Positions 1 through 60,162 of a stretch of 60,162 bases of DNA are shown in pieces. The stretch comes from a virus. Its lineage: Duplodnaviria > Caudoviricetes. The stretch lies in the IMG/VR virus record IMGVR_UViG_3300042879_001019, positions 1 to 60,162 of that record. One strand, given 5' to 3'. The notes below the pieces were generated by a model. It was not told where the DNA came from and searched no databases. It was given only the letters and a program-made list of their open reading frames with translations. The translations under genes were made by a program, and so were the position numbers. Each line of letters opens with the position of its first letter. The first letter of the stretch is position 1.

Positions 1-14
1 GTAAGCCAACCTAT

Positions 15-1853
15 ATGACAGGTACTCATTACATGTACTTACAATGGACAAAAATTGACATAGGTCTACCTGACTTTAGGGAATCAAATAGGATATTTTA
101 TATCTACTGGGAGGCATGTAAGGCTGATGAAAGGGCTTTTGGTATGTGTTACTTAAAGAACAGACGTTCTGGCTTCTCATTTATGTCAAGTGCCGAAGTA
201 TGTAATACTGGAACAATAGTTAGAGATTCTAGGATTGGTATTATGTCAAAGACTGGTAGTGATGCCAAGAAGATGTTTACTGATAAGGTCGTACCAATCG
301 TAAGGAACTATCCGTTCTTCTTTAAGCCTATTCAGGATGGTATGGATAATCCAAAGACTGAGTTAGCGTTTCGTGTACCAGCAAGTAAGATTACTCGAAA
401 GAATATGGATCAAGAAGCTCAAGATGAGATTGATGGTCTTGATACAACTATTGACTGGAAAAACACAGCTGACAACAGCTATGATGGTGAGAAGTTATTA
501 TTATTGATTGAAGATGAGGCTGGTAAAATTGAGAAACCTGAAAACATATTAAACGGCTGGAGAGTTAGAAAGACATGTCTTAGATTAGGTAGCAGAATCA
601 TTGGAAAATGTATGATGGGATCTACATCGAATGCATTGAGCAAAGGTGGTGAAAATTTCAAGAAGTTATATAATGACAGCAATCCTAGAACAAGATCAGC
701 TAATGGTCAGACAAAGAGTGGCTTGTACTCATTATTCATTCCTATGGATTGGAATTATGAAGGCTATATCGATGAGTTTGGATGGCCAGTTTTAGAAGAT
801 CCTGAAAAGCCGATAAAGGGAATTGACGGTAGTTTAATACACAATAGTGTTATAACATATTGGAACAATGAAGTAGCAGCACTAAAGACTGACTCTGATG
901 CATTGAATGAATTTTACCGACAGTTTCCGAGAACTGAATCACATGCATTTAGAGATGAGTCAAAGCAGTCTGTATTTAACTTAACAAAGATATACCAACA
1001 GATTGACTACAATGACTCATTGATTAAGGATCAGGTATTGACAAGAGGGTATTTCCACTGGAAGAATGGGGTGCTCGATAGTGAAGTTATTTGGACTCCT
1101 GATAAGAATGGTAGGTTCTTAGTATCTTGGATTCCTAACAGTAGGTTGCGAAACAATGTAATTACTAGAGGAGGAAAGAAGTACCCTGGCAATGAGCACT
1201 TAGGTGCATTTGGTTGTGACCCTTATGACATATCAGGTGTAGTTGGTGGTGGAGGGTCTAATGGCGCGTTGCATGGTATGACTAAGTACCACATGGAAGA
1301 AGCACCTACTAATGAGTTCTTTTTAGAGTATATTGCAAGGCCACAAACAGCAGAGATATTTTTTGAAGATGTATTAATGGCGTGTGTGTTTTATGGCATG
1401 CCATTGTTAGCGGAGAACAATAAGGCTAGGTTATTGTATCATTTTAAAAATAGGGGATATAGAGCTTACTCAATGAATAGACCTGACAAGCACAAAACTA
1501 AGCTCTCTAAGACTGAGATAGAGATAGGTGGGATACCTAACTCGTCTGAAGATGTTAGGCAAGCACACGCGTCAGCTATTGAGACGTATATTGAAGAGTA
1601 TGTAGGGCTTGATACTGAAGGCACATATAGAGAGCCTGACTGTATGGGATCTATGTATTTTACAAAAACATTAGAGGATTGGGCTAGATTTGATCCAAAC
1701 AATAGAACAAAACATGATGCATCTATTAGTTCAGGTCTAGCCATTATGGCTACACGCAAGCATTTGTTTGATGTAGAGAAAAAAGAATCGAAAATAAGTA
1801 TTAAATTTGTAAAATACGACAATCGTGGAATTAGAAGCGAAATACTAAAATAA
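15..1853 (+). CDS. terL: Terminase large subunit (probably 5'-truncated by the window edge)
   Basis: Walker A-like KNRRSGFS, Walker B LLIEDEAGK, GSTSN coupling motif, RNase H-like nuclease motif GCDPYD and C-terminal HDA; lies directly before the portal. Confidence 0.9.
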   Translation: MTGTHYMYLQWTKIDIGLPDFRESNRIFYIYWEACKADERAFGMCYLKNRRSGFSFMSSAEVCNTGTIVRDSRIGIMSKTGSDAKKMFTDKVVPIVRNYPFFFKPIQDGMDNPKTELAFRVPASKITRKNMDQEAQDEIDGLDTTIDWKNTADNSYDGEKLLLLIEDEAGKIEKPENILNGWRVRKTCLRLGSRIIGKCMMGSTSNALSKGGENFKKLYNDSNPRTRSANGQTKSGLYSLFIPMDWNYEGYIDEFGWPVLEDPEKPIKGIDGSLIHNSVITYWNNEVAALKTDSDALNEFYRQFPRTESHAFRDESKQSVFNLTKIYQQIDYNDSLIKDQVLTRGYFHWKNGVLDSEVIWTPDKNGRFLVSWIPNSRLRNNVITRGGKKYPGNEHLGAFGCDPYDISGVVGGGGSNGALHGMTKYHMEEAPTNEFFLEYIARPQTAEIFFEDVLMACVFYGMPLLAENNKARLLYHFKNRGYRAYSMNRPDKHKTKLSKTEIEIGGIPNSSEDVRQAHASAIETYIEEYVGLDTEGTYREPDCMGSMYFTKTLEDWARFDPNNRTKHDASISSGLAIMATRKHLFDVEKKESKISIKFVKYDNRGIRSEILK

Positions 1854-4285
1854 TGGAGAAATTATCAGTTGTAATTTATCAATCACCCTTTCCAAACCAA
1901 ATGGCTAGTGATGAAGAAAAGTCTACCGTTGAGTATGGTTTGAAAGTAGCAAAATCAGTTGAGGGTGAGTGGTTTAAACGTAAAGCAAATACATGTCGGT
2001 TCTATGATCAGTGGGGTGAATTTCATCGTTTAAGACTATACGCAAGAGGTGAGCAACCTGTACAAAAATATAAAGACGAATTATCAATAAATGGAGATAT
2101 GTCTATGTTGAATTTAGACTGGACTCCAATTCCTATTATACCTAAGTTTGTTGACATTGTTGTCAATGGAATGAATGATAGGCTTTTTACGATTAAAGCT
2201 GAATCACAAGATGTGATGTCTGCTGAGAAAAAGAATATCTTCCAGGATATGATTGAGGCAGATATGGTTGCCAAAGATTTCTTACAGTTGACTAAAGATC
2301 AATTTGGTATTGATGCGTTTAATGTTAATCCTGACGAGCTTCCTGAAAATGATGAAGAGCTGTCATTATACATGCAGTTAAAATATAAGCCATCAATTGA
2401 GATAGCTGAAGAGGTTGCTATTGATACAATTCTTAAAATGAATGAGTATCCTAAACTAAAGAAGTTGATTGACTATGATTTAACTGTTTTAGGTAAGGCT
2501 ATTGTAAGACATACATTCTTAGTGAATGATGGATTAAAAGTTGATTATGTAGATCCTGCTAATTTTATTCATAGCTACACTGAGCTAAATGATTTTTCAG
2601 ATTGTTATTACTTTGGTGAGGTTAAGCAAGTGCATTACACTGAGCTTTTAAAAATAAATCCAAACTTAACAGATGAGCAGTTAAAAGAAATACGTAACGC
2701 TTCATCTGCTTGGTATGACTACTTCCCTATTATTCGAAACTATCAAGATGATGCATTTCTAAATGAAGTAGTTACTTTACTTTATTTCAACTATAAGACT
2801 AGTAAGCGTTTTGTATGGAAAAAGAAGATCCTTGAGAACGGTGGTGAGCGAGTAATTAGAAAGAACGATACATTTAATCCTCCATCGGAAGAGGGAATGA
2901 TGTTTGAGAAAGTTGAAGCAGTTCGTGACGTTTGGTATGAAGGTATATTAGTTGGTGGTTCTAACATCATGCTTAAGTGGGATATGATGAAGAACATGGT
3001 AAGACCTAAGTCGGCTACACAGAACGCACTTCCTAACTATGTGATGTTTGCACCTAGAATGTATAAGGGAAATACTGAGTCATTAGTAAGACGTATGATT
3101 CCTTTTGCTGATCAGATACAACTTACTCACTTGAAGTTACAGCAAGTAATGGCAAGAGTAGTTCCTGATGGTGTGTTCATTGATGCTGATGGTATTAATG
3201 AGGTTGACCTTGGTACAGGGGCAGCATATAACCCAGAGGATGCGTTAAAGCTATACTTCCAGACTGGTAGTGTTATTGGTAGAAGCTACACCCAAGATGG
3301 TGAGTTCAATAATGCGCGAGTTCCTATTCAAGAACTTAATTCAAATAGCGGTCAATCTAAAATGGCCGCATTGATAGGAAACTACAACCACTATTTAAAT
3401 ATGATACGTGATGTGACAGGAATCAATGAAGTTAGAGACGGATCAACTCCTAGCCCTGACGCATTAGTTGGTGTTCAGAAACTAGCTGCATTGAACTCAA
3501 ACACAGCTACACGACATATATTAGAAGGAGGCCTTAATATTACTAAGAAACTAGCTGAGTGTTTATCAATACGAATTGCTGATATATTAGAGTACTCTGA
3601 CTTTGCTGAAGAGTTCGCTATGCAGATAGGTAAGTATAATGTTGCTATACTTAATGACATTAAAGATCTTTACTTGCATGACTTTGGTATATTCATTGAG
3701 TTAGCACCAGACGAAGAGCAAAAACAAATGCTTGAGGCAAATATTCAAGTATCATTACAACAACAAACAATTGACCTTGAAGATGCTATTGACATCAGAA
3801 TGATTAATAACATCAAGTTAGCTAATGAGTTGTTGAAGTTAAAGAGAAGAAAGAGAATGGAGCAGAAGCAGAAGGATCAAGAGATGCAGTTCCAAATGCA
3901 GATGCAAAGTAATATTCAATCTCAACAAGCTGCTGCTGAATCTAAAGCGCAATTGGTTCAGCTTGAGGCTCAGTCTAAGATACAATTGAGAGAAGCTGAG
4001 ATGAATTTCTCAGTTCAACAAATGCAAGCAGAGGCTGCTATTAAAGCTCAGTTGATGGAAAGAGAGTTCCAGTACAATATGCAATTAAAAGGTATTGAGA
4101 CTGACAACTTAATGAAGCGCGAAGAAAAGAAAGAAGAAGCTAAAGATAAGCGAGTTGATCTTCAAGCAACAAGACAATCTGAGTTGATTAATCAAAGAAA
4201 GAATAACTTACCACCATTGAACTTCGAAAGTAGCGGTAATGATAACTTAGGTGATTTTGATTTAGAAATGTTTAGCCCTAAATAG
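1853..4285 (+). CDS. Portal protein (810 aa, C-terminal Q-rich coiled coil)
   Basis: Follows terL; size and Q/M-rich helical barrel tail are typical of P22/crAss-like portals. Confidence 0.8.
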   Translation: MEKLSVVIYQSPFPNQMASDEEKSTVEYGLKVAKSVEGEWFKRKANTCRFYDQWGEFHRLRLYARGEQPVQKYKDELSINGDMSMLNLDWTPIPIIPKFVDIVVNGMNDRLFTIKAESQDVMSAEKKNIFQDMIEADMVAKDFLQLTKDQFGIDAFNVNPDELPENDEELSLYMQLKYKPSIEIAEEVAIDTILKMNEYPKLKKLIDYDLTVLGKAIVRHTFLVNDGLKVDYVDPANFIHSYTELNDFSDCYYFGEVKQVHYTELLKINPNLTDEQLKEIRNASSAWYDYFPIIRNYQDDAFLNEVVTLLYFNYKTSKRFVWKKKILENGGERVIRKNDTFNPPSEEGMMFEKVEAVRDVWYEGILVGGSNIMLKWDMMKNMVRPKSATQNALPNYVMFAPRMYKGNTESLVRRMIPFADQIQLTHLKLQQVMARVVPDGVFIDADGINEVDLGTGAAYNPEDALKLYFQTGSVIGRSYTQDGEFNNARVPIQELNSNSGQSKMAALIGNYNHYLNMIRDVTGINEVRDGSTPSPDALVGVQKLAALNSNTATRHILEGGLNITKKLAECLSIRIADILEYSDFAEEFAMQIGKYNVAILNDIKDLYLHDFGIFIELAPDEEQKQMLEANIQVSLQQQTIDLEDAIDIRMINNIKLANELLKLKRRKRMEQKQKDQEMQFQMQMQSNIQSQQAAAESKAQLVQLEAQSKIQLREAEMNFSVQQMQAEAAIKAQLMEREFQYNMQLKGIETDNLMKREEKKEEAKDKRVDLQATRQSELINQRKNNLPPLNFESSGNDNLGDFDLEMFSPK

Positions 4286-4315
4286 TTGTTTACAGTAAAC
4301 ATTTAAATGTAAACA

Positions 4316-4957
4316 GTGGCATATATAGAACACAATTTCTTTCCTTTGAAGGTATTCGTAAGGAATGAGTACATGTATCAATTTAAAAAGGGGCATGGTG
4401 AATTTACAGAAGGCGTAATTATATCTGTAAGATGTATGCCAGGTCAAGCTGCATTATTTCAAGTTTTGCTTGATAATGGTGTCATGAGAGATAAGTTACC
4501 TAGCCATGCTTTACTAACTGAACCAGAGTTACCAAATCCCGACCTACCTTTCCATTACTTACAGATATGGAACTGTTTTAGCTATCGTTTTACATTGACA
4601 CAACTTTCTTATGTGTATGATACAAATGTTGATGTATATATGAAAGATAGGCAGTGGCACAAAGGAACTTATTACGCTACAATAAATTGGGGATCTAACG
4701 ATATAAATACTGATATTACATTGGCTGAAGATCCACTAGAGCACAAGTCACATCATATAATATTACTTGATAACGGTCAGATAGCCTTACAGCCAAACAA
4801 TAGAGTACGTTGGTATGAGCCTTCATTTGTTACAAAAGAGTTTCCATCTAAGCCTGACTACTTGGTTAATAACGCTTGGTTTAACTGCGAAGGGTTTGAT
4901 AAGTGGCATACTGAAGATTCAGATGCTATGTTTTATGACAACGTAGACCTAGATTAA
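4316..4957 (+). CDS. Hypothetical phage protein (213 aa) between portal and scaffold
   Basis: Long ORF with globular composition; GTG start; flanked by palindromes. Confidence 0.7.
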   Translation: MAYIEHNFFPLKVFVRNEYMYQFKKGHGEFTEGVIISVRCMPGQAALFQVLLDNGVMRDKLPSHALLTEPELPNPDLPFHYLQIWNCFSYRFTLTQLSYVYDTNVDVYMKDRQWHKGTYYATINWGSNDINTDITLAEDPLEHKSHHIILLDNGQIALQPNNRVRWYEPSFVTKEFPSKPDYLVNNAWFNCEGFDKWHTEDSDAMFYDNVDLD

Positions 4958-5134
4958 TCGGATTTTTACCGATTATTTACTTGCCAAATTGCATGAATTT
5001 TTCCAGATTTGGCAACTGAAAAACAGCCAAAACGTCAAAAAAATCTTTATTTTGGCTCATGCATAATATATTAGCTATTTTACCTAAAATTATATGCTTT
5101 TGCATAATATATTAGCTACTTTACTGATTATATA
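4955..5134. repeat. Array of short inverted repeats plus a tandem duplication
   Basis: TAATCGG-N7-CCGATTA; TTGCCAAAT-N17-ATTTGGCAA; AGCCAAAA-N17-TTTTGGCT; two copies of TGCATAATATATTAGCTAYTTTAC (5060, 5101). Confidence 0.85.
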
Positions 5135-5153
5135 TGTTTTAAAATATAATTAT

Positions 5154-5161
5154 TATCTTTG
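5154..5161 (+). promoter_or_regulatory. Bacteroidota -7 promoter element (TATCTTTG) for scaffold and capsid genes
   Basis: Matches the TAnnTTTG consensus, 15 nt upstream of ATG 5177. Confidence 0.7.
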
Positions 5162-5176
5162 TAAAAATTAAATCAA

Positions 5177-6286
5177 ATGGAAGGAGAATTTAAAGTAAGA
5201 GCAGTTGAGTTCGAGGAGAAGTCAGTTGCAGAAATAGAACAACAGTTGTTGGATAAACATGCTGAAGAAACAGGACAAGTTCAAGATGAGCCGACTGTGG
5301 ATAAAGTTGATATTAGTGCGCCAACAGACACACCAGTTGAACCTCAAGAGATTGAGATAGACGACAACAAAGTTCTTTCATATATTGGAAAAAGATATAA
5401 CAAAGAGATTAGCAATCTTGATGAGTTGTTTGAGCAACGTTCAAGCAATGAGGATTTAGATCCAGAGGTTGCTACCTATTTGAAGTATAAAAAAGAAACT
5501 GGTCGTGGAATCGAGGACTTTATTAAATTGAATAAAGATTACGATTCAATGGATCAGGACCAATTGCTATTTGAATATCGCAAGAACAAAGACAAAGATC
5601 TTGACATTGATGATATCAAGTTCGATCTTGAGACTCAGTTTGGATATGATTCAGACTTTGACGACGAGAAAGAGATTAAGAAAAAGCAGTTGGCTAAGAA
5701 AAAAGAACTCACAAAAGCTAAGGACTATTTCAACAGCTTAAAAGAACAGTATAAAGTTCCTCTTGAGTCAAGAGAATCTTTTGTTCCACAAGAAGAGAAA
5801 GAGTCGTATGAAGCATATAAGAGTTATAAACAAGCTGCGGCTCAAACTGATGAAGAGCAGTCAAAAAGGGCGAGGTATTTCAGTGAGAAGACTTCTGATT
5901 TATTCTCTGAAAAGTTCGAAGGTTTCGGATTTAATTTAGACGAGAATAAAAAGTTAGTTTACAAACCATCTGAAGCACCAGACCTGCTGAAAGAGCAATC
6001 CAATCTTCAAAACTTTGTATCAAGGTTTTTGAATGAGGAAGGTTATCTTAAAGATGCTGAAACTTTTCATCGGGCTATCGCAGTAGCTTCGAACCCAGAG
6101 AAGTTTGCCAAGTTCTTCTATGAGAAAGGAATGGCAGATGCGGTTGATGGTGTTGCTAAGGAGTCTAAAAATATAGACATGACTCGACAAGCTACACAAG
6201 TCACACCAGCTCCAGGTTTCAGAGTTACAGCTGTAGATGATGATCGTGGCAACAGATTAGTAATTAGAAACAAAAACAAAAATTAG
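5177..6286 (+). CDS. Putative capsid scaffolding protein
   Basis: Highly acidic, helical, immediately upstream of the major capsid gene. Confidence 0.65.
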   Translation: MEGEFKVRAVEFEEKSVAEIEQQLLDKHAEETGQVQDEPTVDKVDISAPTDTPVEPQEIEIDDNKVLSYIGKRYNKEISNLDELFEQRSSNEDLDPEVATYLKYKKETGRGIEDFIKLNKDYDSMDQDQLLFEYRKNKDKDLDIDDIKFDLETQFGYDSDFDDEKEIKKKQLAKKKELTKAKDYFNSLKEQYKVPLESRESFVPQEEKESYEAYKSYKQAAAQTDEEQSKRARYFSEKTSDLFSEKFEGFGFNLDENKKLVYKPSEAPDLLKEQSNLQNFVSRFLNEEGYLKDAETFHRAIAVASNPEKFAKFFYEKGMADAVDGVAKESKNIDMTRQATQVTPAPGFRVTAVDDDRGNRLVIRNKNKN

Positions 6287-6291
6287 AAAAA

Positions 6292-7716
6292 ATGGCTGGT
6301 ACATTACAAGCGAGCCCTGGTGTTGCAATTACACCTAGCTCAGTTAAGGCAGCATTGCCTACAAACTACATCACTGACTTCAATTTCTTGAATCAGTATC
6401 TTCCTGATACTTACGAACAAGAATTTGAGCGTTATGGAAACCGAACTATCGCATCTTTCTTGCGTATGGTTGGTGCTGAAATCCCTACTAACTCTGACTT
6501 AATTAAATGGGCAGAGCAAGGACGACTTCACACTAAATATACTGGATTGACATTTGGTGCTCTTGGAACACCAGCTGCTGGACAACAAATATTTACTCTT
6601 GCTTCTGGATCTTGTGTTTTTAGACTTGGGCAAACTGTATTTTTATCTTCAGATAGCATCTCTAGTCAATCTGCAAAAGGTGTTATTGTTGCAGTTACTA
6701 CAAATACTTTCACTGTTGCTTACTATACTGCTTATGCATCATCTCCATTTACAGCTGCTACTACTGTAACAGCATTCGTATATGGGTCTGAATTCAAAAA
6801 AGGATCTGGTGGTATGCAGGGTTCATTAGAAGCTCAAGATTTATTCTTCGATAATAAACCAATTATTATCAAGGATAAGTACATTGTATCAGGATCTGAT
6901 ATGGCTCAAATTGGATGGGTTGAAGTAACTACTGAGAACGGTGCTACAGGTTATTTGTGGTATATGAAGTCAGAGCATGAAACTCGTCTACGTTTTGAAG
7001 ATTATCTTGAAATGGCAATGGTAGAAGGTGTTCCTGCTGCTTCTGGATCAGGTGCTGCAACTGAACTTGGATCTGCTGCTTACCCTGCTGGATCTACAAA
7101 TCCATACAATGCAGGTACTCAAGGTATGTTTGCTGCTATTGAGTCAAGAGGTAATGTTTGGTCTGGTGGTAATCCATCTGCTTTGTCTGACTTTGATACT
7201 ATCGTACAACGTCTTGACAAGCAAGGAGCTATCGCTGAGAATGCATTGTTCTTGAACCGTCAGTTCTCTTTTGATATAGATGATATGTTAGCTGCTCAAA
7301 ACTCTTACGGAGTTGGTGGTACGTCTTACGGTTTATTTGATAACAGCGAGCAAATGGCTTTGAACCTTGGTTTCACAGGATTCCGTAGAGGTTATGAGTT
7401 CTACAAAACTGACTGGAAATATCTTAACGATGCTACTCTTCGTGGTGGTCTAGTTGGTGGAGCTGTAAACGGAGTTTTAGTTCCTGCTGGTACAACTACA
7501 GTTTATGACCAAGTTCTTGGTAAAAACGCAAAACGTCCATTCTTACACGTTCGTTACCGTGCTTCTGAAGCTGAGAACAGACGTTACAAGACTTGGATGA
7601 CTGGTTCTGCTGGTGGTGCTGCAACTAGCGATCTTGATGCAATGGAGGTTAACTTCTTGTCTGAAAGAGCTCTTTGTACACTTGGTGCAAACAACTTCTT
7701 TATCTTCAAAGGATAA
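6292..7716 (+). CDS. Major capsid protein
   Basis: 474 aa, strongly biased codons, position after scaffold, followed by a terminator. Confidence 0.8.
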   Translation: MAGTLQASPGVAITPSSVKAALPTNYITDFNFLNQYLPDTYEQEFERYGNRTIASFLRMVGAEIPTNSDLIKWAEQGRLHTKYTGLTFGALGTPAAGQQIFTLASGSCVFRLGQTVFLSSDSISSQSAKGVIVAVTTNTFTVAYYTAYASSPFTAATTVTAFVYGSEFKKGSGGMQGSLEAQDLFFDNKPIIIKDKYIVSGSDMAQIGWVEVTTENGATGYLWYMKSEHETRLRFEDYLEMAMVEGVPAASGSGAATELGSAAYPAGSTNPYNAGTQGMFAAIESRGNVWSGGNPSALSDFDTIVQRLDKQGAIAENALFLNRQFSFDIDDMLAAQNSYGVGGTSYGLFDNSEQMALNLGFTGFRRGYEFYKTDWKYLNDATLRGGLVGGAVNGVLVPAGTTTVYDQVLGKNAKRPFLHVRYRASEAENRRYKTWMTGSAGGAATSDLDAMEVNFLSERALCTLGANNFFIFKG

Positions 7717-7726
7717 GAATAAATAC

Positions 7727-7759
7727 AGAGAGGGTGTAAAAACCCTCTCTATTTTTTTT
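7727..7759 (+). terminator. Rho-independent terminator after the major capsid gene
   Basis: AGAGAGGGT-GTAAAA-ACCCTCTCT followed by ATTTTTTTT. Confidence 0.85.
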
Positions 7760-7779
7760 GAAAATTTAAATTATATAAA

Positions 7780-8559
7780 ATGGAAAAGTTAAAAATTGAG
7801 AAAATTTCTCTCGAACCAAAAGACAGAACTTATATTCTGAAAAACAATGAATCGCCTTTGTCTTATTATATAGCTTCAAAGGATACACCTAGACAACGTC
7901 TACTTTACTATTGTGAAGAAACAAATACAAATCACCCACTTCGTTACGCTCGAAATTCAAATAGCCCTTTTCAGGAAGAGCAGGATCAAAATGTAATTGT
8001 TGAGCCGATTGTATTTGAAGATGGTATATTAACAGTTCCTAGAACAAATCCAGTTTTACAACAATTCTTACATTATCATCCTGGGAATGGATACGAATTT
8101 TATGAATTCGATAATGAAAGAGATGCTGAAGAAGATATTCAATCTATGTACTCAGAACTTGATGCACAGTTGGCCGCTAGAGATTTGGCTGCAAATGACT
8201 TTAATACATTAGAGGCTGTTGCTCGTATTTTAGTTGGTGGACAAGTTGATAGAATGAGTAGTTCTGAGATTAAAAGAGATATGATGATTTACGCGAAGAG
8301 ATATCCTGAGGATTTCTTAGATGCTGTAAATGACCCATCATTAAAAATCAACAACATTGCTGCAAGAGCAATATCTGATGGTTACTTAGCTACTAGAAAT
8401 CAAGGTAAAGATTTATATTTCAACTTAAAAGAAAACAAGAAGAAACTGCTCACAGTACCATTTGGTGCTAATCCAGCAAGTGTTTTAGCTTCATATCTGC
8501 AATCAGATGAAGGTATTGAGCTGTATCAATTCTTAGAAGATAAGTTTTCAAATAATTAG
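7780..8559 (+). CDS. Hypothetical protein downstream of the major capsid gene
   Basis: 259-aa ORF with an A-rich start region. Confidence 0.7.
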   Translation: MEKLKIEKISLEPKDRTYILKNNESPLSYYIASKDTPRQRLLYYCEETNTNHPLRYARNSNSPFQEEQDQNVIVEPIVFEDGILTVPRTNPVLQQFLHYHPGNGYEFYEFDNERDAEEDIQSMYSELDAQLAARDLAANDFNTLEAVARILVGGQVDRMSSSEIKRDMMIYAKRYPEDFLDAVNDPSLKINNIAARAISDGYLATRNQGKDLYFNLKENKKKLLTVPFGANPASVLASYLQSDEGIELYQFLEDKFSNN

Positions 8560-8598
8560 TATATTTGCATCGTTATTAACTTTTAAAACGTTTTAAAA

Positions 8599-8913
8599 AT
8601 GGAAAAATTCTTAAAATTAACTGCTGGATCTAATGTTACACTTCTTAATGCTTCTAGCATTCAGTTTGTTGCTACTACATTAGCTAATCCTACGTTAGTA
8701 GATGTTTTGTATGGTGCTGGTGGTGCTACTGCTGGTTCTGATACTATTCGTATCACATCATCTGCAACTGCAACAGCTGCTGAGCAAGCTGCATTTAGAG
8801 ATGCTATTTATGATGCTATTGAATTAGCTAATAGAGCATCAAGCAACCCTGATTCATTTATTGTTCCTGCATTACCTACTGGTATTACTATTGCAAGTGC
8901 AGCTTTGAATTAA
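8599..8913 (+). CDS. Small Ala/Thr-rich virion protein (possible capsid decoration)
   Basis: Own TATATTTG element at 8560; capsid-like codon bias; terminator downstream. Confidence 0.5.
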   Translation: MEKFLKLTAGSNVTLLNASSIQFVATTLANPTLVDVLYGAGGATAGSDTIRITSSATATAAEQAAFRDAIYDAIELANRASSNPDSFIVPALPTGITIASAALN

Positions 8914-8936
8914 TAAGCTATCAAACTAGAAAGGAA

Positions 8937-8964
8937 GAGGCACTTATTATAAGTGCCTTTTTTT
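8937..8964 (+). terminator. Rho-independent terminator
   Basis: GAGGCACTTA-T-TATAAGTGCCTT followed by a T run. Confidence 0.8.
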
Positions 8965-8980
8965 ATTTATCTTTGTAAGT

Positions 8981-9694
8981 ATGATAAACGAAGTTAGAAA
9001 TACAGTTCTGTCTATATTAGCAAAAGACAACAGAGGATATGTTACTCCATTTGAGTTCAACCTATACGCTAAACAAGCACAGTTAGACATATTCGAGCGA
9101 TATATCTATCTATATAGCAACTCAATTATCAAGCAAAATCAAAGGGCGCATGGCGAAGGGTATTCTGACGTGCCTAAAAAGCTATCTGAAGTTTTGGATA
9201 CCTTTTATAAGGTAGACACATTAACTTATACAGCACCATATTTTGAAGCACCATCAGATAGCTATTTCATTCAAAAACTAGTTTTAAATAATAAGGAAAT
9301 AGAGAAAGTGAGTCAACAAAAAGTCCTTTATTTATTGGCTTCAAACTTGACTGCACCATCTGTTGCTTACCCTGTTTATACGCTTATGGATGATGACGGT
9401 ACAACTAACGCTAGAGCTAATTTCATGGTTTATCCAAATACGATAACGGCTAGTGTTGATGCTCATTATTTAAGGTATCCTAAAGAGCCTAAGTGGACAT
9501 ACACATCAGTTGGTGGCGATCCATTATTTAATCCATCTCCATCATTAGGGTATCAAGACTTTGAAATGCCAATGAGTGACTTCTCTGACTTGGTTGTTAA
9601 GATATTACAATACGCTGGCGTATCGATAAGAGAGCAAGAGGTTATAGCAGCGGCTAAGGCTGAGGAGCTACAAGAAATACAACAAAAACAATAA
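8981..9694 (+). CDS. Putative head-tail adaptor / tail tubular ring protein
   Basis: First gene of the tail module; YLRYPKEPKW motif typical of crAss-like ring proteins (recalled, not searched). Confidence 0.55.
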   Translation: MINEVRNTVLSILAKDNRGYVTPFEFNLYAKQAQLDIFERYIYLYSNSIIKQNQRAHGEGYSDVPKKLSEVLDTFYKVDTLTYTAPYFEAPSDSYFIQKLVLNNKEIEKVSQQKVLYLLASNLTAPSVAYPVYTLMDDDGTTNARANFMVYPNTITASVDAHYLRYPKEPKWTYTSVGGDPLFNPSPSLGYQDFEMPMSDFSDLVVKILQYAGVSIREQEVIAAAKAEELQEIQQKQ

Positions 9695-9697
9695 TAA

Positions 9698-10606
9698 ATG
9701 GCATACATTACTAACTATCAATATTATACTAACAATGGTGTAATACCTGAAGATACGAACTGGGGTTCATATCAATATGTTAGCCTTGCAGATATAGTTA
9801 ACAATTTTATGCTAATGTATGTTGGCAATGATAAACTTGTTAATAATGTTGAGCGATATACTGTCTTATTTCATGCAAAGAGAGCTATTCAAGAGATTAA
9901 CTATGACGCATTAAGAAACATAAAAGTGCTTGAGTTGCATTTAGATGATAGCTTAAAGATGGTGCTTCCTCCTGACTATGTTAACTATGTAAGGATATCA
10001 TTACTTAGGCAAGGTGTTCTTTTGCAACTTACTGAGAATAGATCAGTATTGTCGGCTACAGCGTACTTACAAGATAACGACTACAATATTATTTTCGATT
10101 TAAATGGTGAAGTAGTTACAGGCACGTCAAAGATTGACATGATGCGACTTGACAAGCAATTATACACAGGTCCTGGACCTTACAATGGGTCTTACGGTTG
10201 GGATTATAATGGTGAGTGGTACTTTGGTTATAATATGGGTGGACGTTATGGTCTAGCTACTGATGAAGCAAATAGAAATCCTAAGTTTACTATAAACAAA
10301 GCAGCAGGAGTAATTGACTTTTCTACTGGTGTTGAAGATGGTTACATTGTTCTTGAATACATTTCAGATGGAATGGAGAATGGTGATGATTCTCTTATCA
10401 CAATCAACAAATTAGCTGAAGAGTATATTTACAGCTATTTAAAATGGGCGGTACTTAATAATAAAACTGCTATTCCTGAATATATCGTAAACAGAGTTCG
10501 AAAAGAAAAGACGGCTATGTTGAGAAATACAAAAATAAGATTGAGCAACTTACATCCAGCAAGATTACTTATGTCACTAAGAGGGCGTGATAAAATTATA
10601 AAATAA
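9698..10606 (+). CDS. Putative tail ring / structural protein
   Basis: Position between adaptor and muzzle genes. Confidence 0.5.
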   Translation: MAYITNYQYYTNNGVIPEDTNWGSYQYVSLADIVNNFMLMYVGNDKLVNNVERYTVLFHAKRAIQEINYDALRNIKVLELHLDDSLKMVLPPDYVNYVRISLLRQGVLLQLTENRSVLSATAYLQDNDYNIIFDLNGEVVTGTSKIDMMRLDKQLYTGPGPYNGSYGWDYNGEWYFGYNMGGRYGLATDEANRNPKFTINKAAGVIDFSTGVEDGYIVLEYISDGMENGDDSLITINKLAEEYIYSYLKWAVLNNKTAIPEYIVNRVRKEKTAMLRNTKIRLSNLHPARLLMSLRGRDKIIK

Positions 10607-13600
10607 TGGAATTAAAAAAGACTTTTATTGCAGGTAAGATGAATAAGGATCTTGACGAGAGACTTGTTCCTGACGGTGAATATATTGATGCATTAAACGT
10701 AACCATAGATACAACATCTGGATCTAATATTGGTGCTGTATCAAATTCACTTGGCAATTCAATAGTTACTAACATTCAACAGTTAATTGAGGACGAAGGT
10801 CTTGTGTATGTTGGAGCAAACGCCAAGACAATAGGTGTTATTACTTATGAGGCTGACAACTTGATATATTGGTTGGTTGCTAGTGATAACTTTGATGCAA
10901 TATTTGAGTACAGTGAGATATTTCAGGTTACTACCATAGTTTTATTGTGTAGTAAGGCAAGTCCAACTACAGCGAGTACATTGAACTTCAGCAAGAACTA
11001 CCCTGTTACTGGTATTAATTTTATTCCTATATCAAAAGGTGAAGGTCCGTTCTTATATTGGACAGATGGATTAAATCCACCTAGACGAATAAATATATCA
11101 AGAGCGAAAGGTTATACAACTGACGACCCAAAAATAGCATTTGACATAGACGTTATTTTAAGGCCGCCACTATATAGCCCTAAGATTGATTTGTCTATCG
11201 ATAACGCGATAGAAACTTCAAACAATATTGAAGATAAGTTTATTTATTTCTCATACCGATTTAAATATAAGGACAACCAATATAGCTCATTATCTCCTTT
11301 TTCATCAGTTGCCTTTCATGCAAATGGTTTTTCTTATGATTACAATACTGGTGATAATAAGGGGATGACAAATAAATATAATAAGGTTGATGTAACATTT
11401 GACACAGGGAATGAATTTGTAGAACAAATACAAGTTCTATATTTTGACACGTACAGGCTAAATGTTTATATAGTTGATAATTATGATAAATCAGATATTG
11501 GTATAGATGATGAATCAAGGTACTCTATAACATTTAATGCAAGTAAAATATATACACCTTTAGAATCTAGTGAAGTAACGCGATTATTTGATAACGTACC
11601 ATTATATGCAAAAGCTCAAGAAATAATTGGAAATAGATTAGTGTATGGTAACTACATTCAGTTCAGAGATATTGTAAATGCAGACGGTATTAAAATAGTC
11701 ACTAACTATACATTATCTCTTGAAGATGAAGCTATAACAGGCGAACCTAAAAAAACATTTAGGAGTGATCGTGATTACGAGATAGGCATTATATATCTAG
11801 ATGAATACGGTAGGATGACTACTGCATTAACTAGTAAAACAAATACTTTATATATACCATCTGATAACTCTGACACTGCTAATTCAATAAAATTAACATT
11901 GAATAATGAGCCGCCTTTTTGGGCGACTAACTATAGATTCGCTATTAAGCAAGCACAAGGTGATTACTACAATATATTTCCGAGAATTTTTGTTGTAGAT
12001 GGTACATTTAGATATTTTTTAATTAATGAATCTGATAGAGATAAAATCACTGTTGGTGGATATATTATCTTCAAAACAGCAAATGGCATAGCTACACATT
12101 CTAATAAAAAATTTAAGGTTCTTGAACTTGAATATAAACAAGCAAGTTCTCCTTTTTCTACAGCTGGATTATATTTTAAAGTAAAAGCTGATCCAATTGA
12201 TACATTTCTAGATCCTCCAGCATCAATTACATACTCTACATATAATGGTGGTCAAGGACCTAGACCTGGCGGCTGTAGTGATGGAACTGAAACAGTTACT
12301 CCTGTTCAAGCTAGATCAACTAATGTTCAATTTGAATATGCTTACTATGCTAATAATGGTGACAATACATTAATATATCCATATCTAAATAATGCACCAA
12401 ATATAAACATATCTTATTCTGGTAGCGTTGAATTACAAAAAGATTATAGATTGACCATTAGAATACTACCTAATTCTACAAATCCTAGTTTGCCTCCAAC
12501 TGAATTTAAATATACATTTGTTCCTGATGGTGACACAGGATATAATATCACTGGTATAGCTATACCATTTGGATCTACATATACTATTCCAATAACACCT
12601 AGTATTAGTTTTGATTTATATTTTGAAAATGGAAATTATAATTTAGGAGATCAGTACTCTTTTAATATAAGAGCAAATAAAATTGTAGATTCTCAATGGA
12701 CACAAACAGTTATAGATACAAGTTCTTATAGTGGAATACCTACTACAACAAATAATAATTTAAGTAATTACGATCCAGATGATTATGGAGGTCATGCAAT
12801 ATTACTTTATAACGGTCCCATATATAATGGAGCTGTCATTCAAATAAATATACTTCATGATAGACCTGCAAACTCTGGGTCTCCAATTAGGTTTCAACCA
12901 AATTATTTTGTAAGCGACAATTATTATAAAAATCTAGAAGAATGGTTTTGGAAGTCAGGTGCTTATCAGAATTTTCAATATAGAGATTATAGTAACAATG
13001 TAGTTACATCTGCAAATAATATAGTATTTAGAAGGGCTAATTTTCAAGGAGTGCAGCTTGGCGGAACACCTAGTTCTAATTTCATAGCTGAAGATTCAAA
13101 TGTTAATAGTGGGCAATTATGTATTTTGATAAGAGGAGTTGGAGATAATTCTAATTGCAACAGAAATCAAATATTATGTGAGCTAATAATAACTCAAACG
13201 CCAACAATTCAATTATCAGCCGAAACAGTTCCATTGGCATCTGATATTGATTTGTTTTACGAAATGCGTAAGACGTATCGTATAGAAGGAGGTAACCATA
13301 AGACTTCATGGAGATGGAACGATTATACTTATGGAGGTGCTTGGCCAAATGTTCCAGCTCAATTTGATAATTTTACAGTATTAGGTCCAGCAGTCCCATT
13401 TGGAGATGTTGCTAATGACATGAAGCATTCGTTTAATGCAGGTGAAATAGTATATGTTAGAAACGATGATCCATCACCAACACCTACATACGGTCCACCT
13501 AGTGATTATTATGAAATTCTTTATGTTATTAACGAATACGCTATTATAATTGATTTGCCAACTTTAATAGTTTCTGGTGCGGCAACAGGAAGTGTATTCT

Positions 13601-14649
13601 ATCAGTCATGGGAGAGCGATCAAGATTTAAGTGCATCTCCAAGTGCTGTTCCATTAGTAGTTGAACTAAATAACGTAACGTCAGATAACTCAGACTTCAA
13701 TGCATTTGCGTTTGGTAATGGTGTTGAGTCTTATAGAATTTATGACAACTTCTTGAGACCCACAATGAAATATAGTCCAAGAGCTACGAGCGTTATTGAA
13801 GATTATAAGCAAGAAGAAAAATTCTCATCGCTTTGTTATAGTGGTATATTCAAAGGGGATACATCAACCAATCGATTAAACTCTTTTAATTTATCTCAAG
13901 CGAACTTTAAGAATTTAGACAAGCAGTACGGACCGATTCAAAAGCTATATGCCTTGGATACCAACCTAATGGTATTACAGCAGGACAAAATAACGTCAGT
14001 CCTTTATGGAAAGAACTTATTGGTTGATGCTGTTGGTGGGGGTCAAGTGGCATCTGTACCTGAAGTATTGGGTAATCAAATCGTTCACCCATCTGAGTAT
14101 GGTATCAGTAATAATCCAGAGAGTTTTGCCAAGTTTGCCAACACTGTTTTCTTTACAGATGCTAGACGTGGGGCTGTATTACAAATGACTGGTGATCAAG
14201 TTGTTGAGATATCAGCAAATGGTATGAAAAATTACTTTAGAGATGAGCTAAAAGATAACCCAAATACTCAGAAACTTGGCATATATGATCCTTATAATGA
14301 GACTTATGTGTTGTCATTTACTGATGTTAAACAAGGTACTTGTGATCTTTCAATTAGTAGAGATGTTTATACAATAGGATGGAACACCTTTGGTTTCTCA
14401 TTCAACATGTTCTCTATAGAATCAAATACATACTGGACAATTACGTTAGAAGATACTGGTGATGGAACTGGATGGTTGACTTTAAACACAAGTTCAGGTT
14501 ATGGAGATCAAGATATAAAATCTAACATTGATGAAAATGATAATGCTAGTTCGAGAAGTGTTGACTTTGTAATTGAATTCTGTGATGGTGAAACAAAAAC
14601 ATTTACATTAACTCAAGGAGGTAATGGTAGTCCTGGTGAAGAATCTTAA
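10606..14649 (+). CDS. Tail stabilisation / muzzle protein, N-terminal part, with a C-terminal BACON-like domain
   Basis: N-terminal F.AGKMNKDLDERL.P.GEY.DALN motif of P22 gp10/crAss muzzle-type proteins; C-terminal WLTL..SG.G..N..SRS..FTLTQ pattern. Confidence 0.7.
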   Translation: MELKKTFIAGKMNKDLDERLVPDGEYIDALNVTIDTTSGSNIGAVSNSLGNSIVTNIQQLIEDEGLVYVGANAKTIGVITYEADNLIYWLVASDNFDAIFEYSEIFQVTTIVLLCSKASPTTASTLNFSKNYPVTGINFIPISKGEGPFLYWTDGLNPPRRINISRAKGYTTDDPKIAFDIDVILRPPLYSPKIDLSIDNAIETSNNIEDKFIYFSYRFKYKDNQYSSLSPFSSVAFHANGFSYDYNTGDNKGMTNKYNKVDVTFDTGNEFVEQIQVLYFDTYRLNVYIVDNYDKSDIGIDDESRYSITFNASKIYTPLESSEVTRLFDNVPLYAKAQEIIGNRLVYGNYIQFRDIVNADGIKIVTNYTLSLEDEAITGEPKKTFRSDRDYEIGIIYLDEYGRMTTALTSKTNTLYIPSDNSDTANSIKLTLNNEPPFWATNYRFAIKQAQGDYYNIFPRIFVVDGTFRYFLINESDRDKITVGGYIIFKTANGIATHSNKKFKVLELEYKQASSPFSTAGLYFKVKADPIDTFLDPPASITYSTYNGGQGPRPGGCSDGTETVTPVQARSTNVQFEYAYYANNGDNTLIYPYLNNAPNINISYSGSVELQKDYRLTIRILPNSTNPSLPPTEFKYTFVPDGDTGYNITGIAIPFGSTYTIPITPSISFDLYFENGNYNLGDQYSFNIRANKIVDSQWTQTVIDTSSYSGIPTTTNNNLSNYDPDDYGGHAILLYNGPIYNGAVIQINILHDRPANSGSPIRFQPNYFVSDNYYKNLEEWFWKSGAYQNFQYRDYSNNVVTSANNIVFRRANFQGVQLGGTPSSNFIAEDSNVNSGQLCILIRGVGDNSNCNRNQILCELIITQTPTIQLSAETVPLASDIDLFYEMRKTYRIEGGNHKTSWRWNDYTYGGAWPNVPAQFDNFTVLGPAVPFGDVANDMKHSFNAGEIVYVRNDDPSPTPTYGPPSDYYEILYVINEYAIIIDLPTLIVSGAATGSVFYQSWESDQDLSASPSAVPLVVELNNVTSDNSDFNAFAFGNGVESYRIYDNFLRPTMKYSPRATSVIEDYKQEEKFSSLCYSGIFKGDTSTNRLNSFNLSQANFKNLDKQYGPIQKLYALDTNLMVLQQDKITSVLYGKNLLVDAVGGGQVASVPEVLGNQIVHPSEYGISNNPESFAKFANTVFFTDARRGAVLQMTGDQVVEISANGMKNYFRDELKDNPNTQKLGIYDPYNETYVLSFTDVKQGTCDLSISRDVYTIGWNTFGFSFNMFSIESNTYWTITLEDTGDGTGWLTLNTSSGYGDQDIKSNIDENDNASSRSVDFVIEFCDGETKTFTLTQGGNGSPGEES

Positions 14650-14658
14650 TTTTGTGAT

Positions 14659-15675
14659 ATGTGTGATTGCTTAAAAATAAATTATACTCCAATAGGTCAA
14701 GAGCCTATATCTATAGAAGTTACTGCTAATGGTGTAATAAATTCTAACAACTACTATGAGTTCATTTATAATGGAGACACGTTTACTGTCTCTTGGGATG
14801 GTGTGCAGTGGTGTTTATTTGTAGGTGAGGCATTATTGTGGGTATTGGCTGAAGATGTTGAGTGCCCAATAGGTGAGTGGACAAATGAGAGTGATATATC
14901 ATATTTTACTAATTTCTCAGCTGAAGAATGCATGCCAAGAAAGACGATATCATATTCAATGGTATCGACAGGTTGGAATTCATTTTGGTCTTATCAGCCT
15001 GACTGGATGACTGAGATGAATAGCACATTCTATACTTTTAAGGAAGGTGAGCTTTGGAAGCATAATGTTAACACCACTAGAAATAATTTCTATGGACAGC
15101 AGTATCAATCAAGCATTAGGACAATATTCAATACTGATCCATTGACAGTAAAGATGTTCAATACGTTATCACTTAACAGCACACATTCTTGGACGGCCGA
15201 CCTATATACCAATATAAATGCAGGTACAATTGACTATACATATTTCGTTGAGAAGGAAGGTCAATGGTTTGCTTACGTAAGACGATTTGACGATACTATT
15301 GACGTTAAGGCTTTATCCACTCAAGGAGTTGGTTCGGCTGATAGTGTTGATTCAACGACATTATCTGCTGTTGTTTTGGACTTCTTATTTAAAGTCGATC
15401 CAAGTGTAAGTATTGGAGACAAGTTGTATAAGAACCTAGGTGGAAACTTAATTTTAGTAGGAACTATTACTGATATAACATCTAACTCAATAACTGTTGA
15501 CGCTACTATTGGTAATATTCCACTGACTACTGATTTTTTGATATGTGTCAAAAACAGTCAAGCTGAATCATTTGGATTGAGAGGGTACTACATGAATGTT
15601 TACCTATATAATGATTTACCTCAACAAGTCAAATTGTTTTCTATTGGTACTTCAGTATTCAAAAGTTTTCTGTAA
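14659..15675 (+). CDS. Muzzle protein C-terminal part (split gene)
   Basis: GWNSFWSYQPDWM..NSTFYTFKEGELWKHN beta-propeller-like motifs; TAATTTTG element overlaps the upstream stop. Confidence 0.55.
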   Translation: MCDCLKINYTPIGQEPISIEVTANGVINSNNYYEFIYNGDTFTVSWDGVQWCLFVGEALLWVLAEDVECPIGEWTNESDISYFTNFSAEECMPRKTISYSMVSTGWNSFWSYQPDWMTEMNSTFYTFKEGELWKHNVNTTRNNFYGQQYQSSIRTIFNTDPLTVKMFNTLSLNSTHSWTADLYTNINAGTIDYTYFVEKEGQWFAYVRRFDDTIDVKALSTQGVGSADSVDSTTLSAVVLDFLFKVDPSVSIGDKLYKNLGGNLILVGTITDITSNSITVDATIGNIPLTTDFLICVKNSQAESFGLRGYYMNVYLYNDLPQQVKLFSIGTSVFKSFL

Positions 15676-15683
15676 ATTTGTGT

Positions 15684-16085
15684 ATGGAAGTTCGATTCTT
15701 AAATGATGACGATTATAAAACATTGTCATCATGGTGGAAAGATTGGAGATGGACACCACCACCAATTGATATGTTGCCACAAAATGGTAAAGGCGGTGTG
15801 ATGGTTTTCAAGGATGGTGTTGAGATATGTGCTGGATTTGTTTACTTTACTAATTCAAAAACAGCATGGATAGAGTTTATAGTATCAAACTTTCACTATA
15901 GAGAAGATGACAGGCATGAAGCTCTTGAATTTCTTATAAATGTGTTAACTGAAATCATTAAGGAGACTGGTGACTTTAAATACATTTATACATCTTTAAA
16001 GAGCAAAAGTCTAGTTGATAGATACAGCAATTGTGGGTTTCAAAAGGGAGATGGCAATTGTCAGGAAATGGTTAAAATATTATAA
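15684..16085 (+). CDS. Putative GNAT-fold internal virion protein
   Basis: VRFL..DDY start and YSNCGF end resemble GNAT; same position as T7 gp13 before ejection proteins; ATG at 15684 follows TAAATTTG. Confidence 0.45.
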   Translation: MEVRFLNDDDYKTLSSWWKDWRWTPPPIDMLPQNGKGGVMVFKDGVEICAGFVYFTNSKTAWIEFIVSNFHYREDDRHEALEFLINVLTEIIKETGDFKYIYTSLKSKSLVDRYSNCGFQKGDGNCQEMVKIL

Positions 16086-16086
16086 C

Positions 16087-16812
16087 ATGGCAGCAGTAAC
16101 AAGTACAATAGTAGCTTTAGGTGGTTTAGGATTGAGCGCGGCTCAAGCAATTAAGGCCAATAAAGACATGAAGCAGGCAGCGCAAGCGGCTGACAAAGCG
16201 CAAGCTGAATTAAAAAACATCAAAGAGTTTAACGCATTTAAGCAAGTTCAAGTTCCTACCTTGGGATTTGAGTTGGCTCAACAAGGACAAGCTCAAGCGG
16301 CAACACAAGCGATGCAGTCATTGCAAGGCGCAGGTGCTGAGGGTGTTATTGGTGGAGTAGGAAATGTGTTGCAAGCTACAGGTGAGCAAAATTTAGCTTT
16401 AGCAGCGCAAGCAAATCAAGCCCAATATCAAAGAGATATGGCACAAGCTGAAGCAGAGCAAGGAATTCAAGCTAGAAAGCAAGAGCGTGAATTTATGATA
16501 GGGACTAATCAACTCATAAGCGAACAAATGCGAAGAGCTGACGCTGAGAATAGACGTAATAAAGCCATTCAAGGTATGTTCGGTTCTGCTGGAACTGCAT
16601 TAACTAGTGCTGCTGGATTAGTTCCTTTATATGGACAATCAGGTTCAGCAAGCACAGGAGGAATAAACTGGAATTCAATGTCTAATCAACAACTTCCTGC
16701 TGGAGTTAATCCTGTAATACAAGGTCAGCAATACATTACTGGAAACACAATAAATCAATCAACAGCTGATGCTTTAACTGGTAATTTACCTGGACAAGTA
16801 ATATTTAAATAA
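16087..16812 (+). CDS. Putative ejection (pilot) protein
   Basis: Gly/Ala/Gln-rich with hydrophobic N-terminus MAAVTSTIVALGGLGLSAAQ; likely start ATG 16087. Confidence 0.55.
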   Translation: MAAVTSTIVALGGLGLSAAQAIKANKDMKQAAQAADKAQAELKNIKEFNAFKQVQVPTLGFELAQQGQAQAATQAMQSLQGAGAEGVIGGVGNVLQATGEQNLALAAQANQAQYQRDMAQAEAEQGIQARKQEREFMIGTNQLISEQMRRADAENRRNKAIQGMFGSAGTALTSAAGLVPLYGQSGSASTGGINWNSMSNQQLPAGVNPVIQGQQYITGNTINQSTADALTGNLPGQVIFK

Positions 16813-16814
16813 AA

Positions 16815-18359
16815 ATGGCAAGCAGATACAACGAATATACAGGATTTATACCAGCCGATAACCCAATTGATTGGGCTACACTCACTGGTGGATTAGTTAA
16901 GACCATTACAGGTATTGGTGAATCAAGAGAGGCTGAACGTCAGGCTCTTGACAAATTGGCTACGGATAACGCAGAGATTATTCAAAATACAGAACTAGGT
17001 AAAACTCAAACTTTCGATCAGCTGGTATTAGCTGGATCAGATAAGGCTAGAAATAAAATATTTGATTGGAATAAAAAATTAAAATCTGGAGAACTCAAAC
17101 CTGCTCAATATAAAAACTTGATAAATAATCTAAAAACCTCTTGGTCTACATTTGCTAATACCACAAAAACATTTGATGCTCAAATACAAGAAGCATTAAA
17201 AAGACAACAAGAAGGAAAGGGTTCAGCTTTTGAGTTGAGTAATAATAATAGAATTGCTGAATTAGCTAATCTAAGAAACAAAATAACTGATATCGATGAC
17301 TCTAATGGAAATTTTATAATTGGAGAGTTAGGTAGCAATGGATTATTTGACCCATCAAGTATTATGGATTTACGAGCTATTGGTAAGCCTGGGAACATAC
17401 TTGACGATAGAATTGATTTAGATGCCATAGTTGATGAAAAGACAAAAGGAATAGCTTCTTGGCTTGAAGAAGAAGGAAGAAAAACTACAACTGATCCACT
17501 ATTAAACCCAGCTGTAGAACGCATGATGTTTGATTTAAGTAAAGCTATATTAAACAATCCTAGAGCAATTGCAGGTGTTTTAACTGATAACACTGATGGT
17601 GATTATGATTTTTATTATAGCGATAAAGAATTAAATGCTAAAATAGAAGATAGAGTAGCTAAAGAAAACCAATTTAGGACTCAATATAACAAACCTACTT
17701 TAAGTGGCGATGAATTAACTAAATTCATTAATGACCAGAAAGATAAAATGATATTTTCGGCTCAAGATGAACAAGGTGTATATCAACCTATCCTAACAAA
17801 TAGTCAAGTTAAAAAAGCAAATGATGCTACAATAGATAGGATAAAATCAAGACTAGAGAGAAAGGTTGAGTTTGACGAACCGTATCGCGGTGGCGGCGGC
17901 GGTGGCGGTGGCGGTAGCTCTACCAAAACTGATGATTTTGCTGTGTCTGCATATATAACAGCAAACAAGGCATTAGAACAAGGCGATTTTTCAAATCTAG
18001 ATAACAATAAATATAATTTCAGTGAAGGAACTGACTCAAGTGGCAAGAAATATGTATTGGTTTCAGCTAGAGCTTATGATAAAAGAAGCGGAACTTATTC
18101 AAACGATCCAAAAGCTAAAAAGATAAGAGTATATTCTGCTGATGGTTTAGCTCAATATATTAAAGGAATGGACAAACAAAAAGGTTTACATGTTTCTATA
18201 TATAATAGGGGTAAAGACGATTACATAAAACTAAATAATACAAAACTCGAAGGTAGTTATGAAATACCAACAGCATCAAGGGCAGAATGGAAAAAGTCAG
18301 GTTGGACAGATGCTCAAATAAATCAAGCAGTAAAAGAAGGAAAAATTAAAGTAATATAA
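16815..18359 (+). CDS. Putative internal virion / ejection protein
   Basis: 514 aa between pilot protein and giant protein; poly-Gly linker near 17890. Confidence 0.5.
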   Translation: MASRYNEYTGFIPADNPIDWATLTGGLVKTITGIGESREAERQALDKLATDNAEIIQNTELGKTQTFDQLVLAGSDKARNKIFDWNKKLKSGELKPAQYKNLINNLKTSWSTFANTTKTFDAQIQEALKRQQEGKGSAFELSNNNRIAELANLRNKITDIDDSNGNFIIGELGSNGLFDPSSIMDLRAIGKPGNILDDRIDLDAIVDEKTKGIASWLEEEGRKTTTDPLLNPAVERMMFDLSKAILNNPRAIAGVLTDNTDGDYDFYYSDKELNAKIEDRVAKENQFRTQYNKPTLSGDELTKFINDQKDKMIFSAQDEQGVYQPILTNSQVKKANDATIDRIKSRLERKVEFDEPYRGGGGGGGGGSSTKTDDFAVSAYITANKALEQGDFSNLDNNKYNFSEGTDSSGKKYVLVSARAYDKRSGTYSNDPKAKKIRVYSADGLAQYIKGMDKQKGLHVSIYNRGKDDYIKLNNTKLEGSYEIPTASRAEWKKSGWTDAQINQAVKEGKIKVI

Positions 18360-18360
18360 C

Positions 18361-21300
18361 ATGCCAAATAATTTACCGTCACCAAATCAGATACTAGGAA
18401 ACAATTCTAGAACACCAAATCAACAGGTTGAAAACAATTCTAACTTACCAACTCCTGATGAAGTTTTAGGAAAATCTGCATTAAAAAAAAAAGAGGTTTC
18501 ACAATCAACACAAGACGATGGAGTTACTTCTTTGGATGGATCAAACAAGGAGAAAAAGAAGCAATCGGTATCTTCAAATCAGCAAGGTAAATACTCTCTG
18601 CCTGGTGAATATTTAGATTATCCTGGTAAAGGTATTCGTAGATACTATAATGGTAAGTGGTATGATTATAGTTTTACCGAAACGAAGAATGGTAAAGACT
18701 TAAGTGTTTATGATGTACAAATTACAGATCCAGTTAGAGTAAATACATTAAATAAAAAATTTAATAAAGTTGGATCTACATCCGAAACGGAAGAAGTGTT
18801 TACTGGTTTTCCAGGGCAAGAAAAAAATGAATATAGAATAATTGAAGACAAGTGGCAAAAAAAAATGCCAGGCATGAATAAATTTAGGATTGTTACTAAT
18901 GAAGGATCTATACAATCATTAAATAAGGAATTCAATAAAAATGTATCAATACCATCTAATCTAGAAGATTTAAAGAAAAAGCAAGATCAAGAAATACAAA
19001 GTGATAAAAAATTAAACTCTTCATTGACTTGGGTTAATTCTGGGTTGATAGGATCTGAAGAAGAAAATGCATCCAAAATACTTAAGCAAAAATTCCCTGG
19101 TTTTGAATTTATAAAACAAGGTCCTTTAACAGATGAGTTATTAGTTATTGCTCCAAATGGTGCTAGAACAAATATAAGTTTAGATAATTGGACAGATGAA
19201 GATGACAGAAATCAAAGTGTAGTACTAAGAGAATTTATAAGAAATAACTCAGATCAAGATTTAGCAAAAACAGCAAAAGAATTAAGTTTAAAAGAATCTC
19301 AAGAAAGAACATTCTTGGAAGATAAAAAGAAACAAAGTTTAGAAGCTGGTATTTTATCACAAGATTGGAAATTTGAAAATGGCAAGTTAACTATAGAAAC
19401 ACCACTAGACAAAGCAAAGAAATCTGAAGAGTTTAAAAGAATTCAATCTGAAACAAAAACTGCCAGAGGAGAATATATGTCTGAAAAAGCAGAACAGTTT
19501 GATGATATCTACTATAGATTTAAAAATAATCCTAATAAGAATGATGAAATGATTGCTGCGTATGCAAGTGTAAAAGCAGACAAGCAAGAAATATCTAGAG
19601 TTAACAATTATGTCAATGATGTAAAAAATGTAAGCAATGACGTAGCTAAAGAAAAGTTAAATATTGAAAATTATGCTAATGATATAATTTCTAAAGTACA
19701 AAGTGGAGAGATATCACAACAAGAATTTGATGATATTTATAGACCAGAGATAGACCAGAAAACAAATGATTTAAATGAGAAATATAAAAATCTATCAAAT
19801 GATTTAAAAAATATTTCAACAGTTGATAAATCAATAAATGAATCAGTAGGTAAAAATTATTTAATTAAAGAAGCGACAGGTAGTGTAATTGGAGGGGTTA
19901 CATCTAAATTTATAAAAGGATTTACATATTTACCAAGACTTGCTTCTATGGGCGAGATGTCATCAGCAGATCAAGAGGAAATAGTAAATTTAATTACTGG
20001 TGGAGGTACTACAAAAGAGTACATGGAATCTGAAAAAAGAAATGATCTTACTAAGGCATTATTTAGTATGTCAGAATCTGTTGGTATCCTTACATCAAGT
20101 TCATTATTAGGAGGTGGCGCAGCTGCTTATCCATCTTTCTATGCTCAGTCATATTATGAGATGAAGGATGAATTAGATAAGATTGAAGGAATGAGCGAAA
20201 AAGAAAAAGTTTTGTTATCTGGATCTTATGGTGTTGTTAGTTCACTTCTAGAAAAATTTGGTATTGATTCCGCTATGCAGAAAACAGCAGTAGGTAAAAA
20301 TCTTACTAATAGTATAATGAAATCTGCTTTTTCTGATTTACCAAAAAATGCATCTAAGGAGTTTATTGATGCTGCTATAATGAACAGCTTTAAAAAATAT
20401 GTTGTTAAATCAGGAGTTCAAGCAGCAATTGGTGCAGGAACAGAGGGGATAACAGAAGCATTGCAGAATTTATCTGGTGTTGCTATTAAAGAAGTTTACG
20501 ATCAAGCAAAAGGAACTGAATACTTTAATAATAAGTCAGCGTGGAATATATTAGGTGATGCTGTTTATGAAGGCTATCTAGGTGCTTTAGGAGGTGGAAT
20601 TATGTCAACTGTAACTAGTTCAAAAGATATAGTTGCTAGAGGACTTAGAGCTACATTGAATAAAGAACAAATAGATGCATTAATAAATTCAGCAAAAGTT
20701 GATGGAGTAAATGAAGCCTTAATTACAAATTTAAAATCAAGTATATTAACTGGTAAAATGACAAAAGATGAGGCCAAAGAAATAAGCGAATCTTTTAACT
20801 TAGTGAAATCAAAACTGGAATCATTGCCAGAAGATATGTCTAATGAAGATAAATCTGTATCTTTAGATTTATTAATAGAAAGAGACAAATTACAAAAAGA
20901 AAGTTCTAGATTAGATGAAGCATTAAGAGCTCCATATAACGAGAGAATAACAGAGATAAATAATGAACTATTAAAAATATCAGAAAATGCCGTTCAAAAG
21001 CAAACAACAGGTGAAGTTCCTGTACAGCCAGAAGCCACAATTGGCGGAGAAATGGAGGAAGGAAAGCCCCAAGCAGAACCTCAAGGCGTTACCGAAGAAG
21101 GTCAAGTCGCTGCCAAAGAAGAAGTAGATCAGTATATTGCTAATATGGGGGCAGAAGCTCGTATTGGCTCAACCATTAATCCTATCATGGATAAGATGTC
21201 AAATGCTGAATATATTAATGACAATGACATTGATAACGCTATTGAGAAAATTTTTAACGAGGTAGATAGTTTAGATAAGTCAGATTATAGTGCTGAGACA

Positions 21301-24300
21301 AAAGCAGCTTTATCTGAAAAACTTTTAAATATTGCCGAAAAACTAGACAATTATGAATTTAGAACAAAGACTGAAACTGTCGCAACTACCAAAGCAGGCA
21401 CAGCTACAAGTGCTAGAAGGACTTCTGAAGCAGTCCAAAAAATCACAGCCGAAAAATACTTCAATGGAGTCAATGCCACAGTCAATGGCCAAGAAGTAAC
21501 CCTTGTTGATAGAAATGGGCGTGTAGAAGCAACTATGCCTAATGGTGATGTTGTTGTCTTGGATACTCCAACAATGCAGATAGCTGAAGATGGATTTGAG
21601 TTTGATGATAACGATGCATTAGTTGCGGTTAATATAACAGATCGATTAGGAAACAAGACAAGAATTACTGGAGATCAGGCTCTTGACTTTGCAATTCGTG
21701 ATAGAGAAAATAAGATTGGAGTTGTTGAGCAAGCTGACTTTGATACAGTATATCAAGAAGTAGAAAGAAGGTATGTCAAAGAAGCTCCTAAGAAAAAAGT
21801 AGAGAAGGAAGCACCTGTAATTACTGAAAAAGCTGAACCAGTAGATGTAGAAGATGAGGTAAAAAAATTAGAGGAGTTATTAAAAAGAGATGATCCTAAC
21901 TTCCAACTTGACTCTGAGATAACTCAAGAAGAAAAGAAGGAAGAACTTGTATCTAAGGCTATAGAAAAGATGTCCGAATCAGATATAAATGATATATCTG
22001 AAGAAGCATTTGATGCTGAGTTTCCTACACCTGATGTAAAGACATATGCTATTGAAGTAAAAGAAAATTCAGAGCTAGCTAATAAGTTAAAACGAATGGG
22101 TTTAAAAGACTTAATTGGTAAGAAGATAAACTTAGTAATGGCTGATCAACTTAAAGTTGGAGAAGTAATGGGCAAGAAAAGAATGGGCGGTCCATTCTTC
22201 CCATTAATTGATAAACTTTTCGGCAAAGTTGCATGGGCTTCTATTAATAAGACAGCTGCAAAAGCAATAGTTAATGGAGCTATAAAGTCTGATTATACGG
22301 TTGTGTATAATATGAATCCATCTGCAATAGATTCAAATGCTGCTATAACAGAAACATTTGAAGATTTAATGCAATCATTACCGAAGAATAAACAAAAAGC
22401 AATATTCACTGCTATTCAAGAACAAGTACTAAAAAATAAGTACGCTAATAAGACAGATCAAGTAAGAGCTATAGCTAAATCATCAAAGACATTAAGTGAG
22501 TTCTTTACTGAGTTAGATAAGTTAGATGTTGATACAATATCGGCTGTAGTTAAGAATATAATGCCATCAAGAGATGTTGATGCAGGTACAAAAATAGGAA
22601 AGCTTTTACAGAACGAAGGAATAACTATAGAGACTATTCGTGAAATGAATGTAGAGCAGTTCGCATCTGAATTACCTGCTGGTGCATTGACAATGGTATT
22701 AGAAGTTACAGATAAAGCAGGCAATAAGGTAACAGCAAAAACAGCTGATGAAGCAATAATTACTCCAGAACAACAAGATGAAGAGGGATTACCTAAACAT
22801 AATAACTATCCAATATATGTAAGAGGAAAGGCTGTCGCTATGCTTAATGAAACTGTCCCTTTTTGGAACATATTAAAAGAGTCTATAAATAATATAAATG
22901 TAAAGGTAGCTGGAATTGTAAGAGAAAAATCTGGAAGAAGATTAACATCAAAAGAAGCAATTTCAAACGAGATGAGAAGTGCTTCAATGACTGCTAGTGT
23001 AGCTAAGAAAGCAATAGAAAAAACAAATACACAGTATAACAGATTCTTATCAACAATCGCTAGATCATTTCCAAATGTAGAGGTAGTGGCATCTCAGGAA
23101 GAGTTTGATGCATTACTAAAAGACTTAAATACTAAGAAGTTATCTACAAAGAATGCTAAAGTATATGGTGCTGTTTATAAAGGCAAATTATATTTGAATC
23201 CATCACTAGAAAACTATAATACACCAGTACATGAGTTTGGTCACGTATGGATAAATACTGCTAAGGTTGCATCTAAACAACTATATAGTAAGGGTATATC
23301 ATTAGTTAAAGGTACTGAGTACGAAAATAACGTAAGAGAAAATAAGGAGTACCAAAGAGTCATAAAACAAATGAAGGCAGATGGTGCTTCAGATGTAGAT
23401 ATAGATAACTACATATATGAAGAGGCATTGGCCACTGCTATTGGAGATAAGGGAGAGTCATTTGTTACAGCGTCACAGAGATTAGACTTTAAGAACTGGA
23501 TGAGAAAACTATTCTCATTTGTTAAGTCCATGACAGGTATATCTAAGTACAGTGCTGAGCAATTAGAAGATATCAATTTAGATGAGTTTGTTCAAGCTGT
23601 GTCTATAGATATAATGTCTGGCACAGAACTATTTAAAGGTGTAAAGACAAATATATCTGATGCTCTTCAGTTAATGACAAATGGAAGTAAGAGTATAGAG
23701 TATATTATGTCTGTAGCCAGAGACAATGGTATATCAGATGCAGGTATAAAGAAATATTTGACGAATCAAGGATTCAGTGAGCAAGCTATAAATGATGCAT
23801 TTAAAGCACAACCTAAAGCTCCGTCAGTTGCTAAGGTATTAGGTAAGCCAAAACCAAAACAGGTAACTGTTAATGAGATGTCAGCACTTAAAGATCAGAT
23901 TAGATTTGAAGCAAAAGCTGCTCGTGATGCTAAGGGTGACTTGAATACTAAAAGAAGAGCTCTTGCTGATGCTATTGGTGGTATGGTTAAGACTGGCAAA
24001 ATTAAAGCTCCTCAGGCTGCTACACTCGTTAACAGAATAAGCAATCTTAACTTAGATAATCCAGTAATGGTTGAGCGATTCGTCAACTATGCTGAGAGAG
24101 TCTTTGAGAGAGCTGAATATCAAGAAACACTAAATAAAGCATTTGAAACAAGAAAGTCCATCCGTAAAGCATTAAAGACTGACAACCAGCCTGAGGTAGT
24201 GGGTATGGCCAAGGAGTTTACAAAGATTGATCCATCAATGGTTGAGGACATAGATGCTTATATTGAAATGGCTGAAAAAGTTAAAAATGCTGTTAAGCCA

Positions 24301-27300
24301 TCTGTTGCAAAAATACCTAATCCTATTCTTAAACAAGCAGCTAATATTGCTGATATTTCTGAATATTCTAAAAAAGAAATCGAACGTCAAGAACAAATTA
24401 AGGCAGATGAATTTTTTGCTGCTTATAATGAAGTTGAAGGCTTGTCAAAAGACATGTCTTTAAAAGAAATGAAAGACATAATAAACTCATTGAAAGAAGA
24501 TCCAGAAGCTGAGCCTAATAAGCAAGAAAAAGTAATGGAGTTCCTGAAAGAAAAAATGTCAGAAATGTCAGATACTTTGAAGTCAATGTTCAAAACAGGC
24601 ATTGATCCAATGACTGGTGAAAAAATTACATTTGATGAAAAACAAAAAGAACTAATCAAGCGAGCATTAAAGATTGACCTTAATGAAATTTCAATCAGAG
24701 AGGCGATTAAGATAGTTGAAAGTATTGATAATTTCTTAACCAATCAGATAACAAGTGGACTTGAGGCAGCTGTTAGTTCTTATGAAGGAGCAATGAATGA
24801 TAAGCAGTTAGTTCAAAAAGGTTTTAAGGCTAAAAGTCTAAAATTCTTGAGAAGCGGAAAAATAGGAAGAGGATACACTGAGCAACTGTTCTCACTTCCA
24901 CTTATGATTGAAAAAATGTTTGGTGGTATAAACAGATCAGTCGAAGTAATGAATAAGTGGGGATTAAGTAAATTAATTAATGGTGTAAATAAAGCCAATA
25001 AGCAATTCAGTACCATTGTTGATTCATATACAAAACAACCATTTTATTCTACAAAAAATTCCCTTGGGGTCTATGTTATGAATAAAGGATTTATGGATGC
25101 TAAAAATGTATATGAAAGAGGTATGCTTGCATTCTTGAAAAGAAATCTGATTGGAACTCAAGCTGAAATGAAAGCAGAATTTGAGAGAAGAACTAGAATG
25201 ATAAAAGAATCAATCGATGTTCTAATTCAAGATGGAAACTCCAAAGAGAAGAAAATGGGTGAATTGTATAAAGAAATATATGACAAACTAAATATTGCAT
25301 CAATGGACATGGATGTAATTAATTCCAATGCATCAAAAAATAATTTAGATGCTATTAATTGGTGGGTAAATCAATGGTCGAAACATTACTCAGATTTATC
25401 TGACATAAGTTTGTCTGTATATAATACTCAGCTTGGAAGTGACTTAAACTATACACCTGATAAGTACAAAAAACTATCTTCAGAAAAAGTAAAATTTGAT
25501 AAAGAAGCAGTAGAGAGGAATGGATCTTTTGCTATATCTATTGATTATACTGACAAAAATAAATCAGGTGTATTAATAGAATCAACTAGACCAGGCGCAT
25601 TGCCAAATGGCAGATATGTAAGTCTTGATTTTGATACTAATAATGCAAAAGCATTAAAGTCTGCACTAACTGATATCAATACTGCTTCAGCTATTAGACA
25701 GATTGATGGATTCATGAGTTCTAATTCATTCAAGCAATTAATTCCTGATTCAGATGATAGAAAAATAATTACTAGAAGAATCAATACGTATATAAGAAGA
25801 GCGAAAGGTAAAAATATTGTGCCATCTGATACAATGCAAGATGTTGAGAGATTTGGAAACTTTATAACTGCTCTTGGTGTAGGTAAGGCATTAGGAGGTG
25901 TAAGTCAAGCTGTAACTCAGACAGTACCAGTTATGCTTAACACTGTTGTAAATGCAGGTCGATTTGATGTTGCTGGCGCTGAATTTAACGCATGGTTAGA
26001 TGATTTAGGCGTGTCTACGTCAAATCGTGGATTAGAATCACAATCAACAGTTGAATCAATTGATAGACAACTAGAAGCGTCAAATGGTAATACACAAAAA
26101 ATAATAAAAGGAGTTGAAAATTTAAGTCAATTTTATTTAAAGCAATTTCTTTCAAGACCAGATATATTTGTCGCTAGATCTTCATTTAAGTCATACTACT
26201 TGCAAAACTTAAAGCGTAGAGGAATAAGTACAGATATTGATTGGAAGACACACAAACCAGACATGGAGGCTGTTGAATATGCAGAAGCAATGGTTAATAG
26301 ACAGCAGAACGTATCTGATCCATTGTTGGCAGGTGAATTTTTAGCTAGCGATGAACCTATGCGAAAAATAAGTAGAAAGGCTGCATTTCCATTTGCTTCA
26401 TTTATTTTAAATCAAAAAGCAAGGATGTACAATGACTTTAGTACATTGGCTAGTGCTACTTCAACAAATGAAGATAAAATAGCAGCAGGTAGATCTTTGG
26501 CAGGTCTTGCAGTTGAATTACTTGCATTTCAATTAATTGGTTTCGGAATAAGAAGATTATATGATTCAATTGCAGCTTCATTACTTGGGGATGACGAAGA
26601 GGAAGAAAAAAATAAGAAAATATTCGGTATTAAAATGACTTCAAGAATGTACAACGCTACTAAATATCCAATTAAAAATATTTTTAATGATATTGTATCG
26701 CCTTTTCCTGGAATGACTGATAAATATGTAACATGGGGCTTGAATGAGGCATTATCTTATTATCCTTGGATGGATAATAAAGAAGTAAAAGATGCTGTAA
26801 AAGAAAGAAATAGAATACTAGAGCTAAAAGGTGAAGATCCAATGGATGCTAAAACTGAAGCTGAATTTATCAAGAATGTGAAAGATGAAGCAACATACCA
26901 ATTATTTGAAGATGAGAATGATAGAAGTGGAGGTATGTACGGGATAGCTTCAGCTACATATAACGAACTATTTGATATTTCAAAATTATCTATAACAGGT
27001 GAATTCATTGATGATTATCAAGGTAGAGAAACCACTAAAAGACTTTTAGAGTCTGATCGCGAAAAAGTAAAATACGCTGTTCCTTTTATGATAGCTTACT
27101 CAACTGGATTATTACCTAAAGATGTAGGAACTATTAGCAATAACTACATAAAAAGAATAAAGAAACAAGCCGTTACTGAAAAACAATACGACAGATACGA
27201 TGCTGTACAGAAAGACCTTGGGCGTAATCTAAAATCTTGGGAAATACAATTGGTGAAAGATAAGAAGGAATCCGAAACAGCCATTTCCGAAATAGAGTTT

Positions 27301-27435
27301 ATCGAACGAAATGGTGGATTGACAGAACGTCAAGGAAGAGAGTACTTAAAAATTATGAAGGCTATAGGTGAGCCAACTGTTTCAGATATAGTGAAAATTA
27401 AGGAAGGTCAGACAGCTGATCAGATTTTAAAATAA
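18361..27435 (+). CDS. Giant internal virion protein (3024 aa) with a zincin-like metallopeptidase motif
   Basis: HEFGH at 23230-23244 with downstream EEALA; hydrophobic Gly/Ala segments; ends the structural operon. Confidence 0.65.
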   Translation: MPNNLPSPNQILGNNSRTPNQQVENNSNLPTPDEVLGKSALKKKEVSQSTQDDGVTSLDGSNKEKKKQSVSSNQQGKYSLPGEYLDYPGKGIRRYYNGKWYDYSFTETKNGKDLSVYDVQITDPVRVNTLNKKFNKVGSTSETEEVFTGFPGQEKNEYRIIEDKWQKKMPGMNKFRIVTNEGSIQSLNKEFNKNVSIPSNLEDLKKKQDQEIQSDKKLNSSLTWVNSGLIGSEEENASKILKQKFPGFEFIKQGPLTDELLVIAPNGARTNISLDNWTDEDDRNQSVVLREFIRNNSDQDLAKTAKELSLKESQERTFLEDKKKQSLEAGILSQDWKFENGKLTIETPLDKAKKSEEFKRIQSETKTARGEYMSEKAEQFDDIYYRFKNNPNKNDEMIAAYASVKADKQEISRVNNYVNDVKNVSNDVAKEKLNIENYANDIISKVQSGEISQQEFDDIYRPEIDQKTNDLNEKYKNLSNDLKNISTVDKSINESVGKNYLIKEATGSVIGGVTSKFIKGFTYLPRLASMGEMSSADQEEIVNLITGGGTTKEYMESEKRNDLTKALFSMSESVGILTSSSLLGGGAAAYPSFYAQSYYEMKDELDKIEGMSEKEKVLLSGSYGVVSSLLEKFGIDSAMQKTAVGKNLTNSIMKSAFSDLPKNASKEFIDAAIMNSFKKYVVKSGVQAAIGAGTEGITEALQNLSGVAIKEVYDQAKGTEYFNNKSAWNILGDAVYEGYLGALGGGIMSTVTSSKDIVARGLRATLNKEQIDALINSAKVDGVNEALITNLKSSILTGKMTKDEAKEISESFNLVKSKLESLPEDMSNEDKSVSLDLLIERDKLQKESSRLDEALRAPYNERITEINNELLKISENAVQKQTTGEVPVQPEATIGGEMEEGKPQAEPQGVTEEGQVAAKEEVDQYIANMGAEARIGSTINPIMDKMSNAEYINDNDIDNAIEKIFNEVDSLDKSDYSAETKAALSEKLLNIAEKLDNYEFRTKTETVATTKAGTATSARRTSEAVQKITAEKYFNGVNATVNGQEVTLVDRNGRVEATMPNGDVVVLDTPTMQIAEDGFEFDDNDALVAVNITDRLGNKTRITGDQALDFAIRDRENKIGVVEQADFDTVYQEVERRYVKEAPKKKVEKEAPVITEKAEPVDVEDEVKKLEELLKRDDPNFQLDSEITQEEKKEELVSKAIEKMSESDINDISEEAFDAEFPTPDVKTYAIEVKENSELANKLKRMGLKDLIGKKINLVMADQLKVGEVMGKKRMGGPFFPLIDKLFGKVAWASINKTAAKAIVNGAIKSDYTVVYNMNPSAIDSNAAITETFEDLMQSLPKNKQKAIFTAIQEQVLKNKYANKTDQVRAIAKSSKTLSEFFTELDKLDVDTISAVVKNIMPSRDVDAGTKIGKLLQNEGITIETIREMNVEQFASELPAGALTMVLEVTDKAGNKVTAKTADEAIITPEQQDEEGLPKHNNYPIYVRGKAVAMLNETVPFWNILKESINNINVKVAGIVREKSGRRLTSKEAISNEMRSASMTASVAKKAIEKTNTQYNRFLSTIARSFPNVEVVASQEEFDALLKDLNTKKLSTKNAKVYGAVYKGKLYLNPSLENYNTPVHEFGHVWINTAKVASKQLYSKGISLVKGTEYENNVRENKEYQRVIKQMKADGASDVDIDNYIYEEALATAIGDKGESFVTASQRLDFKNWMRKLFSFVKSMTGISKYSAEQLEDINLDEFVQAVSIDIMSGTELFKGVKTNISDALQLMTNGSKSIEYIMSVARDNGISDAGIKKYLTNQGFSEQAINDAFKAQPKAPSVAKVLGKPKPKQVTVNEMSALKDQIRFEAKAARDAKGDLNTKRRALADAIGGMVKTGKIKAPQAATLVNRISNLNLDNPVMVERFVNYAERVFERAEYQETLNKAFETRKSIRKALKTDNQPEVVGMAKEFTKIDPSMVEDIDAYIEMAEKVKNAVKPSVAKIPNPILKQAANIADISEYSKKEIERQEQIKADEFFAAYNEVEGLSKDMSLKEMKDIINSLKEDPEAEPNKQEKVMEFLKEKMSEMSDTLKSMFKTGIDPMTGEKITFDEKQKELIKRALKIDLNEISIREAIKIVESIDNFLTNQITSGLEAAVSSYEGAMNDKQLVQKGFKAKSLKFLRSGKIGRGYTEQLFSLPLMIEKMFGGINRSVEVMNKWGLSKLINGVNKANKQFSTIVDSYTKQPFYSTKNSLGVYVMNKGFMDAKNVYERGMLAFLKRNLIGTQAEMKAEFERRTRMIKESIDVLIQDGNSKEKKMGELYKEIYDKLNIASMDMDVINSNASKNNLDAINWWVNQWSKHYSDLSDISLSVYNTQLGSDLNYTPDKYKKLSSEKVKFDKEAVERNGSFAISIDYTDKNKSGVLIESTRPGALPNGRYVSLDFDTNNAKALKSALTDINTASAIRQIDGFMSSNSFKQLIPDSDDRKIITRRINTYIRRAKGKNIVPSDTMQDVERFGNFITALGVGKALGGVSQAVTQTVPVMLNTVVNAGRFDVAGAEFNAWLDDLGVSTSNRGLESQSTVESIDRQLEASNGNTQKIIKGVENLSQFYLKQFLSRPDIFVARSSFKSYYLQNLKRRGISTDIDWKTHKPDMEAVEYAEAMVNRQQNVSDPLLAGEFLASDEPMRKISRKAAFPFASFILNQKARMYNDFSTLASATSTNEDKIAAGRSLAGLAVELLAFQLIGFGIRRLYDSIAASLLGDDEEEEKNKKIFGIKMTSRMYNATKYPIKNIFNDIVSPFPGMTDKYVTWGLNEALSYYPWMDNKEVKDAVKERNRILELKGEDPMDAKTEAEFIKNVKDEATYQLFEDENDRSGGMYGIASATYNELFDISKLSITGEFIDDYQGRETTKRLLESDREKVKYAVPFMIAYSTGLLPKDVGTISNNYIKRIKKQAVTEKQYDRYDAVQKDLGRNLKSWEIQLVKDKKESETAISEIEFIERNGGLTERQGREYLKIMKAIGEPTVSDIVKIKEGQTADQILK
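20987..21127 (+). CDS. Nested +1-frame small basic protein MPFKSKQQVKFLYSQKPQLAEKWRKESPKQNLKALPKKVKSLPKKK (46 aa)
   Basis: Complete ATG..TAG frame inside the giant gene; A-rich upstream sequence; resembles small basic MPFKS-type phage proteins (from memory). Confidence 0.5.
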   Translation: MPFKSKQQVKFLYSQKPQLAEKWRKESPKQNLKALPKKVKSLPKKK

Positions 27436-27584
27436 TCTAAAGCAATGCCGTAGCAATAGTTAAGTTTGCTGAGGTCTGATTGTATAAGGAAAGGGTGGTA
27501 TCTTAGATGGATAGCCACCCTGACTTTTTTCTTCTCGTATATATAGTCCTGTACGAGAGCAATCATTTCTTCAACTGTTATCAT
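27420..27584 (-). CDS. Small hypothetical protein (54 aa, MITVEEMIALVQDYIYEKK...)
   Basis: Start overlaps the upstream stop (TGATG); not in the ORF track. Confidence 0.5.
   Translation of the reverse strand: MITVEEMIALVQDYIYEKKKVRVAIHLRYHPFLIQSDLSKLNYCYGIALDYFKI
27492..27530 (+). terminator. Possible terminator of the structural operon
   Basis: AGGGTGG..CCACCCT stem followed by GACTTTTTT at the strand convergence. Confidence 0.45.
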
Positions 27585-28693
27585 CAGAATAAATTTGTTA
27601 AACGTGCTATCTGACCATGCTCAGGGTGATGTATAAATCCCTCAACAGCTTTTGGTGCGTGAGTATAACCATTTCTAAAATGCCAACTGTCAGAACCACT
27701 AGGCGAACGTAATGTCTCTACACATACTGACATGTAGTCCTTTGACACTTTGTGGTGCAGATGATGTACGTACACATATCTATGCTTACACTCATGCCAC
27801 ATTGATCCAGCCTCATGCGCCATTAATAATGGCAAGTCTGAATTTTTAGCACCGTCTCCATGCGTACATCCAATTAAGTTCTTGCCATACGATACATACT
27901 TACGGTGCTTCATGTCATTGTCAAAAGTAACTTGCTTGCATTTACCAAACCATGCCTCAACACATTGTAACAACATAAAGCCAGACATGAAGTCATGGTT
28001 ACTTGGATTGTACACAACATGTACGTCAGCTACTGTCATCAATGTCTCAATGATTTCAATCAATAGTTTTTTAGCTGTAACAAAATTATCGTACCACATG
28101 CCGTCAGTATCCTGTGGTGTGCCACTTGTTGTTGTACGCTTAGGGTTATCGATATGTAGAATGTCGTTTCCTGCTATAAAAATAATCTTATTAATACTGA
28201 AAGATGCTGACTTATTCAGTATACCATGCATGCCTTCGCGAACTCGCTTCACAGCTATCTGCATATTATACTCTTCGCCAGTCTCAAAGCTAGAGCATAT
28301 CTTACCGATGTGGATATCAGCAGGATCAAATACAAGGCAGTGTGGATCAGACGATGCCTCTCTTTTGAATGTAGGGTATTTTGGACTCCACTTAGACACT
28401 TCATCTATTAAGTCTTGCTTAAATTCATCATAGTTGAACTCATCGTTCTTCTTGACATTTATACTGAAGTGTTTACCTTTATGCCAATAGTGACTAACCT
28501 TGTCATAATTCACTCCAGCTGCTTTACATGCTTCATATAGACCTCTGTCTTTTGTCCAATTGTAAATGTTTCTTGCTATTGAGCTTATTGAATCATCTAA
28601 GTTAAATTCATCTGATATTATTTTTGCTACCTCATTAATACTTTTATTTTCTTCGAAAAATAATTGAGTAGCTCTATTCCGATATATCTTCAT
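27584..28693 (-). CDS. Calcineurin-like metallophosphoesterase
   Basis: Motifs DIH, GNDILH, SNHD, THGD, HHLHH. Confidence 0.8.
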   Translation of the reverse strand: MKIYRNRATQLFFEENKSINEVAKIISDEFNLDDSISSIARNIYNWTKDRGLYEACKAAGVNYDKVSHYWHKGKHFSINVKKNDEFNYDEFKQDLIDEVSKWSPKYPTFKREASSDPHCLVFDPADIHIGKICSSFETGEEYNMQIAVKRVREGMHGILNKSASFSINKIIFIAGNDILHIDNPKRTTTSGTPQDTDGMWYDNFVTAKKLLIEIIETLMTVADVHVVYNPSNHDFMSGFMLLQCVEAWFGKCKQVTFDNDMKHRKYVSYGKNLIGCTHGDGAKNSDLPLLMAHEAGSMWHECKHRYVYVHHLHHKVSKDYMSVCVETLRSPSGSDSWHFRNGYTHAPKAVEGFIHHPEHGQIARLTNLF

Positions 28694-28844
28694 GGGTTCT
28701 TTCCAGATCTCTCAAAACTCTTATTAAGTTTTGAATATTTGATTTCATCTCCTTGTAATCAGCATCAACTAAAGATTCGTAGATGCAGTCCGTTAGATCA
28801 TTAATCTCGGCCATTACTGCATTTACGTAGTTGATATTTTCCAT
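28674..28844 (-). CDS. Small hypothetical protein (56 aa, MENINYVNAVMAEIN...)
   Basis: ORF 10 nt downstream of TATATTTG (28862-28855). Confidence 0.55.
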   Translation of the reverse strand: MENINYVNAVMAEINDLTDCIYESLVDADYKEMKSNIQNLIRVLRDLERTHEDISE

Positions 28845-28862
28845 TTACTGTCAACAAATATA

Positions 28863-29129
28863 TCACTTATTAACATTATAACAAATACCTGACAGATATT
28901 TTTTTATAACTAGCTCATAGTTAATTCTATATTTATTAAGGTTATCTTTTTTGATTACCTTCTTAATGAAGTACTCACTTATAACTTTTGAGTCATCATC
29001 AAGAGCTATTGGTATATTTTCAAGCCTTTTATTTATCTTATGGAGTTTTGAATTGCTAGATAATGGAATAGCTTTTATTATGACATCTGCACAATATACG
29101 CCTTTATTCGAGAATAATTCCGTATCCAT
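28863..29129 (-). CDS. Hypothetical protein
   Basis: ORF in a tightly packed minus-strand operon. Confidence 0.55.
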   Translation of the reverse strand: MDTELFSNKGVYCADVIIKAIPLSSNSKLHKINKRLENIPIALDDDSKVISEYFIKKVIKKDNLNKYRINYELVIKKYLSGICYNVNK

Positions 29130-29340
29130 CTACTATACTTCTTATTTGTTCTCTCATGTCTTCAGCAAAGTTACGCTCTTCTGCAGTTGCTTCTCTGTTC
29201 TTATAGTATCCATGCTTAACAATAGCCCTTAGCTCTTGGTCTATATCCCATACAGCTAGTTTCCACTTGTAACCATCTAATGCATCTCTTGCATCTTCTT
29301 TCTCTTCGAACGAATCGAATTCTAAAATTATTTTTCCCAT
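29104..29340 (-). CDS. Hypothetical protein (likely start MGKIILEF)
   Basis: A-rich start region. Confidence 0.55.
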   Translation of the reverse strand: MGKIILEFDSFEEKEDARDALDGYKWKLAVWDIDQELRAIVKHGYYKNREATAEERNFAEDMREQIRSIVDGYGIILE

Positions 29341-29365
29341 GTTATTTAATTTATTAGTTGCGGAA

Positions 29366-29569
29366 TCATTTGTTTTTATCCACATTCCGCGAGTTATAAT
29401 CAATTATAAATCCTATAAATACAATTATGTTCATGCCAATCGAAGAAATAACTTCGATTATATCTTCATATATGTTTAAAGACAAGTGAACATGCCCAAC
29501 TACCCAGAAAGGTATGGATAAGTTCTGACTTATCCAAACAATAGTATACTTTATTAATCCTTTAACCAA
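29366..29569 (-). CDS. Small membrane protein
   Basis: Two hydrophobic stretches. Confidence 0.45.
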   Translation of the reverse strand: MVKGLIKYTIVWISQNLSIPFWVVGHVHLSLNIYEDIIEVISSIGMNIIVFIGFIIDYNSRNVDKNK

Positions 29570-29832
29570 TTCCTAAATGCTAGGCCCATGTTGTCTAATT
29601 GATATAAGAACGCTCTATGTTCCTCATCATTCTCTATGTCCATCTTTTTATAAAGCTGGTCGCTATTTTTTAGGACTTCTTTTATAAAATCATTTCCAGC
29701 TTTTTTAATTTGTCGGACATAAACATTTGGATACACATTTTTAATGTCCTCCATGAAGTCCATTAGGACTGGCAAAATACTTACCAAGCTCGCCAGTTTT
29801 TTCTCGTTCGATATAAATTTCTCTTTCTCCAT
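29554..29832 (-). CDS. Hypothetical protein
   Basis: Overlapping ORF within the operon. Confidence 0.55.
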   Translation of the reverse strand: MEKEKFISNEKKLASLVSILPVLMDFMEDIKNVYPNVYVRQIKKAGNDFIKEVLKNSDQLYKKMDIENDEEHRAFLYQLDNMGLAFRNWLKD

Positions 29833-30103
29833 CGCTTAAACTATTAAAATTATACTCTTTATCATTAAACATTTCTTCCTCTGTCTCATAGTATGGTCCT
29901 TCTTTATATCCTAAGTCTACCTTGCCATAGTGTTTAACAAGTATACCTCTTATATATTTTTGAACAATATAACTACTAACTCCTGTTGTTTCACTTATCT
30001 CCTCTAATGTTTTTCCTTCTGCACACAGCTGCTTTATTCTAGACTTATTCTTCTGAAACATTATAGAATGCCGTACCATCGTAGACTGTTGCTTTAACGC
30101 CAT
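29741..30103 (-). CDS. HTH-containing protein
   Basis: EGKTLEEISETTGVSSYIVQKYI helix-turn-helix; start uncertain. Confidence 0.55.
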   Translation of the reverse strand: MALKQQSTMVRHSIMFQKNKSRIKQLCAEGKTLEEISETTGVSSYIVQKYIRGILVKHYGKVDLGYKEGPYYETEEEMFNDKEYNFNSLSDGEREIYIEREKTGELGKYFASPNGLHGGH

Positions 30104-30314
30104 GATTATTTAGTTCTTTAATTCTGAATACTTGTAGTGGTCTAGGTTTTTGTCCAGGTCGTTTGACTTCAATAAACTCAACGTCTGACCCCCTTGGTAT
30201 TGCCAATAGATCAGGTATGCCAGTCTTATTGGTGACAGATAGCTTGATGACATAGTATCCTTCTTTCTCAAGTTGCTTGATTAGTTTTGATTGTATTTGC
30301 TGCTCTGTTGCCAA
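30045..30314 (-). CDS. VRR-NUC (PD-(D/E)XK) nuclease, candidate resolvase
   Basis: EQQIQ..GIPDL..FIEVKRPG..PLQ motifs; TTG start after TATATTTG. Confidence 0.8.
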   Translation of the reverse strand: MATEQQIQSKLIKQLEKEGYYVIKLSVTNKTGIPDLLAIPRGSDVEFIEVKRPGQKPRPLQVFRIKELNNHGVKATVYDGTAFYNVSEE

Positions 30315-30355
30315 TATTTGCCAAATATATAGATTATTGGCAAATGTTTGAAATA

Positions 30356-30398
30356 AAAATATAACAAAGTGCAAGCGAAACTATTGCATCGCCTGCAC
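30356..30398 (-). terminator. Probable terminator
   Basis: GTGCAGGCGA..TCGCTTGCAC stem followed by TTTGTTATATTTTT on the minus strand. Confidence 0.55.
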
Positions 30399-30404
30399 GA
30401 CTGT

Positions 30405-30462
30405 TATACCCAATCGGGTTTAATTGTAGTAAATAAGCTTATATTATACCTTATCGGGTATT
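30405..30462. repeat. Paired TATACC-GGGTWT palindromes
   Basis: TATACCC-AATC-GGGTTTA and TATACCT-TATC-GGGTATT. Confidence 0.7.
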
Positions 30463-30638
30463 TAATAATCATCCATTGAGCCATCAGGATAGACCCATGT
30501 GCCTTCAGATAAATAAACTCCACCTATCTCATTTAATGCATCTTTAAAATGATAAAATGCTAAAAAAACATCATCACAATCCTTTTCATAATACTTTTTA
30601 CCGTTAAAGTAAACTGGGAACAATTTTTCTTCTTTCAT
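30462..30638 (-). CDS. Small hypothetical protein (58 aa, MKEEKLFPVYFNGKK...)
   Basis: Complete ORF just after the helicase stop. Confidence 0.55.
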   Translation of the reverse strand: MKEEKLFPVYFNGKKYYEKDCDDVFLAFYHFKDALNEIGGVYLSEGTWVYPDGSMDDY

Positions 30639-30643
30639 AATTC

Positions 30644-31882
30644 TTATGCATTTAAATGTTTATAATCTTTCTTAAATATATTAACAGTGTATTTTTTCTT
30701 TGCTTTAACGGTCTTATATATCTTATCCTCAATGCCGCCTTTTGAGAACAACCAATATACTTTATTGAACTTACGCTCCATGGTCGTTAATCGATCCCTC
30801 GCTTGCCAATAACTAGTAGCACTGAAATCAATGTTATAGAACACCAAATAGTCAGCATTTTTTAAGGATATACCCTCACGTCCAGACACAATTTGTAAGG
30901 CTATAACCTGATATCCTTCATTGTCAAACTTATATAGATCAGTAGTTAAACTATCACCAAATACTTGACTTAATACGTTAAGTTCTTCTTTAAACTTGTA
31001 GAATATACCTATCTTGTTGTTTGAGAATCTCGACTTTATAAACTCAGCTTTTGTGGTGTCAATAACCATGCTGTTGCCACTCTCAAACTTAACAGTACCA
31101 CTCCATAATTGGTGAAGCTTCTGCATCAACTTAACTGGTGTGTCAGCCAATATAACTTCATCTTTTCCTTCCACAACCAAATCCTTCTCAAGCTTCTTCA
31201 CAATCATCTTTGTCTTCTCTGACATGTCAACATACAGTACTTCCTCTTCAATCTCAGTAGAGAATCCTGCCTGCTGTTGTGTGAATGTAATTACATAAGG
31301 TGCTATAGCAGCCATTATCTTAAGCTCATTTCCTTTTGAGTAATCGTTGACCATGAAGCCATTAATCTTCCTTTGAAACTTAAACACATAGTCATCGGCC
31401 CATCGGTAGAAGTTAACATAATGTCTGAACGGACTGTAGTTTGATACCCAAAACTGATGATATACTTGACTGAATGACTCTGGTGTCATTGTTCCTGATA
31501 GAAATATCATTGGCTTGTCAGCGAACATCTGTTTGTAAGTTTTAGTTGCTAGCCCTGGCTTTGGGAATGATCCGAATCTATGGTGCTCGTCATGTATAAC
31601 TAAGTCATAGTTAGTGTTCTCTAACTTATGCATTGACTCATCATTTGTTACAACTAAATCAAATTGATAACCAAAATTATTGTAGTCATTTAGAATACTT
31701 GATACGGCCTTCTTTTTGGTTAAGAATAGAACTCGTTTTGCTCCGTATAGTTTTGCTGTCTCTAAAGCTGTCAAAGTTTTTCCAGTTCTAACTTCCATAG
31801 AAATGTAAACGATTTTGTTTACTTTTAATATGTCAATCGCCCTGTTCGCTATGTCGATCTGATAATCCCTTAGTTCCATCAT
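30644..31882 (-). CDS. SF2 (SNF2/DEAD-like) helicase
   Basis: LRDYQ Q-motif, RTGKT, DEHH, LSGT, GREGISL, QARDR. Confidence 0.85.
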   Translation of the reverse strand: MMELRDYQIDIANRAIDILKVNKIVYISMEVRTGKTLTALETAKLYGAKRVLFLTKKKAVSSILNDYNNFGYQFDLVVTNDESMHKLENTNYDLVIHDEHHRFGSFPKPGLATKTYKQMFADKPMIFLSGTMTPESFSQVYHQFWVSNYSPFRHYVNFYRWADDYVFKFQRKINGFMVNDYSKGNELKIMAAIAPYVITFTQQQAGFSTEIEEEVLYVDMSEKTKMIVKKLEKDLVVEGKDEVILADTPVKLMQKLHQLWSGTVKFESGNSMVIDTTKAEFIKSRFSNNKIGIFYKFKEELNVLSQVFGDSLTTDLYKFDNEGYQVIALQIVSGREGISLKNADYLVFYNIDFSATSYWQARDRLTTMERKFNKVYWLFSKGGIEDKIYKTVKAKKKYTVNIFKKDYKHLNA

Positions 31883-32276
31883 TACAATTTATTATTGAAA
31901 AACGTCTTTTAAATGCCATTGATTCTAAAGGAAAGTCATCTATAGATACTTCTGATGAACATCCAATAATTATTTCTGGGTAGATTATAAATGGATCTTT
32001 ACATTGCTTTTCTACCATAAGGCCCTGGCATATATAGCTATAAAAAAAATCTATATTTGATGCATCTTTAAAATCATCTATTATTACTAATTCAGTATTT
32101 AAATTACAGCGACTAAAATAAAAACCCATACTATACCTATATAATATCTCATTAAGATTACGCCCATCGAACCAAGTAACATTATCTTGATTATACGAAC
32201 TTGCTATTTCTTTAGCTTTTAGTGTTTTTCCACTGTCGGAATCACCTATTATTACTGTTATCTTTCTGTCCATCAT
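31833..32276 (-). CDS. Stand-alone SF3-like P-loop NTPase domain
   Basis: GDSDSGKT, LVIIDD, AFKRRF. Confidence 0.65.
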   Translation of the reverse strand: MMDRKITVIIGDSDSGKTLKAKEIASSYNQDNVTWFDGRNLNEILYRYSMGFYFSRCNLNTELVIIDDFKDASNIDFFYSYICQGLMVEKQCKDPFIIYPEIIIGCSSEVSIDDFPLESMAFKRRFSIINCNDGTKGLSDRHSEQGD

Positions 32277-32556
32277 ATTTCATTTTATTTATACATTCAT
32301 TTAATTCATTAATTGTGTCGGCATGCAGCTCTCTATCATAGTTAAGCCAATTGAACTGCCTTTTTAGTTCTTTGAGGCTGTAGTCAGGGACGAACGACAC
32401 AGCCTCAATTTTACCAGTTAAAAAGTCATGAGCCTCCTTATAATCTGCACACATCTTAGATAGTTCAGATTTTCTTCTTGTGCCATGCTTGGCAAAGCCG
32501 TGGAGCTTCTCAGTAAACTCCAACCTTTTTCTAATTATAGATTCGCAGAAATTCAT
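32242..32556 (-). CDS. Hypothetical protein
   Basis: ORF coupled to the primase stop. Confidence 0.55.
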   Translation of the reverse strand: MNFCESIIRKRLEFTEKLHGFAKHGTRRKSELSKMCADYKEAHDFLTGKIEAVSFVPDYSLKELKRQFNWLNYDRELHADTINELNECINKMKYDGQKDNSNNR

Positions 32557-34916
32557 AACCTAAGATTTAATTGTTCTTCTTCTTTTAATACAAACTCAAC
32601 ATTCTTACCAAGAGCGTTACGTGTTACTATTGGTTTCTTACCAAACGCATACTCACCATAACTATCTATCCACTTATAGAACCTATTCTGTGATACTTTA
32701 TATCTACCATAGTTACTATAGTCAGGGTAGTCTTGTGTAAATGAATTAAATAAGTCTTGCCCTAACGACTTCATCAGTGGTCTTGTATATACGTTGTCCT
32801 TAGCAGTTGCCCACTCCCAAAATTCAGAGCTTGTCTCAGCAATAAATTTACGAGTTTTTAAGTTCTTGAACTCACTACGAACCAACCCTTTATTCAAGTA
32901 AGACTGTAAGTTAGCTATCATGTAGTTGTCAAACTTATTCCACTCATACTCATCCCAACCACTAAACAACATGTGACCAAACTCGCTCTCAGGGGTAAAC
33001 GACTTATTGTAGTGCTGCTTAAACTCAAGATCCCACTTACGTCTCTCAAACGAGTTACCTGCACCCTTAATCGCATAGTTAGTTGTTATGACAATCTTTG
33101 GTGATCTTTCGAATGGAATGTGTATCTCATCCTTGTTCTTCTTCTCAAGAGTTATACCTTCAGTAATCACAGAAAACAAACGCTCAAACTCAAAGTTCTT
33201 GCTAACATCATCAAATACCAACACCTGCGTATCAACTTGAACTCTTTGGTATGGGAACGACTTCTGAAAGCTAAATCCCTTGCCATCTATTATAACCATC
33301 TTCTTCATGTGGCTGACAGACTTAACAAAGATACCTTTACCTGTACCACCCTCTGGATTGTCGCTAATGACCTCATCGTTCAATATAACAGCAGGACAGT
33401 AGCTTTCTGGTTTATAGCTATGCATCAAATAACCAATCGTTGACTCAACAGATTTAATTCGCTCCTTGTCATCTCCCGAAATATTTGTGATGAATCTTTT
33501 AAATTCACAATCATCATGAGATGTCTCTAAGAAGTTTCTTTTTATCTTCTGATCTTCCCACACAATACCTTTCAAGTTCTTGTAGTCAATCTTCTCAACA
33601 CCACGTCTTGTTACCTTGATAGCACAATTTTTATAGTACAGATAAGCTGTCTCTGAGTCGTCAGTCATGAATCTGCTGTCAACATTTGTTATGAAGTTCA
33701 AGAAGTTCTCTGTAAAGAACTTAGTGTTCATGGCAAAGAAGTTATAGACAGACATGTCGTTAATCTCCTCAAGGTACTTTAGTATAAAGTCTTTTATGAC
33801 ATCTTCACTTGAGTCAACTATGACGTTATCTTTGACGCGAACAAACACAAAGTTCTTCGATCCTTCAGGGTAGTACTTATAGAACCCTTCCTTAGTCAAG
33901 AAGTCTCTGAACAGGTTAGGCACTAACTCAATCTTACCTTTCGATGATTTTGTCCAAAACTCATTTGGATTGGTTTCGTTTACCATCTTATCGATCAACT
34001 CTACTGGAACATCTTCATTTCGCTCAATCACCTCTTTGATTGGTGTGCCGTTCTTTATGTCGTTCTTTATTGCTACAGTCTTGTCAATGTCCTCGTAGAA
34101 CTTAGTGTTGTGATTTGCTACGTTCTTGTATCCGCTCTGAATGATTGACGGTATCTCGTGTGCCATGTCACCATTAATATCATACGACTCAATAACTGAC
34201 CTTGCTGTCTCTCTGCTAATACCAAACTCATTGAATGCGCTTGCTAATATGTATAAGTTGTTGTTGCGATGACCAGGTATCATTCCGAAGTTTTTATCCC
34301 ACCAAAGCGATAAACGTCTAATAATCTCATTGTCGTCAGTTACTCTTATCATCTGCTTGACGACAGGGATGTGCTCGTCAGACTTATCCATGTCTGACCA
34401 TATTAAAGACAGCTCGTTCACATAGATGTCAGGATCGTAGGACTCATAACATACCCGACTGATGTTCTTACATGTTACATCAAACTCATCACAGTCGTAG
34501 TACTTCTTTAAAGCGTTGAAGTATTTCTTATGGTTCATCGGATCTTTTGGTATCCTAACCAATGCCTTCAAGCCATCACCAGATGGTGACGTAAATACAC
34601 AATAAGTGTACTTATCGTCAATAAGCTCCTCCCTTTTTTGGAATAGATGCTGGTTGTCTCTGAATCCATCAAAGTCAATACATATTATACCACTGTGCTC
34701 TATTATAGCGTTGTCAGCTCGTTTAGAGAATGTGCCTGAAAAACAGATGGCAGGTAACTTCTTTTTCTTTTCGTTCCTTGCGCTCTTCTCTGTCTCTTGC
34801 CGTACACTCTCAACAAGCTCTTTTGATTTACCATTCTTTATTCTGTCAATGGCTATACTTACATCAACATGGAATGGTGTCGATGTGTCGTTGATCGTCT
34901 TGAAATAAGTTATCAT
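32553..34916 (-). CDS. Primase-helicase (VirE-N/BT4734-like AEP + PriCT + SF3 helicase)
   Basis: KKKLPAICFSG, IDFD, SPSGDGLK, GHRNNNLY, GGTGKG, FDD, ITTN, ERR. Confidence 0.85.
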   Translation of the reverse strand: MITYFKTINDTSTPFHVDVSIAIDRIKNGKSKELVESVRQETEKSARNEKKKKLPAICFSGTFSKRADNAIIEHSGIICIDFDGFRDNQHLFQKREELIDDKYTYCVFTSPSGDGLKALVRIPKDPMNHKKYFNALKKYYDCDEFDVTCKNISRVCYESYDPDIYVNELSLIWSDMDKSDEHIPVVKQMIRVTDDNEIIRRLSLWWDKNFGMIPGHRNNNLYILASAFNEFGISRETARSVIESYDINGDMAHEIPSIIQSGYKNVANHNTKFYEDIDKTVAIKNDIKNGTPIKEVIERNEDVPVELIDKMVNETNPNEFWTKSSKGKIELVPNLFRDFLTKEGFYKYYPEGSKNFVFVRVKDNVIVDSSEDVIKDFILKYLEEINDMSVYNFFAMNTKFFTENFLNFITNVDSRFMTDDSETAYLYYKNCAIKVTRRGVEKIDYKNLKGIVWEDQKIKRNFLETSHDDCEFKRFITNISGDDKERIKSVESTIGYLMHSYKPESYCPAVILNDEVISDNPEGGTGKGIFVKSVSHMKKMVIIDGKGFSFQKSFPYQRVQVDTQVLVFDDVSKNFEFERLFSVITEGITLEKKNKDEIHIPFERSPKIVITTNYAIKGAGNSFERRKWDLEFKQHYNKSFTPESEFGHMLFSGWDEYEWNKFDNYMIANLQSYLNKGLVRSEFKNLKTRKFIAETSSEFWEWATAKDNVYTRPLMKSLGQDLFNSFTQDYPDYSNYGRYKVSQNRFYKWIDSYGEYAFGKKPIVTRNALGKNVEFVLKEEEQLNLRL

Positions 34917-35211
34917 ATTCTTCGATGTCTTTTAAATATTTTGAATCATTAATTTCAATATATGTCTCATGCTTTTTAATGCCTGACATAACAGTTGCGT
35001 GATCTCTTCCAAAATATCCTCCAATATCTTCGAACGTTAAATTCGTCTCTTCTCTCATCTTGTTGTAAAGGAAATACCTCTTGTGTGTCTTAGACTGAAT
35101 TCTTGATGGTACATTTAAATTATCTTGTTCTATTAAGGTCATTACCTTTTCTAAAAATTCACTAACGTTGTGGTATTTCATTAGTGATCCACAGTGACTA
35201 CATCTTCTCAT
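34864..35211 (-). CDS. DnaA domain IV-like HTH protein
   Basis: LTFEDIGGYFGRDHATVMSGIKK matches the DnaA C-terminal signature. Confidence 0.75.
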   Translation of the reverse strand: MRRCSHCGSLMKYHNVSEFLEKVMTLIEQDNLNVPSRIQSKTHKRYFLYNKMREETNLTFEDIGGYFGRDHATVMSGIKKHETYIEINDSKYLKDIEEYDNLFQDDQRHIDTIPC

Positions 35212-35578
35212 CTTCTCTATATTTTATTTCTTTTCTAATTAAATCTAAGTGCCAATCAGCACCGCCATACTCAAGCACTGCCTGTAGGTAATCATCGTCC
35301 ATATCTTTAATCGCGATGTACGTTAATGGCTGCATTCCATCCTTACCTCGACTACCCCTTGTAGCGTACTGCCTAACAAGCTGGAAGTCATCATCAGCAA
35401 ATACCTCATGGTGGACTATCTTCTTCATGTCCATAGCACCATACCTCGCGTAGTCAAGTCCTCCATCTACCATCGCTCCATTTGGACACCTGCATGTCTT
35501 GTAGTCGTGTCTGTGGTAACTAACTATCGTGTCTAAACATTCAATGCACGTCACTGCATTATATACTAACTGTCTCAT
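35198..35578 (-). CDS. Hypothetical Zn-ribbon protein
   Basis: CxxC..HRHD..CxC..VDGG. Confidence 0.6.
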   Translation of the reverse strand: MRQLVYNAVTCIECLDTIVSYHRHDYKTCRCPNGAMVDGGLDYARYGAMDMKKIVHHEVFADDDFQLVRQYATRGSRGKDGMQPLTYIAIKDMDDDYLQAVLEYGGADWHLDLIRKEIKYREDEKM

Positions 35579-36048
35579 ATCTCAAAAAAATTATCGTTCC
35601 ACGTTGATACTTTAGTTTCGCCATCTACCCATGGCCATGTCTCTTTTGCTTTATTGTAATCATTATCACTGTACTTTTCAAGCCATAACTTTTGCTCGTA
35701 GTACTTGTCAGTACCACCTACAGGTGATACCCAAAAGATGCAGAACTGCCACCTGAAAAAGTATATGTAGAAAGCAGGAGGCCACTCAAATCTAGGCGTG
35801 TCATACTTATCCTTCCAACCTAACTTAAGTTTTTTAAACTTGATTGGCGAGCCTATCTGTATCCAGTAATATCTGTTGAACAACTCTACAATCCAATTCA
35901 TTGATCGTCTGACCATTGGTGCGCTTGCTGGATCTTTTACCCTTCGTATCGTTACTATATTCCTATCGAAATTTATAGGCATAAAGTAAGGACATCCATG
36001 TACTATCTTTCCAAAGTAGTACTTCTTAATTGGTTTTTTTAGTTTCAT
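35575..36048 (-). CDS. Hypothetical Trp-rich protein
   Basis: Coupled ORF. Confidence 0.55.
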   Translation of the reverse strand: MKLKKPIKKYYFGKIVHGCPYFMPINFDRNIVTIRRVKDPASAPMVRRSMNWIVELFNRYYWIQIGSPIKFKKLKLGWKDKYDTPRFEWPPAFYIYFFRWQFCIFWVSPVGGTDKYYEQKLWLEKYSDNDYNKAKETWPWVDGETKVSTWNDNFFEI

Positions 36049-36407
36049 TTCTTATTATTTTTTAATTGTTCTCTTAAACGATAGCAGTATAGGATGGCAT
36101 CCATCATCTCCTCAAGCAAATGGTCGCACCACTGCTCCTCACTCAAATCAGTCCTATCTAATGTTGTGTTATACTTCTTGATTCCAACAGCAGAACGCTG
36201 TCTAAACTTTTCGATTATACTCTCGACTACACTATCTACTAATTCAAAATTTTTGTACTCAAGAAACCATCTATCAATATTCCCCTTATGATCTTCACCT
36301 TTCAACCAAGCACCATACTTATCTGGCTCATCTATCAATACAATCTGTCCTTTTTTAAAATAACTATTACCAATAGTTATTCTTACCTTTTGTCCTTTAT
36401 TAAGCAT
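36045..36407 (-). CDS. Protein with a C-terminal MazG-like all-alpha NTP pyrophosphatase domain
   Basis: RSAVGIKKY..HLLEEMMDAILY (EExxD). Confidence 0.5.
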   Translation of the reverse strand: MLNKGQKVRITIGNSYFKKGQIVLIDEPDKYGAWLKGEDHKGNIDRWFLEYKNFELVDSVVESIIEKFRQRSAVGIKKYNTTLDRTDLSEEQWCDHLLEEMMDAILYCYRLREQLKNNKK

Positions 36408-36429
36408 ATTTCATTAGATTTAAGTAAAA

Positions 36430-36755
36430 ATATCGAACAGACATACCTGTCGATATATAGTTTTTCCCAGTATGTTGGGTTAACCACAGAACTATAACTG
36501 TCGTTCGCCATGAACTTTGTAGTCATGGTATGACTCAACTTACCATGACTTTATAGGACACGCTTAACCTATTGAGTTGCTAGCAGGTACACTCTTCGAT
36601 GCCGAACATCAGCGTTTTTTTAGCAACTTTTATTACTGTCCGAAAGAGTTGCCAACTTTGCCTACTTACGATTAGGAATCAGAGTGTGCGCTGGCAAGTA
36701 AACTGTCCTTACACATCGCCTTGATTGACCTACGATCCCTTGTACTTCGGGCGCA
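36430..36755 (-). ncRNA. Cluster of consecutive structured RNA elements of unknown family
   Basis: No credible ORF; about 8 adjacent stems including the perfect AGTCATGGTA/TACCATGACT and AGTTGCTA/TAGCAACT. Confidence 0.55.
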
Positions 36756-36756
36756 A

Positions 36757-37104
36757 TTACACTAATGTCAACAAGTACAACGTCTTATTAACAAGGCCCA
36801 ACATCTCATCCAATATGTTCTCTAAGTCACATGGATAGTTGTCAGAGTCAGCTTCACCCTCAATCAATTTTTGCATTGACTTTAAGTGATCCATAGCATT
36901 CATTGCCTTTGACTCAGGAATTACAATTGGAATTCGCTTGTTGCGACCAAAATACTTCTCAGTAAATGAGTCAGTCAACTCTAAAATTCCATCATAATAA
37001 TGTCCCAAAGCCTTATGCTCTGCAAATGATGTTGTCTGTAGATGCTGTAAGTGCATCATGTCTCGCGATTGAAATAACAATCCTATAAATTTCCCTGTTT
37101 CCAT
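36757..37104 (-). CDS. Ferritin/Dps-like four-helix protein (DUF5856-like)
   Basis: HLQH..EHKALGHYYD..DSFTEKY..LDEM; ATG 4 nt after TAAATTTG. Confidence 0.65.
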   Translation of the reverse strand: METGKFIGLLFQSRDMMHLQHLQTTSFAEHKALGHYYDGILELTDSFTEKYFGRNKRIPIVIPESKAMNAMDHLKSMQKLIEGEADSDNYPCDLENILDEMLGLVNKTLYLLTLV

Positions 37105-37113
37105 ATTACAAAT

Positions 37114-37284
37114 TTAACGCTTTAAGTCTAACCAACTACCTAGATATATTGGCATCATAAACCAACCTGCTACAAAGCTTAGAAATGCTTTTAGTAATAC
37201 ATCAATAGTCCTATCATTCTCGCCATGTGTCACTCCCCACGTAAAGCACGCTGAGAAAAAGACATAAAATATCATCAACCACAT
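37114..37284 (-). CDS. Small two-TM membrane protein (56 aa)
   Basis: MWLMIFYVFFSACFTWG..AFLSFVAGWFMMPIYLG; fills the gap between SSB and ferritin genes. Confidence 0.5.
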   Translation of the reverse strand: MWLMIFYVFFSACFTWGVTHGENDRTIDVLLKAFLSFVAGWFMMPIYLGSWLDLKR

Positions 37285-37286
37285 AG

Positions 37287-37640
37287 CTAGAACGGTAAAT
37301 CTTCGTCATTACCACTAATATCTATAACTGGAACGTTTCCCAACATAGGTGCTCCAATTGACTCAACCTTATAAGCATCTAACGTGTTAAAATACTTAAC
37401 GTCTCCTTGAGGCGATGTCCACTCTCTACCTTTTAAGTTGAAGCTTACCTCAACCTCTTGACCTTCAATAAAGTTGTCTAATAAACTCGTTTTGTCTTGC
37501 TTTAATTCAAACATAATATCTTGCGTATACTTTTCATCTGAATTGTCAGTCACAACGAACTCACGCTTACTAAACTTCTCTGACACCTGTTGTGTCTGTC
37601 TGATCACCTTGATCACACCCTTCATTTTAAATGCACTCAT
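37287..37640 (-). CDS. DUF3127-like single-stranded DNA-binding protein
   Basis: FSKREFVV..VEVSFNLKGREW..YFNTL; acidic DEDLPF C-terminus. Confidence 0.8.
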   Translation of the reverse strand: MSAFKMKGVIKVIRQTQQVSEKFSKREFVVTDNSDEKYTQDIMFELKQDKTSLLDNFIEGQEVEVSFNLKGREWTSPQGDVKYFNTLDAYKVESIGAPMLGNVPVIDISGNDEDLPF

Positions 37641-37661
37641 TTTATTTGATTTAATTGATTA

Positions 37662-37835
37662 CTAAAATACACCGTCAGTCAATATATTTTGCTGTCTGTG
37701 TGTGAAATGCTCACCTATATAATTAAGGAGCTCTGCCATTGTTTGGAATACCATTGCTGGATTTACAGACATGTTGGCATTAGGGGTGTTATCTCTAACA
37801 ATATACCCGTTCTTTACTTGTGTTATCTCTATCAT
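37662..37835 (-). CDS. Small hypothetical protein (57 aa, MIEITQVKNGYIV...)
   Basis: ATGA overlap with the exonuclease stop. Confidence 0.5.
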   Translation of the reverse strand: MIEITQVKNGYIVRDNTPNANMSVNPAMVFQTMAELLNYIGEHFTHRQQNILTDGVF

Positions 37836-38599
37836 TTGTTTATTAGTTTATTATAATACTCATCAGCATACTCATTAGCAGCTTTAACTCTTCGCTCAAT
37901 CTTTAATATGTCATCGTCTGTCAACTCTACAGGAACGACAGTCACACATAACCTCTTGTTTATGAAGTCATCAATGTAGTGCAAAGACTCACTCTCCCAC
38001 TCAGGCTTAATCTCTGGAGGAGTGCTAACCAATACATGCGCTACCTCACCATGCCGCCAGTTCTCACCAGTGATCTTACTCAACATGTATAAGTACAACT
38101 TAACCTGCCACTGATATCCTAAATCATAGGCCTTCTCAGGAGTTTTAGGAAAAGTCTTCTTAGTCCATGATGACTTGATGTCGATAACCTTTCTTCTCTC
38201 ACAATCAACAATGTCAGGGTGTCCTACAAGTATACCATACTCAATACTGTAATACTTGTCTGCCTCAACCAACTTATTATACTTAGTGCCGAACACAGCA
38301 TTGTACACCTCAATTGAGTCGGTCTCAACAGCCCAGCCTTTCTCGGTTATTGGACTAGAGAAATTATTCTCATACCTGTAGACTTTCCGATCGACATACT
38401 CCTCGATCAATGTCTTTGCCCCTGCCGACAGTTCAACAGGCGAGTCGCGCTTGGCTATCAACTCGTCACGTTTCTCAGCCTGTTTCTCCGTCAGTTTTAT
38501 CTTGGATGATAATTCATCCAGTAGTTCGGATTGCTTTGCCGTCAGCCCATCATCACCTAAGAAGACAGGGCTAGATGTAGATGCCCTAAGACTGAGCAT
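37832..38599 (-). CDS. YqaJ/Cas4-like PD-(D/E)XK exonuclease
   Basis: KG..VE, GHPDI, IDIKSS, YQWQVKLY. Confidence 0.75.
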   Translation of the reverse strand: MLSLRASTSSPVFLGDDGLTAKQSELLDELSSKIKLTEKQAEKRDELIAKRDSPVELSAGAKTLIEEYVDRKVYRYENNFSSPITEKGWAVETDSIEVYNAVFGTKYNKLVEADKYYSIEYGILVGHPDIVDCERRKVIDIKSSWTKKTFPKTPEKAYDLGYQWQVKLYLYMLSKITGENWRHGEVAHVLVSTPPEIKPEWESESLHYIDDFINKRLCVTVVPVELTDDDILKIERRVKAANEYADEYYNKLINK

Positions 38600-39086
38600 C
38601 CTCTAGCTGTTTTAACTGATCGTCAGTTAGTTTATACTGTGACTTGATTAGATCTAATGACGTTGACTTAGTCTTGACAGCCTCAATGGCTACCTTTAGA
38701 CTGCTGTCCGTCAGCACCTTCATCTCACCCTTCTTAGTAGGTAACGGCCTAGTGCTGAATCGCAACGCCTCAACCATACCCTGTGGACTCTTTACCTTCT
38801 CAGCTCCCAATACTATCTGCTTGCCTATGTATGCATTCGGATCAAACGAATCAAAGAAAGTCTCCAACCTCTTGAAGTTCGTTCGGTTTGTTACCATAGG
38901 CTTCGAGAACTCCTTCAGCTTGATGAATACCTTCTGCTCCTTACCCATCTCCCCAACAAAGGTATCTTGGTAGATCTTCTCAATTGTTACGACTCTTGAC
39001 TCGTACTTACCATTTACTTCTAAATCCCAAGCACCTAAGTACTTGTTGTCGGCCATCATGTTGCGCCAGTGTGTTTGATTATTCAT
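38586..39086 (-). CDS. Hypothetical protein, possible recombination partner of the exonuclease
   Basis: Position before the exonuclease and SSB genes. Confidence 0.45.
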   Translation of the reverse strand: MNNQTHWRNMMADNKYLGAWDLEVNGKYESRVVTIEKIYQDTFVGEMGKEQKVFIKLKEFSKPMVTNRTNFKRLETFFDSFDPNAYIGKQIVLGAEKVKSPQGMVEALRFSTRPLPTKKGEMKVLTDSSLKVAIEAVKTKSTSLDLIKSQYKLTDDQLKQLEDAQS

Positions 39087-39096
39087 TTAATTTAAT

Positions 39097-39477
39097 TTAA
39101 GGGGTTACAAACTTAACTAATCTTTGTTGATAATCCAACAATTTTTCTTTATTTTTTTCTATCTTCTTCTGCATCGTCTCAGGGCCAACCAGACAATTGG
39201 ACTCTAAGAGGTGCTCCTGCCACTCTAACTTATGCTCAAGCACATTGATGTTAACGTTCAGACATCCTGCCACCCATCCATACTTCTCAAATATCTCCAT
39301 CTCATCATCACCTATGTCCCTGAACTTCTCGTTCGGTGTCATCGTGTTCTTGATCTCTACCCTGCCATCCTCATCAAACTTCTCGATCTTAACTCCCATG
39401 TCAACATACCACATACTCACTCTAGTATGATAGAGTGAGACATGTGGGTTTTCTTCTAAGTCTTGCCAAGCTTTCAT
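39097..39477 (-). CDS. Hypothetical protein
   Basis: Coupled ORF. Confidence 0.55.
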   Translation of the reverse strand: MKAWQDLEENPHVSLYHTRVSMWYVDMGVKIEKFDEDGRVEIKNTMTPNEKFRDIGDDEMEIFEKYGWVAGCLNVNINVLEHKLEWQEHLLESNCLVGPETMQKKIEKNKEKLLDYQQRLVKFVTP

Positions 39478-39674
39478 TTTTCTAATTCTTTTAATAATGC
39501 GTCTGCATAATCAACACTTAATTCAGCTACTACCTCAGGATCATCTCCATACACTTCTGTCATTTTACATAACGATTGCATTGCTAACCCAGCAAAATAT
39601 TCTCTTTTGGTTAAACCAAATTGATATGCTTCATTTACTATACCAGTAAATGCTGATTGTTTTCCATTTTCCAT
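39474..39674 (-). CDS. Small phage protein of the GLTKREYFA..AMQ type
   Basis: Motif GLTKREYFAGLAMQ..YADALL. Confidence 0.6.
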   Translation of the reverse strand: MENGKQSAFTGIVNEAYQFGLTKREYFAGLAMQSLCKMTEVYGDDPEVVAELSVDYADALLKELEK

Positions 39675-39675
39675 T

Positions 39676-39849
39676 CTATTCTAATTTAAAGGTTTGTTTT
39701 TTAGTTTTGGCTAAATAGTAAAGCTCTGCGTATTCTTGCATTGCTATCAATGCTTGTGACCTATCAATGATACCATCATAATCAGTATACTTGTTTAGTA
39801 TTTCTTCTTTTGAACCAAGCAATATTATTTCTTTTTGTTCCTCATTCAT
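39676..39849 (-). CDS. Small hypothetical protein ending TFKLE
   Basis: Start and stop both lie in junction repeats. Confidence 0.55.
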   Translation of the reverse strand: MNEEQKEIILLGSKEEILNKYTDYDGIIDRSQALIAMQEYAELYYLAKTKKQTFKLE

Positions 39850-39850
39850 T

Positions 39851-40048
39851 CTATTCTGATTTAAAGGTTTCGTTGTAAAATGTTTCCGCATCTCCATATC
39901 CTGATGTTTCATACTTTCCATCATCCCAAGCATCCATTATCTGATTCTCAAACATTTTATCTGCTTGCTCAACTATATCCTCAGGAACTCCATAAGGAAA
40001 ATATCCCTCATTCCATAGTTGTTGTATTAACCAATTTACTGCTGTCAT
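39851..40048 (-). CDS. Small protein of the MTAVxW..TFKSE type
   Basis: Paralogous with 43071..43274. Confidence 0.6.
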   Translation of the reverse strand: MTAVNWLIQQLWNEGYFPYGVPEDIVEQADKMFENQIMDAWDDGKYETSGYGDAETFYNETFKSE

Positions 40049-40995
40049 AAGTTCTTAAATATATGTGTTACTACATCAACGGTCCACGAATTACCCAACG
40101 CTTTATACCTTTGTGTATTGCTAATACCTTCCGTCCAATTGTCTGGAAAGGTCTGTAATCTCTCGCACTCTATTGGGGTGAGCTTCCTAGCAAATGTTTC
40201 AATAACACCATACGGAACACCTTTATGCATATTGGCTGTTAGACATGCAGCCTTGCCATCTAAATTATTCTTGTGATATTCCCACCTAGGCTTTCCGTTA
40301 CGCAACCTACTCATGTAGTCAATTGCTTCGGGTGTTAAGTAGTACTTCTTGTCAACTTCATATACACCTGTAGCGTGAAATGTTCCTGTTCTCTCAAAGT
40401 TTGCTTGGCTTGATTTGTAATATTGATTTTTAATCATAGCTGACTTTTCTTCTACTACATAACCACTCTCGATTATATCCCTCAACAATATACCACAATC
40501 ATCAGGCTGAGTGACGTTAGGGATGTTTGTCCAATACAATCGATATCTGTTCTGAGCCGACACCAATGAACTATTGATAGCAATTGGCTCAACTCCAAAG
40601 TATCCAGTAATCACATCTTGATACTCCTTCTTCATCCGAACGTTCTCTAACATAAAACGCATTCTTGGATTCTCGTCAGCAACTCTATGACATATGTCAA
40701 CGAACACAAAGAACAACGCTGATCGAGGATCGTCAAAGTTCAACTGCTTGCCTGCAAAACTGAATCCCTGACAAGGAGATCCACCTATCACTAGGTCAAT
40801 CTCTCCCCAGGGTATGTCCCACTCACGCCACTTCGTTATGTCACCCAATTGAATAGTGTTAGGGAAGTTCTTATCAGTTACGCTTATAGCGTACTTGTCA
40901 ATCTCACTTGCATAGTACGCATCGACAGAAACGCCAGCTCGCTGTAGTGCAAGCTGACCTGCCGATATTCCGTCAAATAATGATAGTACCTTCAT
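40045..40995 (-). CDS. dcm: DNA (cytosine-5) methyltransferase
   Basis: SLFDGI, GGSPCQGFS, ENV, QNRYR, ERLQTFP, YKALGNS. Confidence 0.9.
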   Translation of the reverse strand: MKVLSLFDGISAGQLALQRAGVSVDAYYASEIDKYAISVTDKNFPNTIQLGDITKWREWDIPWGEIDLVIGGSPCQGFSFAGKQLNFDDPRSALFFVFVDICHRVADENPRMRFMLENVRMKKEYQDVITGYFGVEPIAINSSLVSAQNRYRLYWTNIPNVTQPDDCGILLRDIIESGYVVEEKSAMIKNQYYKSSQANFERTGTFHATGVYEVDKKYYLTPEAIDYMSRLRNGKPRWEYHKNNLDGKAACLTANMHKGVPYGVIETFARKLTPIECERLQTFPDNWTEGISNTQRYKALGNSWTVDVVTHIFKNL

Positions 40996-41387
40996 TTCTT
41001 TGCTTTAAATATTAATGTCATCGGATCACCAAATTGATCAACAACGTCAAACAACTCTTGATCATAACTCCCATCAATCTCACCAAACAATAACTTATGC
41101 CTTTTGCCCTCACGTAAAAGCACAGCCACAATAACGTTTGTGCCGTTAGGGTCGTTCTTGAAGAAACAAAAGTCAATCGGGTTCTTTGTCACGTCATACA
41201 CAATTTTACTTGTGTCAGCGTCATTCATGTCTAACACATAGTTATACTTGTGAATAGCTTCCCTGACATCCTTGATCGACATCTCATAAAACCCATCACT
41301 GTTCTGCTTGAAGTCACGCATGTGACCCAACTGTCCAAATGCTGACATGCTACCTAGTAACACGAAAGCAACTACTAACCTACCCAT
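40992..41387 (-). CDS. Hypothetical exported protein
   Basis: Signal-peptide-like start MGRLVVAFVLLGSMSAFGQ. Confidence 0.55.
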   Translation of the reverse strand: MGRLVVAFVLLGSMSAFGQLGHMRDFKQNSDGFYEMSIKDVREAIHKYNYVLDMNDADTSKIVYDVTKNPIDFCFFKNDPNGTNVIVAVLLREGKRHKLLFGEIDGSYDQELFDVVDQFGDPMTLIFKAKK

Positions 41388-41548
41388 ATTATTACATTTA
41401 TAATTAGAAAAATAATTGATAACATCATGCCTGCAAACCCAACAAATACTCCACCAACCCGAAGTATACTATTGTTGGACATACTAGCCAAAGACATGAT
41501 GCCAAAGAAAATGGTTGGCATTAATAAAATTATCAGCGCATTAAGCAT
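41375..41548 (-). CDS. Small two-TM membrane protein (57 aa)
   Basis: MLNALIILLMPTIFFGIMSL..VFVGFAGMMLSIIFLII. Confidence 0.45.
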   Translation of the reverse strand: MLNALIILLMPTIFFGIMSLASMSNNSILRVGGVFVGFAGMMLSIIFLIINVIIWVG

Positions 41549-41798
41549 ATGTACAAAATTTGATTGTCCTTACTAAACTTCTTTAAAGCATCACCATAAC
41601 TCGATGCTTCTAACGTTATACCTGTACACAAGTCCTTGTCTATCAGGTAACAGATGTGATATTTACTCATAGTTATTATATATTGGTTTAAATACTTTCC
41701 GCAAGTCATTCATTGACTTACGAATTAAATGCTTGTCCCTCGCTGTGACAAACCTAAAGCCATACCTACCTGCCGATAAATACGACTGCCCTACAAAC

Positions 41799-42104
41799 TT
41801 ACCTGGTCTCATACTCCATCAGTCTTTTAAATTCATCTACCAACCGATCGCCTACACCATACATCAAGTGAAACCGATCGATGTCTATCTCACTCAAATC
41901 CTCCAGCTTTACGTCATAGTCAAAGTACCTGTACAAAACACCATACAACCTAGGACTTATGACACCAGCATAATACATGTCTTTAATTCGCGTGTGCCTA
42001 TCGATCGTGGCTGTCATCAGCTTGCTAATCCTAATCTGAGCCTGCTCGTCTTGATAACGCTTGACCGTAGCCATGGCGTTGTCGTACTGTCGCTTTGTTA
42101 TCAT
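41799..42104 (-). CDS. Hypothetical protein with an RNAP alpha-CTD-like C-terminus
   Basis: ISPRLYGVL..LEDL..GVGDRLVDEF resembles alpha-CTD/HhH. Confidence 0.4.
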   Translation of the reverse strand: MITKRQYDNAMATVKRYQDEQAQIRISKLMTATIDRHTRIKDMYYAGVISPRLYGVLYRYFDYDVKLEDLSEIDIDRFHLMYGVGDRLVDEFKRLMEYETR

Positions 42105-42412
42105 AAGTCCCTCAATTTAGCCGCGAACTCGTAGTCCTCACAATCAACAGCTCGTTGTAGTGCTTCTTGCTTCTGATCAAGCAAGACGAACTCATCCTTC
42201 GGTGTCCACATCAATCCTCCCGAATCCATTAATGTACCACACTTACACATAACTGCTTGATGCCGAGAGCGTTGTCCTATGTTAATTAAACCTTTCATGC
42301 ACATAGCACAGAACGATGTCGCGTTCACCATGTACACACTGCCCTTCATCCTGAACTGACAACTGTCATTCGGATTGTCTGTCAAAGCGATTACCTTGTC
42401 TCCTATTTTCAT
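42101..42412 (-). CDS. Hypothetical protein with CxxC/CxC and a UVR-like tail
   Basis: C-terminal AVDCEDYEFAAKLRD. Confidence 0.55.
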   Translation of the reverse strand: MKIGDKVIALTDNPNDSCQFRMKGSVYMVNATSFCAMCMKGLINIGQRSRHQAVMCKCGTLMDSGGLMWTPKDEFVLLDQKQEALQRAVDCEDYEFAAKLRDL

Positions 42413-42659
42413 ATATCCCTAAGTATTGCGCACAACTCATAGAACTCCCGATCTATAGCCCTGCTGGTTAACGAATCCCTCATCTCAGACCAATTGTCCA
42501 ATATGATCGATGCGTTTCTTAACGCATCTATCTGCGCATCTTCAGGCAAATCTATCAGCCTGTCCAATACATTATCTACTAAATCCATATCTCTCTCTTA
42601 AATATTTATACCAATCTTCCTGCTTCCTTCCGTTGACGAAAAACCAACCGAAGTATATC

Positions 42660-42914
42660 TCAAATATACGTCTCATCTTTCATGCATTTTTTAATGTCTC
42701 CAATTGTATAAACTCCCTGCTGACTGTTGTCCAAAGCATACACCCTCGTGTCGTCAGGTAACAACTTAGCTAAATCACTTAGCCATCTGCTGTTATGCCT
42801 GCTCCTAAACCATACCTTGTCAAATATGTCCGTGTCGATGTAGTAATATACCCCATCTTCATCACCTAACTCTATGTCGATAGGCTCTCTTGGTATTCCA
42901 AATGTTGTGCTCAT
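42660..42914 (-). CDS. Hypothetical protein
   Basis: Coupled ORF. Confidence 0.55.
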   Translation of the reverse strand: MSTTFGIPREPIDIELGDEDGVYYYIDTDIFDKVWFRSRHNSRWLSDLAKLLPDDTRVYALDNSQQGVYTIGDIKKCMKDETYI

Positions 42915-43069
42915 ATTTCTTCGTCCTTAAATTCTTTCCATGTGTCAAAGTCTTGCAACTGCTCTAACATCCATTTAGCACCCTCAATGAAGGCATGCCT
43001 TATAAACTCACCATCCAATTTCTTTAGCTGGTTGTACTTCCAAGAAGCTTCCTCAAGTTGTTCTTTCAT
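42911..43069 (-). CDS. Small protein of the EEA..Y..F.EGA.W type
   Basis: Start lies in a junction repeat; similar to 43672..43917. Confidence 0.55.
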   Translation of the reverse strand: MKEQLEEASWKYNQLKKLDGEFIRHAFIEGAKWMLEQLQDFDTWKEFKDEEI

Positions 43070-43070
43070 T

Positions 43071-43274
43071 CTATTCTGATTTAAATAACCCATTAAATTT
43101 CATTTCACATACTTTATATCCTGTATCGTAACCTAATTGATATGCTTTAATTCTTTGCTCTTTCTCCATTTCTTTGGCTTCGTTAAATATCATGTCAAAT
43201 GTTTGCATTTCTTCTTTTGAAAAAGCATAATACTTATTAAACTGTTCTTGAAACCATTCTACTGCTGTTTTCAT
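43071..43274 (-). CDS. Small protein of the MKTAVEW..FKSE type
   Basis: Paralogous with 39851..40048. Confidence 0.6.
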   Translation of the reverse strand: MKTAVEWFQEQFNKYYAFSKEEMQTFDMIFNEAKEMEKEQRIKAYQLGYDTGYKVCEMKFNGLFKSE

Positions 43275-43675
43275 ATTCTTCTTAGTATTAAGTTATTATT
43301 GTCGTCTAGTTTGGGTCTTTTATTACCGCAACATATTGATTTGTTTCCATTAAATATAAAATTATTACATCCTGTTTCACATTCCATCTCAATCTCTACC
43401 TCTATTTCGGTTGGTTGATATAACTCCATTGCTTTATTGAAGCCATTAATAAAGCCATCTATAAATATATTTTGGTAATCACTTTCATGGTATCCATTCG
43501 GGTCATTTTTAGCCAACTTCTCAACATCAACAACCCCAAATATCTCATCGCAATTTTGTTTGGAGAGTTTATTTACTATTTCGTATTGAAGATATAAATC
43601 ATCATTAGTTCCAAATGGCTTACCTTCTACAAACAAATAATAATTATCTTCTCTCTTTGTTAACTTTCCTATCAT
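43271..43675 (-). CDS. Hypothetical protein
   Basis: Coupled ORF. Confidence 0.55.
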   Translation of the reverse strand: MIGKLTKREDNYYLFVEGKPFGTNDDLYLQYEIVNKLSKQNCDEIFGVVDVEKLAKNDPNGYHESDYQNIFIDGFINGFNKAMELYQPTEIEVEIEMECETGCNNFIFNGNKSICCGNKRPKLDDNNNLILRRI

Positions 43676-43917
43676 TTTATCTGCTTTTTTAATTTCTCAA
43701 ATGACTCTTCATTTATTATAAATATCGACGCACCAAGTGCTATACCTACAGATATCTCAATCGCCCTCCTTAACTGCTCCTCACTGTACATCTGACTAGC
43801 CATCCAGTTTGCGCCTGCACTAAAATCAATCATGCAAATCAATTTGTCATTCTTACTACCCCTGTTCTTAATTTCATCTTCAGCATATTTCTTAGCCGCT
43901 TGCTCAATTGTCTCCAT
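43672..43917 (-). CDS. Small protein of the EQAA..Y..F.AGA.W type
   Basis: Motif shared with 42911..43069. Confidence 0.55.
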   Translation of the reverse strand: METIEQAAKKYAEDEIKNRGSKNDKLICMIDFSAGANWMASQMYSEEQLRRAIEISVGIALGASIFIINEESFEKLKKQIK

Positions 43918-44212
43918 GCTCCATCATTTTAATTATCATCCGATATTGACTCAACGTGTTTAACGAATGCTTGAAATTTAAAAAATCATACTGGTTCAAC
44001 TTGTCATGCTGAATGTTATTCCAATGTGACGCACACTTCTTCATCTGAACTATATCACAATCATCATACTGCTTGAAATGATTGTTCACAAACCAATACA
44101 TTTGATTCTCCTTTATGCCTGCCTTCTCAAACGCCTCAGCACAACACTCAATAAAAAATATAGATCCCTCGTAATTCGCGAACTGATCTATTAACTTGTC
44201 TTTCTTTGTCAT
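43904..44212 (-). CDS. Hypothetical protein
   Basis: Coupled ORF. Confidence 0.5.
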   Translation of the reverse strand: MTKKDKLIDQFANYEGSIFFIECCAEAFEKAGIKENQMYWFVNNHFKQYDDCDIVQMKKCASHWNNIQHDKLNQYDFLNFKHSLNTLSQYRMIIKMMEHGDN

Positions 44213-44868
44213 AGGTTTAAATAAATTTCTTCGTTAATAATTATTTCTTTTACTTTTGAGAAGTACTCATTATCACCGCTAGAATTGTTTAACATGAAAT
44301 CAATCGTATTGATCGCACATCTTTTAGCCATTTCCATTGAACAGTCAACGTTAAAAAAGTACCATGAAACTAATTCACTGGCTTTTTCTCTTTCATTCCC
44401 TATTCTCAATACTTCTTTTGGTATCTTATCCGATTTCCTTAAATTAACTCCCTTCCATTCAGGAGATAAATTTTTATAATTAGCTAAGCTGTATAATTGC
44501 GCTTCAGTTTTTGCACTGGACAATGGGACAACGTGGTCAATATGCCATAACGCTCTATTACTCCAAGCCATACCTTCTTTAAATTTACTTTCGATATATT
44601 TTATGACGGTATCCCTGTCAGCACCCAACATCTTTTCGTTGTTGCTATTTCTTAACCAATAAGAAGATTTTAAGGCTGAATTTGTTTTGCTTAAAATATC
44701 CATCTTTAACTTAAACAATGGATCTACTTTCCTTCTGTTTCTTACATATTCCGAAGGATCTGATTTCGGATCGTCATATAATGATCTACAAACAGAACAT
44801 CTGTAATTATCGCCTTCAAAATTCTCTATGCCTTTTACATTATGGCACGTGTTACATACTCTTTTCAT
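44209..44868 (-). CDS. HNH-family endonuclease with an N-terminal Zn finger
   Basis: CxxC..CxxC; WHIDHVVPLS..NL.P...NLRKSDK. Confidence 0.75.
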   Translation of the reverse strand: MKRVCNTCHNVKGIENFEGDNYRCSVCRSLYDDPKSDPSEYVRNRRKVDPLFKLKMDILSKTNSALKSSYWLRNSNNEKMLGADRDTVIKYIESKFKEGMAWSNRALWHIDHVVPLSSAKTEAQLYSLANYKNLSPEWKGVNLRKSDKIPKEVLRIGNEREKASELVSWYFFNVDCSMEMAKRCAINTIDFMLNNSSGDNEYFSKVKEIIINEEIYLNL

Positions 44869-44869
44869 A

Positions 44870-44987
44870 CTGCACCCTTTTTAACCGAAAAACCTTCTCG
44901 GCTTTCGAGGGTGCAGCTCTACTAACCGAAAAGGTTGTTCAAATTCTTGTTTAACTTTTGTCCCTGCACCGAACAAGGACAAATATA
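44870..44987 (-). promoter_or_regulatory. Promoter plus leader with P4-CI/C4-like complementary segments
   Basis: TATATTTG; GGTGCAG near the 5' end; CTGCACCCT in the loop of stem AACCTTTTCGG/CCGAGAAGGTT; AGGGTGCAG one nt before ATG. Confidence 0.55.
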
Positions 44988-45380
44988 GTGTTAAAGTTTT
45001 ATCTAATTTGTTAAAAAAGGTTAAAAAATGTTATAATGAAATTCATGTATCCCTTATTCTATCTATATAGTGTTAATATGTTAATCTTTTTCTCGTCTAT
45101 AAGAAAAAAATAATGAACAAGAGAATGAACAAGAGATATATAGGGGGAATAACCCCGTCCCATAAAAAAAAAATATTCTCCACTATAGGAAAAAAGTCAC
45201 CACTTTACCACTATTTTTAACTAATTGACTGATTATCAAGCAACTAACTTTTTTCAGTTAACACAAAATCGCAAATTTCAACACTATTTTCAATAATTCC
45301 AACATTTTAAACAGGTCGATTTATTGGTTAATCTTTTCACAATCAACATGTTAGTTAAGTTTACTTAACGCAACACTTTA
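44988..45380. other. AT-rich non-coding region, candidate replication origin
   Basis: TAGTGTTAA/TGTTA repeats on the left and AACACTA/CACTAT on the right in inverted orientation; direct repeat AATGAACAAGAG x2; IHF-like AATCAACATGTTA at 45341. Confidence 0.4.
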
Positions 45381-45427
45381 ATTCCAGTCCAACCATTCTT
45401 TTATTAGGTCGTTTATTTCTTCGTCTC

Positions 45428-45646
45428 TCATGGCTTCTCGTTTAATATGTCAATACTCATTTTGATTGCTAACCAAATTTGATCGGTCGTGTCGTTATTC
45501 GTTAACGCCATTTCTAAGACTTGTCTTGCTTGGTCTTTCTTTATGTTGCCCTCAGCTACATTGTACACATCTTGAATGTGCCACAGGTTATCTACAAAGT
45601 ATCCTGCATCTCGCAAGACTTCTTTTGCTTTTAGTATCTCATTCAT
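45428..45646 (-). CDS. Early-region hypothetical protein
   Basis: Coupled ORF. Confidence 0.6.
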   Translation of the reverse strand: MNEILKAKEVLRDAGYFVDNLWHIQDVYNVAEGNIKKDQARQVLEMALTNNDTTDQIWLAIKMSIDILNEKP

Positions 45647-45860
45647 ATCCTTCTAAATTTTCTAATTTTATTCCAATTGGTCTTAATCCAAACGGCTCCG
45701 CGTCCAATCCATAATCCAACGTATATCCAACTTCTTCTAGTTGATTGGTTAATCTTTCTAAATCTAGATAGTCATTCGCACATTCATCCTCATTGAATGA
45801 TTCAAGTATCAATTGTACTTCTATAGGTATTAATTCAGGTGTTTCAAATAGGTCTTTCAT
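45639..45860 (-). CDS. Early-region acidic protein
   Basis: TAGCC-ATG start. Confidence 0.6.
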   Translation of the reverse strand: MKDLFETPELIPIEVQLILESFNEDECANDYLDLERLTNQLEEVGYTLDYGLDAEPFGLRPIGIKLENLEGYE

Positions 45861-45865
45861 GGCTA

Positions 45866-46051
45866 TTAATTATTAATTTGTTCATAAATCTCTTCTACAG
45901 TTTGAAGCACCCAGCTTGTTGTTACCATTGCACCAACACTTTGTATTTTCGTTAGTCCATTTGTGTTTACATGTTCAACACGAATAATTTGTGCTACGCC
46001 AATTAGTATCTCTTCATGGTTACTATTGGTTAATTTGATTACTGTTCTCAT
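45866..46051 (-). CDS. Early-region small protein
   Basis: TAGCC-ATG start. Confidence 0.55.
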   Translation of the reverse strand: MRTVIKLTNSNHEEILIGVAQIIRVEHVNTNGLTKIQSVGAMVTTSWVLQTVEEIYEQINN

Positions 46052-46053
46052 GG

Positions 46054-46278
46054 CTATTTAAATTTAAAAATTGTTAATAGGTTAATCATTCTATAGGCTC
46101 GCTTGTGAACATCGTATACGACCATTAAGTTATGGTCATTTGGATCGAATCGCAATCCGATCCCTTTGATGTTCTTCTTTACGCCCAGTCGGGCTACCAT
46201 TCTTCTTTCAGTGCCGTCCTTCTTGATGAAGCTAACGGAGAAGAATCTTCCGTTAGTGGCTAAAATCTGTTCTTTCAT
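46054..46278 (-). CDS. SH3/Sm-like (WYL-related) small protein
   Basis: FFSVSFIKKDGTERRM..VYDV..AYRMINL. Confidence 0.55.
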   Translation of the reverse strand: MKEQILATNGRFFSVSFIKKDGTERRMVARLGVKKNIKGIGLRFDPNDHNLMVVYDVHKRAYRMINLLTIFKFK

Positions 46279-46813
46279 ATTGATATATTTGTTGGTTATA
46301 AAATAAACTCACATAAGAATCTGTGATATTACTTGGCTCTTCGAATCCTTCATTCTCACAGATGAACTGTAGTATGCTTCCTACTTGATGTTCATTCCAT
46401 TTGTTCATCCAATCTTTTGGATTGTTTGAATGGTAAGATATGAATCCATCACGAGATGTGTACGTATGTTTGATATACTCGCTGAATTTCTCGTAGTTAT
46501 CTTTGAGGTATTGTTTAACTTTTGTTTTGTTAAATGTTATCTCGCAATAGATTGTATCATCGCTGAAGTTGTAGTACTTTGGACTTACCAATCTTTCGAA
46601 TTCAATGTGAGATACAAAGTCTGATAAAAGGTATTGAACTTCGTTACACATCTCTTTTGATATATGATTGTAGTAACTTGCCCAATCAACGAATTCCCAA
46701 AATTCTTTATCTTTTGGTAGGTCGAAGATTTCCTCCTCCCCATCGAAACATGGCTCGCTCCAACGCGAATTGTAGAATCCACTGAATAGTGGTAGATATG
46801 TTTTTGCTTTCAT
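46253..46813 (-). CDS. Early-region hypothetical protein
   Basis: TAGCC-ATG start; FSGFYNS and SPKYYNF motifs. Confidence 0.65.
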   Translation of the reverse strand: MKAKTYLPLFSGFYNSRWSEPCFDGEEEIFDLPKDKEFWEFVDWASYYNHISKEMCNEVQYLLSDFVSHIEFERLVSPKYYNFSDDTIYCEITFNKTKVKQYLKDNYEKFSEYIKHTYTSRDGFISYHSNNPKDWMNKWNEHQVGSILQFICENEGFEEPSNITDSYVSLFYNQQIYQYERTDFSH

Positions 46814-46824
46814 GGCTATTTGTT

Positions 46825-47088
46825 TTACTCAGCGCATAATTCCCATGGCTGAAGATTAATAATTGCTTTTGTTCCTCCTAATTGTTTGACAATAAATCTT
46901 GCTAGCTTTCTATTTACTTTTTCATCCTGTATATGTGCGCTTCCAATTTGTTCTACAATATCTCTTGGTGACATACCTAATACTCTATGACAAAACTTAA
47001 CGTCTTGACCTAGATAGAATGATTTGCTTTTAATAATTAATGTCCAATTGTGATCGAATCCGTAATTCGAAGAGATTATTATATTCAT
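46825..47088 (-). CDS. Early-region hypothetical protein
   Basis: ORF in the operon. Confidence 0.6.
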   Translation of the reverse strand: MNIIISSNYGFDHNWTLIIKSKSFYLGQDVKFCHRVLGMSPRDIVEQIGSAHIQDEKVNRKLARFIVKQLGGTKAIINLQPWELCAE

Positions 47089-47090
47089 AA

Positions 47091-47798
47091 TTAATGATTT
47101 AAAATGTAAATTGATTTGTTTGATTTTGTCCCTAGTGTACCACTACATAAACCACATTTGCTACATGTAGATTTGAATCCTGCTTCCTTGCTTGCAGGAC
47201 AATTGACAATTCCATCTAGCTTTGATTCTGTAGCAATGTAACTTCTATATCCTTTCATCCTTGCGATAATCTCTCCGTTGATGTCATGTGTAGATGCCAT
47301 GAAGAATTTACTCAAATCGTTACGCATCCATTGATGTGTATATCCAGTCCAATTATCCGCGACATTTGTCATCTCTTCAATCATCTTAATTGGATGTAAT
47401 GATGGCTCACCATACGTTCCGAATCGAACGAATGTTCCTTGTGCCATCTCTCTTGCCTGAAGAATCATATCATACTTAAATGTTGGTACATTTTCAAATG
47501 TTCCGAATTCCTTTGCAATACTTTTTAGCATGCTGATAAACCCAACATACTGATTGAATTTATGCGTATAACATTTTCCGAATTCATTGAATGGACAATC
47601 TAAACAATTTGTATCAGCATTACTGAAGAAAGTCTTCATGCCATCATTCGTTACGTTCACAATCAATTCGTATTGCTTTCTGCTAAATGTGTACGTTTGG
47701 ACAATTTTTCTTTTCTTGTCTGATTCAATCTTATTGTTGCTAGTGGTTGACTTGCTTATTACTTGCAATGTGTCTCCGATTCTGAATACTAATTTCAT
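47091..47798 (-). CDS. Cys-rich protein (GP88/radical-SAM-like metal-binding family)
   Basis: CLDCP....CY, VRFGTYGEP, TGYTHQW, CPA..CSKCGLC. Confidence 0.55.
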   Translation of the reverse strand: MKLVFRIGDTLQVISKSTTSNNKIESDKKRKIVQTYTFSRKQYELIVNVTNDGMKTFFSNADTNCLDCPFNEFGKCYTHKFNQYVGFISMLKSIAKEFGTFENVPTFKYDMILQAREMAQGTFVRFGTYGEPSLHPIKMIEEMTNVADNWTGYTHQWMRNDLSKFFMASTHDINGEIIARMKGYRSYIATESKLDGIVNCPASKEAGFKSTCSKCGLCSGTLGTKSNKSIYILNH

Positions 47799-47811
47799 GA
47801 CTAATTGTTTT

Positions 47812-47867
47812 GGTTAATATGCCGTATCACTACGGCATTTCGTCTATTTAAGACTCATCAGTTAACC
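47812..47867 (-). ncRNA. Hammerhead ribozyme, type I (AUA cleavage triplet)
   Basis: GGUUAA-CUGAUGA-GUCU(UAAAU)AGAC-GAAA-UGCCGUA(GUGA)UACGGCA-UA-UUAACC; complete core and three stems. Confidence 0.92.
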
Positions 47868-48100
47868 TGTTTTAAAAGTTTTTCGTATTTCTTTGGCAAT
47901 TTGTTATACATTCTTATTGTATGTCCACTACTCCAATGATTCAAGAATACTTCCTGTATTATGGTTGATTTTAATCCGTTACCTATACAAATTGTCGTTC
48001 CGTAGCCTAAACATCCCTCAATGACTTCTATTATTTCGCCATCTTTTTTAATGTAGTTATCAATTACATCTTGAACTACTTTGTTTGTGTATATTTTCAT
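47858..48100 (-). CDS. Early-region hypothetical protein
   Basis: Its TGA stop is part of the ribozyme CUGAUGA. Confidence 0.6.
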   Translation of the reverse strand: MKIYTNKVVQDVIDNYIKKDGEIIEVIEGCLGYGTTICIGNGLKSTIIQEVFLNHWSSGHTIRMYNKLPKKYEKLLKQVN

Positions 48101-48105
48101 GATTT

Positions 48106-48363
48106 CTAGTTATTAATTAATTCTTTAATCTCACCACTACCAATTCTGTAAATAAACAAATCAACTATCTCTGTTTCTTCATTCTCTTCAGTTCTATCTA
48201 ACAATATGAAGTTTTGTTCGTCATCTTCAAAGATGAATCTTCCTTCCGTTTGTCCATCACTATCTACATTCCAAACGTTATTTCCTCCCCAATTAGCTGA
48301 ACTATATTGTGTTACTCTTCGATATCTCTTATCTAAGAATCTTCTTACGTTTTGTGCTTTCAT
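48106..48363 (-). CDS. Early-region hypothetical protein (likely start MKAQNVRR)
   Basis: ATG 5 nt after the stop of an upstream micro-ORF. Confidence 0.55.
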   Translation of the reverse strand: MKAQNVRRFLDKRYRRVTQYSSANWGGNNVWNVDSDGQTEGRFIFEDDEQNFILLDRTEENEETEIVDLFIYRIGSGEIKELINN

Positions 48364-48368
48364 GATTC

Positions 48369-48440
48369 CTATTTTTTTGATAAATACTTTAATGTAATTA
48401 CTACTGAATACAGTAATAATAAATAAACAAATGTTCCCAT
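48369..48440 (-). CDS. 23-aa hydrophobic micropeptide MGTFVYLLLLYSVVITLKYLSKK
   Basis: TAGTC-ATG junction; single TM plus basic tail. Confidence 0.4.
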   Translation of the reverse strand: MGTFVYLLLLYSVVITLKYLSKK

Positions 48441-48442
48441 GA

Positions 48443-48616
48443 CTAAATGTATTTGTAAATATTCTTTTCAATATCTGCGATTACTTGGTCTTCAGTATAG
48501 AATGAGTAAATATCCTCAACTATTACATCAAACGTATCATTCTTGAATGTATCGTCTCTATGTGTATACTCAATATATCCACTACCTAAATCTGTTTCAA
48601 ATGCTATTCTTTTCAT
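48443..48616 (-). CDS. Small acidic protein (57 aa)
   Basis: TAGCC-ATG start; stop TAG lies in the next junction. Confidence 0.5.
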   Translation of the reverse strand: MKRIAFETDLGSGYIEYTHRDDTFKNDTFDVIVEDIYSFYTEDQVIADIEKNIYKYI

Positions 48617-48618
48617 GG

Positions 48619-48765
48619 CTAATAATATATTTCGTTTAACGTATAATTATATTTCTTACAGACATAATTAATGAAGTTATTCATGTGATTTATGTCGTTA
48701 AATTCTCTGTTGATTACAACTATATCTCTGTGATATGGCTTGTAAAATTCTATTATTGCTTTCAT
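48619..48765 (-). CDS. Small protein (48 aa)
   Basis: ATGA overlap with the upstream ORF. Confidence 0.5.
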   Translation of the reverse strand: MKAIIEFYKPYHRDIVVINREFNDINHMNNFINYVCKKYNYTLNEIYY

Positions 48766-49016
48766 GATAATTTGTATTTTCTTTTTAAAAATTGTATTTG
48801 ATTGTATTCCTTTTCTGAATAACTTACAGGATGTAATTCAACTTCGTTTATGTTGAAGTCTATTAATCTATTTTCATGTTTAATTGTTACTCTAGTTGTA
48901 ACTATTTCATGAGCGCAAAATTTTTGATTAATAAAACCATATGCTTTGTTAGTTATTCTTACAGACATATCGAATCCATCGAAAAAGTCTAAAATTATTT
49001 GATTTCTAGATTTCAT
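48762..49016 (-). CDS. Early-region hypothetical protein
   Basis: TAGTC-ATG start. Confidence 0.55.
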   Translation of the reverse strand: MKSRNQIILDFFDGFDMSVRITNKAYGFINQKFCAHEIVTTRVTIKHENRLIDFNINEVELHPVSYSEKEYNQIQFLKRKYKLS

Positions 49017-49018
49017 GA

Positions 49019-49129
49019 CTATCTATTGTTAAATGGTATTAATACTTTTCTTGTTTTAATTAACGTTCCGTTTAAAAAGAATCCCCAAATTTCGAAACGT
49101 CCATCAATCTTTAAAATTTTTGTTGACAT
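49019..49129 (-). CDS. Small protein (36 aa, MSTKILKIDGRFEIWGFFLNG...)
   Basis: TAGCC-ATG start 22 nt after the predicted ribozyme cleavage site. Confidence 0.5.
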   Translation of the reverse strand: MSTKILKIDGRFEIWGFFLNGTLIKTRKVLIPFNNR

Positions 49130-49145
49130 GGCTAAAAATTTAATT

Positions 49146-49200
49146 GGTTAAGACGTGACTAAACGTCACGTTTCGTCTATTTAAGACTCTTCAGTTAACC
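49146..49200 (-). ncRNA. Hammerhead ribozyme, type I (GUC cleavage triplet)
   Basis: GGUUAA-CUGAAGA-GUCU(UAAAU)AGAC-GAAA-CGUGAC(GUUUA)GUCACG-UC-UUAACC. Confidence 0.93.
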
Positions 49201-49377
49201 TTTTTTAATCGAGAATAAAATGCTTGATAACATCGCAATTGCGCCACATCCGTAGAATAGTGTAGCAATCAAATACTCATGTTGAATCATCAAGCTTTCA
49301 TTGTTAAAACTAACAATTGGTGTAGCGATTGCCGTACTACCGAATGCAATCATCATTACTAAAAACATTGTTTTCAT
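49195..49377 (-). CDS. Small two-TM membrane protein, first early ORF
   Basis: TAGCC-ATG start; TAA stop inside ribozyme stem I. Confidence 0.55.
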   Translation of the reverse strand: MKTMFLVMMIAFGSTAIATPIVSFNNESLMIQHEYLIATLFYGCGAIAMLSSILFSIKKG

Positions 49378-49395
49378 GGCTATTGGTTTATTTGG

Positions 49396-49700
49396 TTAGT
49401 GCTTGCCGTTCGTATCGCTCGAATAAAATTGTCATTCAATCGGCAAGCTATTTTATTTCCATAACATTTCGGGTAGTTCAATTCCCTAGGTAGTTCGATA
49501 CTAAGAACTATTATCGTATCTGTTATTATAGTTTAACTTGCACCACGCTTATATAGATGGAATCGAACCACCACAAGTTATTAAAGTATTGTTATTCCCT
49601 CCCATGCTTGCAAAAGGGTAGTTTAATGATTATTTCTAATCTTTCATCTTTGGTGTTACCTCAGATAAAGCATGTTACAAGATGTCAAAGAACTAAATTT
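49396..49700 (-). ncRNA. Structured early leader with tRNA-like elements
   Basis: GCTTGCCG/CGGCAAGC with TTCG(AGCGATA)CGAA then ACTA; T-arm GGTGG-TTCGATT-CCATC; GATTA-GAAA-TAATC hairpin. Confidence 0.5.
49683..49694 (-). promoter_or_regulatory. boxA-like antitermination element AGTTCTTTGACA
   Basis: Resembles rrn boxA (E. coli TGCTCTTTAACA); lies near the 5' end of the early leader. Confidence 0.55.
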
Positions 49701-49853
49701 GCAAACTATTTAAACTAATCTACTTTAAACCACTATCTGAATTGTTTATCCTCGAAAGGCAATCTATTTAGTTTTATTGTTTCAATCTACTTCAGCAATC
49801 TAATCTCATCAATCGTACATCTGAAATATTGTTTTTAGCTCGTTTGCTTATTG

Positions 49854-49883
49854 TAAAGGTAGGCACATAATCGGGATTGTCAA
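49854..49883 (-). promoter_or_regulatory. Candidate strong early promoter
   Basis: TTGACA-N16-TACCTTTA with an A-tract upstream. Confidence 0.45.
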
Positions 49884-49899
49884 CAATTTTTTATTGAAA

Positions 49900-50460
49900 G
49901 ATTAGCAAAATACGTATTTACACTTAGAAACGTCTACGTAGTTTCACTTAGCTAAGACGGATGCCGTGACTGATTAAGTTAGCTAAATGCTTGTAAATCA
50001 ATGCTTTACGATAATTAAATATATTTTGCATGAAATACGTTTTTAAATTGCGAAATGAATTGAGGCTTAACCCACTCAATCCAAACGCGTGAAGATGTAT
50101 GCATATTTGGATGCATAACGTATTGATTGTCAGTCACGTAGGTAGGTCGATTGGTCGATTGGTCCGTTGGTCTATTTAACATAATGGATATTATATTACA
50201 GATTGGTTTGTTGGTAGGCTGTATGTATTGGTATCAATAAAGGTATGTAGGTCAACAGATAGATGTCAACAGACGGCAAGCATATAGGCACATCGGTTAA
50301 TGTCATAGGCACATAGGCACATTGCTAGGCAAAAAGCTGAAAATCCCCAACCAATTTGCCGAAATGAATACCCCCCAGTCAATTTTCAAACCGTTTCCCC
50401 CGAGCGGACTTTTTCGCGGAATGGGGGTATTACCCAAAAATTCCGCATATCTAACAAAAA
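49900..50460. other. Divergent non-coding region with short repeats, candidate genome end or packaging region
   Basis: GGTCGATT-like x3-4; TAGGCA(C) x4; inverted repeat AATACCCCC/GGGGGTATT; IHF-like sites. Confidence 0.4.
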
Positions 50461-50476
50461 ATAATTATATTTGCGT

Positions 50477-50614
50477 ATGAATATAATCGTTGAGAATTTA
50501 CTTAGGGTTGGTCTATTGGTAGGTTTCGAGTACTATGGTCCTGACGAGGAGTTTGACTTCAATGAGCTGCAGATCAGTTTATTAATTTTAAGATTGACAT
50601 TTATATGGCACTGA
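50477..50614 (+). CDS. Small hypothetical protein (45 aa)
   Basis: ATG 3 nt after TATATTTG. Confidence 0.55.
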   Translation: MNIIVENLLRVGLLVGFEYYGPDEEFDFNELQISLLILRLTFIWH

Positions 50615-51696
50615 TGAGAACAAGTAGGAACGGTGAAGATCCTAAGAAGAAGAAATCCACATGGGAAGATGTTGCAAAGAATGAAGAGATCAAGGCTTCA
50701 AACAAGGCTGCTCAAGATAAGTATAAGTCTGAGAGTGATGTTTACGAGAAGCAGGTCAAGGCATACGCTAGTCAGCCAAAAAATAGGGACTTAAAGTCAC
50801 ACTTCCAAGGTGGCGGCAGGTATTTATCTCCTAGTGAGCTTGACGTGTGGAACAAGGACATGGAGGCAAGTGGTTTAGCTAAGGAGCGTGGTGGTTTAAA
50901 GGCTAATAAGGTTTATGTTACTAAGGACTTTGGCAAGGAGGGGTCTGTCAGCAGTTTGAAGACTGCTACTGGCAAGTCTTACTCTGGTGGCATGGGATCT
51001 TTTCATGAGTGGTTGGATAAGCCAACTAAGAAGCCTTCACCAACTCCACCAATTTCTGAGATAGAAATTAAGAAGACAGACTTGAGTGTAGGCAATCTAC
51101 CTACTAGAAAGCCAGGAAAGATAGCTGCTAAGACAACTGGCCCATTGCGGATGAGTGAGAGATCTGAAGAGGAGACACCATTTGTAAAACCAGCAAGAAC
51201 TTTAGTTGGCCCGTTAGTAAAAAGTTTCTATACTCAAGATGGCGGAGTTAAAAAGGAGAACAAGCCAATTGCTAGAGCCGTTGAGAATGTAAAGAGAAAG
51301 GTTCAGTATGCTAAGGAGGGTAAGCAGTTTAAGGCTTACTATGGTGCTCCTTCTAGTATAAGTGCATCTGACAGGGCTGGCATGACAGCCGATCAGTTGG
51401 GCAAGGAGAGAGCTTCGTTGATGGGAGTAAAGAGAGAGTTGAAGTCTGATATTAAGAAGCCAGGCGGTATTATTTCAAGAAGTGAGATAAGATCTGAGCT
51501 TAAGAACGTTAAGAAGGACATCAGATCAATTGGCAAGGCACAGAAGTATGCAGCTGGCAATATTGAAGCCAGGAGTGTTCAAGAGAATGGCAAAGAAAAG
51601 ATTATAATGGTTTCTAAGAAGAATGGATCTGCGAAATCTTTCAAGCCTGAGCTTGGTGAAAGGTACACTGCCTACAGTAAAAAGAAAAATAAATAA
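50605..51696 (+). CDS. Basic Lys-rich hypothetical protein
   Basis: 363-aa ORF followed by a terminator. Confidence 0.6.
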   Translation: MALMRTSRNGEDPKKKKSTWEDVAKNEEIKASNKAAQDKYKSESDVYEKQVKAYASQPKNRDLKSHFQGGGRYLSPSELDVWNKDMEASGLAKERGGLKANKVYVTKDFGKEGSVSSLKTATGKSYSGGMGSFHEWLDKPTKKPSPTPPISEIEIKKTDLSVGNLPTRKPGKIAAKTTGPLRMSERSEEETPFVKPARTLVGPLVKSFYTQDGGVKKENKPIARAVENVKRKVQYAKEGKQFKAYYGAPSSISASDRAGMTADQLGKERASLMGVKRELKSDIKKPGGIISRSEIRSELKNVKKDIRSIGKAQKYAAGNIEARSVQENGKEKIIMVSKKNGSAKSFKPELGERYTAYSKKKNK

Positions 51697-51700
51697 AAAT

Positions 51701-51724
51701 AGCCCTCCAATCGGAGGGTTTTTT
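51701..51724 (+). terminator. Rho-independent terminator
   Basis: AGCCCTCC-AATC-GGAGGGTT followed by TTTT. Confidence 0.8.
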
Positions 51725-51772
51725 GTTGTATATCACTAAAAAATACTATTTTTGTGATATAAATACAATAAA

Positions 51773-53329
51773 ATGATAGTAAAACAGGTACATTTTGGCG
51801 ATGAAGGCCAAAAAAAGCTCAAGAAGGGCATCAAAACGATAGCAGGAGCTGTCAAAAGTACGTTAGGGGCGCGAGGTCGCACTGTACTAATTGAATCAGA
51901 GAACCATATTGGTGGTATGACGGTAACGAAGGATGGTGTTACTGTCGCTAAGTCGATCAACTTGTATGATCCGACTGAGAATTTGGCTGTTATGATGATG
52001 CGTCAGGCGGCAGAGCGAACGGCAACTGTTGCTGGTGATGGAACGACAACAAGCATTGTGTTAGCTGAGGCTATTATTGATGCATCTGACAAGTACTTGT
52101 CGGAGACAGACAACGTAACTGAGGTGATACGTGAGATCAATCAGATAGCTGGGCAAGTTGTTGCGCAACTTGACAAGAAGTCCAAGAAGTTATCAGGTAA
52201 GAAGTTGGTTGACGTGGCAACTATTAGTGCTAACAATGACAGGGAGGTAGGCAAGATGATTGCTGATGCTTTTGGGGAGGTTGACATGGTGACAGTTGAG
52301 AACAGCCAGACGACAAGTACGTATGTTGAGATAATTAAAGGTATGAAGATTGATAGGGGCTATGCCTCTAGAGTGTTCATCAATGACTTCAAGAAGCAGG
52401 AGTGTGTGTTAGACAATCCGTACATTTTGATCAGTGATCATGAGATAAATAATATTATGAATTTGGAGCGTATACTAGTACCAATTGTTGCTCAAGGTAA
52501 ATCGTTGCTTATTATTGGTGAGTTAGGTCAGAACGCATTGAATACTTTGAATGCTAACGTTGCGGCACAGAAGCTTAAGGCATGTGCTATTATGCCACCG
52601 TCGTTTGGCTACCGTAAGAAAGACTTGCTAGAGGACTTGGCAGTCGCTTTGGGAGGTGTGTATTTCTCTGAGGACACTGGTGATGATTTGTCGTTGATAG
52701 ACTTAGACAGTTTGGGTAGAGCTTCAAAGGTTATTGTTAGCAACAACATGACGGTATTCATGCATAGTGAGTCGAGAGAAGAGCATATCAACCAAAGGGT
52801 AGATGAGCTAAAAGACATGCGTGATACAGCGACAAAGGATGAGGACAAGAGCTTCTTGAACGAGCGTATTGCCAACTTGTCTGGTGGCGTTGGTGTCATC
52901 TATGTAGGGGCATTGAGTGACATTGAGCAGAAGGAGAAGAAGGATAGGATTGACGATGCTGTGTGTGCTGTTCAGGCTGCTTTGGAGGATGGTATATTGC
53001 CTGGTGGTGGTGTGGCGTTGTTGGATGCGAGCATATCTACTGATTATTCAAGTACTGCTGCTGCTATAATGATTGATGCGCTAGAAGCACCATTTAGACA
53101 GATTGTCACAAATGCTGGTAAGAATTGTGACGAGATATTATTTAACAGACCTGATGGATGTGGCTATGACGTGAAGGGCGAGCAGTATGGTGACATGGTT
53201 AAGTTGGGAATTATTGATCCGACAAAAGTTACTAAGAACGCTTTATTGAACGCTGTGTCTGTTGCAACGACAATCATGAGTACGAATGCTATTATCACAA
53301 ACGTAAGAGACTATGAAGGTTCTAAATAA
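51773..53329 (+). CDS. groEL: Chaperonin GroEL (phage-encoded)
   Basis: VTKDGVTVAK, GDGTTT, ERIANLSGGV, EKKDRIDDA, GILPGGG, GIIDPTKV. Confidence 0.97.
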   Translation: MIVKQVHFGDEGQKKLKKGIKTIAGAVKSTLGARGRTVLIESENHIGGMTVTKDGVTVAKSINLYDPTENLAVMMMRQAAERTATVAGDGTTTSIVLAEAIIDASDKYLSETDNVTEVIREINQIAGQVVAQLDKKSKKLSGKKLVDVATISANNDREVGKMIADAFGEVDMVTVENSQTTSTYVEIIKGMKIDRGYASRVFINDFKKQECVLDNPYILISDHEINNIMNLERILVPIVAQGKSLLIIGELGQNALNTLNANVAAQKLKACAIMPPSFGYRKKDLLEDLAVALGGVYFSEDTGDDLSLIDLDSLGRASKVIVSNNMTVFMHSESREEHINQRVDELKDMRDTATKDEDKSFLNERIANLSGGVGVIYVGALSDIEQKEKKDRIDDAVCAVQAALEDGILPGGGVALLDASISTDYSSTAAAIMIDALEAPFRQIVTNAGKNCDEILFNRPDGCGYDVKGEQYGDMVKLGIIDPTKVTKNALLNAVSVATTIMSTNAIITNVRDYEGSK

Positions 53330-53570
53330 GTTTCTGATTGTTGAGCGAATAGCTGACAAAGCAGAGAATAAGTCAGGTCTTATAATGACAATGGACGACA
53401 AGCGTGAGTTACGTTACAACAAGGCTGTTGTTATGTCGGTAGGTTCGATGGTCTCTGGAATATCAGAGACTAACGAAATCTACTTCGACAAGGCGGCAGG
53501 CCATGATGTATTGATCGACGATAAACGCCTTACTGTAATTCAGGAGAAGGACGTTGTTTGTGTTCTTTAA
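53313..53570 (+). CDS. groES: Co-chaperonin GroES
   Basis: KSGLIM mobile loop, VMSVG, IQEKDVVCVL; follows groEL. Confidence 0.85.
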   Translation: MKVLNKFLIVERIADKAENKSGLIMTMDDKRELRYNKAVVMSVGSMVSGISETNEIYFDKAAGHDVLIDDKRLTVIQEKDVVCVL

Positions 53571-54048
53571 GTTCTTTGTTATGATTTTTAATTGCTATGG
53601 CTAGAGTCTTGTGAGAAAAAGGTGCTGTCTTTAAGAATATTTTATTACGCCTTGTAGACTCTGGTATAGGCTCTAGTCCGAGCAATTTTTTGTATATTGA
53701 GCTAATCATTTTCTTTCCTTTGTACGACACTTCGTACATGTGTGTTTCTTGGTGGTTTCTATGTCGCCAAATATAAATCCAACCTTCCCTTAACAGCCTA
53801 TCGAATCGTTCTCTATCCCAAGACAGGAAGTTTGAGTATTCTGCAAATTGGGTACGCGTGAACAACTTTTCTGAGTACAAGAATAGTAGTATTTCTAGGT
53901 CGGACTGTGATTTCAGTTCGTGTCTTATTACAGCCCACTTTCTGATTATTGTCCAATGTTTTAAGAAGTCGTAGTCTCCTTGTTTACGTCTATAGACTTT
54001 ATCATTATCGCGTCTATGTGTAACTTTCTTTTTTACTTTAGGAATCAT
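53530..54048 (-). CDS. Winged-HTH (MarR-like) regulator
   Basis: DLEILLFL..FDRLLREGWI..YEVSYKGK; likely start ATG 54048. Confidence 0.55.
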   Translation of the reverse strand: MIPKVKKKVTHRRDNDKVYRRKQGDYDFLKHWTIIRKWAVIRHELKSQSDLEILLFLYSEKLFTRTQFAEYSNFLSWDRERFDRLLREGWIYIWRHRNHQETHMYEVSYKGKKMISSIYKKLLGLEPIPESTRRNKIFLKTAPFSHKTLAIAIKNHNKELKEHKQRPSPELQ

Positions 54049-54078
54049 TTTATTATATTTGTATTTCAAAACAAAGTT

Positions 54079-54222
54079 ATGAAAAAGATAGTTGAAAAGA
54101 AAACAAAAGAGGTATATCCTTCTAAAAAAGCTAAGGCTAAGCATGAGAAGTCTGAGTCTAAGAAAGAGATGATCAAGGAGTACGGCATGAAGGCCGCTAT
54201 GAAGAAGATGTCTAAAAAATGA
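54079..54222 (+). CDS. Small highly basic protein (47 aa)
   Basis: ATG downstream of TATATTTG; Lys-rich. Confidence 0.55.
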   Translation: MKKIVEKKTKEVYPSKKAKAKHEKSESKKEMIKEYGMKAAMKKMSKK

Positions 54223-54521
54223 AAGACCCAAGATTAGAAAGAGCAGGTGTTGAGGGATTTAATAAGCCCAAGAGAACGCCAAGTCATCCGACCAAGAGTC
54301 ATATTGTTGTGGCCAAGGAAGGTGATCGAATTAAGACAATACGTTTTGGACAGCAAAATGTTAAGACCAATCAAACGGTGGGTCAGAGAAAAGCATTTGA
54401 GAGTCGTCACGCTAAGAATATTGCTAAGGGTAAAATGTCAGCTGCTTGGTGGAGTGCGAAAGAAAAATGGTCTCCAAGCAAGACGGCATCACCAAGTAAG
54501 AAATGGGTTAAGGGAAGTTAA
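54219..54521 (+). CDS. Small basic protein
   Basis: KRTPSHPTKSH..IRFGQQ..FESRH..AAWWS. Confidence 0.65.
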   Translation: MKDPRLERAGVEGFNKPKRTPSHPTKSHIVVAKEGDRIKTIRFGQQNVKTNQTVGQRKAFESRHAKNIAKGKMSAAWWSAKEKWSPSKTASPSKKWVKGS

Positions 54522-54522
54522 T

Positions 54523-54912
54523 ATGTCTGTAGCTAAGAAATCCAATCCAGCATTATGGAATCGCATTGTGTCAAGCGTTAAGTCGAGCACAAAGGGCGGT
54601 GATGCAGGTGTTTGGTCCGCGAGAAAGGCACAACTAGCTGTTGCTAAGTATAAAGAGGCAGGTGGTAAGTATTCGGGCAAGAAGTCATCTGACAACAGCC
54701 TGTCTAAATGGACAAAGCAAGAGTGGGGAACTAAGAGTGGTAAGCCGAGCAAGGATACTGGCGAGCGGTACTTACCTAAGAAAGCAATCTCTGCGTTAAG
54801 TAACGCTGAGTACGCTGCAACAACAAGAGCAAAGCGTGAGGGCGGTGGCACAGGTAGTGTTGTCAAGCAGCCAAAGAGTATTGCAAGTAAGGTTAAGAAA
54901 TATAGAGACTAA
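54523..54912 (+). CDS. Basic protein (DUF5872-like)
   Basis: WSARKAQL..YKEAGGKY..SLSKWTKQEW..GERYLP. Confidence 0.65.
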   Translation: MSVAKKSNPALWNRIVSSVKSSTKGGDAGVWSARKAQLAVAKYKEAGGKYSGKKSSDNSLSKWTKQEWGTKSGKPSKDTGERYLPKKAISALSNAEYAATTRAKREGGGTGSVVKQPKSIASKVKKYRD

Positions 54913-55172
54913 TGGGAGCAAGTAAGACATCAAAATATTATGCAGAGAACCCTAAAGCTGCTGAGAAGAGGCGTGAATATCAGAGAGAGCTTAACGCTAC
55001 TCCTGAGCGCAAGAAGTACAGGGCAGAGCATGTCAAAGTAAGACGTGAGGCTGACTTGTATGGCAAGGGTGGTCCTGATATGAGTAAGAAAAAAAATGGT
55101 AACTTTGTAAAAGAAAAAGCATCTACCAATAGAGCTCGAAATGGAGCTAATGGTAAGAGCACTAAAAAATAA
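54912..55172 (+). CDS. Small basic protein, possibly a degenerate HNH
   Basis: DMS...NRARNG tail; catalytic His absent. Confidence 0.5.
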   Translation: MGASKTSKYYAENPKAAEKRREYQRELNATPERKKYRAEHVKVRREADLYGKGGPDMSKKKNGNFVKEKASTNRARNGANGKSTKK

Positions 55173-55177
55173 ATAAG

Positions 55178-55453
55178 ATGGCAAATTTAAAATTACAAAC
55201 CAGTAGAGCTGCTGCTGTGACACCTAGCAACACTGTCAACATACCTTACCCTGGTGATGCAACTGCTTCTCCGAATGAGGCTAGGTGGCCTTGTGTTTTG
55301 TATGTTGGTACAGGCGGTACATTGCGAATTATGACAGCTGACGGTGATGACGTTACATTGGTTAATGTTGCTGACGGAACATTTATTCCAATTCAAGTTA
55401 TTCGAGTATTTTCATCAACTACAGATGCTGCTGACATTGTAGCACTTTGGTAA
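55178..55453 (+). CDS. Head spike base-like virion protein
   Basis: AAVTPS..LYVGTGG.L..PIQVIRV..DIVALW resembles the RcGTA spike base family (from memory). Confidence 0.55.
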   Translation: MANLKLQTSRAAAVTPSNTVNIPYPGDATASPNEARWPCVLYVGTGGTLRIMTADGDDVTLVNVADGTFIPIQVIRVFSSTTDAADIVALW

Positions 55454-55456
55454 TAT

Positions 55457-56332
55457 ATGTCGCTACAAATATCCATATCAAATTCTATAAGGGGATACAG
55501 ATCTGTTCCTGGAGGAGTACCTGTTGACCCAGACGCACAAGCATTCATAACAGCGGCTGCAATAACAGACCCTACTCAACAAGCGGCTATCAATACTTTG
55601 GTAGTTGACTTGAAAGGGTATTCTATTTGGACTAAGATGAGGGCTTTATATCCATTTGTAACAGATAAAACAGTTGAGGCTGATATTAAGTCACAAATGA
55701 AATTTAACCTAAAAGACCCAAGAGATTTAGATGCTGCATTTAGATTAACTTGGCATGGTGGAGGAACTTGGACTGCAAACGGTTATCAACCTAATGGAAT
55801 AAATGGATATGCAGATACTAAATTAAATCCTTCAAGTATATTAACTAATGGAAATAATCATATTTCATATTATTCAAGAACAAATCAAGCGGCATCAAAC
55901 ACAGTAGAAATGGGTGTTTTTTCAAATAATGGTTTTTTTGGTCCAGCTTTAGGAGCAAGAAGAACATCAGATTTATTTCAATATTATAATGGAAATACAA
56001 CAACATTAGTTGTTACAACATCATCAAATACTAATTCCACAGGTCATTTTATTGGCAATATTTTAAGTAGCACAAATAGAAAAACATATAAAAATGGAAC
56101 TTTAAGTGGAACAAATACTAATAATGTTAGTAATGTTGTTGCTAATACGCTTTTTGGTACAGGGATTTATTTGGGAGCTGGTAATATATCAGATGTATTT
56201 CAAGGAGTTTTTGGTTATTCAACTAAACAATGTGCCTTTGCTTCAATAGGTGACGGTTTGCTTGATTCTGAGGCTAATAATTTGTATCTTTGTGTTCAAC
56301 AATTTAACACCACGTTGGGCAGACAAGTGTAA
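55457..56332 (+). CDS. Head fibre / LamG-like lectin domain protein
   Basis: Beta-rich, N/T/G-rich; follows the spike base gene. Confidence 0.5.
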   Translation: MSLQISISNSIRGYRSVPGGVPVDPDAQAFITAAAITDPTQQAAINTLVVDLKGYSIWTKMRALYPFVTDKTVEADIKSQMKFNLKDPRDLDAAFRLTWHGGGTWTANGYQPNGINGYADTKLNPSSILTNGNNHISYYSRTNQAASNTVEMGVFSNNGFFGPALGARRTSDLFQYYNGNTTTLVVTTSSNTNSTGHFIGNILSSTNRKTYKNGTLSGTNTNNVSNVVANTLFGTGIYLGAGNISDVFQGVFGYSTKQCAFASIGDGLLDSEANNLYLCVQQFNTTLGRQV

Positions 56333-56973
56333 TGGCAGTAGTATATAGACATATCAGATTAGATAAAAATGAACCTTTCTACATTGGAATAGGAAATTCG
56401 AAATATAGAGCTACTAAAAAAGATAGTAGAAATGAAATTTGGCAAAATATAGTTTCTAAAACTGACTATAAGGTTGAAATTATTTTTGATGATTTATCTT
56501 GGGAAGAAGCTTGCGAAAAAGAAAAAGAATTTATTCTTTTATATGGAAGAAAAAAAGATGGCGGCATTTTAGCTAACATAACTTTTGGTGGCGAAGGAGT
56601 TGTTGGATTAAAACAAAGTGAAGATTCAAAAGAAAAGGCAAGACAATTAATGCTTAAAAACACTAAAGACCCTATCTTTATGGATAAGGTAAAAAAAGCT
56701 GCAAGTATTAATGGTAAAAAGCAAGCTCAAAATAAAGAGCTTAGACAAAAATTAATGGATGCTTCAAATGCTGCAAGAAGTAAAAAAGTTTTTTCATTAG
56801 AGAATGGCGAATTAAAAGAATGGATTTCAATTTCAGAAGCTGGAAGGCACTTTGAATTAACATCATCTGATATAATTAGATGTTGTAAATTAGGGTATAA
56901 ACGTAAAGGAATACAATTTTCTTATACAACTGATTTTATAATCAATAATAATTGTAAATCTTACAAGAAATGA
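56332..56973 (+). mobile_element. Free-standing GIY-YIG/NUMOD homing endonuclease
   Basis: VYRH..FYIGIG..R..E..LANITFGGEG; C-terminal SISEAGRH..IIRCC; AT-rich. Confidence 0.75.
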
Positions 56974-57230
56974 AACTAACAGATTTAACAACAGAACAAA
57001 AGTTAACCTATGTCGGACTATTGACAGAGGTACAGAAAGACGAATTAGTCGGTCAATGGTATGCACCAGATTCTTATTTCAATCCTATTCAGGATTTGAA
57101 TGACAACTGGGTAATCTCAGTAGAGGAGATGGAGCAATGTGTTAATCCTGACTATCTTTGGGTTAAAGACTTAGATTTGATTCCTTACGAACCACGTCCT
57201 GTTCCACCACCTTTTAATCAAGCAATATGA
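56970..57230 (+). CDS. Small acidic protein, possible fibre chaperone
   Basis: Follows the fibre gene. Confidence 0.5.
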   Translation: MKLTDLTTEQKLTYVGLLTEVQKDELVGQWYAPDSYFNPIQDLNDNWVISVEEMEQCVNPDYLWVKDLDLIPYEPRPVPPPFNQAI

Positions 57231-57865
57231 GCGTTCCAGCAGGCACACGATTTATAGGAATTCTGCCAGGTGTAGACATGGTAGAAAGAAAGTCCACACA
57301 GGCTAACAGTCCGACTGAAGTTTATACAATTGAGGATATAACTCCACCTACAACAAATTTCGGTTTGTTCGCTCAAACGGCCAATAGCACAATAATAACT
57401 AATACTAATGTAGAGACATCGTTAATAAATGGTGGAGTAGGTAGTTTGTTTGTTCCAGCGAATGGTTTTCAGGTAGGTGATAGCTTTAGGGCTGTTATAG
57501 CTGGTGTTATTAATGTTGGTAACAATCAGACAATTAGAATAAAGGTTAAGGACGGTAACACTATATTAGCTGACAGTGGAGCTAAAACAATATCGAATAT
57601 CACTAATAATGTATTCTCTTTAAATATTGATTTTACAGTAAGAGCATTAGGAGCGGCAGGTGTAGCATCTATTGTAGCGTTGGGCACATTTCATTTCACT
57701 AAGACATCGAATGGTGCTACAGAGGGGTTTGCATTTAACCAAGTTAATAGCACGACATTCGATACAACTGTTGGCAATACTTTAAATGTAACTGTTCAGT
57801 GGGGAGCTGCATCTACATCTAATTCAATTTATTCAGATATCTTTGTATTAAATAAAACATATTAA
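57227..57865 (+). CDS. Virion fibre/appendage protein
   Basis: Beta-rich; N-terminus shared with the next gene. Confidence 0.55.
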   Translation: MSVPAGTRFIGILPGVDMVERKSTQANSPTEVYTIEDITPPTTNFGLFAQTANSTIITNTNVETSLINGGVGSLFVPANGFQVGDSFRAVIAGVINVGNNQTIRIKVKDGNTILADSGAKTISNITNNVFSLNIDFTVRALGAAGVASIVALGTFHFTKTSNGATEGFAFNQVNSTTFDTTVGNTLNVTVQWGAASTSNSIYSDIFVLNKTY

Positions 57866-57867
57866 AA

Positions 57868-59427
57868 ATGAGCATACCAGTAGGAACAAAATTTATAGGG
57901 ATATCTCCAAATGTAAATATGACAGAGAGGAAGTCAGCTCAGGCTAACAGTCCATCAGAGGTTTACACTATTGAGGATATTAAAGATGGAGGTGTTCCTG
58001 ATAGTAGAACGATTACTATTAATGGTACAACATCTGATTTAACAGCAAATAGAACTTACACAGTTACAGATGCAAATCTTTCAACAAGTGATATAACTAC
58101 AAATAATGTAAGTACATCGAAACATGGATTTGCACCTAAAGCACCGAATGATACGTCTCAATATTTAAGAGGTGATGGAAACTGGGCATCAATACCAACA
58201 ACAACAGGAGTATGGGGTATATCTAATACATCGGGTGTTTATACTTTCTATTCTACTCTTACTCTTGCTATGGCAGCAGCTACATCAGGACAGACTATTG
58301 AATTATTTGCTGATGTTATTGAAACAGGAGCTGTGACTATTACTTTAAAGAATGGAGTTAATTTTAATTTCAATGGTCACACATATACTTTAAATAATGC
58401 CAATACTGTTAATGCTTTACAAGATAATGGAGTAGCTGTTAATTGTACTATATTTAATGGAAGTATTTTGAGAACAGGAGGAGCAGGGTATGCTTTATCA
58501 GTGACAGGTGCATCATTAATTAGAGGAGATAAATTTAATCTTTTAGGTGCTACAGGAGGGCAGTATAATTGTCTTTCAATTAATAATGCAAATGCTGCTG
58601 TTTATAATATGTTTTGTCGAAATAGTGCTGGTTTTGGTACTATTATTCTTGCTGGCTCTTTATATGATTCAGTTTGTATTGGAGTAAATGGAGTTGGGTT
58701 ATATACTACTGGACTTGTAAGTAATTGTACTGCATCAGGATTTGGAGCTCAATCACTTCAAATTGCTGCAGGAGGTAGAGCAATAAAATGTATAGCTTAT
58801 AACGGTACAGTAGCCATTGAAAACTCTGGAATTGCAATAGATTGTGTTGCTTATAACACAATTGGAATAGCTATGAATATACAAGGTGGAAGCACCAGCT
58901 TAAATTGTTCAGCCTTTTCTACCGCATCTACAGGATTGAGTAGTAATGGAAATGGAACAATAGAAAATTGTAGAGGATTTTCAACAGCAGGTGTAGGAAT
59001 AGGTATGATTAATGGTAGGATTGATAGTTGTATAGCATATTCAGCCACAAGTAATGCAATTACAACTACTAATTCAGGAGGGATAACTTCTCAAATAGTA
59101 AACTCCCATGCTATATCAGTAGCTGCTGCAGCTATTTCAGCAGCAAATGCAAATGCTGGTTCTACTATACACAAAACAATGGTTGAATGTTATTGGCCAA
59201 ATGCAGGTGGTCATGCTGTTGTGACGTCAAGTGCAGGTGCTAACTTAGAAGTAATTCAATGTTTTTTAAGAACAAATAATACTTCTGCAAATGCAATTAA
59301 CTCAACTGTTGCAAAAACAGTTAACTATTCACAAAATGCATATAAAGGAATGACAACTCCAATAAATGCTAATATTACACAAGGAATAACTAATACAGAA
59401 GATAATCAAGGAAATATATTAATATAA
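57868..59427 (+). CDS. Fibre/spike protein with a parallel beta-helix domain
   Basis: Periodic N/C/G-rich coils (NCTA, NCSA, NCRG, SCIA). Confidence 0.6.
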   Translation: MSIPVGTKFIGISPNVNMTERKSAQANSPSEVYTIEDIKDGGVPDSRTITINGTTSDLTANRTYTVTDANLSTSDITTNNVSTSKHGFAPKAPNDTSQYLRGDGNWASIPTTTGVWGISNTSGVYTFYSTLTLAMAAATSGQTIELFADVIETGAVTITLKNGVNFNFNGHTYTLNNANTVNALQDNGVAVNCTIFNGSILRTGGAGYALSVTGASLIRGDKFNLLGATGGQYNCLSINNANAAVYNMFCRNSAGFGTIILAGSLYDSVCIGVNGVGLYTTGLVSNCTASGFGAQSLQIAAGGRAIKCIAYNGTVAIENSGIAIDCVAYNTIGIAMNIQGGSTSLNCSAFSTASTGLSSNGNGTIENCRGFSTAGVGIGMINGRIDSCIAYSATSNAITTTNSGGITSQIVNSHAISVAAAAISAANANAGSTIHKTMVECYWPNAGGHAVVTSSAGANLEVIQCFLRTNNTSANAINSTVAKTVNYSQNAYKGMTTPINANITQGITNTEDNQGNILI

Positions 59428-59433
59428 TAAGCT

Positions 59434-59610
59434 ATGGAAAATTTACAACAAATAGTATTACAAGAAACTACTGCTCCTTATGTAAGAGCATTAGCACAGT
59501 ATGGAACAGGATTTATGCCTGAGAATCAAGTTGAAGTTGTCTACTCTGAATTATCAGATGATGATAAAGCAATTTGGGATGCATTTGTAACAATGATAAA
59601 AAGTAAATAG
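59434..59610 (+). CDS. Small protein (58 aa), possible spike chaperone
   Basis: Complete ORF after the spike gene. Confidence 0.5.
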   Translation: MENLQQIVLQETTAPYVRALAQYGTGFMPENQVEVVYSELSDDDKAIWDAFVTMIKSK

Positions 59611-59638
59611 TCATGGCGGTAATAACAAGTATGTCTTA

Positions 59639-60088
59639 ATGCGCTATCTAATCCCACTACTATTTATAATTATTTCCTGCACACCTCAAAGAAGATTTGA
59701 TAGGCTAGTTAAAAAGTATCCATATCTTTTAACTAATGACAGCCTTGTTATCAGAGATACAATTAGAGATACCATTCGTATCACTATACCTGAAGTTGAA
59801 GTCGATACAATTGTAAGTATAAAAGAACTTTACGATACAGTTACTATAGAGAAAGACCGCATAAAAGTTAAGGTATGGCGAGTAAAAGACAAGGTGTATA
59901 TCAACGGTAAATGCGACACTATATACATCGAAAAGCCGATAGAACGGATAGTATACAGGAAGATACCTATAAAGTATTACGAGAAGACTCCTTGGTATAA
60001 GGTGTTGTTGCATAATGTTCTAGGAATTTTATTAATTTTGCTAGTAATATATATTACGTACAGAATTATAAAAAACTACTTACTTTGA
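59639..60088 (+). CDS. Lipoprotein with a C-terminal TM helix, candidate unimolecular spanin
   Basis: Lipobox IISC at residue 14; beta-rich DT repeats; C-terminal VLGILLILLVIYITY. Confidence 0.55.
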   Translation: MRYLIPLLFIIISCTPQRRFDRLVKKYPYLLTNDSLVIRDTIRDTIRITIPEVEVDTIVSIKELYDTVTIEKDRIKVKVWRVKDKVYINGKCDTIYIEKPIERIVYRKIPIKYYEKTPWYKVLLHNVLGILLILLVIYITYRIIKNYLL

Positions 60089-60162
60089 AAACGAAATTAC
60101 TTTTACTAGCAACATCAATTCTAGCAGTCTTGTCCCCAGTTAAACCAATGATATATGTTGCA
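60085..60162 (+). CDS. Probable holin, truncated by the window end
   Basis: TTG start overlapping the spanin stop; hydrophobic MKTKLLLLATSILAVLSPVKPMIYVA. Confidence 0.4.
   Translation, partial: MKTKLLLLATSILAVLSPVKPMIYVA

Follow-up and report, generated by a model that had tools for sequence, protein, structure and literature searches.

Structured RNA modules in an ORF-free gap of a phage replication module: a candidate terminator-type leader and its tRNA-associated companions

The gap, its neighbours and its division into four units

The stretch of DNA analysed here (the window; 60,162 nt) comprises positions 1 to 60,162 of IMG/VR record IMGVR_UViG_3300042879_001019, a near-complete virus of 60 kb assigned to the Caudoviricetes. 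A gap of 349 nt at positions 36408–36756, for which the minus strand is the sense strand, separates two minus-strand genes, and the first-pass annotation was right that it contains no credible open reading frame (ORF). The surrounding replication module includes genes for a DUF3127 SSB, a PD-(D/E)XK exonuclease, a BT4734-like primase/helicase and a DnaA-C-like HTH protein. The gene set hints at a Bacteroidota host. Neighbouring genes abut or overlap across 35198–39933; elsewhere in the window, other gaps of 150–600 nt occur. Further ORF-poor stretches of 340–600 nt (44869–45465, 31883–32241 and 15676–16014) have no sequence in common with the gap studied here.

ARAGORN found no tRNA genes in the window, and Rfam 15 returned no match at gathering threshold across the window and none at E≤10 on positions 36350–36850, in agreement with the earlier statement that no tRNA or riboswitch is recognisable. 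When 29 related loci were searched against Rfam, the only matches were to tRNA, all of them in relatives. No repeat units were found within the gap. A distant blastn search with 1.2 kb against a phage record collection recovered a single record, which matched part of the DUF5856 gene only, and a full-text literature search found no paper on DUF5856.

Loci of relatives were gathered by searches with both flanking proteins (103 viral and 19 metagenome loci; L-numbers below). Comparison of the gap with the viral loci by blastn gave recurring blocks with variable DNA in between, and 23 related gaps of 82–1192 nt, some of which end at a contig edge, were mapped. Judged by this comparison, the gap is composed of four evolutionary units, designated A to D, rather than of the “about eight” mutually unrelated stem modules proposed at first. 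These units and their neighbours, in 5' to 3' order on the minus strand, are as follows.

36757–37104, minus: DUF5856 / phrog_858 gene, 5' of the gap; its stop codon abuts module A
36623–36756, minus: module A, four-hairpin RNA, 134 nt, beginning right after the DUF5856 stop codon
36737–36751, minus: P1 of A, CCC/GGG
36677–36726, minus: P2 of A, a long hairpin with AATCA/TGATT, GCG/CGC and the tip GTAAG/CTTGC
36661–36676, minus: P3 of A, CCTA/TAGG, with a GUAA loop
36623–36652, minus: P4 of A, GCAACT/AGTTGC
36554–36622, minus: module B, highly conserved, 69 nt, with a possible closing helix ACGCU/AGCGU and the palindrome UGCUAGCA
36598–36610, minus: hairpin of B, GATG-UUCGG-CAUC
36519–36553, minus: module C, with a perfect 10-bp hairpin AGUCAUGGUA/UACCAUGACU at 36521–36550
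36503–36518, minus: spacer between C and D, site of GTTC/GAAC; variable, no kept hairpin
36425–36502, minus: module D, conserved three-helix motif, 78 nt
36490–36496 with 36456–36462, minus: P1 of D, UAUAGUU/AACUAUA
36466–36479, minus: P2 of D, CCCA/UGGG, with loop L2, ACAUAC, at 36470–36475
36431–36455, minus: P3 of D, terminator hairpin, with loop L3, GUAUGU, at 36441–36446
36426–36430, minus: U5 run after P3 of D
36045–36407, minus: 120-aa gene, 3' of the gap; its homologues always follow module D

Folding energy by itself is weak, borderline evidence at this locus, and the comparative data decide. Measured against shuffled sequences, a control that the first-pass annotation had itself proposed, the whole gap is borderline on the minus strand (z −2.39) and similar on the plus strand (z −2.73), with 1 of 100 shuffles equally good in each case. 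Among the single units only the 10-bp hairpin C stands out (z −4.68; 0 of 200 shuffles equally good), followed by D (z −1.82; 8 of 200). Modules A (134 nt; z +0.73; 154 of 200) and B (69 nt; z −0.08; 83 of 200) fold no better than shuffles when taken alone, and the description of the gap as almost entirely stems was overstated. Covariation among homologues, the other evidence that had been named in advance, is present on the minus strand in modules A, C and D and at one pair in B.

Modules A, B and C at a mosaic locus

The order of elements is constant across the 23 related gaps, namely A, the optional 81-aa ORF, B, optional tRNA-like elements, C or tRNA-Tyr, and D, while the combinations differ from gap to gap, which bears out the suggestion that the pieces are shuffled independently. 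Their occurrence is given below.

Module A: 16 of the 23 related gaps
Module B: 15 of the 23
Module C: 8 of the 23
Module D: 21 of the 23
tRNA-Tyr(GTA): L002, L004 and L009, and L121 by similarity
59–60-nt tRNA-like element without anticodon arm: 7 gaps
59–60-nt tRNA-like element split by an insert of ~87 nt: 3 gaps

The 59–60-nt elements keep the acceptor, D and T arms, have 1–2 nt in place of the anticodon arm, and score 41–45 bits with the Rfam tRNA model. The armless copies are located at L008 1610–1669, L007 2857–2916, L010 3480–3538, L013 3823–3882 and L014 2333–2392, and also in L081 and L106. In the L014 copy, compensatory swaps have taken place at the first two acceptor pairs (UCUCAAG/CUUGAGA versus AGUCAAG/CUUGGCU), and the fold therefore appears to be maintained rather than decaying. 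A second kind of element, a tRNA-Leu-like frame carrying an insert of 36–130 nt, was found in L001, L004, L009, L011, L013, L050 and L108. More broadly, class-II tRNA frames were located at L001 3605–3750, L002 2515–2660, L121 2037–2190, L004 1936–2125, L009 3001–3190, L013 3948–4047, L050 860–986, L108 88–177 and L011 3260–3350. These have tRNA-Ser/Tyr-like and tRNA-Leu-like D arms, canonical T arms and paired acceptor stems; unrelated structured inserts of 36 to ~130 nt replace the anticodon and variable region, and the anticodon loop is unrecognisable. The earlier remark that nothing in the gap matches a tRNA thus holds for the window itself but misses a relation to tRNA, seen in the tRNA-Tyr and tRNA-like elements that occupy the same slot in relatives and in the tRNA-like ends of C.

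Protein-coding sequence also enters the gap in some relatives. An 81-aa ORF (MEETEQDELRNEE...), 100% conserved and with a stop codon that overlaps the start of B, lies between A and B in L002 (2204–2449), L004, L013, L089 and L104 and is absent elsewhere. L104, a near-identical relative in which the downstream gene is 98% identical, additionally carries an HNH-type homing endonuclease ORF within the gap (~600–1010), which fits the locus as a site of mobile-element traffic. Taken together, the distribution of these elements indicates that the locus is a tRNA-island hot spot.

At the nucleotide level B (90–99% identity), C (87–97%) and the core of D (93–100%) are more conserved than the flanking coding genes (DUF5856, 82–98%; 120-aa gene, 60–84%; next gene, 64–93%). 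Module A of L013 is 99% identical as against 82% for DUF5856, and by comparison with this case the high identity of B and of the D core could partly stem from recent recombination.

The four hairpins of module A were derived from a regular-expression, hand-parsed structure; MAFFT with RNAalifold returned two invariant helices only, and missed P2 and P3 through a one-column register shift. In a structure-blind alignment of 11 sequences, 99.6% of cells in the helices are paired, compared with 29–43% when the 3' partners are slid, and five pairs are changed on both sides, a number reached by 1 of 500 shuffles. P2 exists as AAUCA/UGAUU, AACUA/UAGUU, AGUGA/UCACU, AGCGA/UCGCU and GAUGA/UCAUU, and the CCTA/TAGG stem singled out at first sight (P3) covaries as well. 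A covariance model of A (R1) gave 97.6% paired cells and compensatory changes at 12 of 26 pairs among 16 distinct sequences, in an alignment fitted to the model; such alignments, of A with R1 and likewise of D, come from models that include part of the structure under test. Compensatory changes thus argue strongly for the fold of module A despite its null folding energy.

R1 also finds a distant A-like copy in L067 (30.9 bits; rough E 3e-4), in which the helices have changed and are still paired; a search of 99 further loci yielded no other copy. Two instances of the motif AUCGUA are present in A, at the P1/P2 junction and in the P3 loop, both in the window and in L067. The L067 copy begins 3 nt past the stop codon of an unrelated small ORF. 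It belongs to an ORF-free run of ~800 nt at another genome position (825–1620), where the A-like module is followed by at least three tRNA-Leu-like frames, two of which are each preceded by the hairpin ACGGGGAAAGACCCGU. Beside module A in the window, an 8-nt perfect complement was observed between the last codons of DUF5856 (TTGTACTT, 36773–36780) and the P1 loop (AAGTACAA, 36740–36747); this pairing is real in the window, kept by wobble in L014 and broken in L008.

Two of the stems first proposed for this part of the gap have to be revised. The pairing of AGTTGCTA with TAGCAACT does exist, but its arms are split by the 81-aa ORF in all five loci that carry it; the 5' arm is the 3' strand of P4, which closes a local hairpin with GCAACT. 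The TGCGC/GCGCA closing stem is not conserved, its 5' arm differing in 9 of 14 sequences. The ATAGG/CCTAT stem is invariant in relatives.

Module B is nearly invariant. Its GATG/CATC hairpin, correctly noted from the outset, provides the single compensatory pair (GAUU/AAUC in place of GAUG/CAUC). The module has two competing folds, which are indistinguishable. Because just one pair is compensatory, the conservation of B could be at the DNA level. In relatives, an element bearing an acceptor stem always directly follows B.

The perfect 10-bp stem reported for what is now module C is exact and is supported by two compensatory pairs in L005. The module has the 5' end AUAGUCA and the 3' end UGACUAC, and these ends together with both flanks match the tRNA-Leu-like frames in the same slot of L001 and L013, which suggests a deletion derivative that retained the acceptor-stem ends. 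C is accordingly read as what is probably left of the acceptor stem of a tRNA-Leu-like element; a T loop is missing from it, and the Rfam tRNA model does not recognise it. In the spacer downstream of it, the proposed GTTC/GAAC stem is not conserved and fails in 3–5 of 16 sequences.

It is conceivable that A, B and C are functionless, decaying debris of tRNA genes and of mobile-element traffic, and that only D matters. The apparent derivation of C by deletion from a tRNA-like element would be in keeping with this, as would a stretch resembling a tRNA 5' end in the A of relatives (GGGATCGTAGCTCAGT), the unremarkable folding energy of A and B, and the HNH endonuclease gene and 81-aa ORF that come and go at the same place. 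We nevertheless consider it unlikely, given that the helices of A and the stem of C are kept by compensatory changes, that B and C have diverged less than the coding genes on either side, and that the A-like module has been kept in the distant phage L067 (30.9 bits) with helices that changed and yet still pair.

Module D and the gene behind it

Module D consists of two stems recognised from the start and the terminator hairpin P3, with a 6-bp helix between loops L2 and L3, which are complementary to each other. The junction UCUGNGGUUAR and an A run after P2 are invariant. D was searched for with a model (R2) whose structure comprised P2 and P3 only, P1 and the loop–loop helix being left out. 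R2 gave 39 matches in 81 sources, distant relatives among them, and 23 further matches in 72 viral loci retrieved with a degenerate pattern, the other 49 being chance matches to the pattern; in total, 62 matches representing 32 distinct sequences were found in the loci gathered.

Across 23 distinct sequences, 98.5% of cells in the helices of D are paired, compared with 27–45% when the partners are slid. The two elements outside the search model also covary: P1 is 99.4% paired, with three of seven pairs changed on both sides, and the loop–loop helix is 100% paired in the 23 sequences, with four of six pairs changed on both sides (ACAUAC/GUAUGU, CCAUGC/GCAUGG, CCAUAC/GUAUGG, CCAUGU/ACAUGG and CCACAU/GUGUGG). 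Within the search model, two of four pairs of CCCA/TGGG are compensatory and all nine pairs of P3 covary; the stem written as ATATCGA/TCGATAT in the first-pass annotation was therefore real, and proves to be part of a bulged terminator hairpin followed by T5. Among all 32 distinct sequences the loop–loop helix holds except in a subgroup (L260, L323 and L275) that has four pairs and U-U mismatches. Read from the opposite strand, many of the G-U pairs seen on the minus strand would become C-A mismatches, and for this reason the minus strand is taken as the RNA sense.

At the level of sequence comparison, these data establish the fold of D, loop–loop pairing included, and D is a new, well-supported candidate motif without an Rfam family; Rfam searches of six diverged loci gave no family match to it. 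Covariation does not distinguish an intramolecular loop–loop contact from pairing between two molecules. The unusual trait of D is that a terminator loop is locked in a tertiary or intermolecular contact.

As in intrinsic terminators, the P3 hairpin is immediately followed by U5 on the transcribed strand. P3 was not listed by a simple terminator scan, probably owing to its bulge. Inspection of the D alignment gave no conserved antiterminator or extended P2–P3 pairing, and P1 and P3 are adjacent and non-overlapping. D resembles a riboswitch in position, being conserved upstream of homologous genes; the mutually exclusive terminator and antiterminator folds of riboswitches were not found in it.

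The distance from the end of D to the next gene start is 12–25 nt, and that gene is a homologue of the 120-aa gene in 37 of 37 loci and in 22 of 23 loci, the last of which ends at a contig edge. The upstream neighbour of D varies and may be DUF5856, tRNA-Arg, tRNA-Lys, tRNA-Tyr, tRNA-like elements or hairpin C; in L015, L016, L018, L020, L024 and L034, D begins 2–9 nt past the DUF5856 stop codon and the gap is otherwise empty. Because the downstream gene is fixed and the upstream neighbour changes, D is probably a cis-acting leader. It had been included in a proposed array of small RNA modules, a place that is hard to reconcile with a conserved leader or terminator tied to the 120-aa gene. The accompanying suggestion that the array acts as a decoy for host proteins found neither support nor decisive contradiction: the gap has no ToxI-like or CRISPR-like repeats, and R2 matched none of the 80 stretches listed among at least 120 pattern matches in cellular genomes.

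The designation of the 120-aa protein as MazG-like could not be confirmed, since Pfam, NCBIfam and PDB sequence searches gave no significant match. A structure model (mean pLDDT 89.3) predicts an N-terminal SH3-like barrel and a conserved two-helix C-terminal domain. The two-helix hairpin has the invariant residues R71, K78, Y79, E100 and D103, and many homologues are without the barrel. Foldseek returned only generic ribosomal proteins with an SH3-plus-helix arrangement (TM 0.3–0.4), and a search of the ESM Atlas gave a score of 0.76 and nothing significant.

Several other readings of these modules were tried and rejected. D and B were compared by eye with HDV-like, hammerhead and preQ1-like RNAs, but the core nucleotides do not fit, and Rfam was silent on them. 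A small ORF through D is contradicted by the paired change CCA/TGG to CCT/AGG, which replaces Trp by Arg in 5 of 16 sequences, by a 1-nt insertion that shifts this frame in L010, and by 3 of the 16 distinct sequences that have no start codon. A replication origin in the gap was set aside as DnaA-box-like words are not enriched and the strand-specific G-U pairs indicate RNA. Elsewhere in the window, a DnaA-box-like cluster at 29376–29538 (TTATCCACA at 29376; TTATCCATA and TTATCCAAA at 29513–29538) adjoins a 171-nt gap (29570–29740); compared with the gap at 36408–36756, it is the stronger candidate for an origin.

Known systems and a proposed role for the locus

The closest known mechanism for D appears to be the loop docking of cobalamin riboswitches, although D is not a member of that class. 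In the env8 class, as set out in the portions of PMC10907184 consulted, the loop of the sensing domain and that of the expression platform form an L5–L13 kissing helix of 5–7 bp, and this interdomain docking sets gene expression. In D, too, a hairpin that carries an expression signal has its loop paired to that of a hairpin further upstream. It differs from the system described there in that the docked hairpin is a terminator rather than an RBS hairpin, and in having only 78 nt, no cobalamin-type core and no Rfam match. D also shares with intrinsic (Rho-independent) terminators and attenuators a hairpin of 9–10 bp with a U run, located 12–25 nt before a start codon. To our knowledge, the loops of ordinary terminators are not conserved. 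The terminator loop of D, unlike these, covaries with another loop, and the junction upstream of it is invariant. In contrast to pseudo-ToxI and RNA anti-CRISPR decoys, whose units imitate an RNA repeat of the host or of a defence system and mostly occur in tandem, the gap has no repeat units, and no D-like copy was present in the 80 cellular stretches listed.

For other features of the locus, comparable RNAs are known from phages and from plant mitochondria. GOLLD and ROOL are phage-encoded, often located near tRNA islands and of unknown function, and GOLLD is conserved in its 3' part and variable in its 5' part, sometimes with tRNAs in the linker, according to the sections of PMC12286853 available to us. 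The RNAs of that account, unlike the gap RNA, have 500–800 nt or more and conserved folds of their own, and the 3' module of the gap, D, also stands alone and is tied to a protein gene. No cmscan match to GOLLD or ROOL was found in the window or in 29 related loci. Species C and D of phage T4 are small RNAs of a phage tRNA region. Plant mitochondrial t-elements are tRNA-like processing signals, as characterised in the excerpt of PMC1920247. Like the t-elements of that excerpt, the 59–60-nt elements of the relatives, without an anticodon arm, are non-decoding, tRNA-derived shapes within longer transcripts; the window copy, hairpin C, differs in having an acceptor-like stem only and no T loop. 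Searches of the literature on tRNA-like phage elements and on kissing-loop terminators found no description of the motifs reported here.

Modules A to D might alternatively form one stable ncRNA, a small counterpart of the large phage RNAs by tRNA islands, in which D would be a protective 3' domain and the loop–loop pairs, together with palindromic loops (GUAC, UGCUAGCA, GGUUAACC), would link copies to one another as dimers or higher-order assemblies. Conserved 5' and 3' modules around a variable, tRNA-bearing middle are consistent with such an RNA, intermolecular loop pairing fits the covariation equally well, and GOLLD and ROOL, which occur near phage tRNA islands, oligomerise (PMC12286853, in the part consulted). 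This view is, in our judgement, improbable: many relatives have D but none of the other three modules, and D is invariably accompanied by the downstream gene; A can be separated from B, or B from D, by a protein-coding ORF or an HNH gene; no covariation was seen between D and either A or B; and Rfam gave no GOLLD or ROOL match. By far the least credible explanation is that the conservation belongs to the DNA (an origin, operator or single-strand initiation site) or to a small ORF through D (MANDSYSSVVNPTYWEKLY...). In its favour, the gap lies in a replication module beside the SSB, exonuclease, primase/helicase and DnaA-C-like HTH genes, D has 8-bp palindromes and a word, TTAACCACA, that differs from a DnaA box at one position, and in most relatives a frame beginning with ATG runs uninterrupted across the D core. 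Against it, the strand-specific G-U pairs favour RNA, DnaA-box-like words number 2 in the gap as against 135 in 60 kb, fewer than in shuffles, and real tRNA genes and a terminator share the cassette.

The comparative evidence indicates that the gap contains genuine RNA structure under selective maintenance and that this structure is of two kinds, the leader D and the cargo A–C. We favour as probable, if far from secure, the explanation that D is a cis-acting terminator or attenuator leader and that A–C are cargo of a tRNA-island hot spot. In the leader of the 120-aa gene, the 7-bp P1 encloses P2, with the terminator P3 directly next to it and the loops of P2 and P3 paired, and docking of the terminator loop on the upstream domain would set the efficiency with which polymerase stops 12–25 nt before the gene. 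Because there is no room for a promoter after the U run, the 120-aa gene, and with it the replication genes further downstream, would be reached by read-through, at a level that D would set and that a bound factor (small molecule, protein or RNA) could tune. Regulation of read-through by D, as opposed to constitutive termination, is something that we infer, since no conserved antiterminator was found. The cargo A–C would be lineage-specific structured RNA, placed at a site that in this phage group houses tRNA genes, RNAs derived from tRNA and mobile ORFs, with A as a four-hairpin RNA heading tRNA-like arrays. A–C may be transcribed as a 3' extension of the upstream operon that ends at the terminator of D, and may be retained as stable or processed RNAs.

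A bolder and rather doubtful extension would make D a new class of sensing attenuator, in which UCUGNGGUUAR binds a signal and terminator-loop docking is the readout, and would make A–C purpose-built, tRNA-derived scaffolds. If this were true, the signal could be a metabolite, the downstream gene product or the elbow of an upstream tRNA or tRNA-like RNA; D would couple the output of the tRNA island to the expression of replication genes, and the armless and insert-bearing tRNA frames of relatives would likewise be purpose-built scaffolds and not debris.

For annotation, the gap should not be read as a single array of eight decoys. D is compact enough for direct termination assays and structural work. 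The hot spot shows one phage group exchanging tRNAs, armless and insert-bearing tRNA frames and other folded RNAs at a single site, and it may bear on the role of phage tRNA islands and their companion RNAs.

What the first reader, a model, noticed from the sequence alone, without database searches (positions are those of the whole stretch)
47812..49200. Two hammerhead ribozymes punctuate the early operon at stop-to-start junctions
Seen: two complete type I hammerheads on the coding (minus) strand, at 47812-47867 and 49146-49200. Stem I (GGUUAA/UUAACC) and stem II (GUCU-UAAAU-AGAC) are identical, while stem III differs in sequence yet is fully paired in both, which argues for selection on structure. 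Each overlaps the upstream stop codon (the TGA is part of CUGAUGA; the TAA lies in stem I). Predicted cleavage falls 19 and 22 nt before the next ATG. Established: hammerheads self-cleave after NUH, leaving 5'-OH and 2',3'-cyclic phosphate ends, and they have been reported in phage and bacterial intergenic regions. Inference: the phage cuts its early polycistron into units with defined short leaders without host RNases, and ribosomes terminating upstream may gate ribozyme folding. The ~1.3-kb RNA between the two sites would have ends compatible with RtcB-type circularisation.
Basis: partly seen in the sequence, partly recalled or inferred. Interest (0 to 1): 0.85.

Follow-up and report, generated by a model that had tools for sequence, protein, structure and literature searches.

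The report
Two hammerhead ribozymes in phage operon
Two textbook self-cleaving hammerhead RNAs sit between small early genes of a 60-kb phage that probably infects Flavobacteria; they belong to a large, very uniform group of phage hammerheads that standard RNA annotation misses, but the kind of element and its proposed role were already described.

Summary
Minus-strand 49200..49146 and 47867..47812 are complete type I hammerheads. Both have the full catalytic core, G10.1-C11.1, GAAA, an A15.1-U16.1 pair, and cleavage after C49152 and A47818. A covariance model built only from other viral contigs scores them 55.0 and 54.1 bits; the next best site in the window scores 12.4. Rfam's thresholds miss both.

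They belong to a large phage class. In the subclass sharing their stem I (GGUUAA), 112 of 116 copies have an ORF start 10-45 nt (median 22) after the cut. Leaders are A-rich and mostly lack a Shine-Dalgarno motif. A syntenic relative keeps a hammerhead before the homologous 35/36-aa ORF. Cultured Flavobacterium and Cellulophaga phages carry one each.

The likeliest role is self-cleavage of the early polycistronic RNA. This would leave a hairpin-capped upstream mRNA and a short 5'-OH leader downstream, a role proposed for prophage hammerheads in 2011 (PMC3088659). Ribosome gating and circularisation are untested. The stop-codon overlap is largely forced, because the motif carries stops in all three frames. 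Verdict: real, a new member of a known kind, moderate interest.

The parts
49146..49200 (-). Hammerhead A, type I. Stem I 5' strand 49200-49195; core CUGAAGA 49194-49188; stem II GUCU 49187-49184, loop UAAAU 49183-49179, AGAC 49178-49175; GAAA 49174-49171; stem III 49170-49165 / loop 49164-49160 / 49159-49154; U16.1 49153; C17 49152. Predicted cut between 49152 and 49151. Stem I 3' strand 49151-49146.
   Evidence: Sequence; MFE fold; R1 68.5 bits; independent model R2 55.0 bits; Rfam RF00163 26.3 bits and RF03152 28.8 bits, both below gathering.
47812..47867 (-). Hammerhead B, type I. Stem I 5' strand 47867-47862; core CUGAUGA 47861-47855; stem II 47854-47851 / loop 47850-47846 / 47845-47842; GAAA 47841-47838; stem III 47837-47831 / loop 47830-47827 / 47826-47820; U16.1 47819; A17 47818. 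Predicted cut between 47818 and 47817. Stem I 3' strand 47817-47812.
   Evidence: Sequence; MFE fold; R1 72.7 bits; R2 54.1 bits; Rfam RF03152 30.1 bits and RF00163 14.4 bits, both below gathering.
49195..49377 (-). 60-aa ORF upstream of hammerhead A. Its TAA stop (49197-49195) lies in stem I. No family match.
49019..49129 (-). 36-aa ORF whose ATG lies 22 nt after the predicted cut of A. It has a homologue that also follows a hammerhead in the syntenic relative L035.
   Evidence: (51.6% identity over 31 aa).
47858..48100 (-). 80-aa ORF upstream of hammerhead B. Its TGA stop (47860-47858) is U4-G5-A6 of the core.
47091..47798 (-). 235-aa ORF (phrog_2554, function unknown) whose ATG lies 19 nt after the predicted cut of B.
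47818..49151 (-). The 1334-nt RNA segment that double cleavage would release. It holds about seven small ORFs without family matches. Their junctions are -4 to 5 nt, against 65 and 59 nt at the two hammerhead junctions.
   Evidence: The 23-aa ORF at 48440..48369 is my own reading.
49380..50604 (.). About 1.2 kb of mostly non-coding DNA between the divergent gene blocks. It is the presumed control region from which the minus-strand operon is transcribed. This is inferred; no promoter was identified.
   Evidence: Promoter scans were not enriched.

Best explanation
Both elements are genuine type I hammerhead ribozymes. They are transcribed as part of the long minus-strand operon that starts near 50.2-50.5 kb and runs through small orphan genes into the replication genes. 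Each most likely folds as it is transcribed and cuts itself, after C49152 and after A47818. Because stem I is the open helix, almost the whole ribozyme stays on the upstream product. That mRNA then ends in the stable stem III hairpin with a 2',3'-cyclic phosphate. The downstream product begins with 5'-OH-UUAACCA... and carries only a 19-22-nt, A-rich leader without a Shine-Dalgarno motif before its AUG. The 6-bp stem I should fall apart after the cut and free that leader. The operon would thus be divided into three units: 5' part, 1334-nt middle, 3' part. Their stability and translation would be uncoupled. What is shown: the motif, its uniqueness in the genome, covariation across the class, the uniform junction layout, positional conservation in a relative, and presence in cultured Flavobacteriia phages. 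What is inferred: transcription of this strand, cleavage in vivo, and every consequence for stability or translation.
For: All invariant core positions and the three helices are present, and the MFE fold is the hammerhead. Independent model R2 gives 55.0 and 54.1 bits against 12.4 for the next site. Covariation on 104 distinct class members: 97.9% of cells are paired against 60.9% in shuffles, and 13 of 15 pairs show double changes (that alignment is fitted to the model). In five Elemovirus species, 7 of 171 aligned columns vary. Four of those lie in stem II and are compensatory in 4 of 5 genomes (GACU/AGUC versus GGUU/AACC), and one is the free core position N7. Junction layout: 50 of 91 members meet both criteria, against 57 of 1820 random positions. 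In the GGUUAA subclass, 112 of 116 have an ATG-ORF 10-45 nt after the cut (median 22) and 16 of 113 have a Shine-Dalgarno-like motif, against 54 of 96 for other stem I sequences. The base just 5' of stem I and the base just 3' of it are each A in 114 of 116, and both window copies have this. The syntenic relative L035 (GroEL 71.8% identical over 468 aa by tblastx) has three GGUUAA hammerheads, one of them before the homologue of the 36-aa ORF. In five other viral records the 3-6 hammerheads of each lie on one strand within 0.8-4.9 kb. Genes on the minus strand are packed at -4 to 11 nt except at the two hammerheads. Published precedent: several hammerheads flanking genes in prophages cleave in vitro, and a halovirus hammerhead lies 13 nt before an early start codon with a mapped 5' end nearby (PMC3088659, passages).
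Against: There is no RNA evidence of any kind for this phage, and no promoter was identified. Rfam's curated hammerhead models do not reach their thresholds. Copy B cleaves after AUA, which I recall (from no call) to be a slower triplet than GUC. The tertiary stem I/loop II contact needed for fast cleavage at cellular Mg2+ is only suggested, by the conserved A/A cap and the UNNAU loop. Ribosomes ending translation at stops inside the ribozyme would unfold it, so cleavage efficiency in vivo is uncertain. The closest sequenced relative, MW202828 (terminase 73% identical), has no such hammerhead, and only 3 of 8 related phage records tested have one. The element is therefore dispensable. The tight distance to the AUG could reflect genome compaction plus the need for about 20 nt of unpaired leader, rather than any role of the new 5' end.
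Confidence: 0.72

Rival explanations
1. The ribozymes are active but essentially selfish or neutral passengers. A compact hammerhead module spreads among phage gene junctions by recombination and is tolerated because it fits into an intergenic gap. It gives the phage no benefit.
For: Presence is patchy: 0 in the closest relative and 1 each in 3 of 8 related records. Copy number per genome varies from 0 to at least 6. The flanking genes are unrelated: 157 flanking ORFs formed only 15 small clusters, and most of those are one gene seen from both sides. The same 30-nt 5' half occurs in otherwise unrelated contigs L003, L004 and L007. Perreault et al. note that ribozymes are common in selfish elements.
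Against: The element is conserved in all 68 Elemovirus records, with compensatory changes. Its position is conserved between the window and L035. Spacing to the next AUG is very narrow and strand and region are always the same. No transposase or other mobility gene was noticed beside the copies, though I did not test this systematically.
Confidence: 0.15
2. The 1334-nt RNA between the two cuts, or the two outer pieces, is re-ligated to give a circular or a spliced RNA. The ligase would be either a host RtcB-type enzyme or the hammerhead itself. The second route is possible because both copies share the same stem I, so the 5' end made by A can re-pair with ribozyme B.
For: Hammerhead products carry the end chemistry such ligation needs (established chemistry, recalled). 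Stem I is identical in the two copies although stem III is unrelated. Co-resident copies share stem I more often than expected: 12 of 55 within-locus pairs against 153 of 7085 between loci, and 21 of 28 co-resident copies are GGUUAA against a base rate of 17 of 120.
Against: The phage has no RtcB, and the host is unknown. Stem III starts are also enriched within loci (11 of 55 against 283 of 7085), so shared ancestry explains part of the signal. Several multi-copy phages have similar but not identical stem I sequences, such as L055 and L011, which would weaken cross-pairing. Perreault et al. looked for circular and spliced products and found none. Hammerhead equilibria favour cleavage (recalled). 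The segment encodes ordinary small ORFs.
Confidence: 0.06
3. The elements act only as RNA structures, for example as stabilising hairpins, RNase targets or translation barriers, and do not cleave themselves.
For: Stem III is a stable hairpin. One terminator-like hit overlaps it, but on the opposite strand. Cleavage has not been demonstrated here.
Against: A structure-only role does not explain strict conservation of every unpaired catalytic nucleotide (CUGANGA, GAAA, UH) across hundreds of copies while the helices covary freely.
Confidence: 0.05

Closest known systems
Multiple hammerheads flanking genes in prophages and phages (Perreault et al. 2011, PMC3088659; passages read)
   Same: Several hammerheads lie on one strand and flank single genes or short gene blocks of unrelated function. 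The proposed role is the same: processing long phage transcripts into gene-length mRNAs. Circles and splicing were considered there too.
   Different: The tested examples there came from Clostridium, Azorhizobium and Agrobacterium prophages. The paper says type II occurs in bacteria as frequently as types I and III. Here both copies are type I, in a lytic-looking podophage related to Flavobacteriia phages, with a uniform 18-26-nt leader lacking a Shine-Dalgarno motif. I could not see that paper's supplementary alignments, so members of this subclass may already be listed there.
Rfam RF00163, Hammerhead ribozyme type I
   Same: Same topology and core. Stem II and its loop are close to the model consensus (GUCCCAAAUAGGAC in the model, GUCUUAAAUAGAC here).
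   Different: Scores are 26.3 and 14.4 bits against a gathering score of 34. The model expects a very short stem III, whereas these have 6-8 bp plus a loop. Ten loci holding about 32 members of the class gave no Rfam hit at gathering.
Rfam RF03152, RAGATH-1 hammerhead
   Same: It gives the best bit scores (30.1 and 28.8), has a long stem III, and has an A-rich stretch just 5' of stem I.
   Different: The scores are far below the gathering score of 56.3. The model's 5' hairpin is absent or reduced to a few weak A-U pairs with flagged mismatches.
HHphage of haloviruses HF1/HF2 (described in PMC3088659)
   Same: A hammerhead lies a few nucleotides (13) before the start codon of an early gene in a polycistronic transcript of a tailed virus. 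A mapped 5' end lies within three nucleotides of the cleavage site.
   Different: That one is a variant hammerhead in an archaeal virus and sits before the first ORF of the transcript. Here the core is canonical and both copies sit between ORFs. Relative L035 does have one before its first ORF.
Type I hammerheads in 5' UTRs of chryso- and fusariviruses (bioRxiv 10.1101/2024.05.16.594327, abstract read; journal version PMC13725137 seen only in a listing)
   Same: A type I hammerhead lies just upstream of an ORF. There, self-cleavage is reported to be essential for translation initiation in fungi.
   Different: Those are eukaryotic RNA viruses using cap-independent initiation. Nothing comparable has been shown in bacteria.
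Synthetic ribozyme insulators such as RiboJ (recalled from memory, no call)
   Same: A hammerhead placed before a coding sequence cuts off the upstream RNA, so the leader is constant whatever lies upstream.
   Different: RiboJ is an engineered part, not a natural element.

Membership tests
Hammerhead ribozyme (structural definition) | Core strand C3-U4-G5-A6-N7-G8-A9 between stems I and II | tested here: met
   CUGAAGA at 49194-49188 and CUGAUGA at 47861-47855.
Hammerhead ribozyme (structural definition) | G12-A13-A14, an A15.1-U16.1 pair, and H17 (not G) at the cleavage site | tested here: met
   GAAA at 49174-49171 and 47841-47838; U-C at 49153-49152 and U-A at 47819-47818.
Hammerhead ribozyme (structural definition) | Three helices around the core, with a G10.1-C11.1 pair closing stem II | tested here: met
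   Stem I 6 bp, stem II 4 bp (GUCU/AGAC), stem III 6 bp (A) or 7 bp (B) plus the A15.1-U16.1 pair. The MFE structure equals this fold.
Hammerhead ribozyme (structural definition) | Helices supported by covariation in related sequences | tested here: met
   97.9% paired against 60.9% shuffled and 32-38% for slid partners; 13 of 15 pairs show double changes (alignment fitted to the model). Compensatory stem II changes among Elemovirus species in a MAFFT alignment.
Hammerhead ribozyme (structural definition) | Tertiary contact between stem I and loop II that gives fast cleavage at physiological Mg2+ | tested here: inconclusive
   Stem I is exactly 6 bp and is capped by A at -1 and A at +1 (114 of 116 each in the subclass). 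Loop II is mostly 5 nt of form UNNAU. This is suggestive, but no structure or pseudoknot was established.
Hammerhead ribozyme (structural definition) | Mg2+-dependent self-cleavage giving 5'-OH and 2',3'-cyclic phosphate ends | not testable with these tools
   Needs a transcription and cleavage assay. No RNA runs were listed.
Type I topology | Stem I open; stems II and III closed by loops | tested here: met
Rfam RF00163 Hammerhead_1 | Score at or above the curated gathering score of 34 bits | tested here: not met
   26.3 bits (A) and 14.4 bits (B); no hit at gathering.
Rfam RF03152 RAGATH-1-hammerhead | Score at or above the gathering score of 56.3 bits, including the 5' accessory hairpin | tested here: not met
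   30.1 and 28.8 bits. The hairpin region aligns poorly, with non-standard pairs flagged.

The most novel reading that the evidence does not exclude
In phages of hosts that do not use Shine-Dalgarno pairing (Flavobacteriia and the like), GGUUAA-type hammerheads are translation devices for internal cistrons. Self-cleavage would strip a 55-nt structure from the edge of the initiation region and create a 5'-OH end a fixed distance (about 22 nt) from the AUG, and this new end or freed leader is what lets ribosomes load. The upstream stop codon placed in or against the ribozyme would make cleavage depend on upstream translation. The stem I shared by all copies in a genome would additionally let fragments re-pair with another copy. 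That would give phage hammerheads a concrete function, the bacterial counterpart of the ribozyme-dependent initiation reported for fungal RNA viruses.
Probability: 0.2. Interest if true: 0.7.

Novelty: new member of a known kind. Interest (0 to 1): 0.4.

Why it matters
What bacterial and phage hammerheads are for is still open. A 2019 review says more work is needed to define their purpose (PMC6765202, passages). This window adds no new kind of element. Following it up did expose three useful points. First, there is a large, very uniform subclass: the same stem I, an A/A cap, and an 18-26-nt A-rich leader without a Shine-Dalgarno motif. Second, Rfam's thresholds miss this class completely. In Elemovirus records the site is instead annotated as an opposite-strand hypothetical protein. 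Third, members occur in cultured phage-host pairs: Cellulophaga phage phi18:3, Elemovirus on Flavobacterium sp. BAL314, and Pelagibacter phage HTVC019P. The processing, translation and circularisation ideas could be tested directly in those systems.

Tried and rejected
**Rfam.** Rfam at gathering thresholds gave no hit, on the whole window and on ten other loci.

**Loose core pattern.** CTGANGA..GAAA gave 12 matches against 4.8 expected, and one shuffle also reached 12. It is too weak to use alone.

**RNA runs.** No RNA holder was listed for window 47000-50200.

**RtcB.** None is encoded in the phage record. This says nothing about the host.

**Promoters and tRNAs.**
- A Bacteroidetes-type promoter pattern, recalled from memory, gave 4 matches against 3.4 expected and none in the early control region.
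- The sigma-70 scan was not enriched (26 against 32.3), and neither was the terminator scan (4 against 2.7).
- A T-loop-like GGTTCGATTCC near 49570 led nowhere: ARAGORN found no tRNA and Rfam in E-value mode gave nothing.

**Gene families.** PHROGs and Pfam gave nothing for the ten small ORFs around the ribozymes except phrog_2267 for 46278..46054. Clustering the ORFs that flank hammerheads showed no shared gene family, so I dropped the idea of a conserved ribozyme-gene cassette. The one exception is the 36-aa ORF shared with L035.

**TTAACCAW.** It is enriched in the window (18 against 7.8), but the extra minus-strand copies lie inside ORFs rather than at junctions, so I did not pursue it.

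**Relatives without the element.** Megablast of 46500-50500 against phages found no match. The closest relative MW202828 has no hit below E 0.22 with filters off. Maribacter phage Panino, Cellulophaga phages phi38:1 and Calle_1, and Tenacibaculum phage Gundel_1 gave none through the looser genome search route.

**Literature.**
- PMC5737381 does not mention RAGATH. My account of where that name comes from is recalled.
- surfaced no paper linking hammerheads to Flavobacteriia or Cellulophaga phages or to translation without Shine-Dalgarno pairing.
- In one search, none of the 10 papers listed (of 61) contains 'hammerhead'.
- That is no proof of absence. Supplementary files, including the alignments of PMC3088659, were not available.

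Full report
**1. What is in the sequence**

Read on the minus strand, 49200..49146 is GGUUAA-CUGAAGA-GUCU-UAAAU-AGAC-GAAA-CGUGAC-GUUUA-GUCACG-U-C-UUAACC. The stretch 47867..47812 is GGUUAA-CUGAUGA-GUCU-UAAAU-AGAC-GAAA-UGCCGUA-GUGA-UACGGCA-U-A-UUAACC.

Each has every invariant hammerhead position:
- C3-U4-G5-A6-N7-G8-A9;
- the G10.1-C11.1 pair;
- G12-A13-A14;
- the A15.1-U16.1 pair;
- a non-G at position 17.

Stem I is open and stems II and III are capped by loops, which is the type I topology. The predicted cuts fall after 49152 and after 47818. The new 5' ends are 49151 and 47817, which lie 22 and 19 nt before the ATGs at 49129 and 47798. ORF 49377..49195 stops at the TAA in stem I. ORF 48100..47858 stops at U4-G5-A6 of the core. 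ViennaRNA returns the hammerhead as the minimum-energy fold for each element, both alone and inside 111 nt of context.

**2. More than chance**

- Rfam reports nothing at its gathering thresholds.
- In E-value mode on 1.8 kb, the best matches are RAGATH-1-hammerhead (30.1 and 28.8 bits; threshold 56.3) and Hammerhead_1 (26.3 and 14.4 bits; threshold 34).
- The conserved 24-nt core plus stem II occurs exactly in 13 IMG/VR contigs. In every one, stems I and III differ in sequence but pair.
- Model R1, built from ten such sequences including the window's two, finds only these two sites in the window with filters off: 72.7 and 68.5 bits, next 10.1.
- For an independent test I built R2 from 77 hammerheads found in 78 other contigs. 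I left out the window, its syntenic relatives L035 and L058, and the first 13 loci. R2 scores the two sites 55.0 and 54.1 bits, with the next site at 12.4.
- A descriptor I wrote found 263 hammerheads in 190 of 265 held loci, and none in the same sequences reversed.

**3. The genome**

The window is a whole IMG/VR virus record, estimated 99% complete. Its terminase is 73% identical to that of an uncultured podovirus, MW202828. It is 34-44% identical to terminases of Flavobacterium (Elemovirus), Maribacter, Cellulophaga and Tenacibaculum phages. A Flavobacteriia host is therefore the best guess, and it is an inference.

Genes run on the plus strand up to about 27.4 kb. They run on the minus strand from about 50.2 kb down to 27.6 kb. 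The minus block starts with small orphan ORFs and continues into endonuclease, primase and helicase genes, so 'early operon' is reasonable but inferred. Between 49377 and 46813 the junctions are -4 to 11 nt. The two hammerhead junctions, at 65 and 59 nt, are the only exceptions.

**4. The family and its layout**

*Covariation.* R1 found 111 matches in 91 sources. On the 104 distinct rows, 97.9% of cells pair, against 60.9% in shuffles and 32-38% when partners are slid. Thirteen of 15 pairs show changes on both sides. That alignment is fitted to the model, which favours the structure.

*Junction layout.* I kept 91 unique members with enough flanking sequence.
- 65 have an ATG-ORF of at least 30 codons starting 10-45 nt after the cut.
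- 61 have the stop of a frame at least 40 codons long within -10..+9 of the ribozyme start.
- 50 have both.
- The matching figures for 1820 random same-strand positions are 387, 184 and 57.

*Flanks.* The base just 5' of the 6-bp stem I is A in 85% of members, and the base just 3' is A in 70% (n=101).

In this subclass, 116 unique copies had enough flank.
- 112 have an ORF start 10-45 nt after the cut, mostly at 18-26 nt, with a median of 22.
- The A/A cap is present in 114 of 116 on each side.
- A Shine-Dalgarno-like motif occurs in 16 of 113. For hammerheads with another stem I the figure is 54 of 96.
- Nearest upstream stops cluster at +3 (29), -2 (19), +7 (17) and -4 (11).

The positions +3, +7 and +17 are the first stops in the three frames of this very motif. 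Overlap is therefore what any ORF running into it must produce. I do not count the overlap as evidence for selected gating. It does mean that terminating ribosomes would sit on the ribozyme.

**5. Relatives**

*Syntenic relative.* L035 comes from a 61.5-kb record estimated 100% complete. It is collinear with the window around GroEL (71.8% over 468 aa by tblastx). It has three hammerheads within 810 nt, and all three have stem I GGUUAA.
- One lies before the first small ORF.
- One lies before a 35-aa ORF homologous to the window's 36-aa ORF (51.6% over 31 aa). Hammerhead A is therefore conserved in position.
- Stems II and III differ between copies, with compensation.

*Patchy presence.* MW202828 has none. 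Of eight related phage records tested, three have one each: elemoE, phi18:3 and phi19:3.

*Elemovirus.* The site is present in all 68 records that matched. It lies between gp64 and gp66 of NC_055854, where it is annotated as an opposite-strand hypothetical protein, gp65. Across five species, 7 of 171 columns vary. Four of these are compensatory stem II changes and one is N7. ElemoF carries a mismatched hybrid stem II.

*Baltivirus.* Phi18:3 and phi19:3 share stems I and II but have unrelated, fully paired stems III. In phi18:3 the element lies between gp050 and gp049.

*Other phages.* Pelagibacter phages HTVC019P and Jormungand carry a class member with a different stem I. The wider class is therefore not restricted to Bacteroidota phages.

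*Clustering.* In five further viral records, the 3-6 hammerheads of each lie on one strand within 0.8-4.9 kb.

**6. How it most likely works**

The type I arrangement leaves the ribozyme on the upstream product. That product then ends in the stem III hairpin with a cyclic phosphate. The downstream product starts with 5'-OH-UUAACCA and has a short, A-rich, unpaired leader.

In Flavobacterium johnsoniae, initiation does not use Shine-Dalgarno pairing. It is tuned by secondary structure around -20..+20 and by upstream adenines at -3, -6, -12 and -13 (PMC6847099, passages). In the uncut, folded RNA the stem I 3' strand occupies -22..-17 (A) or -19..-14 (B). Cleavage followed by loss of the weak stem I would free the edge of the initiation region.

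All of this is inference. It is also the same idea Perreault et al. proposed in 2011 for prophage hammerheads, and a 2019 review still treats it as unproven.

**7. Rivals**

*Passenger.* Patchy presence and unrelated flanking genes keep a passenger reading alive. Conservation in 68 Elemovirus genomes, conserved position in L035 and the narrow spacing argue against it.

*Re-ligation.* The shared stem I is a real oddity.
- Co-resident copies share it in 12 of 55 pairs, against 153 of 7085 pairs between loci.
- 21 of 28 co-resident copies are GGUUAA, against a base rate of 17 of 120.

This would allow a fragment's 5' end to re-pair with the next ribozyme. Several points speak against it:
- Stem III starts are also enriched within loci (11 of 55 against 283 of 7085).
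- Some multi-copy phages have only similar stem I sequences.
- The phage encodes no RtcB.
- Circles were sought and not found in 2011.

*Structure only.* This reading does not explain the invariant unpaired core.

**8. Novelty and score**

The element is canonical, and its context and proposed function are in print. I therefore file it as a new member of a known kind. Three things are worth keeping:
- the size and uniformity of the GGUUAA subclass in phages whose leaders mostly lack a Shine-Dalgarno motif;
- its invisibility to Rfam thresholds;
- the cultured systems in which the open question of phage hammerhead function could be tested.

Interest 0.4.

Noticed in passing
window 49380-50604: About 1.2 kb of mostly non-coding DNA lies between the divergent gene blocks. 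It carries short direct repeats, such as TAGGCACAT in 4 copies and GGGTAGTTCAAT in 3, and several inverted repeats. It may be a control region or origin. ARAGORN and Rfam find nothing there.
   Followed up: partly
window 45858-49382, minus strand: The octamer TAGYCATG occurs 13 times in the window against 4.3 expected (0 of 100 shuffles reach 13). Nine copies are at starts of minus-strand early ORFs. Two of those follow the hammerheads, where no ORF ends at that TAG. It looks like a phage-specific start-site motif.
   Followed up: partly
L148 1990-2097 (NC_055854 16289-16396); also L149, L151, L152: Elemovirus records annotate a 35-aa hypothetical protein (gp65 in NC_055854) on the strand opposite the hammerhead. 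It is probably a spurious gene call over the ribozyme.
   Followed up: partly
L149 (MT497071, elemoF_6-3D): Stem II of the elemoF hammerhead is a hybrid (GACU paired with AACC). The two inner pairs are broken, whereas the four other species compared have fully paired stems. It may be a recombinant or a weakened copy.
   Followed up: no
L035 about 1310-1270 and 1100-1080, minus strand: Two junctions without a hammerhead in the syntenic relative carry the same leader (TTAACCA...CTTAGAAATTATG) that follows its hammerheads. Either a repeated start-site module exists independently of the ribozyme, or the ribozymes were lost cleanly.
   Followed up: no
L265 2497-2557 (NC_020483 2948-3008); L266 1497-1557: Pelagibacter phages HTVC019P and Jormungand carry a type I hammerhead of the same class (41.2 and 43.3 bits with R1) in the early region, upstream of a regulator and integrase. 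It is unannotated in HTVC019P and lies partly under gp49 in Jormungand.
   Followed up: partly
window 51773-53329 (+) and 18361-27435 (+): The phage encodes a GroEL-like chaperonin (phrog_5725, E 3.6e-130) and a 3024-aa ORF of unexamined function.
   Followed up: no
L210 (5 copies in 1.7 kb), L219, L211, L055: Some viral contigs carry 4-7 hammerheads in tandem, each in front of a tiny ORF. These are far denser arrays than in the window.
   Followed up: partly

Follow-up and report, generated by a model that had tools for sequence, protein, structure and literature searches.

An early phage leader with a boxA-like word and two covarying tRNA-like folds that may copy signals of a host rRNA/tRNA operon

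Introduction

The NusB/NusE site boxA of rRNA operon leaders also occurs in the nut sites of lambdoid phages, and tRNA-like folds can sit inside longer transcripts. In MALAT1, RNase P cuts 5' and RNase Z cuts 3' of mascRNA, after which the 3' end of the upstream RNA is structured and protected. In Bacteroidota, promoters follow the consensus TTTG (−33) / TAnnTTTG (−7), and mRNAs are usually G-poor upstream and lack a Shine-Dalgarno sequence. As described in the accessible part of PMC11143913, RNase P cleaves model hairpins built from an acceptor stem, a T stem and a T loop, measures 12 bp from the T loop, reads the elbow, and also processes some phage RNAs and mRNAs. The gamma-proteobacterial boxA has the consensus GYTCTTTAANA in the accessible part of PMC5725501.

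Here we analysed the early leader of a phage whose host phylum we infer to be Bacteroidota. The window, that is, the whole stretch of DNA analysed, is a complete phage of 60 kb, and its early operon begins with an untranslated leader of ~470 nt (49883–49393, minus strand). Every item claimed by a previous sequence-only reading was read on the minus strand and then looked up in relatives. The comparison set held about 110 related leaders (113 distinct ones in a wider tally), and L-numbers denote individual related leaders. The phage group is uncultured and widespread in freshwater and marine habitats. We put the probability that the early leader copies signals of a host rRNA/tRNA operon at roughly 55%; the first phage transcript is probably handled by the host rRNA/tRNA machinery.

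Results

A predicted Bacteroidota-type promoter opens the leader

49883–49854, minus strand: early promoter of the Bacteroidota −33/−7 type (sequence and relatives)
49849–49838, minus strand: 5'-proximal leader motif AAGCAAACGAGC, kept in relatives after the −7 element
49759–49750, minus strand: CCU-UUCG-AGG mini-hairpin (relatives)

The candidate promoter proposed from the sequence was borne out by the relatives. Its −33 part is TTGACA at 49883–49878 (minus strand), and a −7-like TACCTTTA lies at 49861–49854, 19 nt past the TTG, with 7 of 8 consensus positions matched in the window. Relatives carry TAtcTTTG or TAccTTTG at the homologous place, that is, exact TAnnTTTG, followed by AAGCAAACGAGC. 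The pattern TAnnTTT[GA] was matched by 31 of the 68 leaders having the start motif, 28 of them with a TTG 17–21 nt upstream. In −33 element, −7 element and spacing, the predicted promoter agrees with the Bacteroidota sigma-A type. A sigma-70 scan did not list the site, and promoter-like sites were no commoner than in shuffles. Of 30 related leaders, 20 contain AAGCAAACGAGC, as do 68 of the 113 distinct ones in the wider, permissive tally; transcription probably begins with this motif or slightly ahead of it.

A CCT-TTCG-AGG hairpin had also been listed. It is present and kept in L002, L009 and L041, with CUC-UUCG-GAG in L114, and a pattern tally found a UUCG mini-hairpin in 29 of 68 leaders; with a stem of only 3 bp, it carries little weight. 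Single-sequence folding of the leader was uninformative (z = −2.4).

A boxA-like word shared with Bacteroidota rRNA leaders

49694–49683, minus strand: boxA-like AGUUCUUUGACA, with the core GUUCUUUGA at 49693–49685

At the level of sequence, the boxA claim held. The word AGTTCTTTGACA (49694–49683), ~156 nt past the conserved start motif and predicted promoter, is kept in relatives, and its 9-nt core equals the rRNA operon (rrn) leader boxA core of Bacteroidota. It occurs in at least three distinct flank contexts among relatives, and some relatives carry GUUCAUUGA, a change within the core. Thirty of 51 long related leaders (~60%) have the word, 19 of them exactly; it is absent from the other 21 and from essentially all short ones, so boxA is not an obligatory part of the leader design. 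Within the window alone, GTTCTTTGA matches twice against 0.92 expected, which is no more than chance.

The sequence-only reading had proposed a comparison with host rrn boxA sites, and the result agreed with it. In one Bacteroidota class, that around the Chryseobacterium MAG of L258, 97 of 201 sampled genomes carry GTTCTTTGA 80–150 nt upstream of 16S (96 of 200 without G182, one of the 97, which is flagged unpublished). A reversed-word control gave 0 matches upstream of 16S in the 201 genomes. At least 120 genomes carry GTTCTTTGA upstream of the 16S 27F site, with homologous flanks. Identity between the phage boxA and host rrn leaders runs past the 9-mer (host examples GTTCTTTGACATATTG; phage, GTTCTTTGACATCTTG; L114, GTTCTTTGACATATTGG), and the phage flanks resemble those of the Bacteroidota rrn site. 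GTTCTTTGA is also the rrn boxA core in Bacillota and Actinomycetota, and the phage word matches the gamma-proteobacterial GYTCTTTAANA at 10 of 11 positions (consensus from the accessible part of PMC5725501). The phage word thus appears to be the same sequence as in the rRNA leaders of the host group, the host itself being a presumed one.

Element 1 is predicted to be a free-standing tRNA elbow

49580–49534, minus strand: element 1, putative tRNA elbow mimic, 47 nt (covariation)
49580–49573 / 49541–49534, minus strand: outer stem TAACTTGT/GCAAGTTA
49572–49568 / 49560–49556, minus strand: T stem
49567–49561, minus strand: T loop UUCGAUU
49555–49542, minus strand: joining strand UAUAUAAGCGUGGU
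C49565:G49543, minus strand: tertiary pair (covariation)
49533–49449, minus strand: 85-nt insert between elements 1 and 2, common to L004 only
49520–49497, minus strand: insert hairpin GAUAC...GUAUC, pairing kept relative to L004

The T arm GGTGG-TTCGATT-CCATC within a TAACTTGT/GCAAGTTA stem, noted previously, is present at 49580–49534, and both stems covary. The alignment comprises 30 sequences in 26 distinct rows; paired cells amount to 95.9%, compared with 80.2% in shuffles, and 9 of 14 pairs change on both sides. None of 500 shuffles was equally good, and slid controls reached 40–50%; covariation thus supports the fold. Among 61 distinct element 1 53-mers there are 12 T-stem variants, every one complementary. 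The G19:C56-like pair between the loop C and the joining-strand G is C:G in 56 and U:A in 5, with 0 mismatches, under a search pattern that admitted all four combinations at this pair. Loop and joining strand are nearly invariant. Transcription of the RNA from the minus strand agrees with its G-U pairs: U11-G43 occurs in all 26 rows and G13-U27 in 11.

As predicted from these data, element 1 is a free-standing tRNA elbow, in which a D-arm-like stem encloses the T arm and a GG resembling G18G19 docks on the T loop. The claim that this T-arm element is a tRNA mimic therefore stands for the tRNA-like fold but not for the 12-bp acceptor/T helix. The outer stem varies from 5 to 8 bp and an acceptor stem is absent, which makes element 1 an unlikely substrate of RNase P or RNase Z. 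It was found in 22 of 81 sources, part of the phage group, and its pattern gave 0 matches in a contig scan of 185,579 species genomes.

Three other interpretations of element 1 were rejected. An attP or tRNA-gene remnant disagrees with its invariant flanks, its covarying stems and its absence from bacterial genomes; the alternative pairing of a GGUGG/CCAUC versus CCAUC/GGUG switch is not kept in L069 or L039; and a tRNA built around the T arm, whether normal or permuted, would need a matching acceptor strand, which was not found.

Several hairpins, including one with a GAAA tetraloop, had been listed for this part of the leader. The pairing at 49520–49497, within the insert, is kept with two compensatory double changes relative to L004, its only homologue; a GAAA stem was not found, and the other hairpins are unsupported.

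Element 2 resembles the top half of a tRNA and precedes the first ATG

49448–49400, minus strand: element 2, anticodon-less tRNA-like fold (covariation)
49448–49441 / 49408–49401, minus strand: acceptor-like stem
49440–49428, minus strand: D-like hairpin, loop AAUGA
49423–49409, minus strand: T-like hairpin, loop AGCGAUA
G49433:C49417, minus strand: tertiary pair (covariation)
A49400, minus strand: discriminator
49399–49378, minus strand: tail CUAACCAAAUAAACCAAUAGCC up to the ATG (relatives' alignment)
49377–49195, minus strand: first early-operon ORF, 60 aa, hydrophobic, differing among relatives
49217–49147, minus strand: hammerhead-like motif where the first ORF ends (sub-threshold Rfam)

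The described element of 8 bp plus 4 bp with a 7-nt loop, followed by ACTA, was found at 49448–49397, with the ATG at 49377. Covariation in element 2 is very strong: across 58 distinct sequences the paired cells make up 99.8%, both sides have changed in a compensatory way at 15 of 16 pairs, none of 500 shuffles did equally well, and slid controls reached 20–57%. Helices 1 and 3 are 100% paired, with 7–8 bp and 4 bp, respectively. The D-loop:T-loop pair is G:C in 52 and A:U in 6 of the 58 sequences and unpaired in none. The claimed tRNA mimic is thus a real covarying tRNA-like fold in element 2.

We predict that element 2 corresponds to a tRNA "top half", in which an acceptor-like stem is stacked on a T-like stem (11–12 bp) and a D-like hairpin kisses the T-like loop. 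A stacked acceptor/T-like helix of ~12 bp with contiguous 3' strands was found here and not in element 1, and a covarying tertiary Watson-Crick pair indicates a T-loop/D-loop elbow in both. The stacked helix is 11 bp, not 12, in 55 of 58 sequences. Variants have 6+6 or 8+4 bp or, in L011, a plain 11–12-bp hairpin, and the helix length is kept across them; L037 and L095 have a canonical GGGUUCGAUUCCC T arm in place of the T-like arm. The G1-C72 pair is found in 54 of 58 sequences, the A58-equivalent is invariant, the discriminator is A, and the third acceptor pair (column 16-60) is U-A in 57 of 58. No anticodon arm appeared in the alignments of either element. Element 2 is single-copy per locus, constant in place and strand, and goes with the leader rather than with any particular gene.

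After element 2 the tail reads A-CUA-ACCA, with no CCA at tRNA positions 74–76. Its CUAAC is invariant (58 of 58 sequences), and the ATG follows ~20–27 nt later in all relatives, though the first ORF differs. The tail has a single G (49380) before the ATG and lacks a Shine-Dalgarno sequence. Pairing of CUAAC with the D-like hairpin was considered and rejected, as it is not conserved in the window or L012. The first-ORF product matched no Pfam family. The hammerhead-like motif scored 26.3 bits with Hammerhead_1 (gathering score 34) and 28.8 bits with RAGATH-1-hammerhead (gathering score 56.3), both below threshold.

Database and literature searches

An Rfam search of the whole window at gathering thresholds gave no match, and E-value searches of 48800–50700, 27400–50700 and the L041 leader gave only sub-threshold hammerheads and noise; neither element matches an Rfam 15 family. 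RF00005 had no match at E values up to 10 (48800–50700), and ARAGORN found 0 tRNA or tmRNA genes in the window and six relatives. Searched against GenBank phages, 49000–50700 gave no match with blastn, and 1–20000 gave only a 2% match, to MW202828, with megablast. Around GroEL in MW202828 and in Flavobacterium phage elemoB, element 2 is absent, and a related-locus search with the neighbouring 363-aa protein returned no relatives. Among 27 proteins scanned with Pfam, none was recognised as an RNA polymerase, an RNA-processing enzyme or a tRNA enzyme. Separately, no support was found for the idea that an N4-like hairpin promoter drives the gene of the 3024-aa protein. No description of such a leader was found in the accessible portions of the literature searched.

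Discussion

Most likely, boxA would load Nus factors, and RNase P and RNase Z would cut at the tRNA mimic and free the mRNA. Specifically, boxA would recruit NusB/NusE(S10) and other Nus factors, whose loading would keep Rho from terminating the early transcript, which is long, untranslated and punctuated by ribozymes. The cut by RNase P would fall 5' of G49448 and that by RNase Z 3' of A49400, the latter because the next bases are CUA, not CCA; the cut sites suggested previously, 49448 and 49400, are the ends of the acceptor-like helix. RNase Z (TIGR02651) scored above cut-off in 42 of 61 sampled genomes of the Bacteroidota class with boxA. The cuts would release an mRNA starting with the invariant CUAACCA, ~22 nt before the ATG, and would leave element 1 close to where the freed leader RNA ends on its 3' side; there, more speculatively, it may guard that end or bind a factor reading the tRNA elbow.

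Several observations count against this scheme. The lack of a boxA-like word in 21 of 51 long related leaders and in the short ones, the chance frequency of GTTCTTTGA in the window and its occurrence as the Bacillota/Actinomycetota core all speak against it. Cleavage by RNase P and RNase Z is disfavoured by the T-like loop, AGCGAUA rather than UUCGAUU, and by the helix of 11 rather than 12 bp in most sequences, and a 3' CCA, with which RNase P would make its RCCA contact, is missing. That CUAACCA is so strictly conserved goes beyond what RNase Z needs and points to an additional or different function. Nor does a measuring nuclease fit element 1, given its variable outer stem and missing acceptor stem. 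An extension of the scheme, to which we give rather low odds, is that the first transcript is a counterfeit pre-rRNA, with boxA and an RNase P/Z hand-over, whose freed leader of ~350–400 nt, capped by the elbow, would be a stable noncoding RNA recruiting or titrating a host elbow reader, for instance the S-domain of RNase P, the L1 stalk of the ribosome or enzymes acting on the T arm.

The alternatives differ in which part of the leader they reinterpret. The tRNA-like folds might stay uncut and act as structural 5'-UTR elements for mRNA stability, translation control or protein binding, for example as a ribosome/S1 standby platform to which the G-poor CUAACCAAU tail also belongs, or as a site bound by a protein of phage or host. 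The invariant CUAAC, the steady distance to the ATG ahead of differing ORFs, the G-poor tail without a Shine-Dalgarno sequence and the tie of element 2 to the leader rather than to a gene all favour such a role. A translation platform, however, leaves the tRNA hallmarks of element 2 unexplained, namely G1-C72, the discriminator A, the 11–12-bp helix, the invariant A58-equivalent, the covarying G19:C56-like pair and the canonical T arm swapped in by some lineages, and we consider uncut 5'-UTR elements rather improbable. For boxA, the word could instead be a non-Nus site, such as part of an RNA helix or a phage-protein site, its likeness to rrn leaders being convergent or fortuitous. Its loss in many relatives, the core change to GUUCAUUGA in some and its chance frequency in the window are compatible with that; its retention across at least three flank contexts and a likeness to host rrn leaders exceeding the 9-mer (GTTCTTTGACATATTG) make it unlikely.

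If the role were early protection or reprogramming instead of processing, one or both mimics would serve as decoys or sponges, drawing off host proteins that recognise the shape of a tRNA; candidate targets are tRNA-cleaving defence nucleases, enzymes that modify the T arm, the S-domain of RNase P and the L1 stalk of the ribosome. Element 1 suits this idea: it is a bare elbow whose loop and joining strand are nearly invariant, as for the ligand of an elbow reader, it sits in the very first transcript, and its presence in only 22 of 81 sources is often seen with accessory counter-defence functions. Yet one copy per genome on an mRNA leader limits the dose, the mimics have no known partner, and they lack the anticodon arm, the usual target of known tRNA-cleaving defence nucleases; we regard decoys as quite unlikely. 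That the hairpins act as DNA, as a hairpin-spacer promoter, operator or origin, is suggested only by the overlap of element 1 with a sigma-70-like TTGTGG-N17-TATAAG. Read on the other strand, the G-U stem pairs would turn into A-C mismatches, the tertiary loop pairs covary, the stems change freely in sequence yet still pair, and TTGACA/TATAAT promoters are, to our knowledge, not in use in the Bacteroidota host group, all of which renders action as DNA highly improbable. Handling of the transcript by Nus factors, RNase P and RNase Z remains our preferred reading.

Whatever their role, the two elements are structured RNA motifs that Rfam 15 does not contain, with covariation extending to the signature tertiary pair of tRNA, and element 1, a minimal stand-alone elbow, offers a tool for finding out what recognises the shape of tRNA. 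Both the match to boxA and the type of promoter help to place the phage group with its host phylum. If the preferred reading is true, a non-lambdoid Bacteroidota phage would borrow the host rrn boxA, and host tRNA-processing enzymes and self-cleaving ribozymes would jointly cut its early transcript, a largely RNA-encoded programme in a phylum with atypical transcription and translation signals; a free-standing tRNA elbow capping a released leader RNA would be of a kind not described before.

Comparison with known systems

The 9-nt boxA core is the same as that of the NusB/NusE site in rrn leaders of Bacteroidota and other phyla, and, as in rrn leaders and lambdoid nut sites, the phage word comes after a promoter, here a predicted one, within what is probably a long untranslated leader. 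It differs from the rrn site in occurring in only ~60% of long related leaders. Lambdoid nut sites likewise place boxA in a phage, whereas for this phage no N-like protein or boxB partner was identified.

The mascRNA of MALAT1 (RF01684) is likewise a tRNA-like fold without a functional anticodon arm within a longer transcript. RF01684 scored 18.8 bits (E 0.48) against the canonical-T-arm variant in L095, below its gathering score of 42.5, and had no match in the window (48800–50700). In contrast to MALAT1, our leader comes from a bacterial phage and the predicted downstream product is an mRNA. The tRNA-like domain of tmRNA (RF00023) also combines an acceptor stem, a T arm and a D-loop substitute with no anticodon arm; against L095 its model gave 16.7 bits, at the two model ends only, below the gathering score of 47. 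Element 2, unlike tmRNA, lacks G3:U70 (U-A in most sequences), a CCA end and a tag reading frame.

Non-tRNA substrates of RNase P include model hairpins, phage P1/P7 C4 RNA, phi80 M3 RNA and plant-virus tRNA-like structures, which share with element 2 a stacked helix of ~12 bp capped by a T-like loop (accessible part of PMC11143913). They usually have a 3' RCCA, whereas the leader tail, read from sequence, is ACUAACCA. Compared with tRNA itself (RF00005), both elements lack an anticodon arm and neither forms a complete cloverleaf; element 1 also lacks an acceptor stem and its strand order is permuted. The likeness to tRNA lies in the G53-C61 closing pair, C56, R57, A58, the G19:C56-type pair, G1-C72 and A73.

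Leader architecture and relatives

Comparison of sequences among relatives shows the folds and motifs of the minus-strand leader to be real, under selection and tRNA-like or rRNA-operon (rrn)-like. The leader begins with the promoter and the conserved start motif; a UUCG mini-hairpin and boxA come next, then a variable structured middle, element 1 (present in part of the group only), element 2, the tail and finally the ATG. It lies within the divergent intergenic stretch of 1.2 kb that precedes the first minus-strand ORF (49377-49195), and the window, the entire virus record of 60,162 bp, is 99% complete. The ORF map and the leader features are as follows.

Features of the window
up to 27435, plus strand: structural genes
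ending at 49377, minus strand: long series of small ORFs
from 50605, plus strand: genes resuming
51773-53329, plus strand: GroEL-like chaperonin, among the resumed genes
49693-49685, minus strand: boxA core GUUCUUUGA, kept in relatives and the same as in rrn leaders
49580-49534, minus strand: element 1 RNA, with outer stem UAACUUGU, GGUGG-UUCGAUU-CCAUC, UAUAUAAGCGUGGU and GCAAGUUA
49448-49400, minus strand: element 2, tRNA-like fold before the ATG
49147-49217 and 47813-47883, minus strand: hammerhead-like motifs, sub-threshold Rfam matches with cores CUGAAGAG...GAAAC...GUC

The structural module is closed by a 3024-aa ORF (18361-27435, plus strand) with no Pfam family.

The nearest GenBank phages by GroEL were an uncultured podovirus (51% identity) and Flavobacterium and Bacteroides phages (~40%), and the leader DNA had no match among GenBank phages. 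Relatives were collected in three scans: GroEL protein against IMG/VR yielded 116 relatives, with 80 loci kept; a DNA pattern of the T-arm element yielded 62 viral contigs with ~30 true instances; and the T-arm element yielded 95 metagenome contigs. When 49195-50604 (minus strand) was compared with the 80 loci by blastn, short islands survived where the flanks had diverged beyond recognition, those in the leader being 49536-49578 (85-98% identical), 49351-49451 and 49828-49865. Two further islands outside the leader, 50171-50200 and 50330-50473, were kept in many distant relatives and may represent small ORFs or RNAs; the latter island holds a terminator-like hairpin (plus strand, 50391-50407). 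The patterns used to gather the alignment sequences hold some stretches of the motifs constant, and the invariance of those stretches is therefore overstated.

Promoter and host

Relatives share a promoter plan of TTG, 19 nt and TAnnTTTG followed by AAGCAAACGAGC; the window has TTG(ACA), 19 nt and TACCTTTA. A permissive tally, in which a few anchors are false, placed the -7 word 2-8 nt upstream of the start motif in 31 of 68 leaders with that motif, 28 of the 31 also having TTG. TAnnTTTG sits further upstream in the short-leader group. The promoter type and the boxA match, along with the absence of a Shine-Dalgarno sequence, suggest a Bacteroidota host.

Short words are repeated around two promoter-like sites (50321-50238 and 49886-49862, minus strand), with four copies of GTGCCTA(T) and three of GTTGAC; TACCTTTA recurs at 50245-50238 (minus strand). 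GTGCCTA was found in none of the relatives examined, and the related locus L041 has other, GGCCTGTC-like repeats at the same place. The GTGCCTA/GTTGAC repeats may be phage-specific operator sites.

Element 1 resembles a tRNA elbow

Both the T stem and the outer stem of element 1 covary (30 sequences, 26 distinct rows). The T stem occurs as GGUGG/CCAUC, GGUAG/CUACC, GAGGG/CCCUC, GUAGG/CCUAC and others, and the outer stem as ACUUG/CAAGU, CCUUG/CAAGG, GUUUG/CAAAC, GGAUG/CAUCC and AGAUUG/CAAUCU. Pairing held in 95.9% of cells versus 80.2% in shuffles, and both sides had changed in 9 of 14 pairs. None of 500 shuffles was as good and slid controls gave 40-50%; since related sequences share ancestry, shuffle counts are not probabilities, and the argument for both folds rests on how the slid controls behave and on how many compensatory changes arose independently. 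The canonical T arm within an enclosing stem, claimed by the sequence-only reading, is borne out by two-stem covariation and the shuffle comparison.

With metagenome loci added, 61 distinct 53-mers contained 12 T-stem variants, all complementary, and the loop and 14-nt joining strand were almost invariant. The exception is that loop UUCGAUU always accompanies ...GGUG and loop UUUGAUU always ...GAUG. Under a search pattern permitting all four combinations, this loop:joining-strand pair was C:G in 56 cases, U:A in 5 and mismatched in none, the U:A form being seen in at least three outer-stem backgrounds (the L004 group, L065 and L096, all related loci). By its covariation the pair behaves like tRNA G19:C56, and the invariant G preceding the paired G would stand in for G18. 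A D-stem-like 5' strand is followed by one U and the T arm, then by the joining strand with its GG and a D-stem-like 3' strand. As a geometric fit, we infer that in element 1 a D arm carries an inserted T arm, giving a tRNA elbow without acceptor and anticodon stems. Its invariant U-G and frequent G-U pairs fit an RNA made from the minus strand.

A covariance model found one copy each in 22 of 81 sources, on a constant strand relative to GroEL; no diverged copies were detected in these sources except a weak plus-strand match in L042 (E = 0.68). The element 1 pattern had 0 matches in the species genomes scanned. Relatives lacking element 1 (L041 3420-3600, minus strand, likewise L040-L061, L016, L028 and L030) carry a ~200-nt conserved domain between boxA and element 2, which is GC-richer, apparently structured and without an Rfam match.

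Element 2 resembles the top half of a tRNA

Three helices of element 2 are kept in 58 distinct sequences: an acceptor-like stem of 7-8 bp, a 4-bp hairpin with the 5-nt loop AAUGA, and a 4-bp hairpin with the 7-nt loop AGCGAUA, whose 3' strand continues straight into the acceptor-like 3' strand. Pairing held in 99.8% of cells versus 74.8% in shuffles, with 0 of 500 shuffles as good and slid controls at 20-57%. Both sides had changed in 15 of 16 pairs, and these compensatory changes uphold the 8-bp plus 4-bp element with a 7-nt loop previously proposed before the ATG.

Its tRNA hallmarks include G1-C72 (54/58), a discriminator A, and a 7-nt loop closed by a G-C pair (55/58). Within this loop, position 3 is C, position 4 a purine and position 5 always A. 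The position-3 C covaries with the G of the small hairpin loop (G:C 52, A:U 6, unpaired 0), the six A:U cases being spread over at least three stem backgrounds (L024/L209, L173/L210 and L199/L225). CUAAC, 3' of the discriminator, is invariant in the 58 sequences; an ATG follows within ~20-27 nt, though the first protein encoded varies between relatives.

Other lineages retain the helix length with parts changed: the counterpart is a plain 11-12-bp hairpin in L011, a canonical GGGUUCGAUUCCC T arm plus a linker that contains GG in L037 and L095, and an 8+4 bp form with loop UUCGUUA in L096. Element 2 is more widespread than element 1, with one copy each in 46 of 83 sources by covariance model and no diverged copies detected there. 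The two elements lie ~10-17 nt apart in most relatives, and an 85-nt insert separates them only in the window and L004. The word (A/C)ACCAAAG, found at 49651-49644 and upstream of element 1 in many relatives, resembles the tail CUAACCAA after element 2.

The boxA word matches rrn leaders of the probable host group

Within the window alone, GUUCUUUGA is not above chance (2 matches versus 0.92 expected). In relatives the word recurs in differing flanks (...GACAUCUUG, ...GACAUAUUGG, ...GACAUACGAU, ...GAUUCUCGGC), and some carry GUUCAUUGA or GGUCUUUGA in its place. Among 79 distinct complete leaders, it was present in 30 of 51 with at least 350 nt (19 exact) and in 2 of 28 shorter ones, both of which (L003 and L236) were shortened artificially by a spurious anchor. 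This link with length may simply reflect shared ancestry.

In species genomes, the 9-mer was then sought at a distance of 87-146 nt on the 5' side of the 16S primer site 27F, which gave at least 120 stretches. Many of the matches listed are from Bacteroidota (Chryseobacterium, Alistipes, Cyclobacteriaceae, Chitinophaga, Spirosoma and others) and some from Bacillota and Actinomycetota, the latter two with flanks typical of the known rrn boxA of those phyla. An even sample of a Bacteroidota class, the one around one of these genomes, had the arrangement in 97 of 201 genomes and the reversed control in 0, a count that includes the unpublished genome G182 and scores genomes without an assembled 16S as misses; the comparison with rrn leader boxA, suggested earlier, came out in favor of the match. 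The candidate-host rrn examples GTTCTTTGACATATTG and GTTCTTTGACATACTG are almost identical to the phage words. The word also matches 10 of 11 positions of GYTCTTTAANA, given in PMC5725501 as the gamma-proteobacterial consensus.

Proposed mechanism and comparison with known systems

boxA would recruit NusB/NusE and partners, making RNA polymerase resist Rho on the long untranslated leader, and this resistance would extend over an operon interrupted by hammerhead-like motifs. The motif at 49147-49217 coincides with the very end of the first ORF, which would therefore be flanked by a tRNA mimic and a ribozyme.

RNase P would cut element 2 before G49448 and RNase Z after A49400. In PMC11143913, RNase P is described as accepting acceptor/T-stem-loop hairpins, measuring 12 bp from the T loop while stacking on the elbow, and also processing some phage RNAs and mRNAs. 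Of 61 genomes sampled from the candidate host class, 42 have an RNase Z scoring above the family cut-off. A fixed element 2 helix versus a variable element 1 outer stem is expected if such enzymes measure only element 2. Cleavage by RNase P and RNase Z fits less well with the stacked helix of element 2, which has 11 rather than 12 bp in most sequences, with its T-like loop, which begins AG rather than UU, and with its lack of CCA. That CUAACCA is invariant suggests that it also serves another purpose, for example in translation initiation as the first bases of the mature mRNA.

ARAGORN detected neither element in the window or in six relatives, and Rfam searches of the window at E up to 10 did not detect them either. 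One lineage (L037, L095 and similar loci) has, in place of element 2, the canonical-T-arm version with a GG linker, which is faintly tmRNA-end- or mascRNA-like in Rfam. The L095 variant scored below threshold against both tmRNA (16.7 bits against 47) and mascRNA (18.8 against 42.5), a result in keeping with "tRNA top half" as a descriptive name and not with placing it in either family. Element 1 may cap the 3' end of a released leader RNA or, alternatively, may bind an elbow reader. By analogy, the proposed capping resembles MALAT1, whose 3' end forms next to mascRNA.
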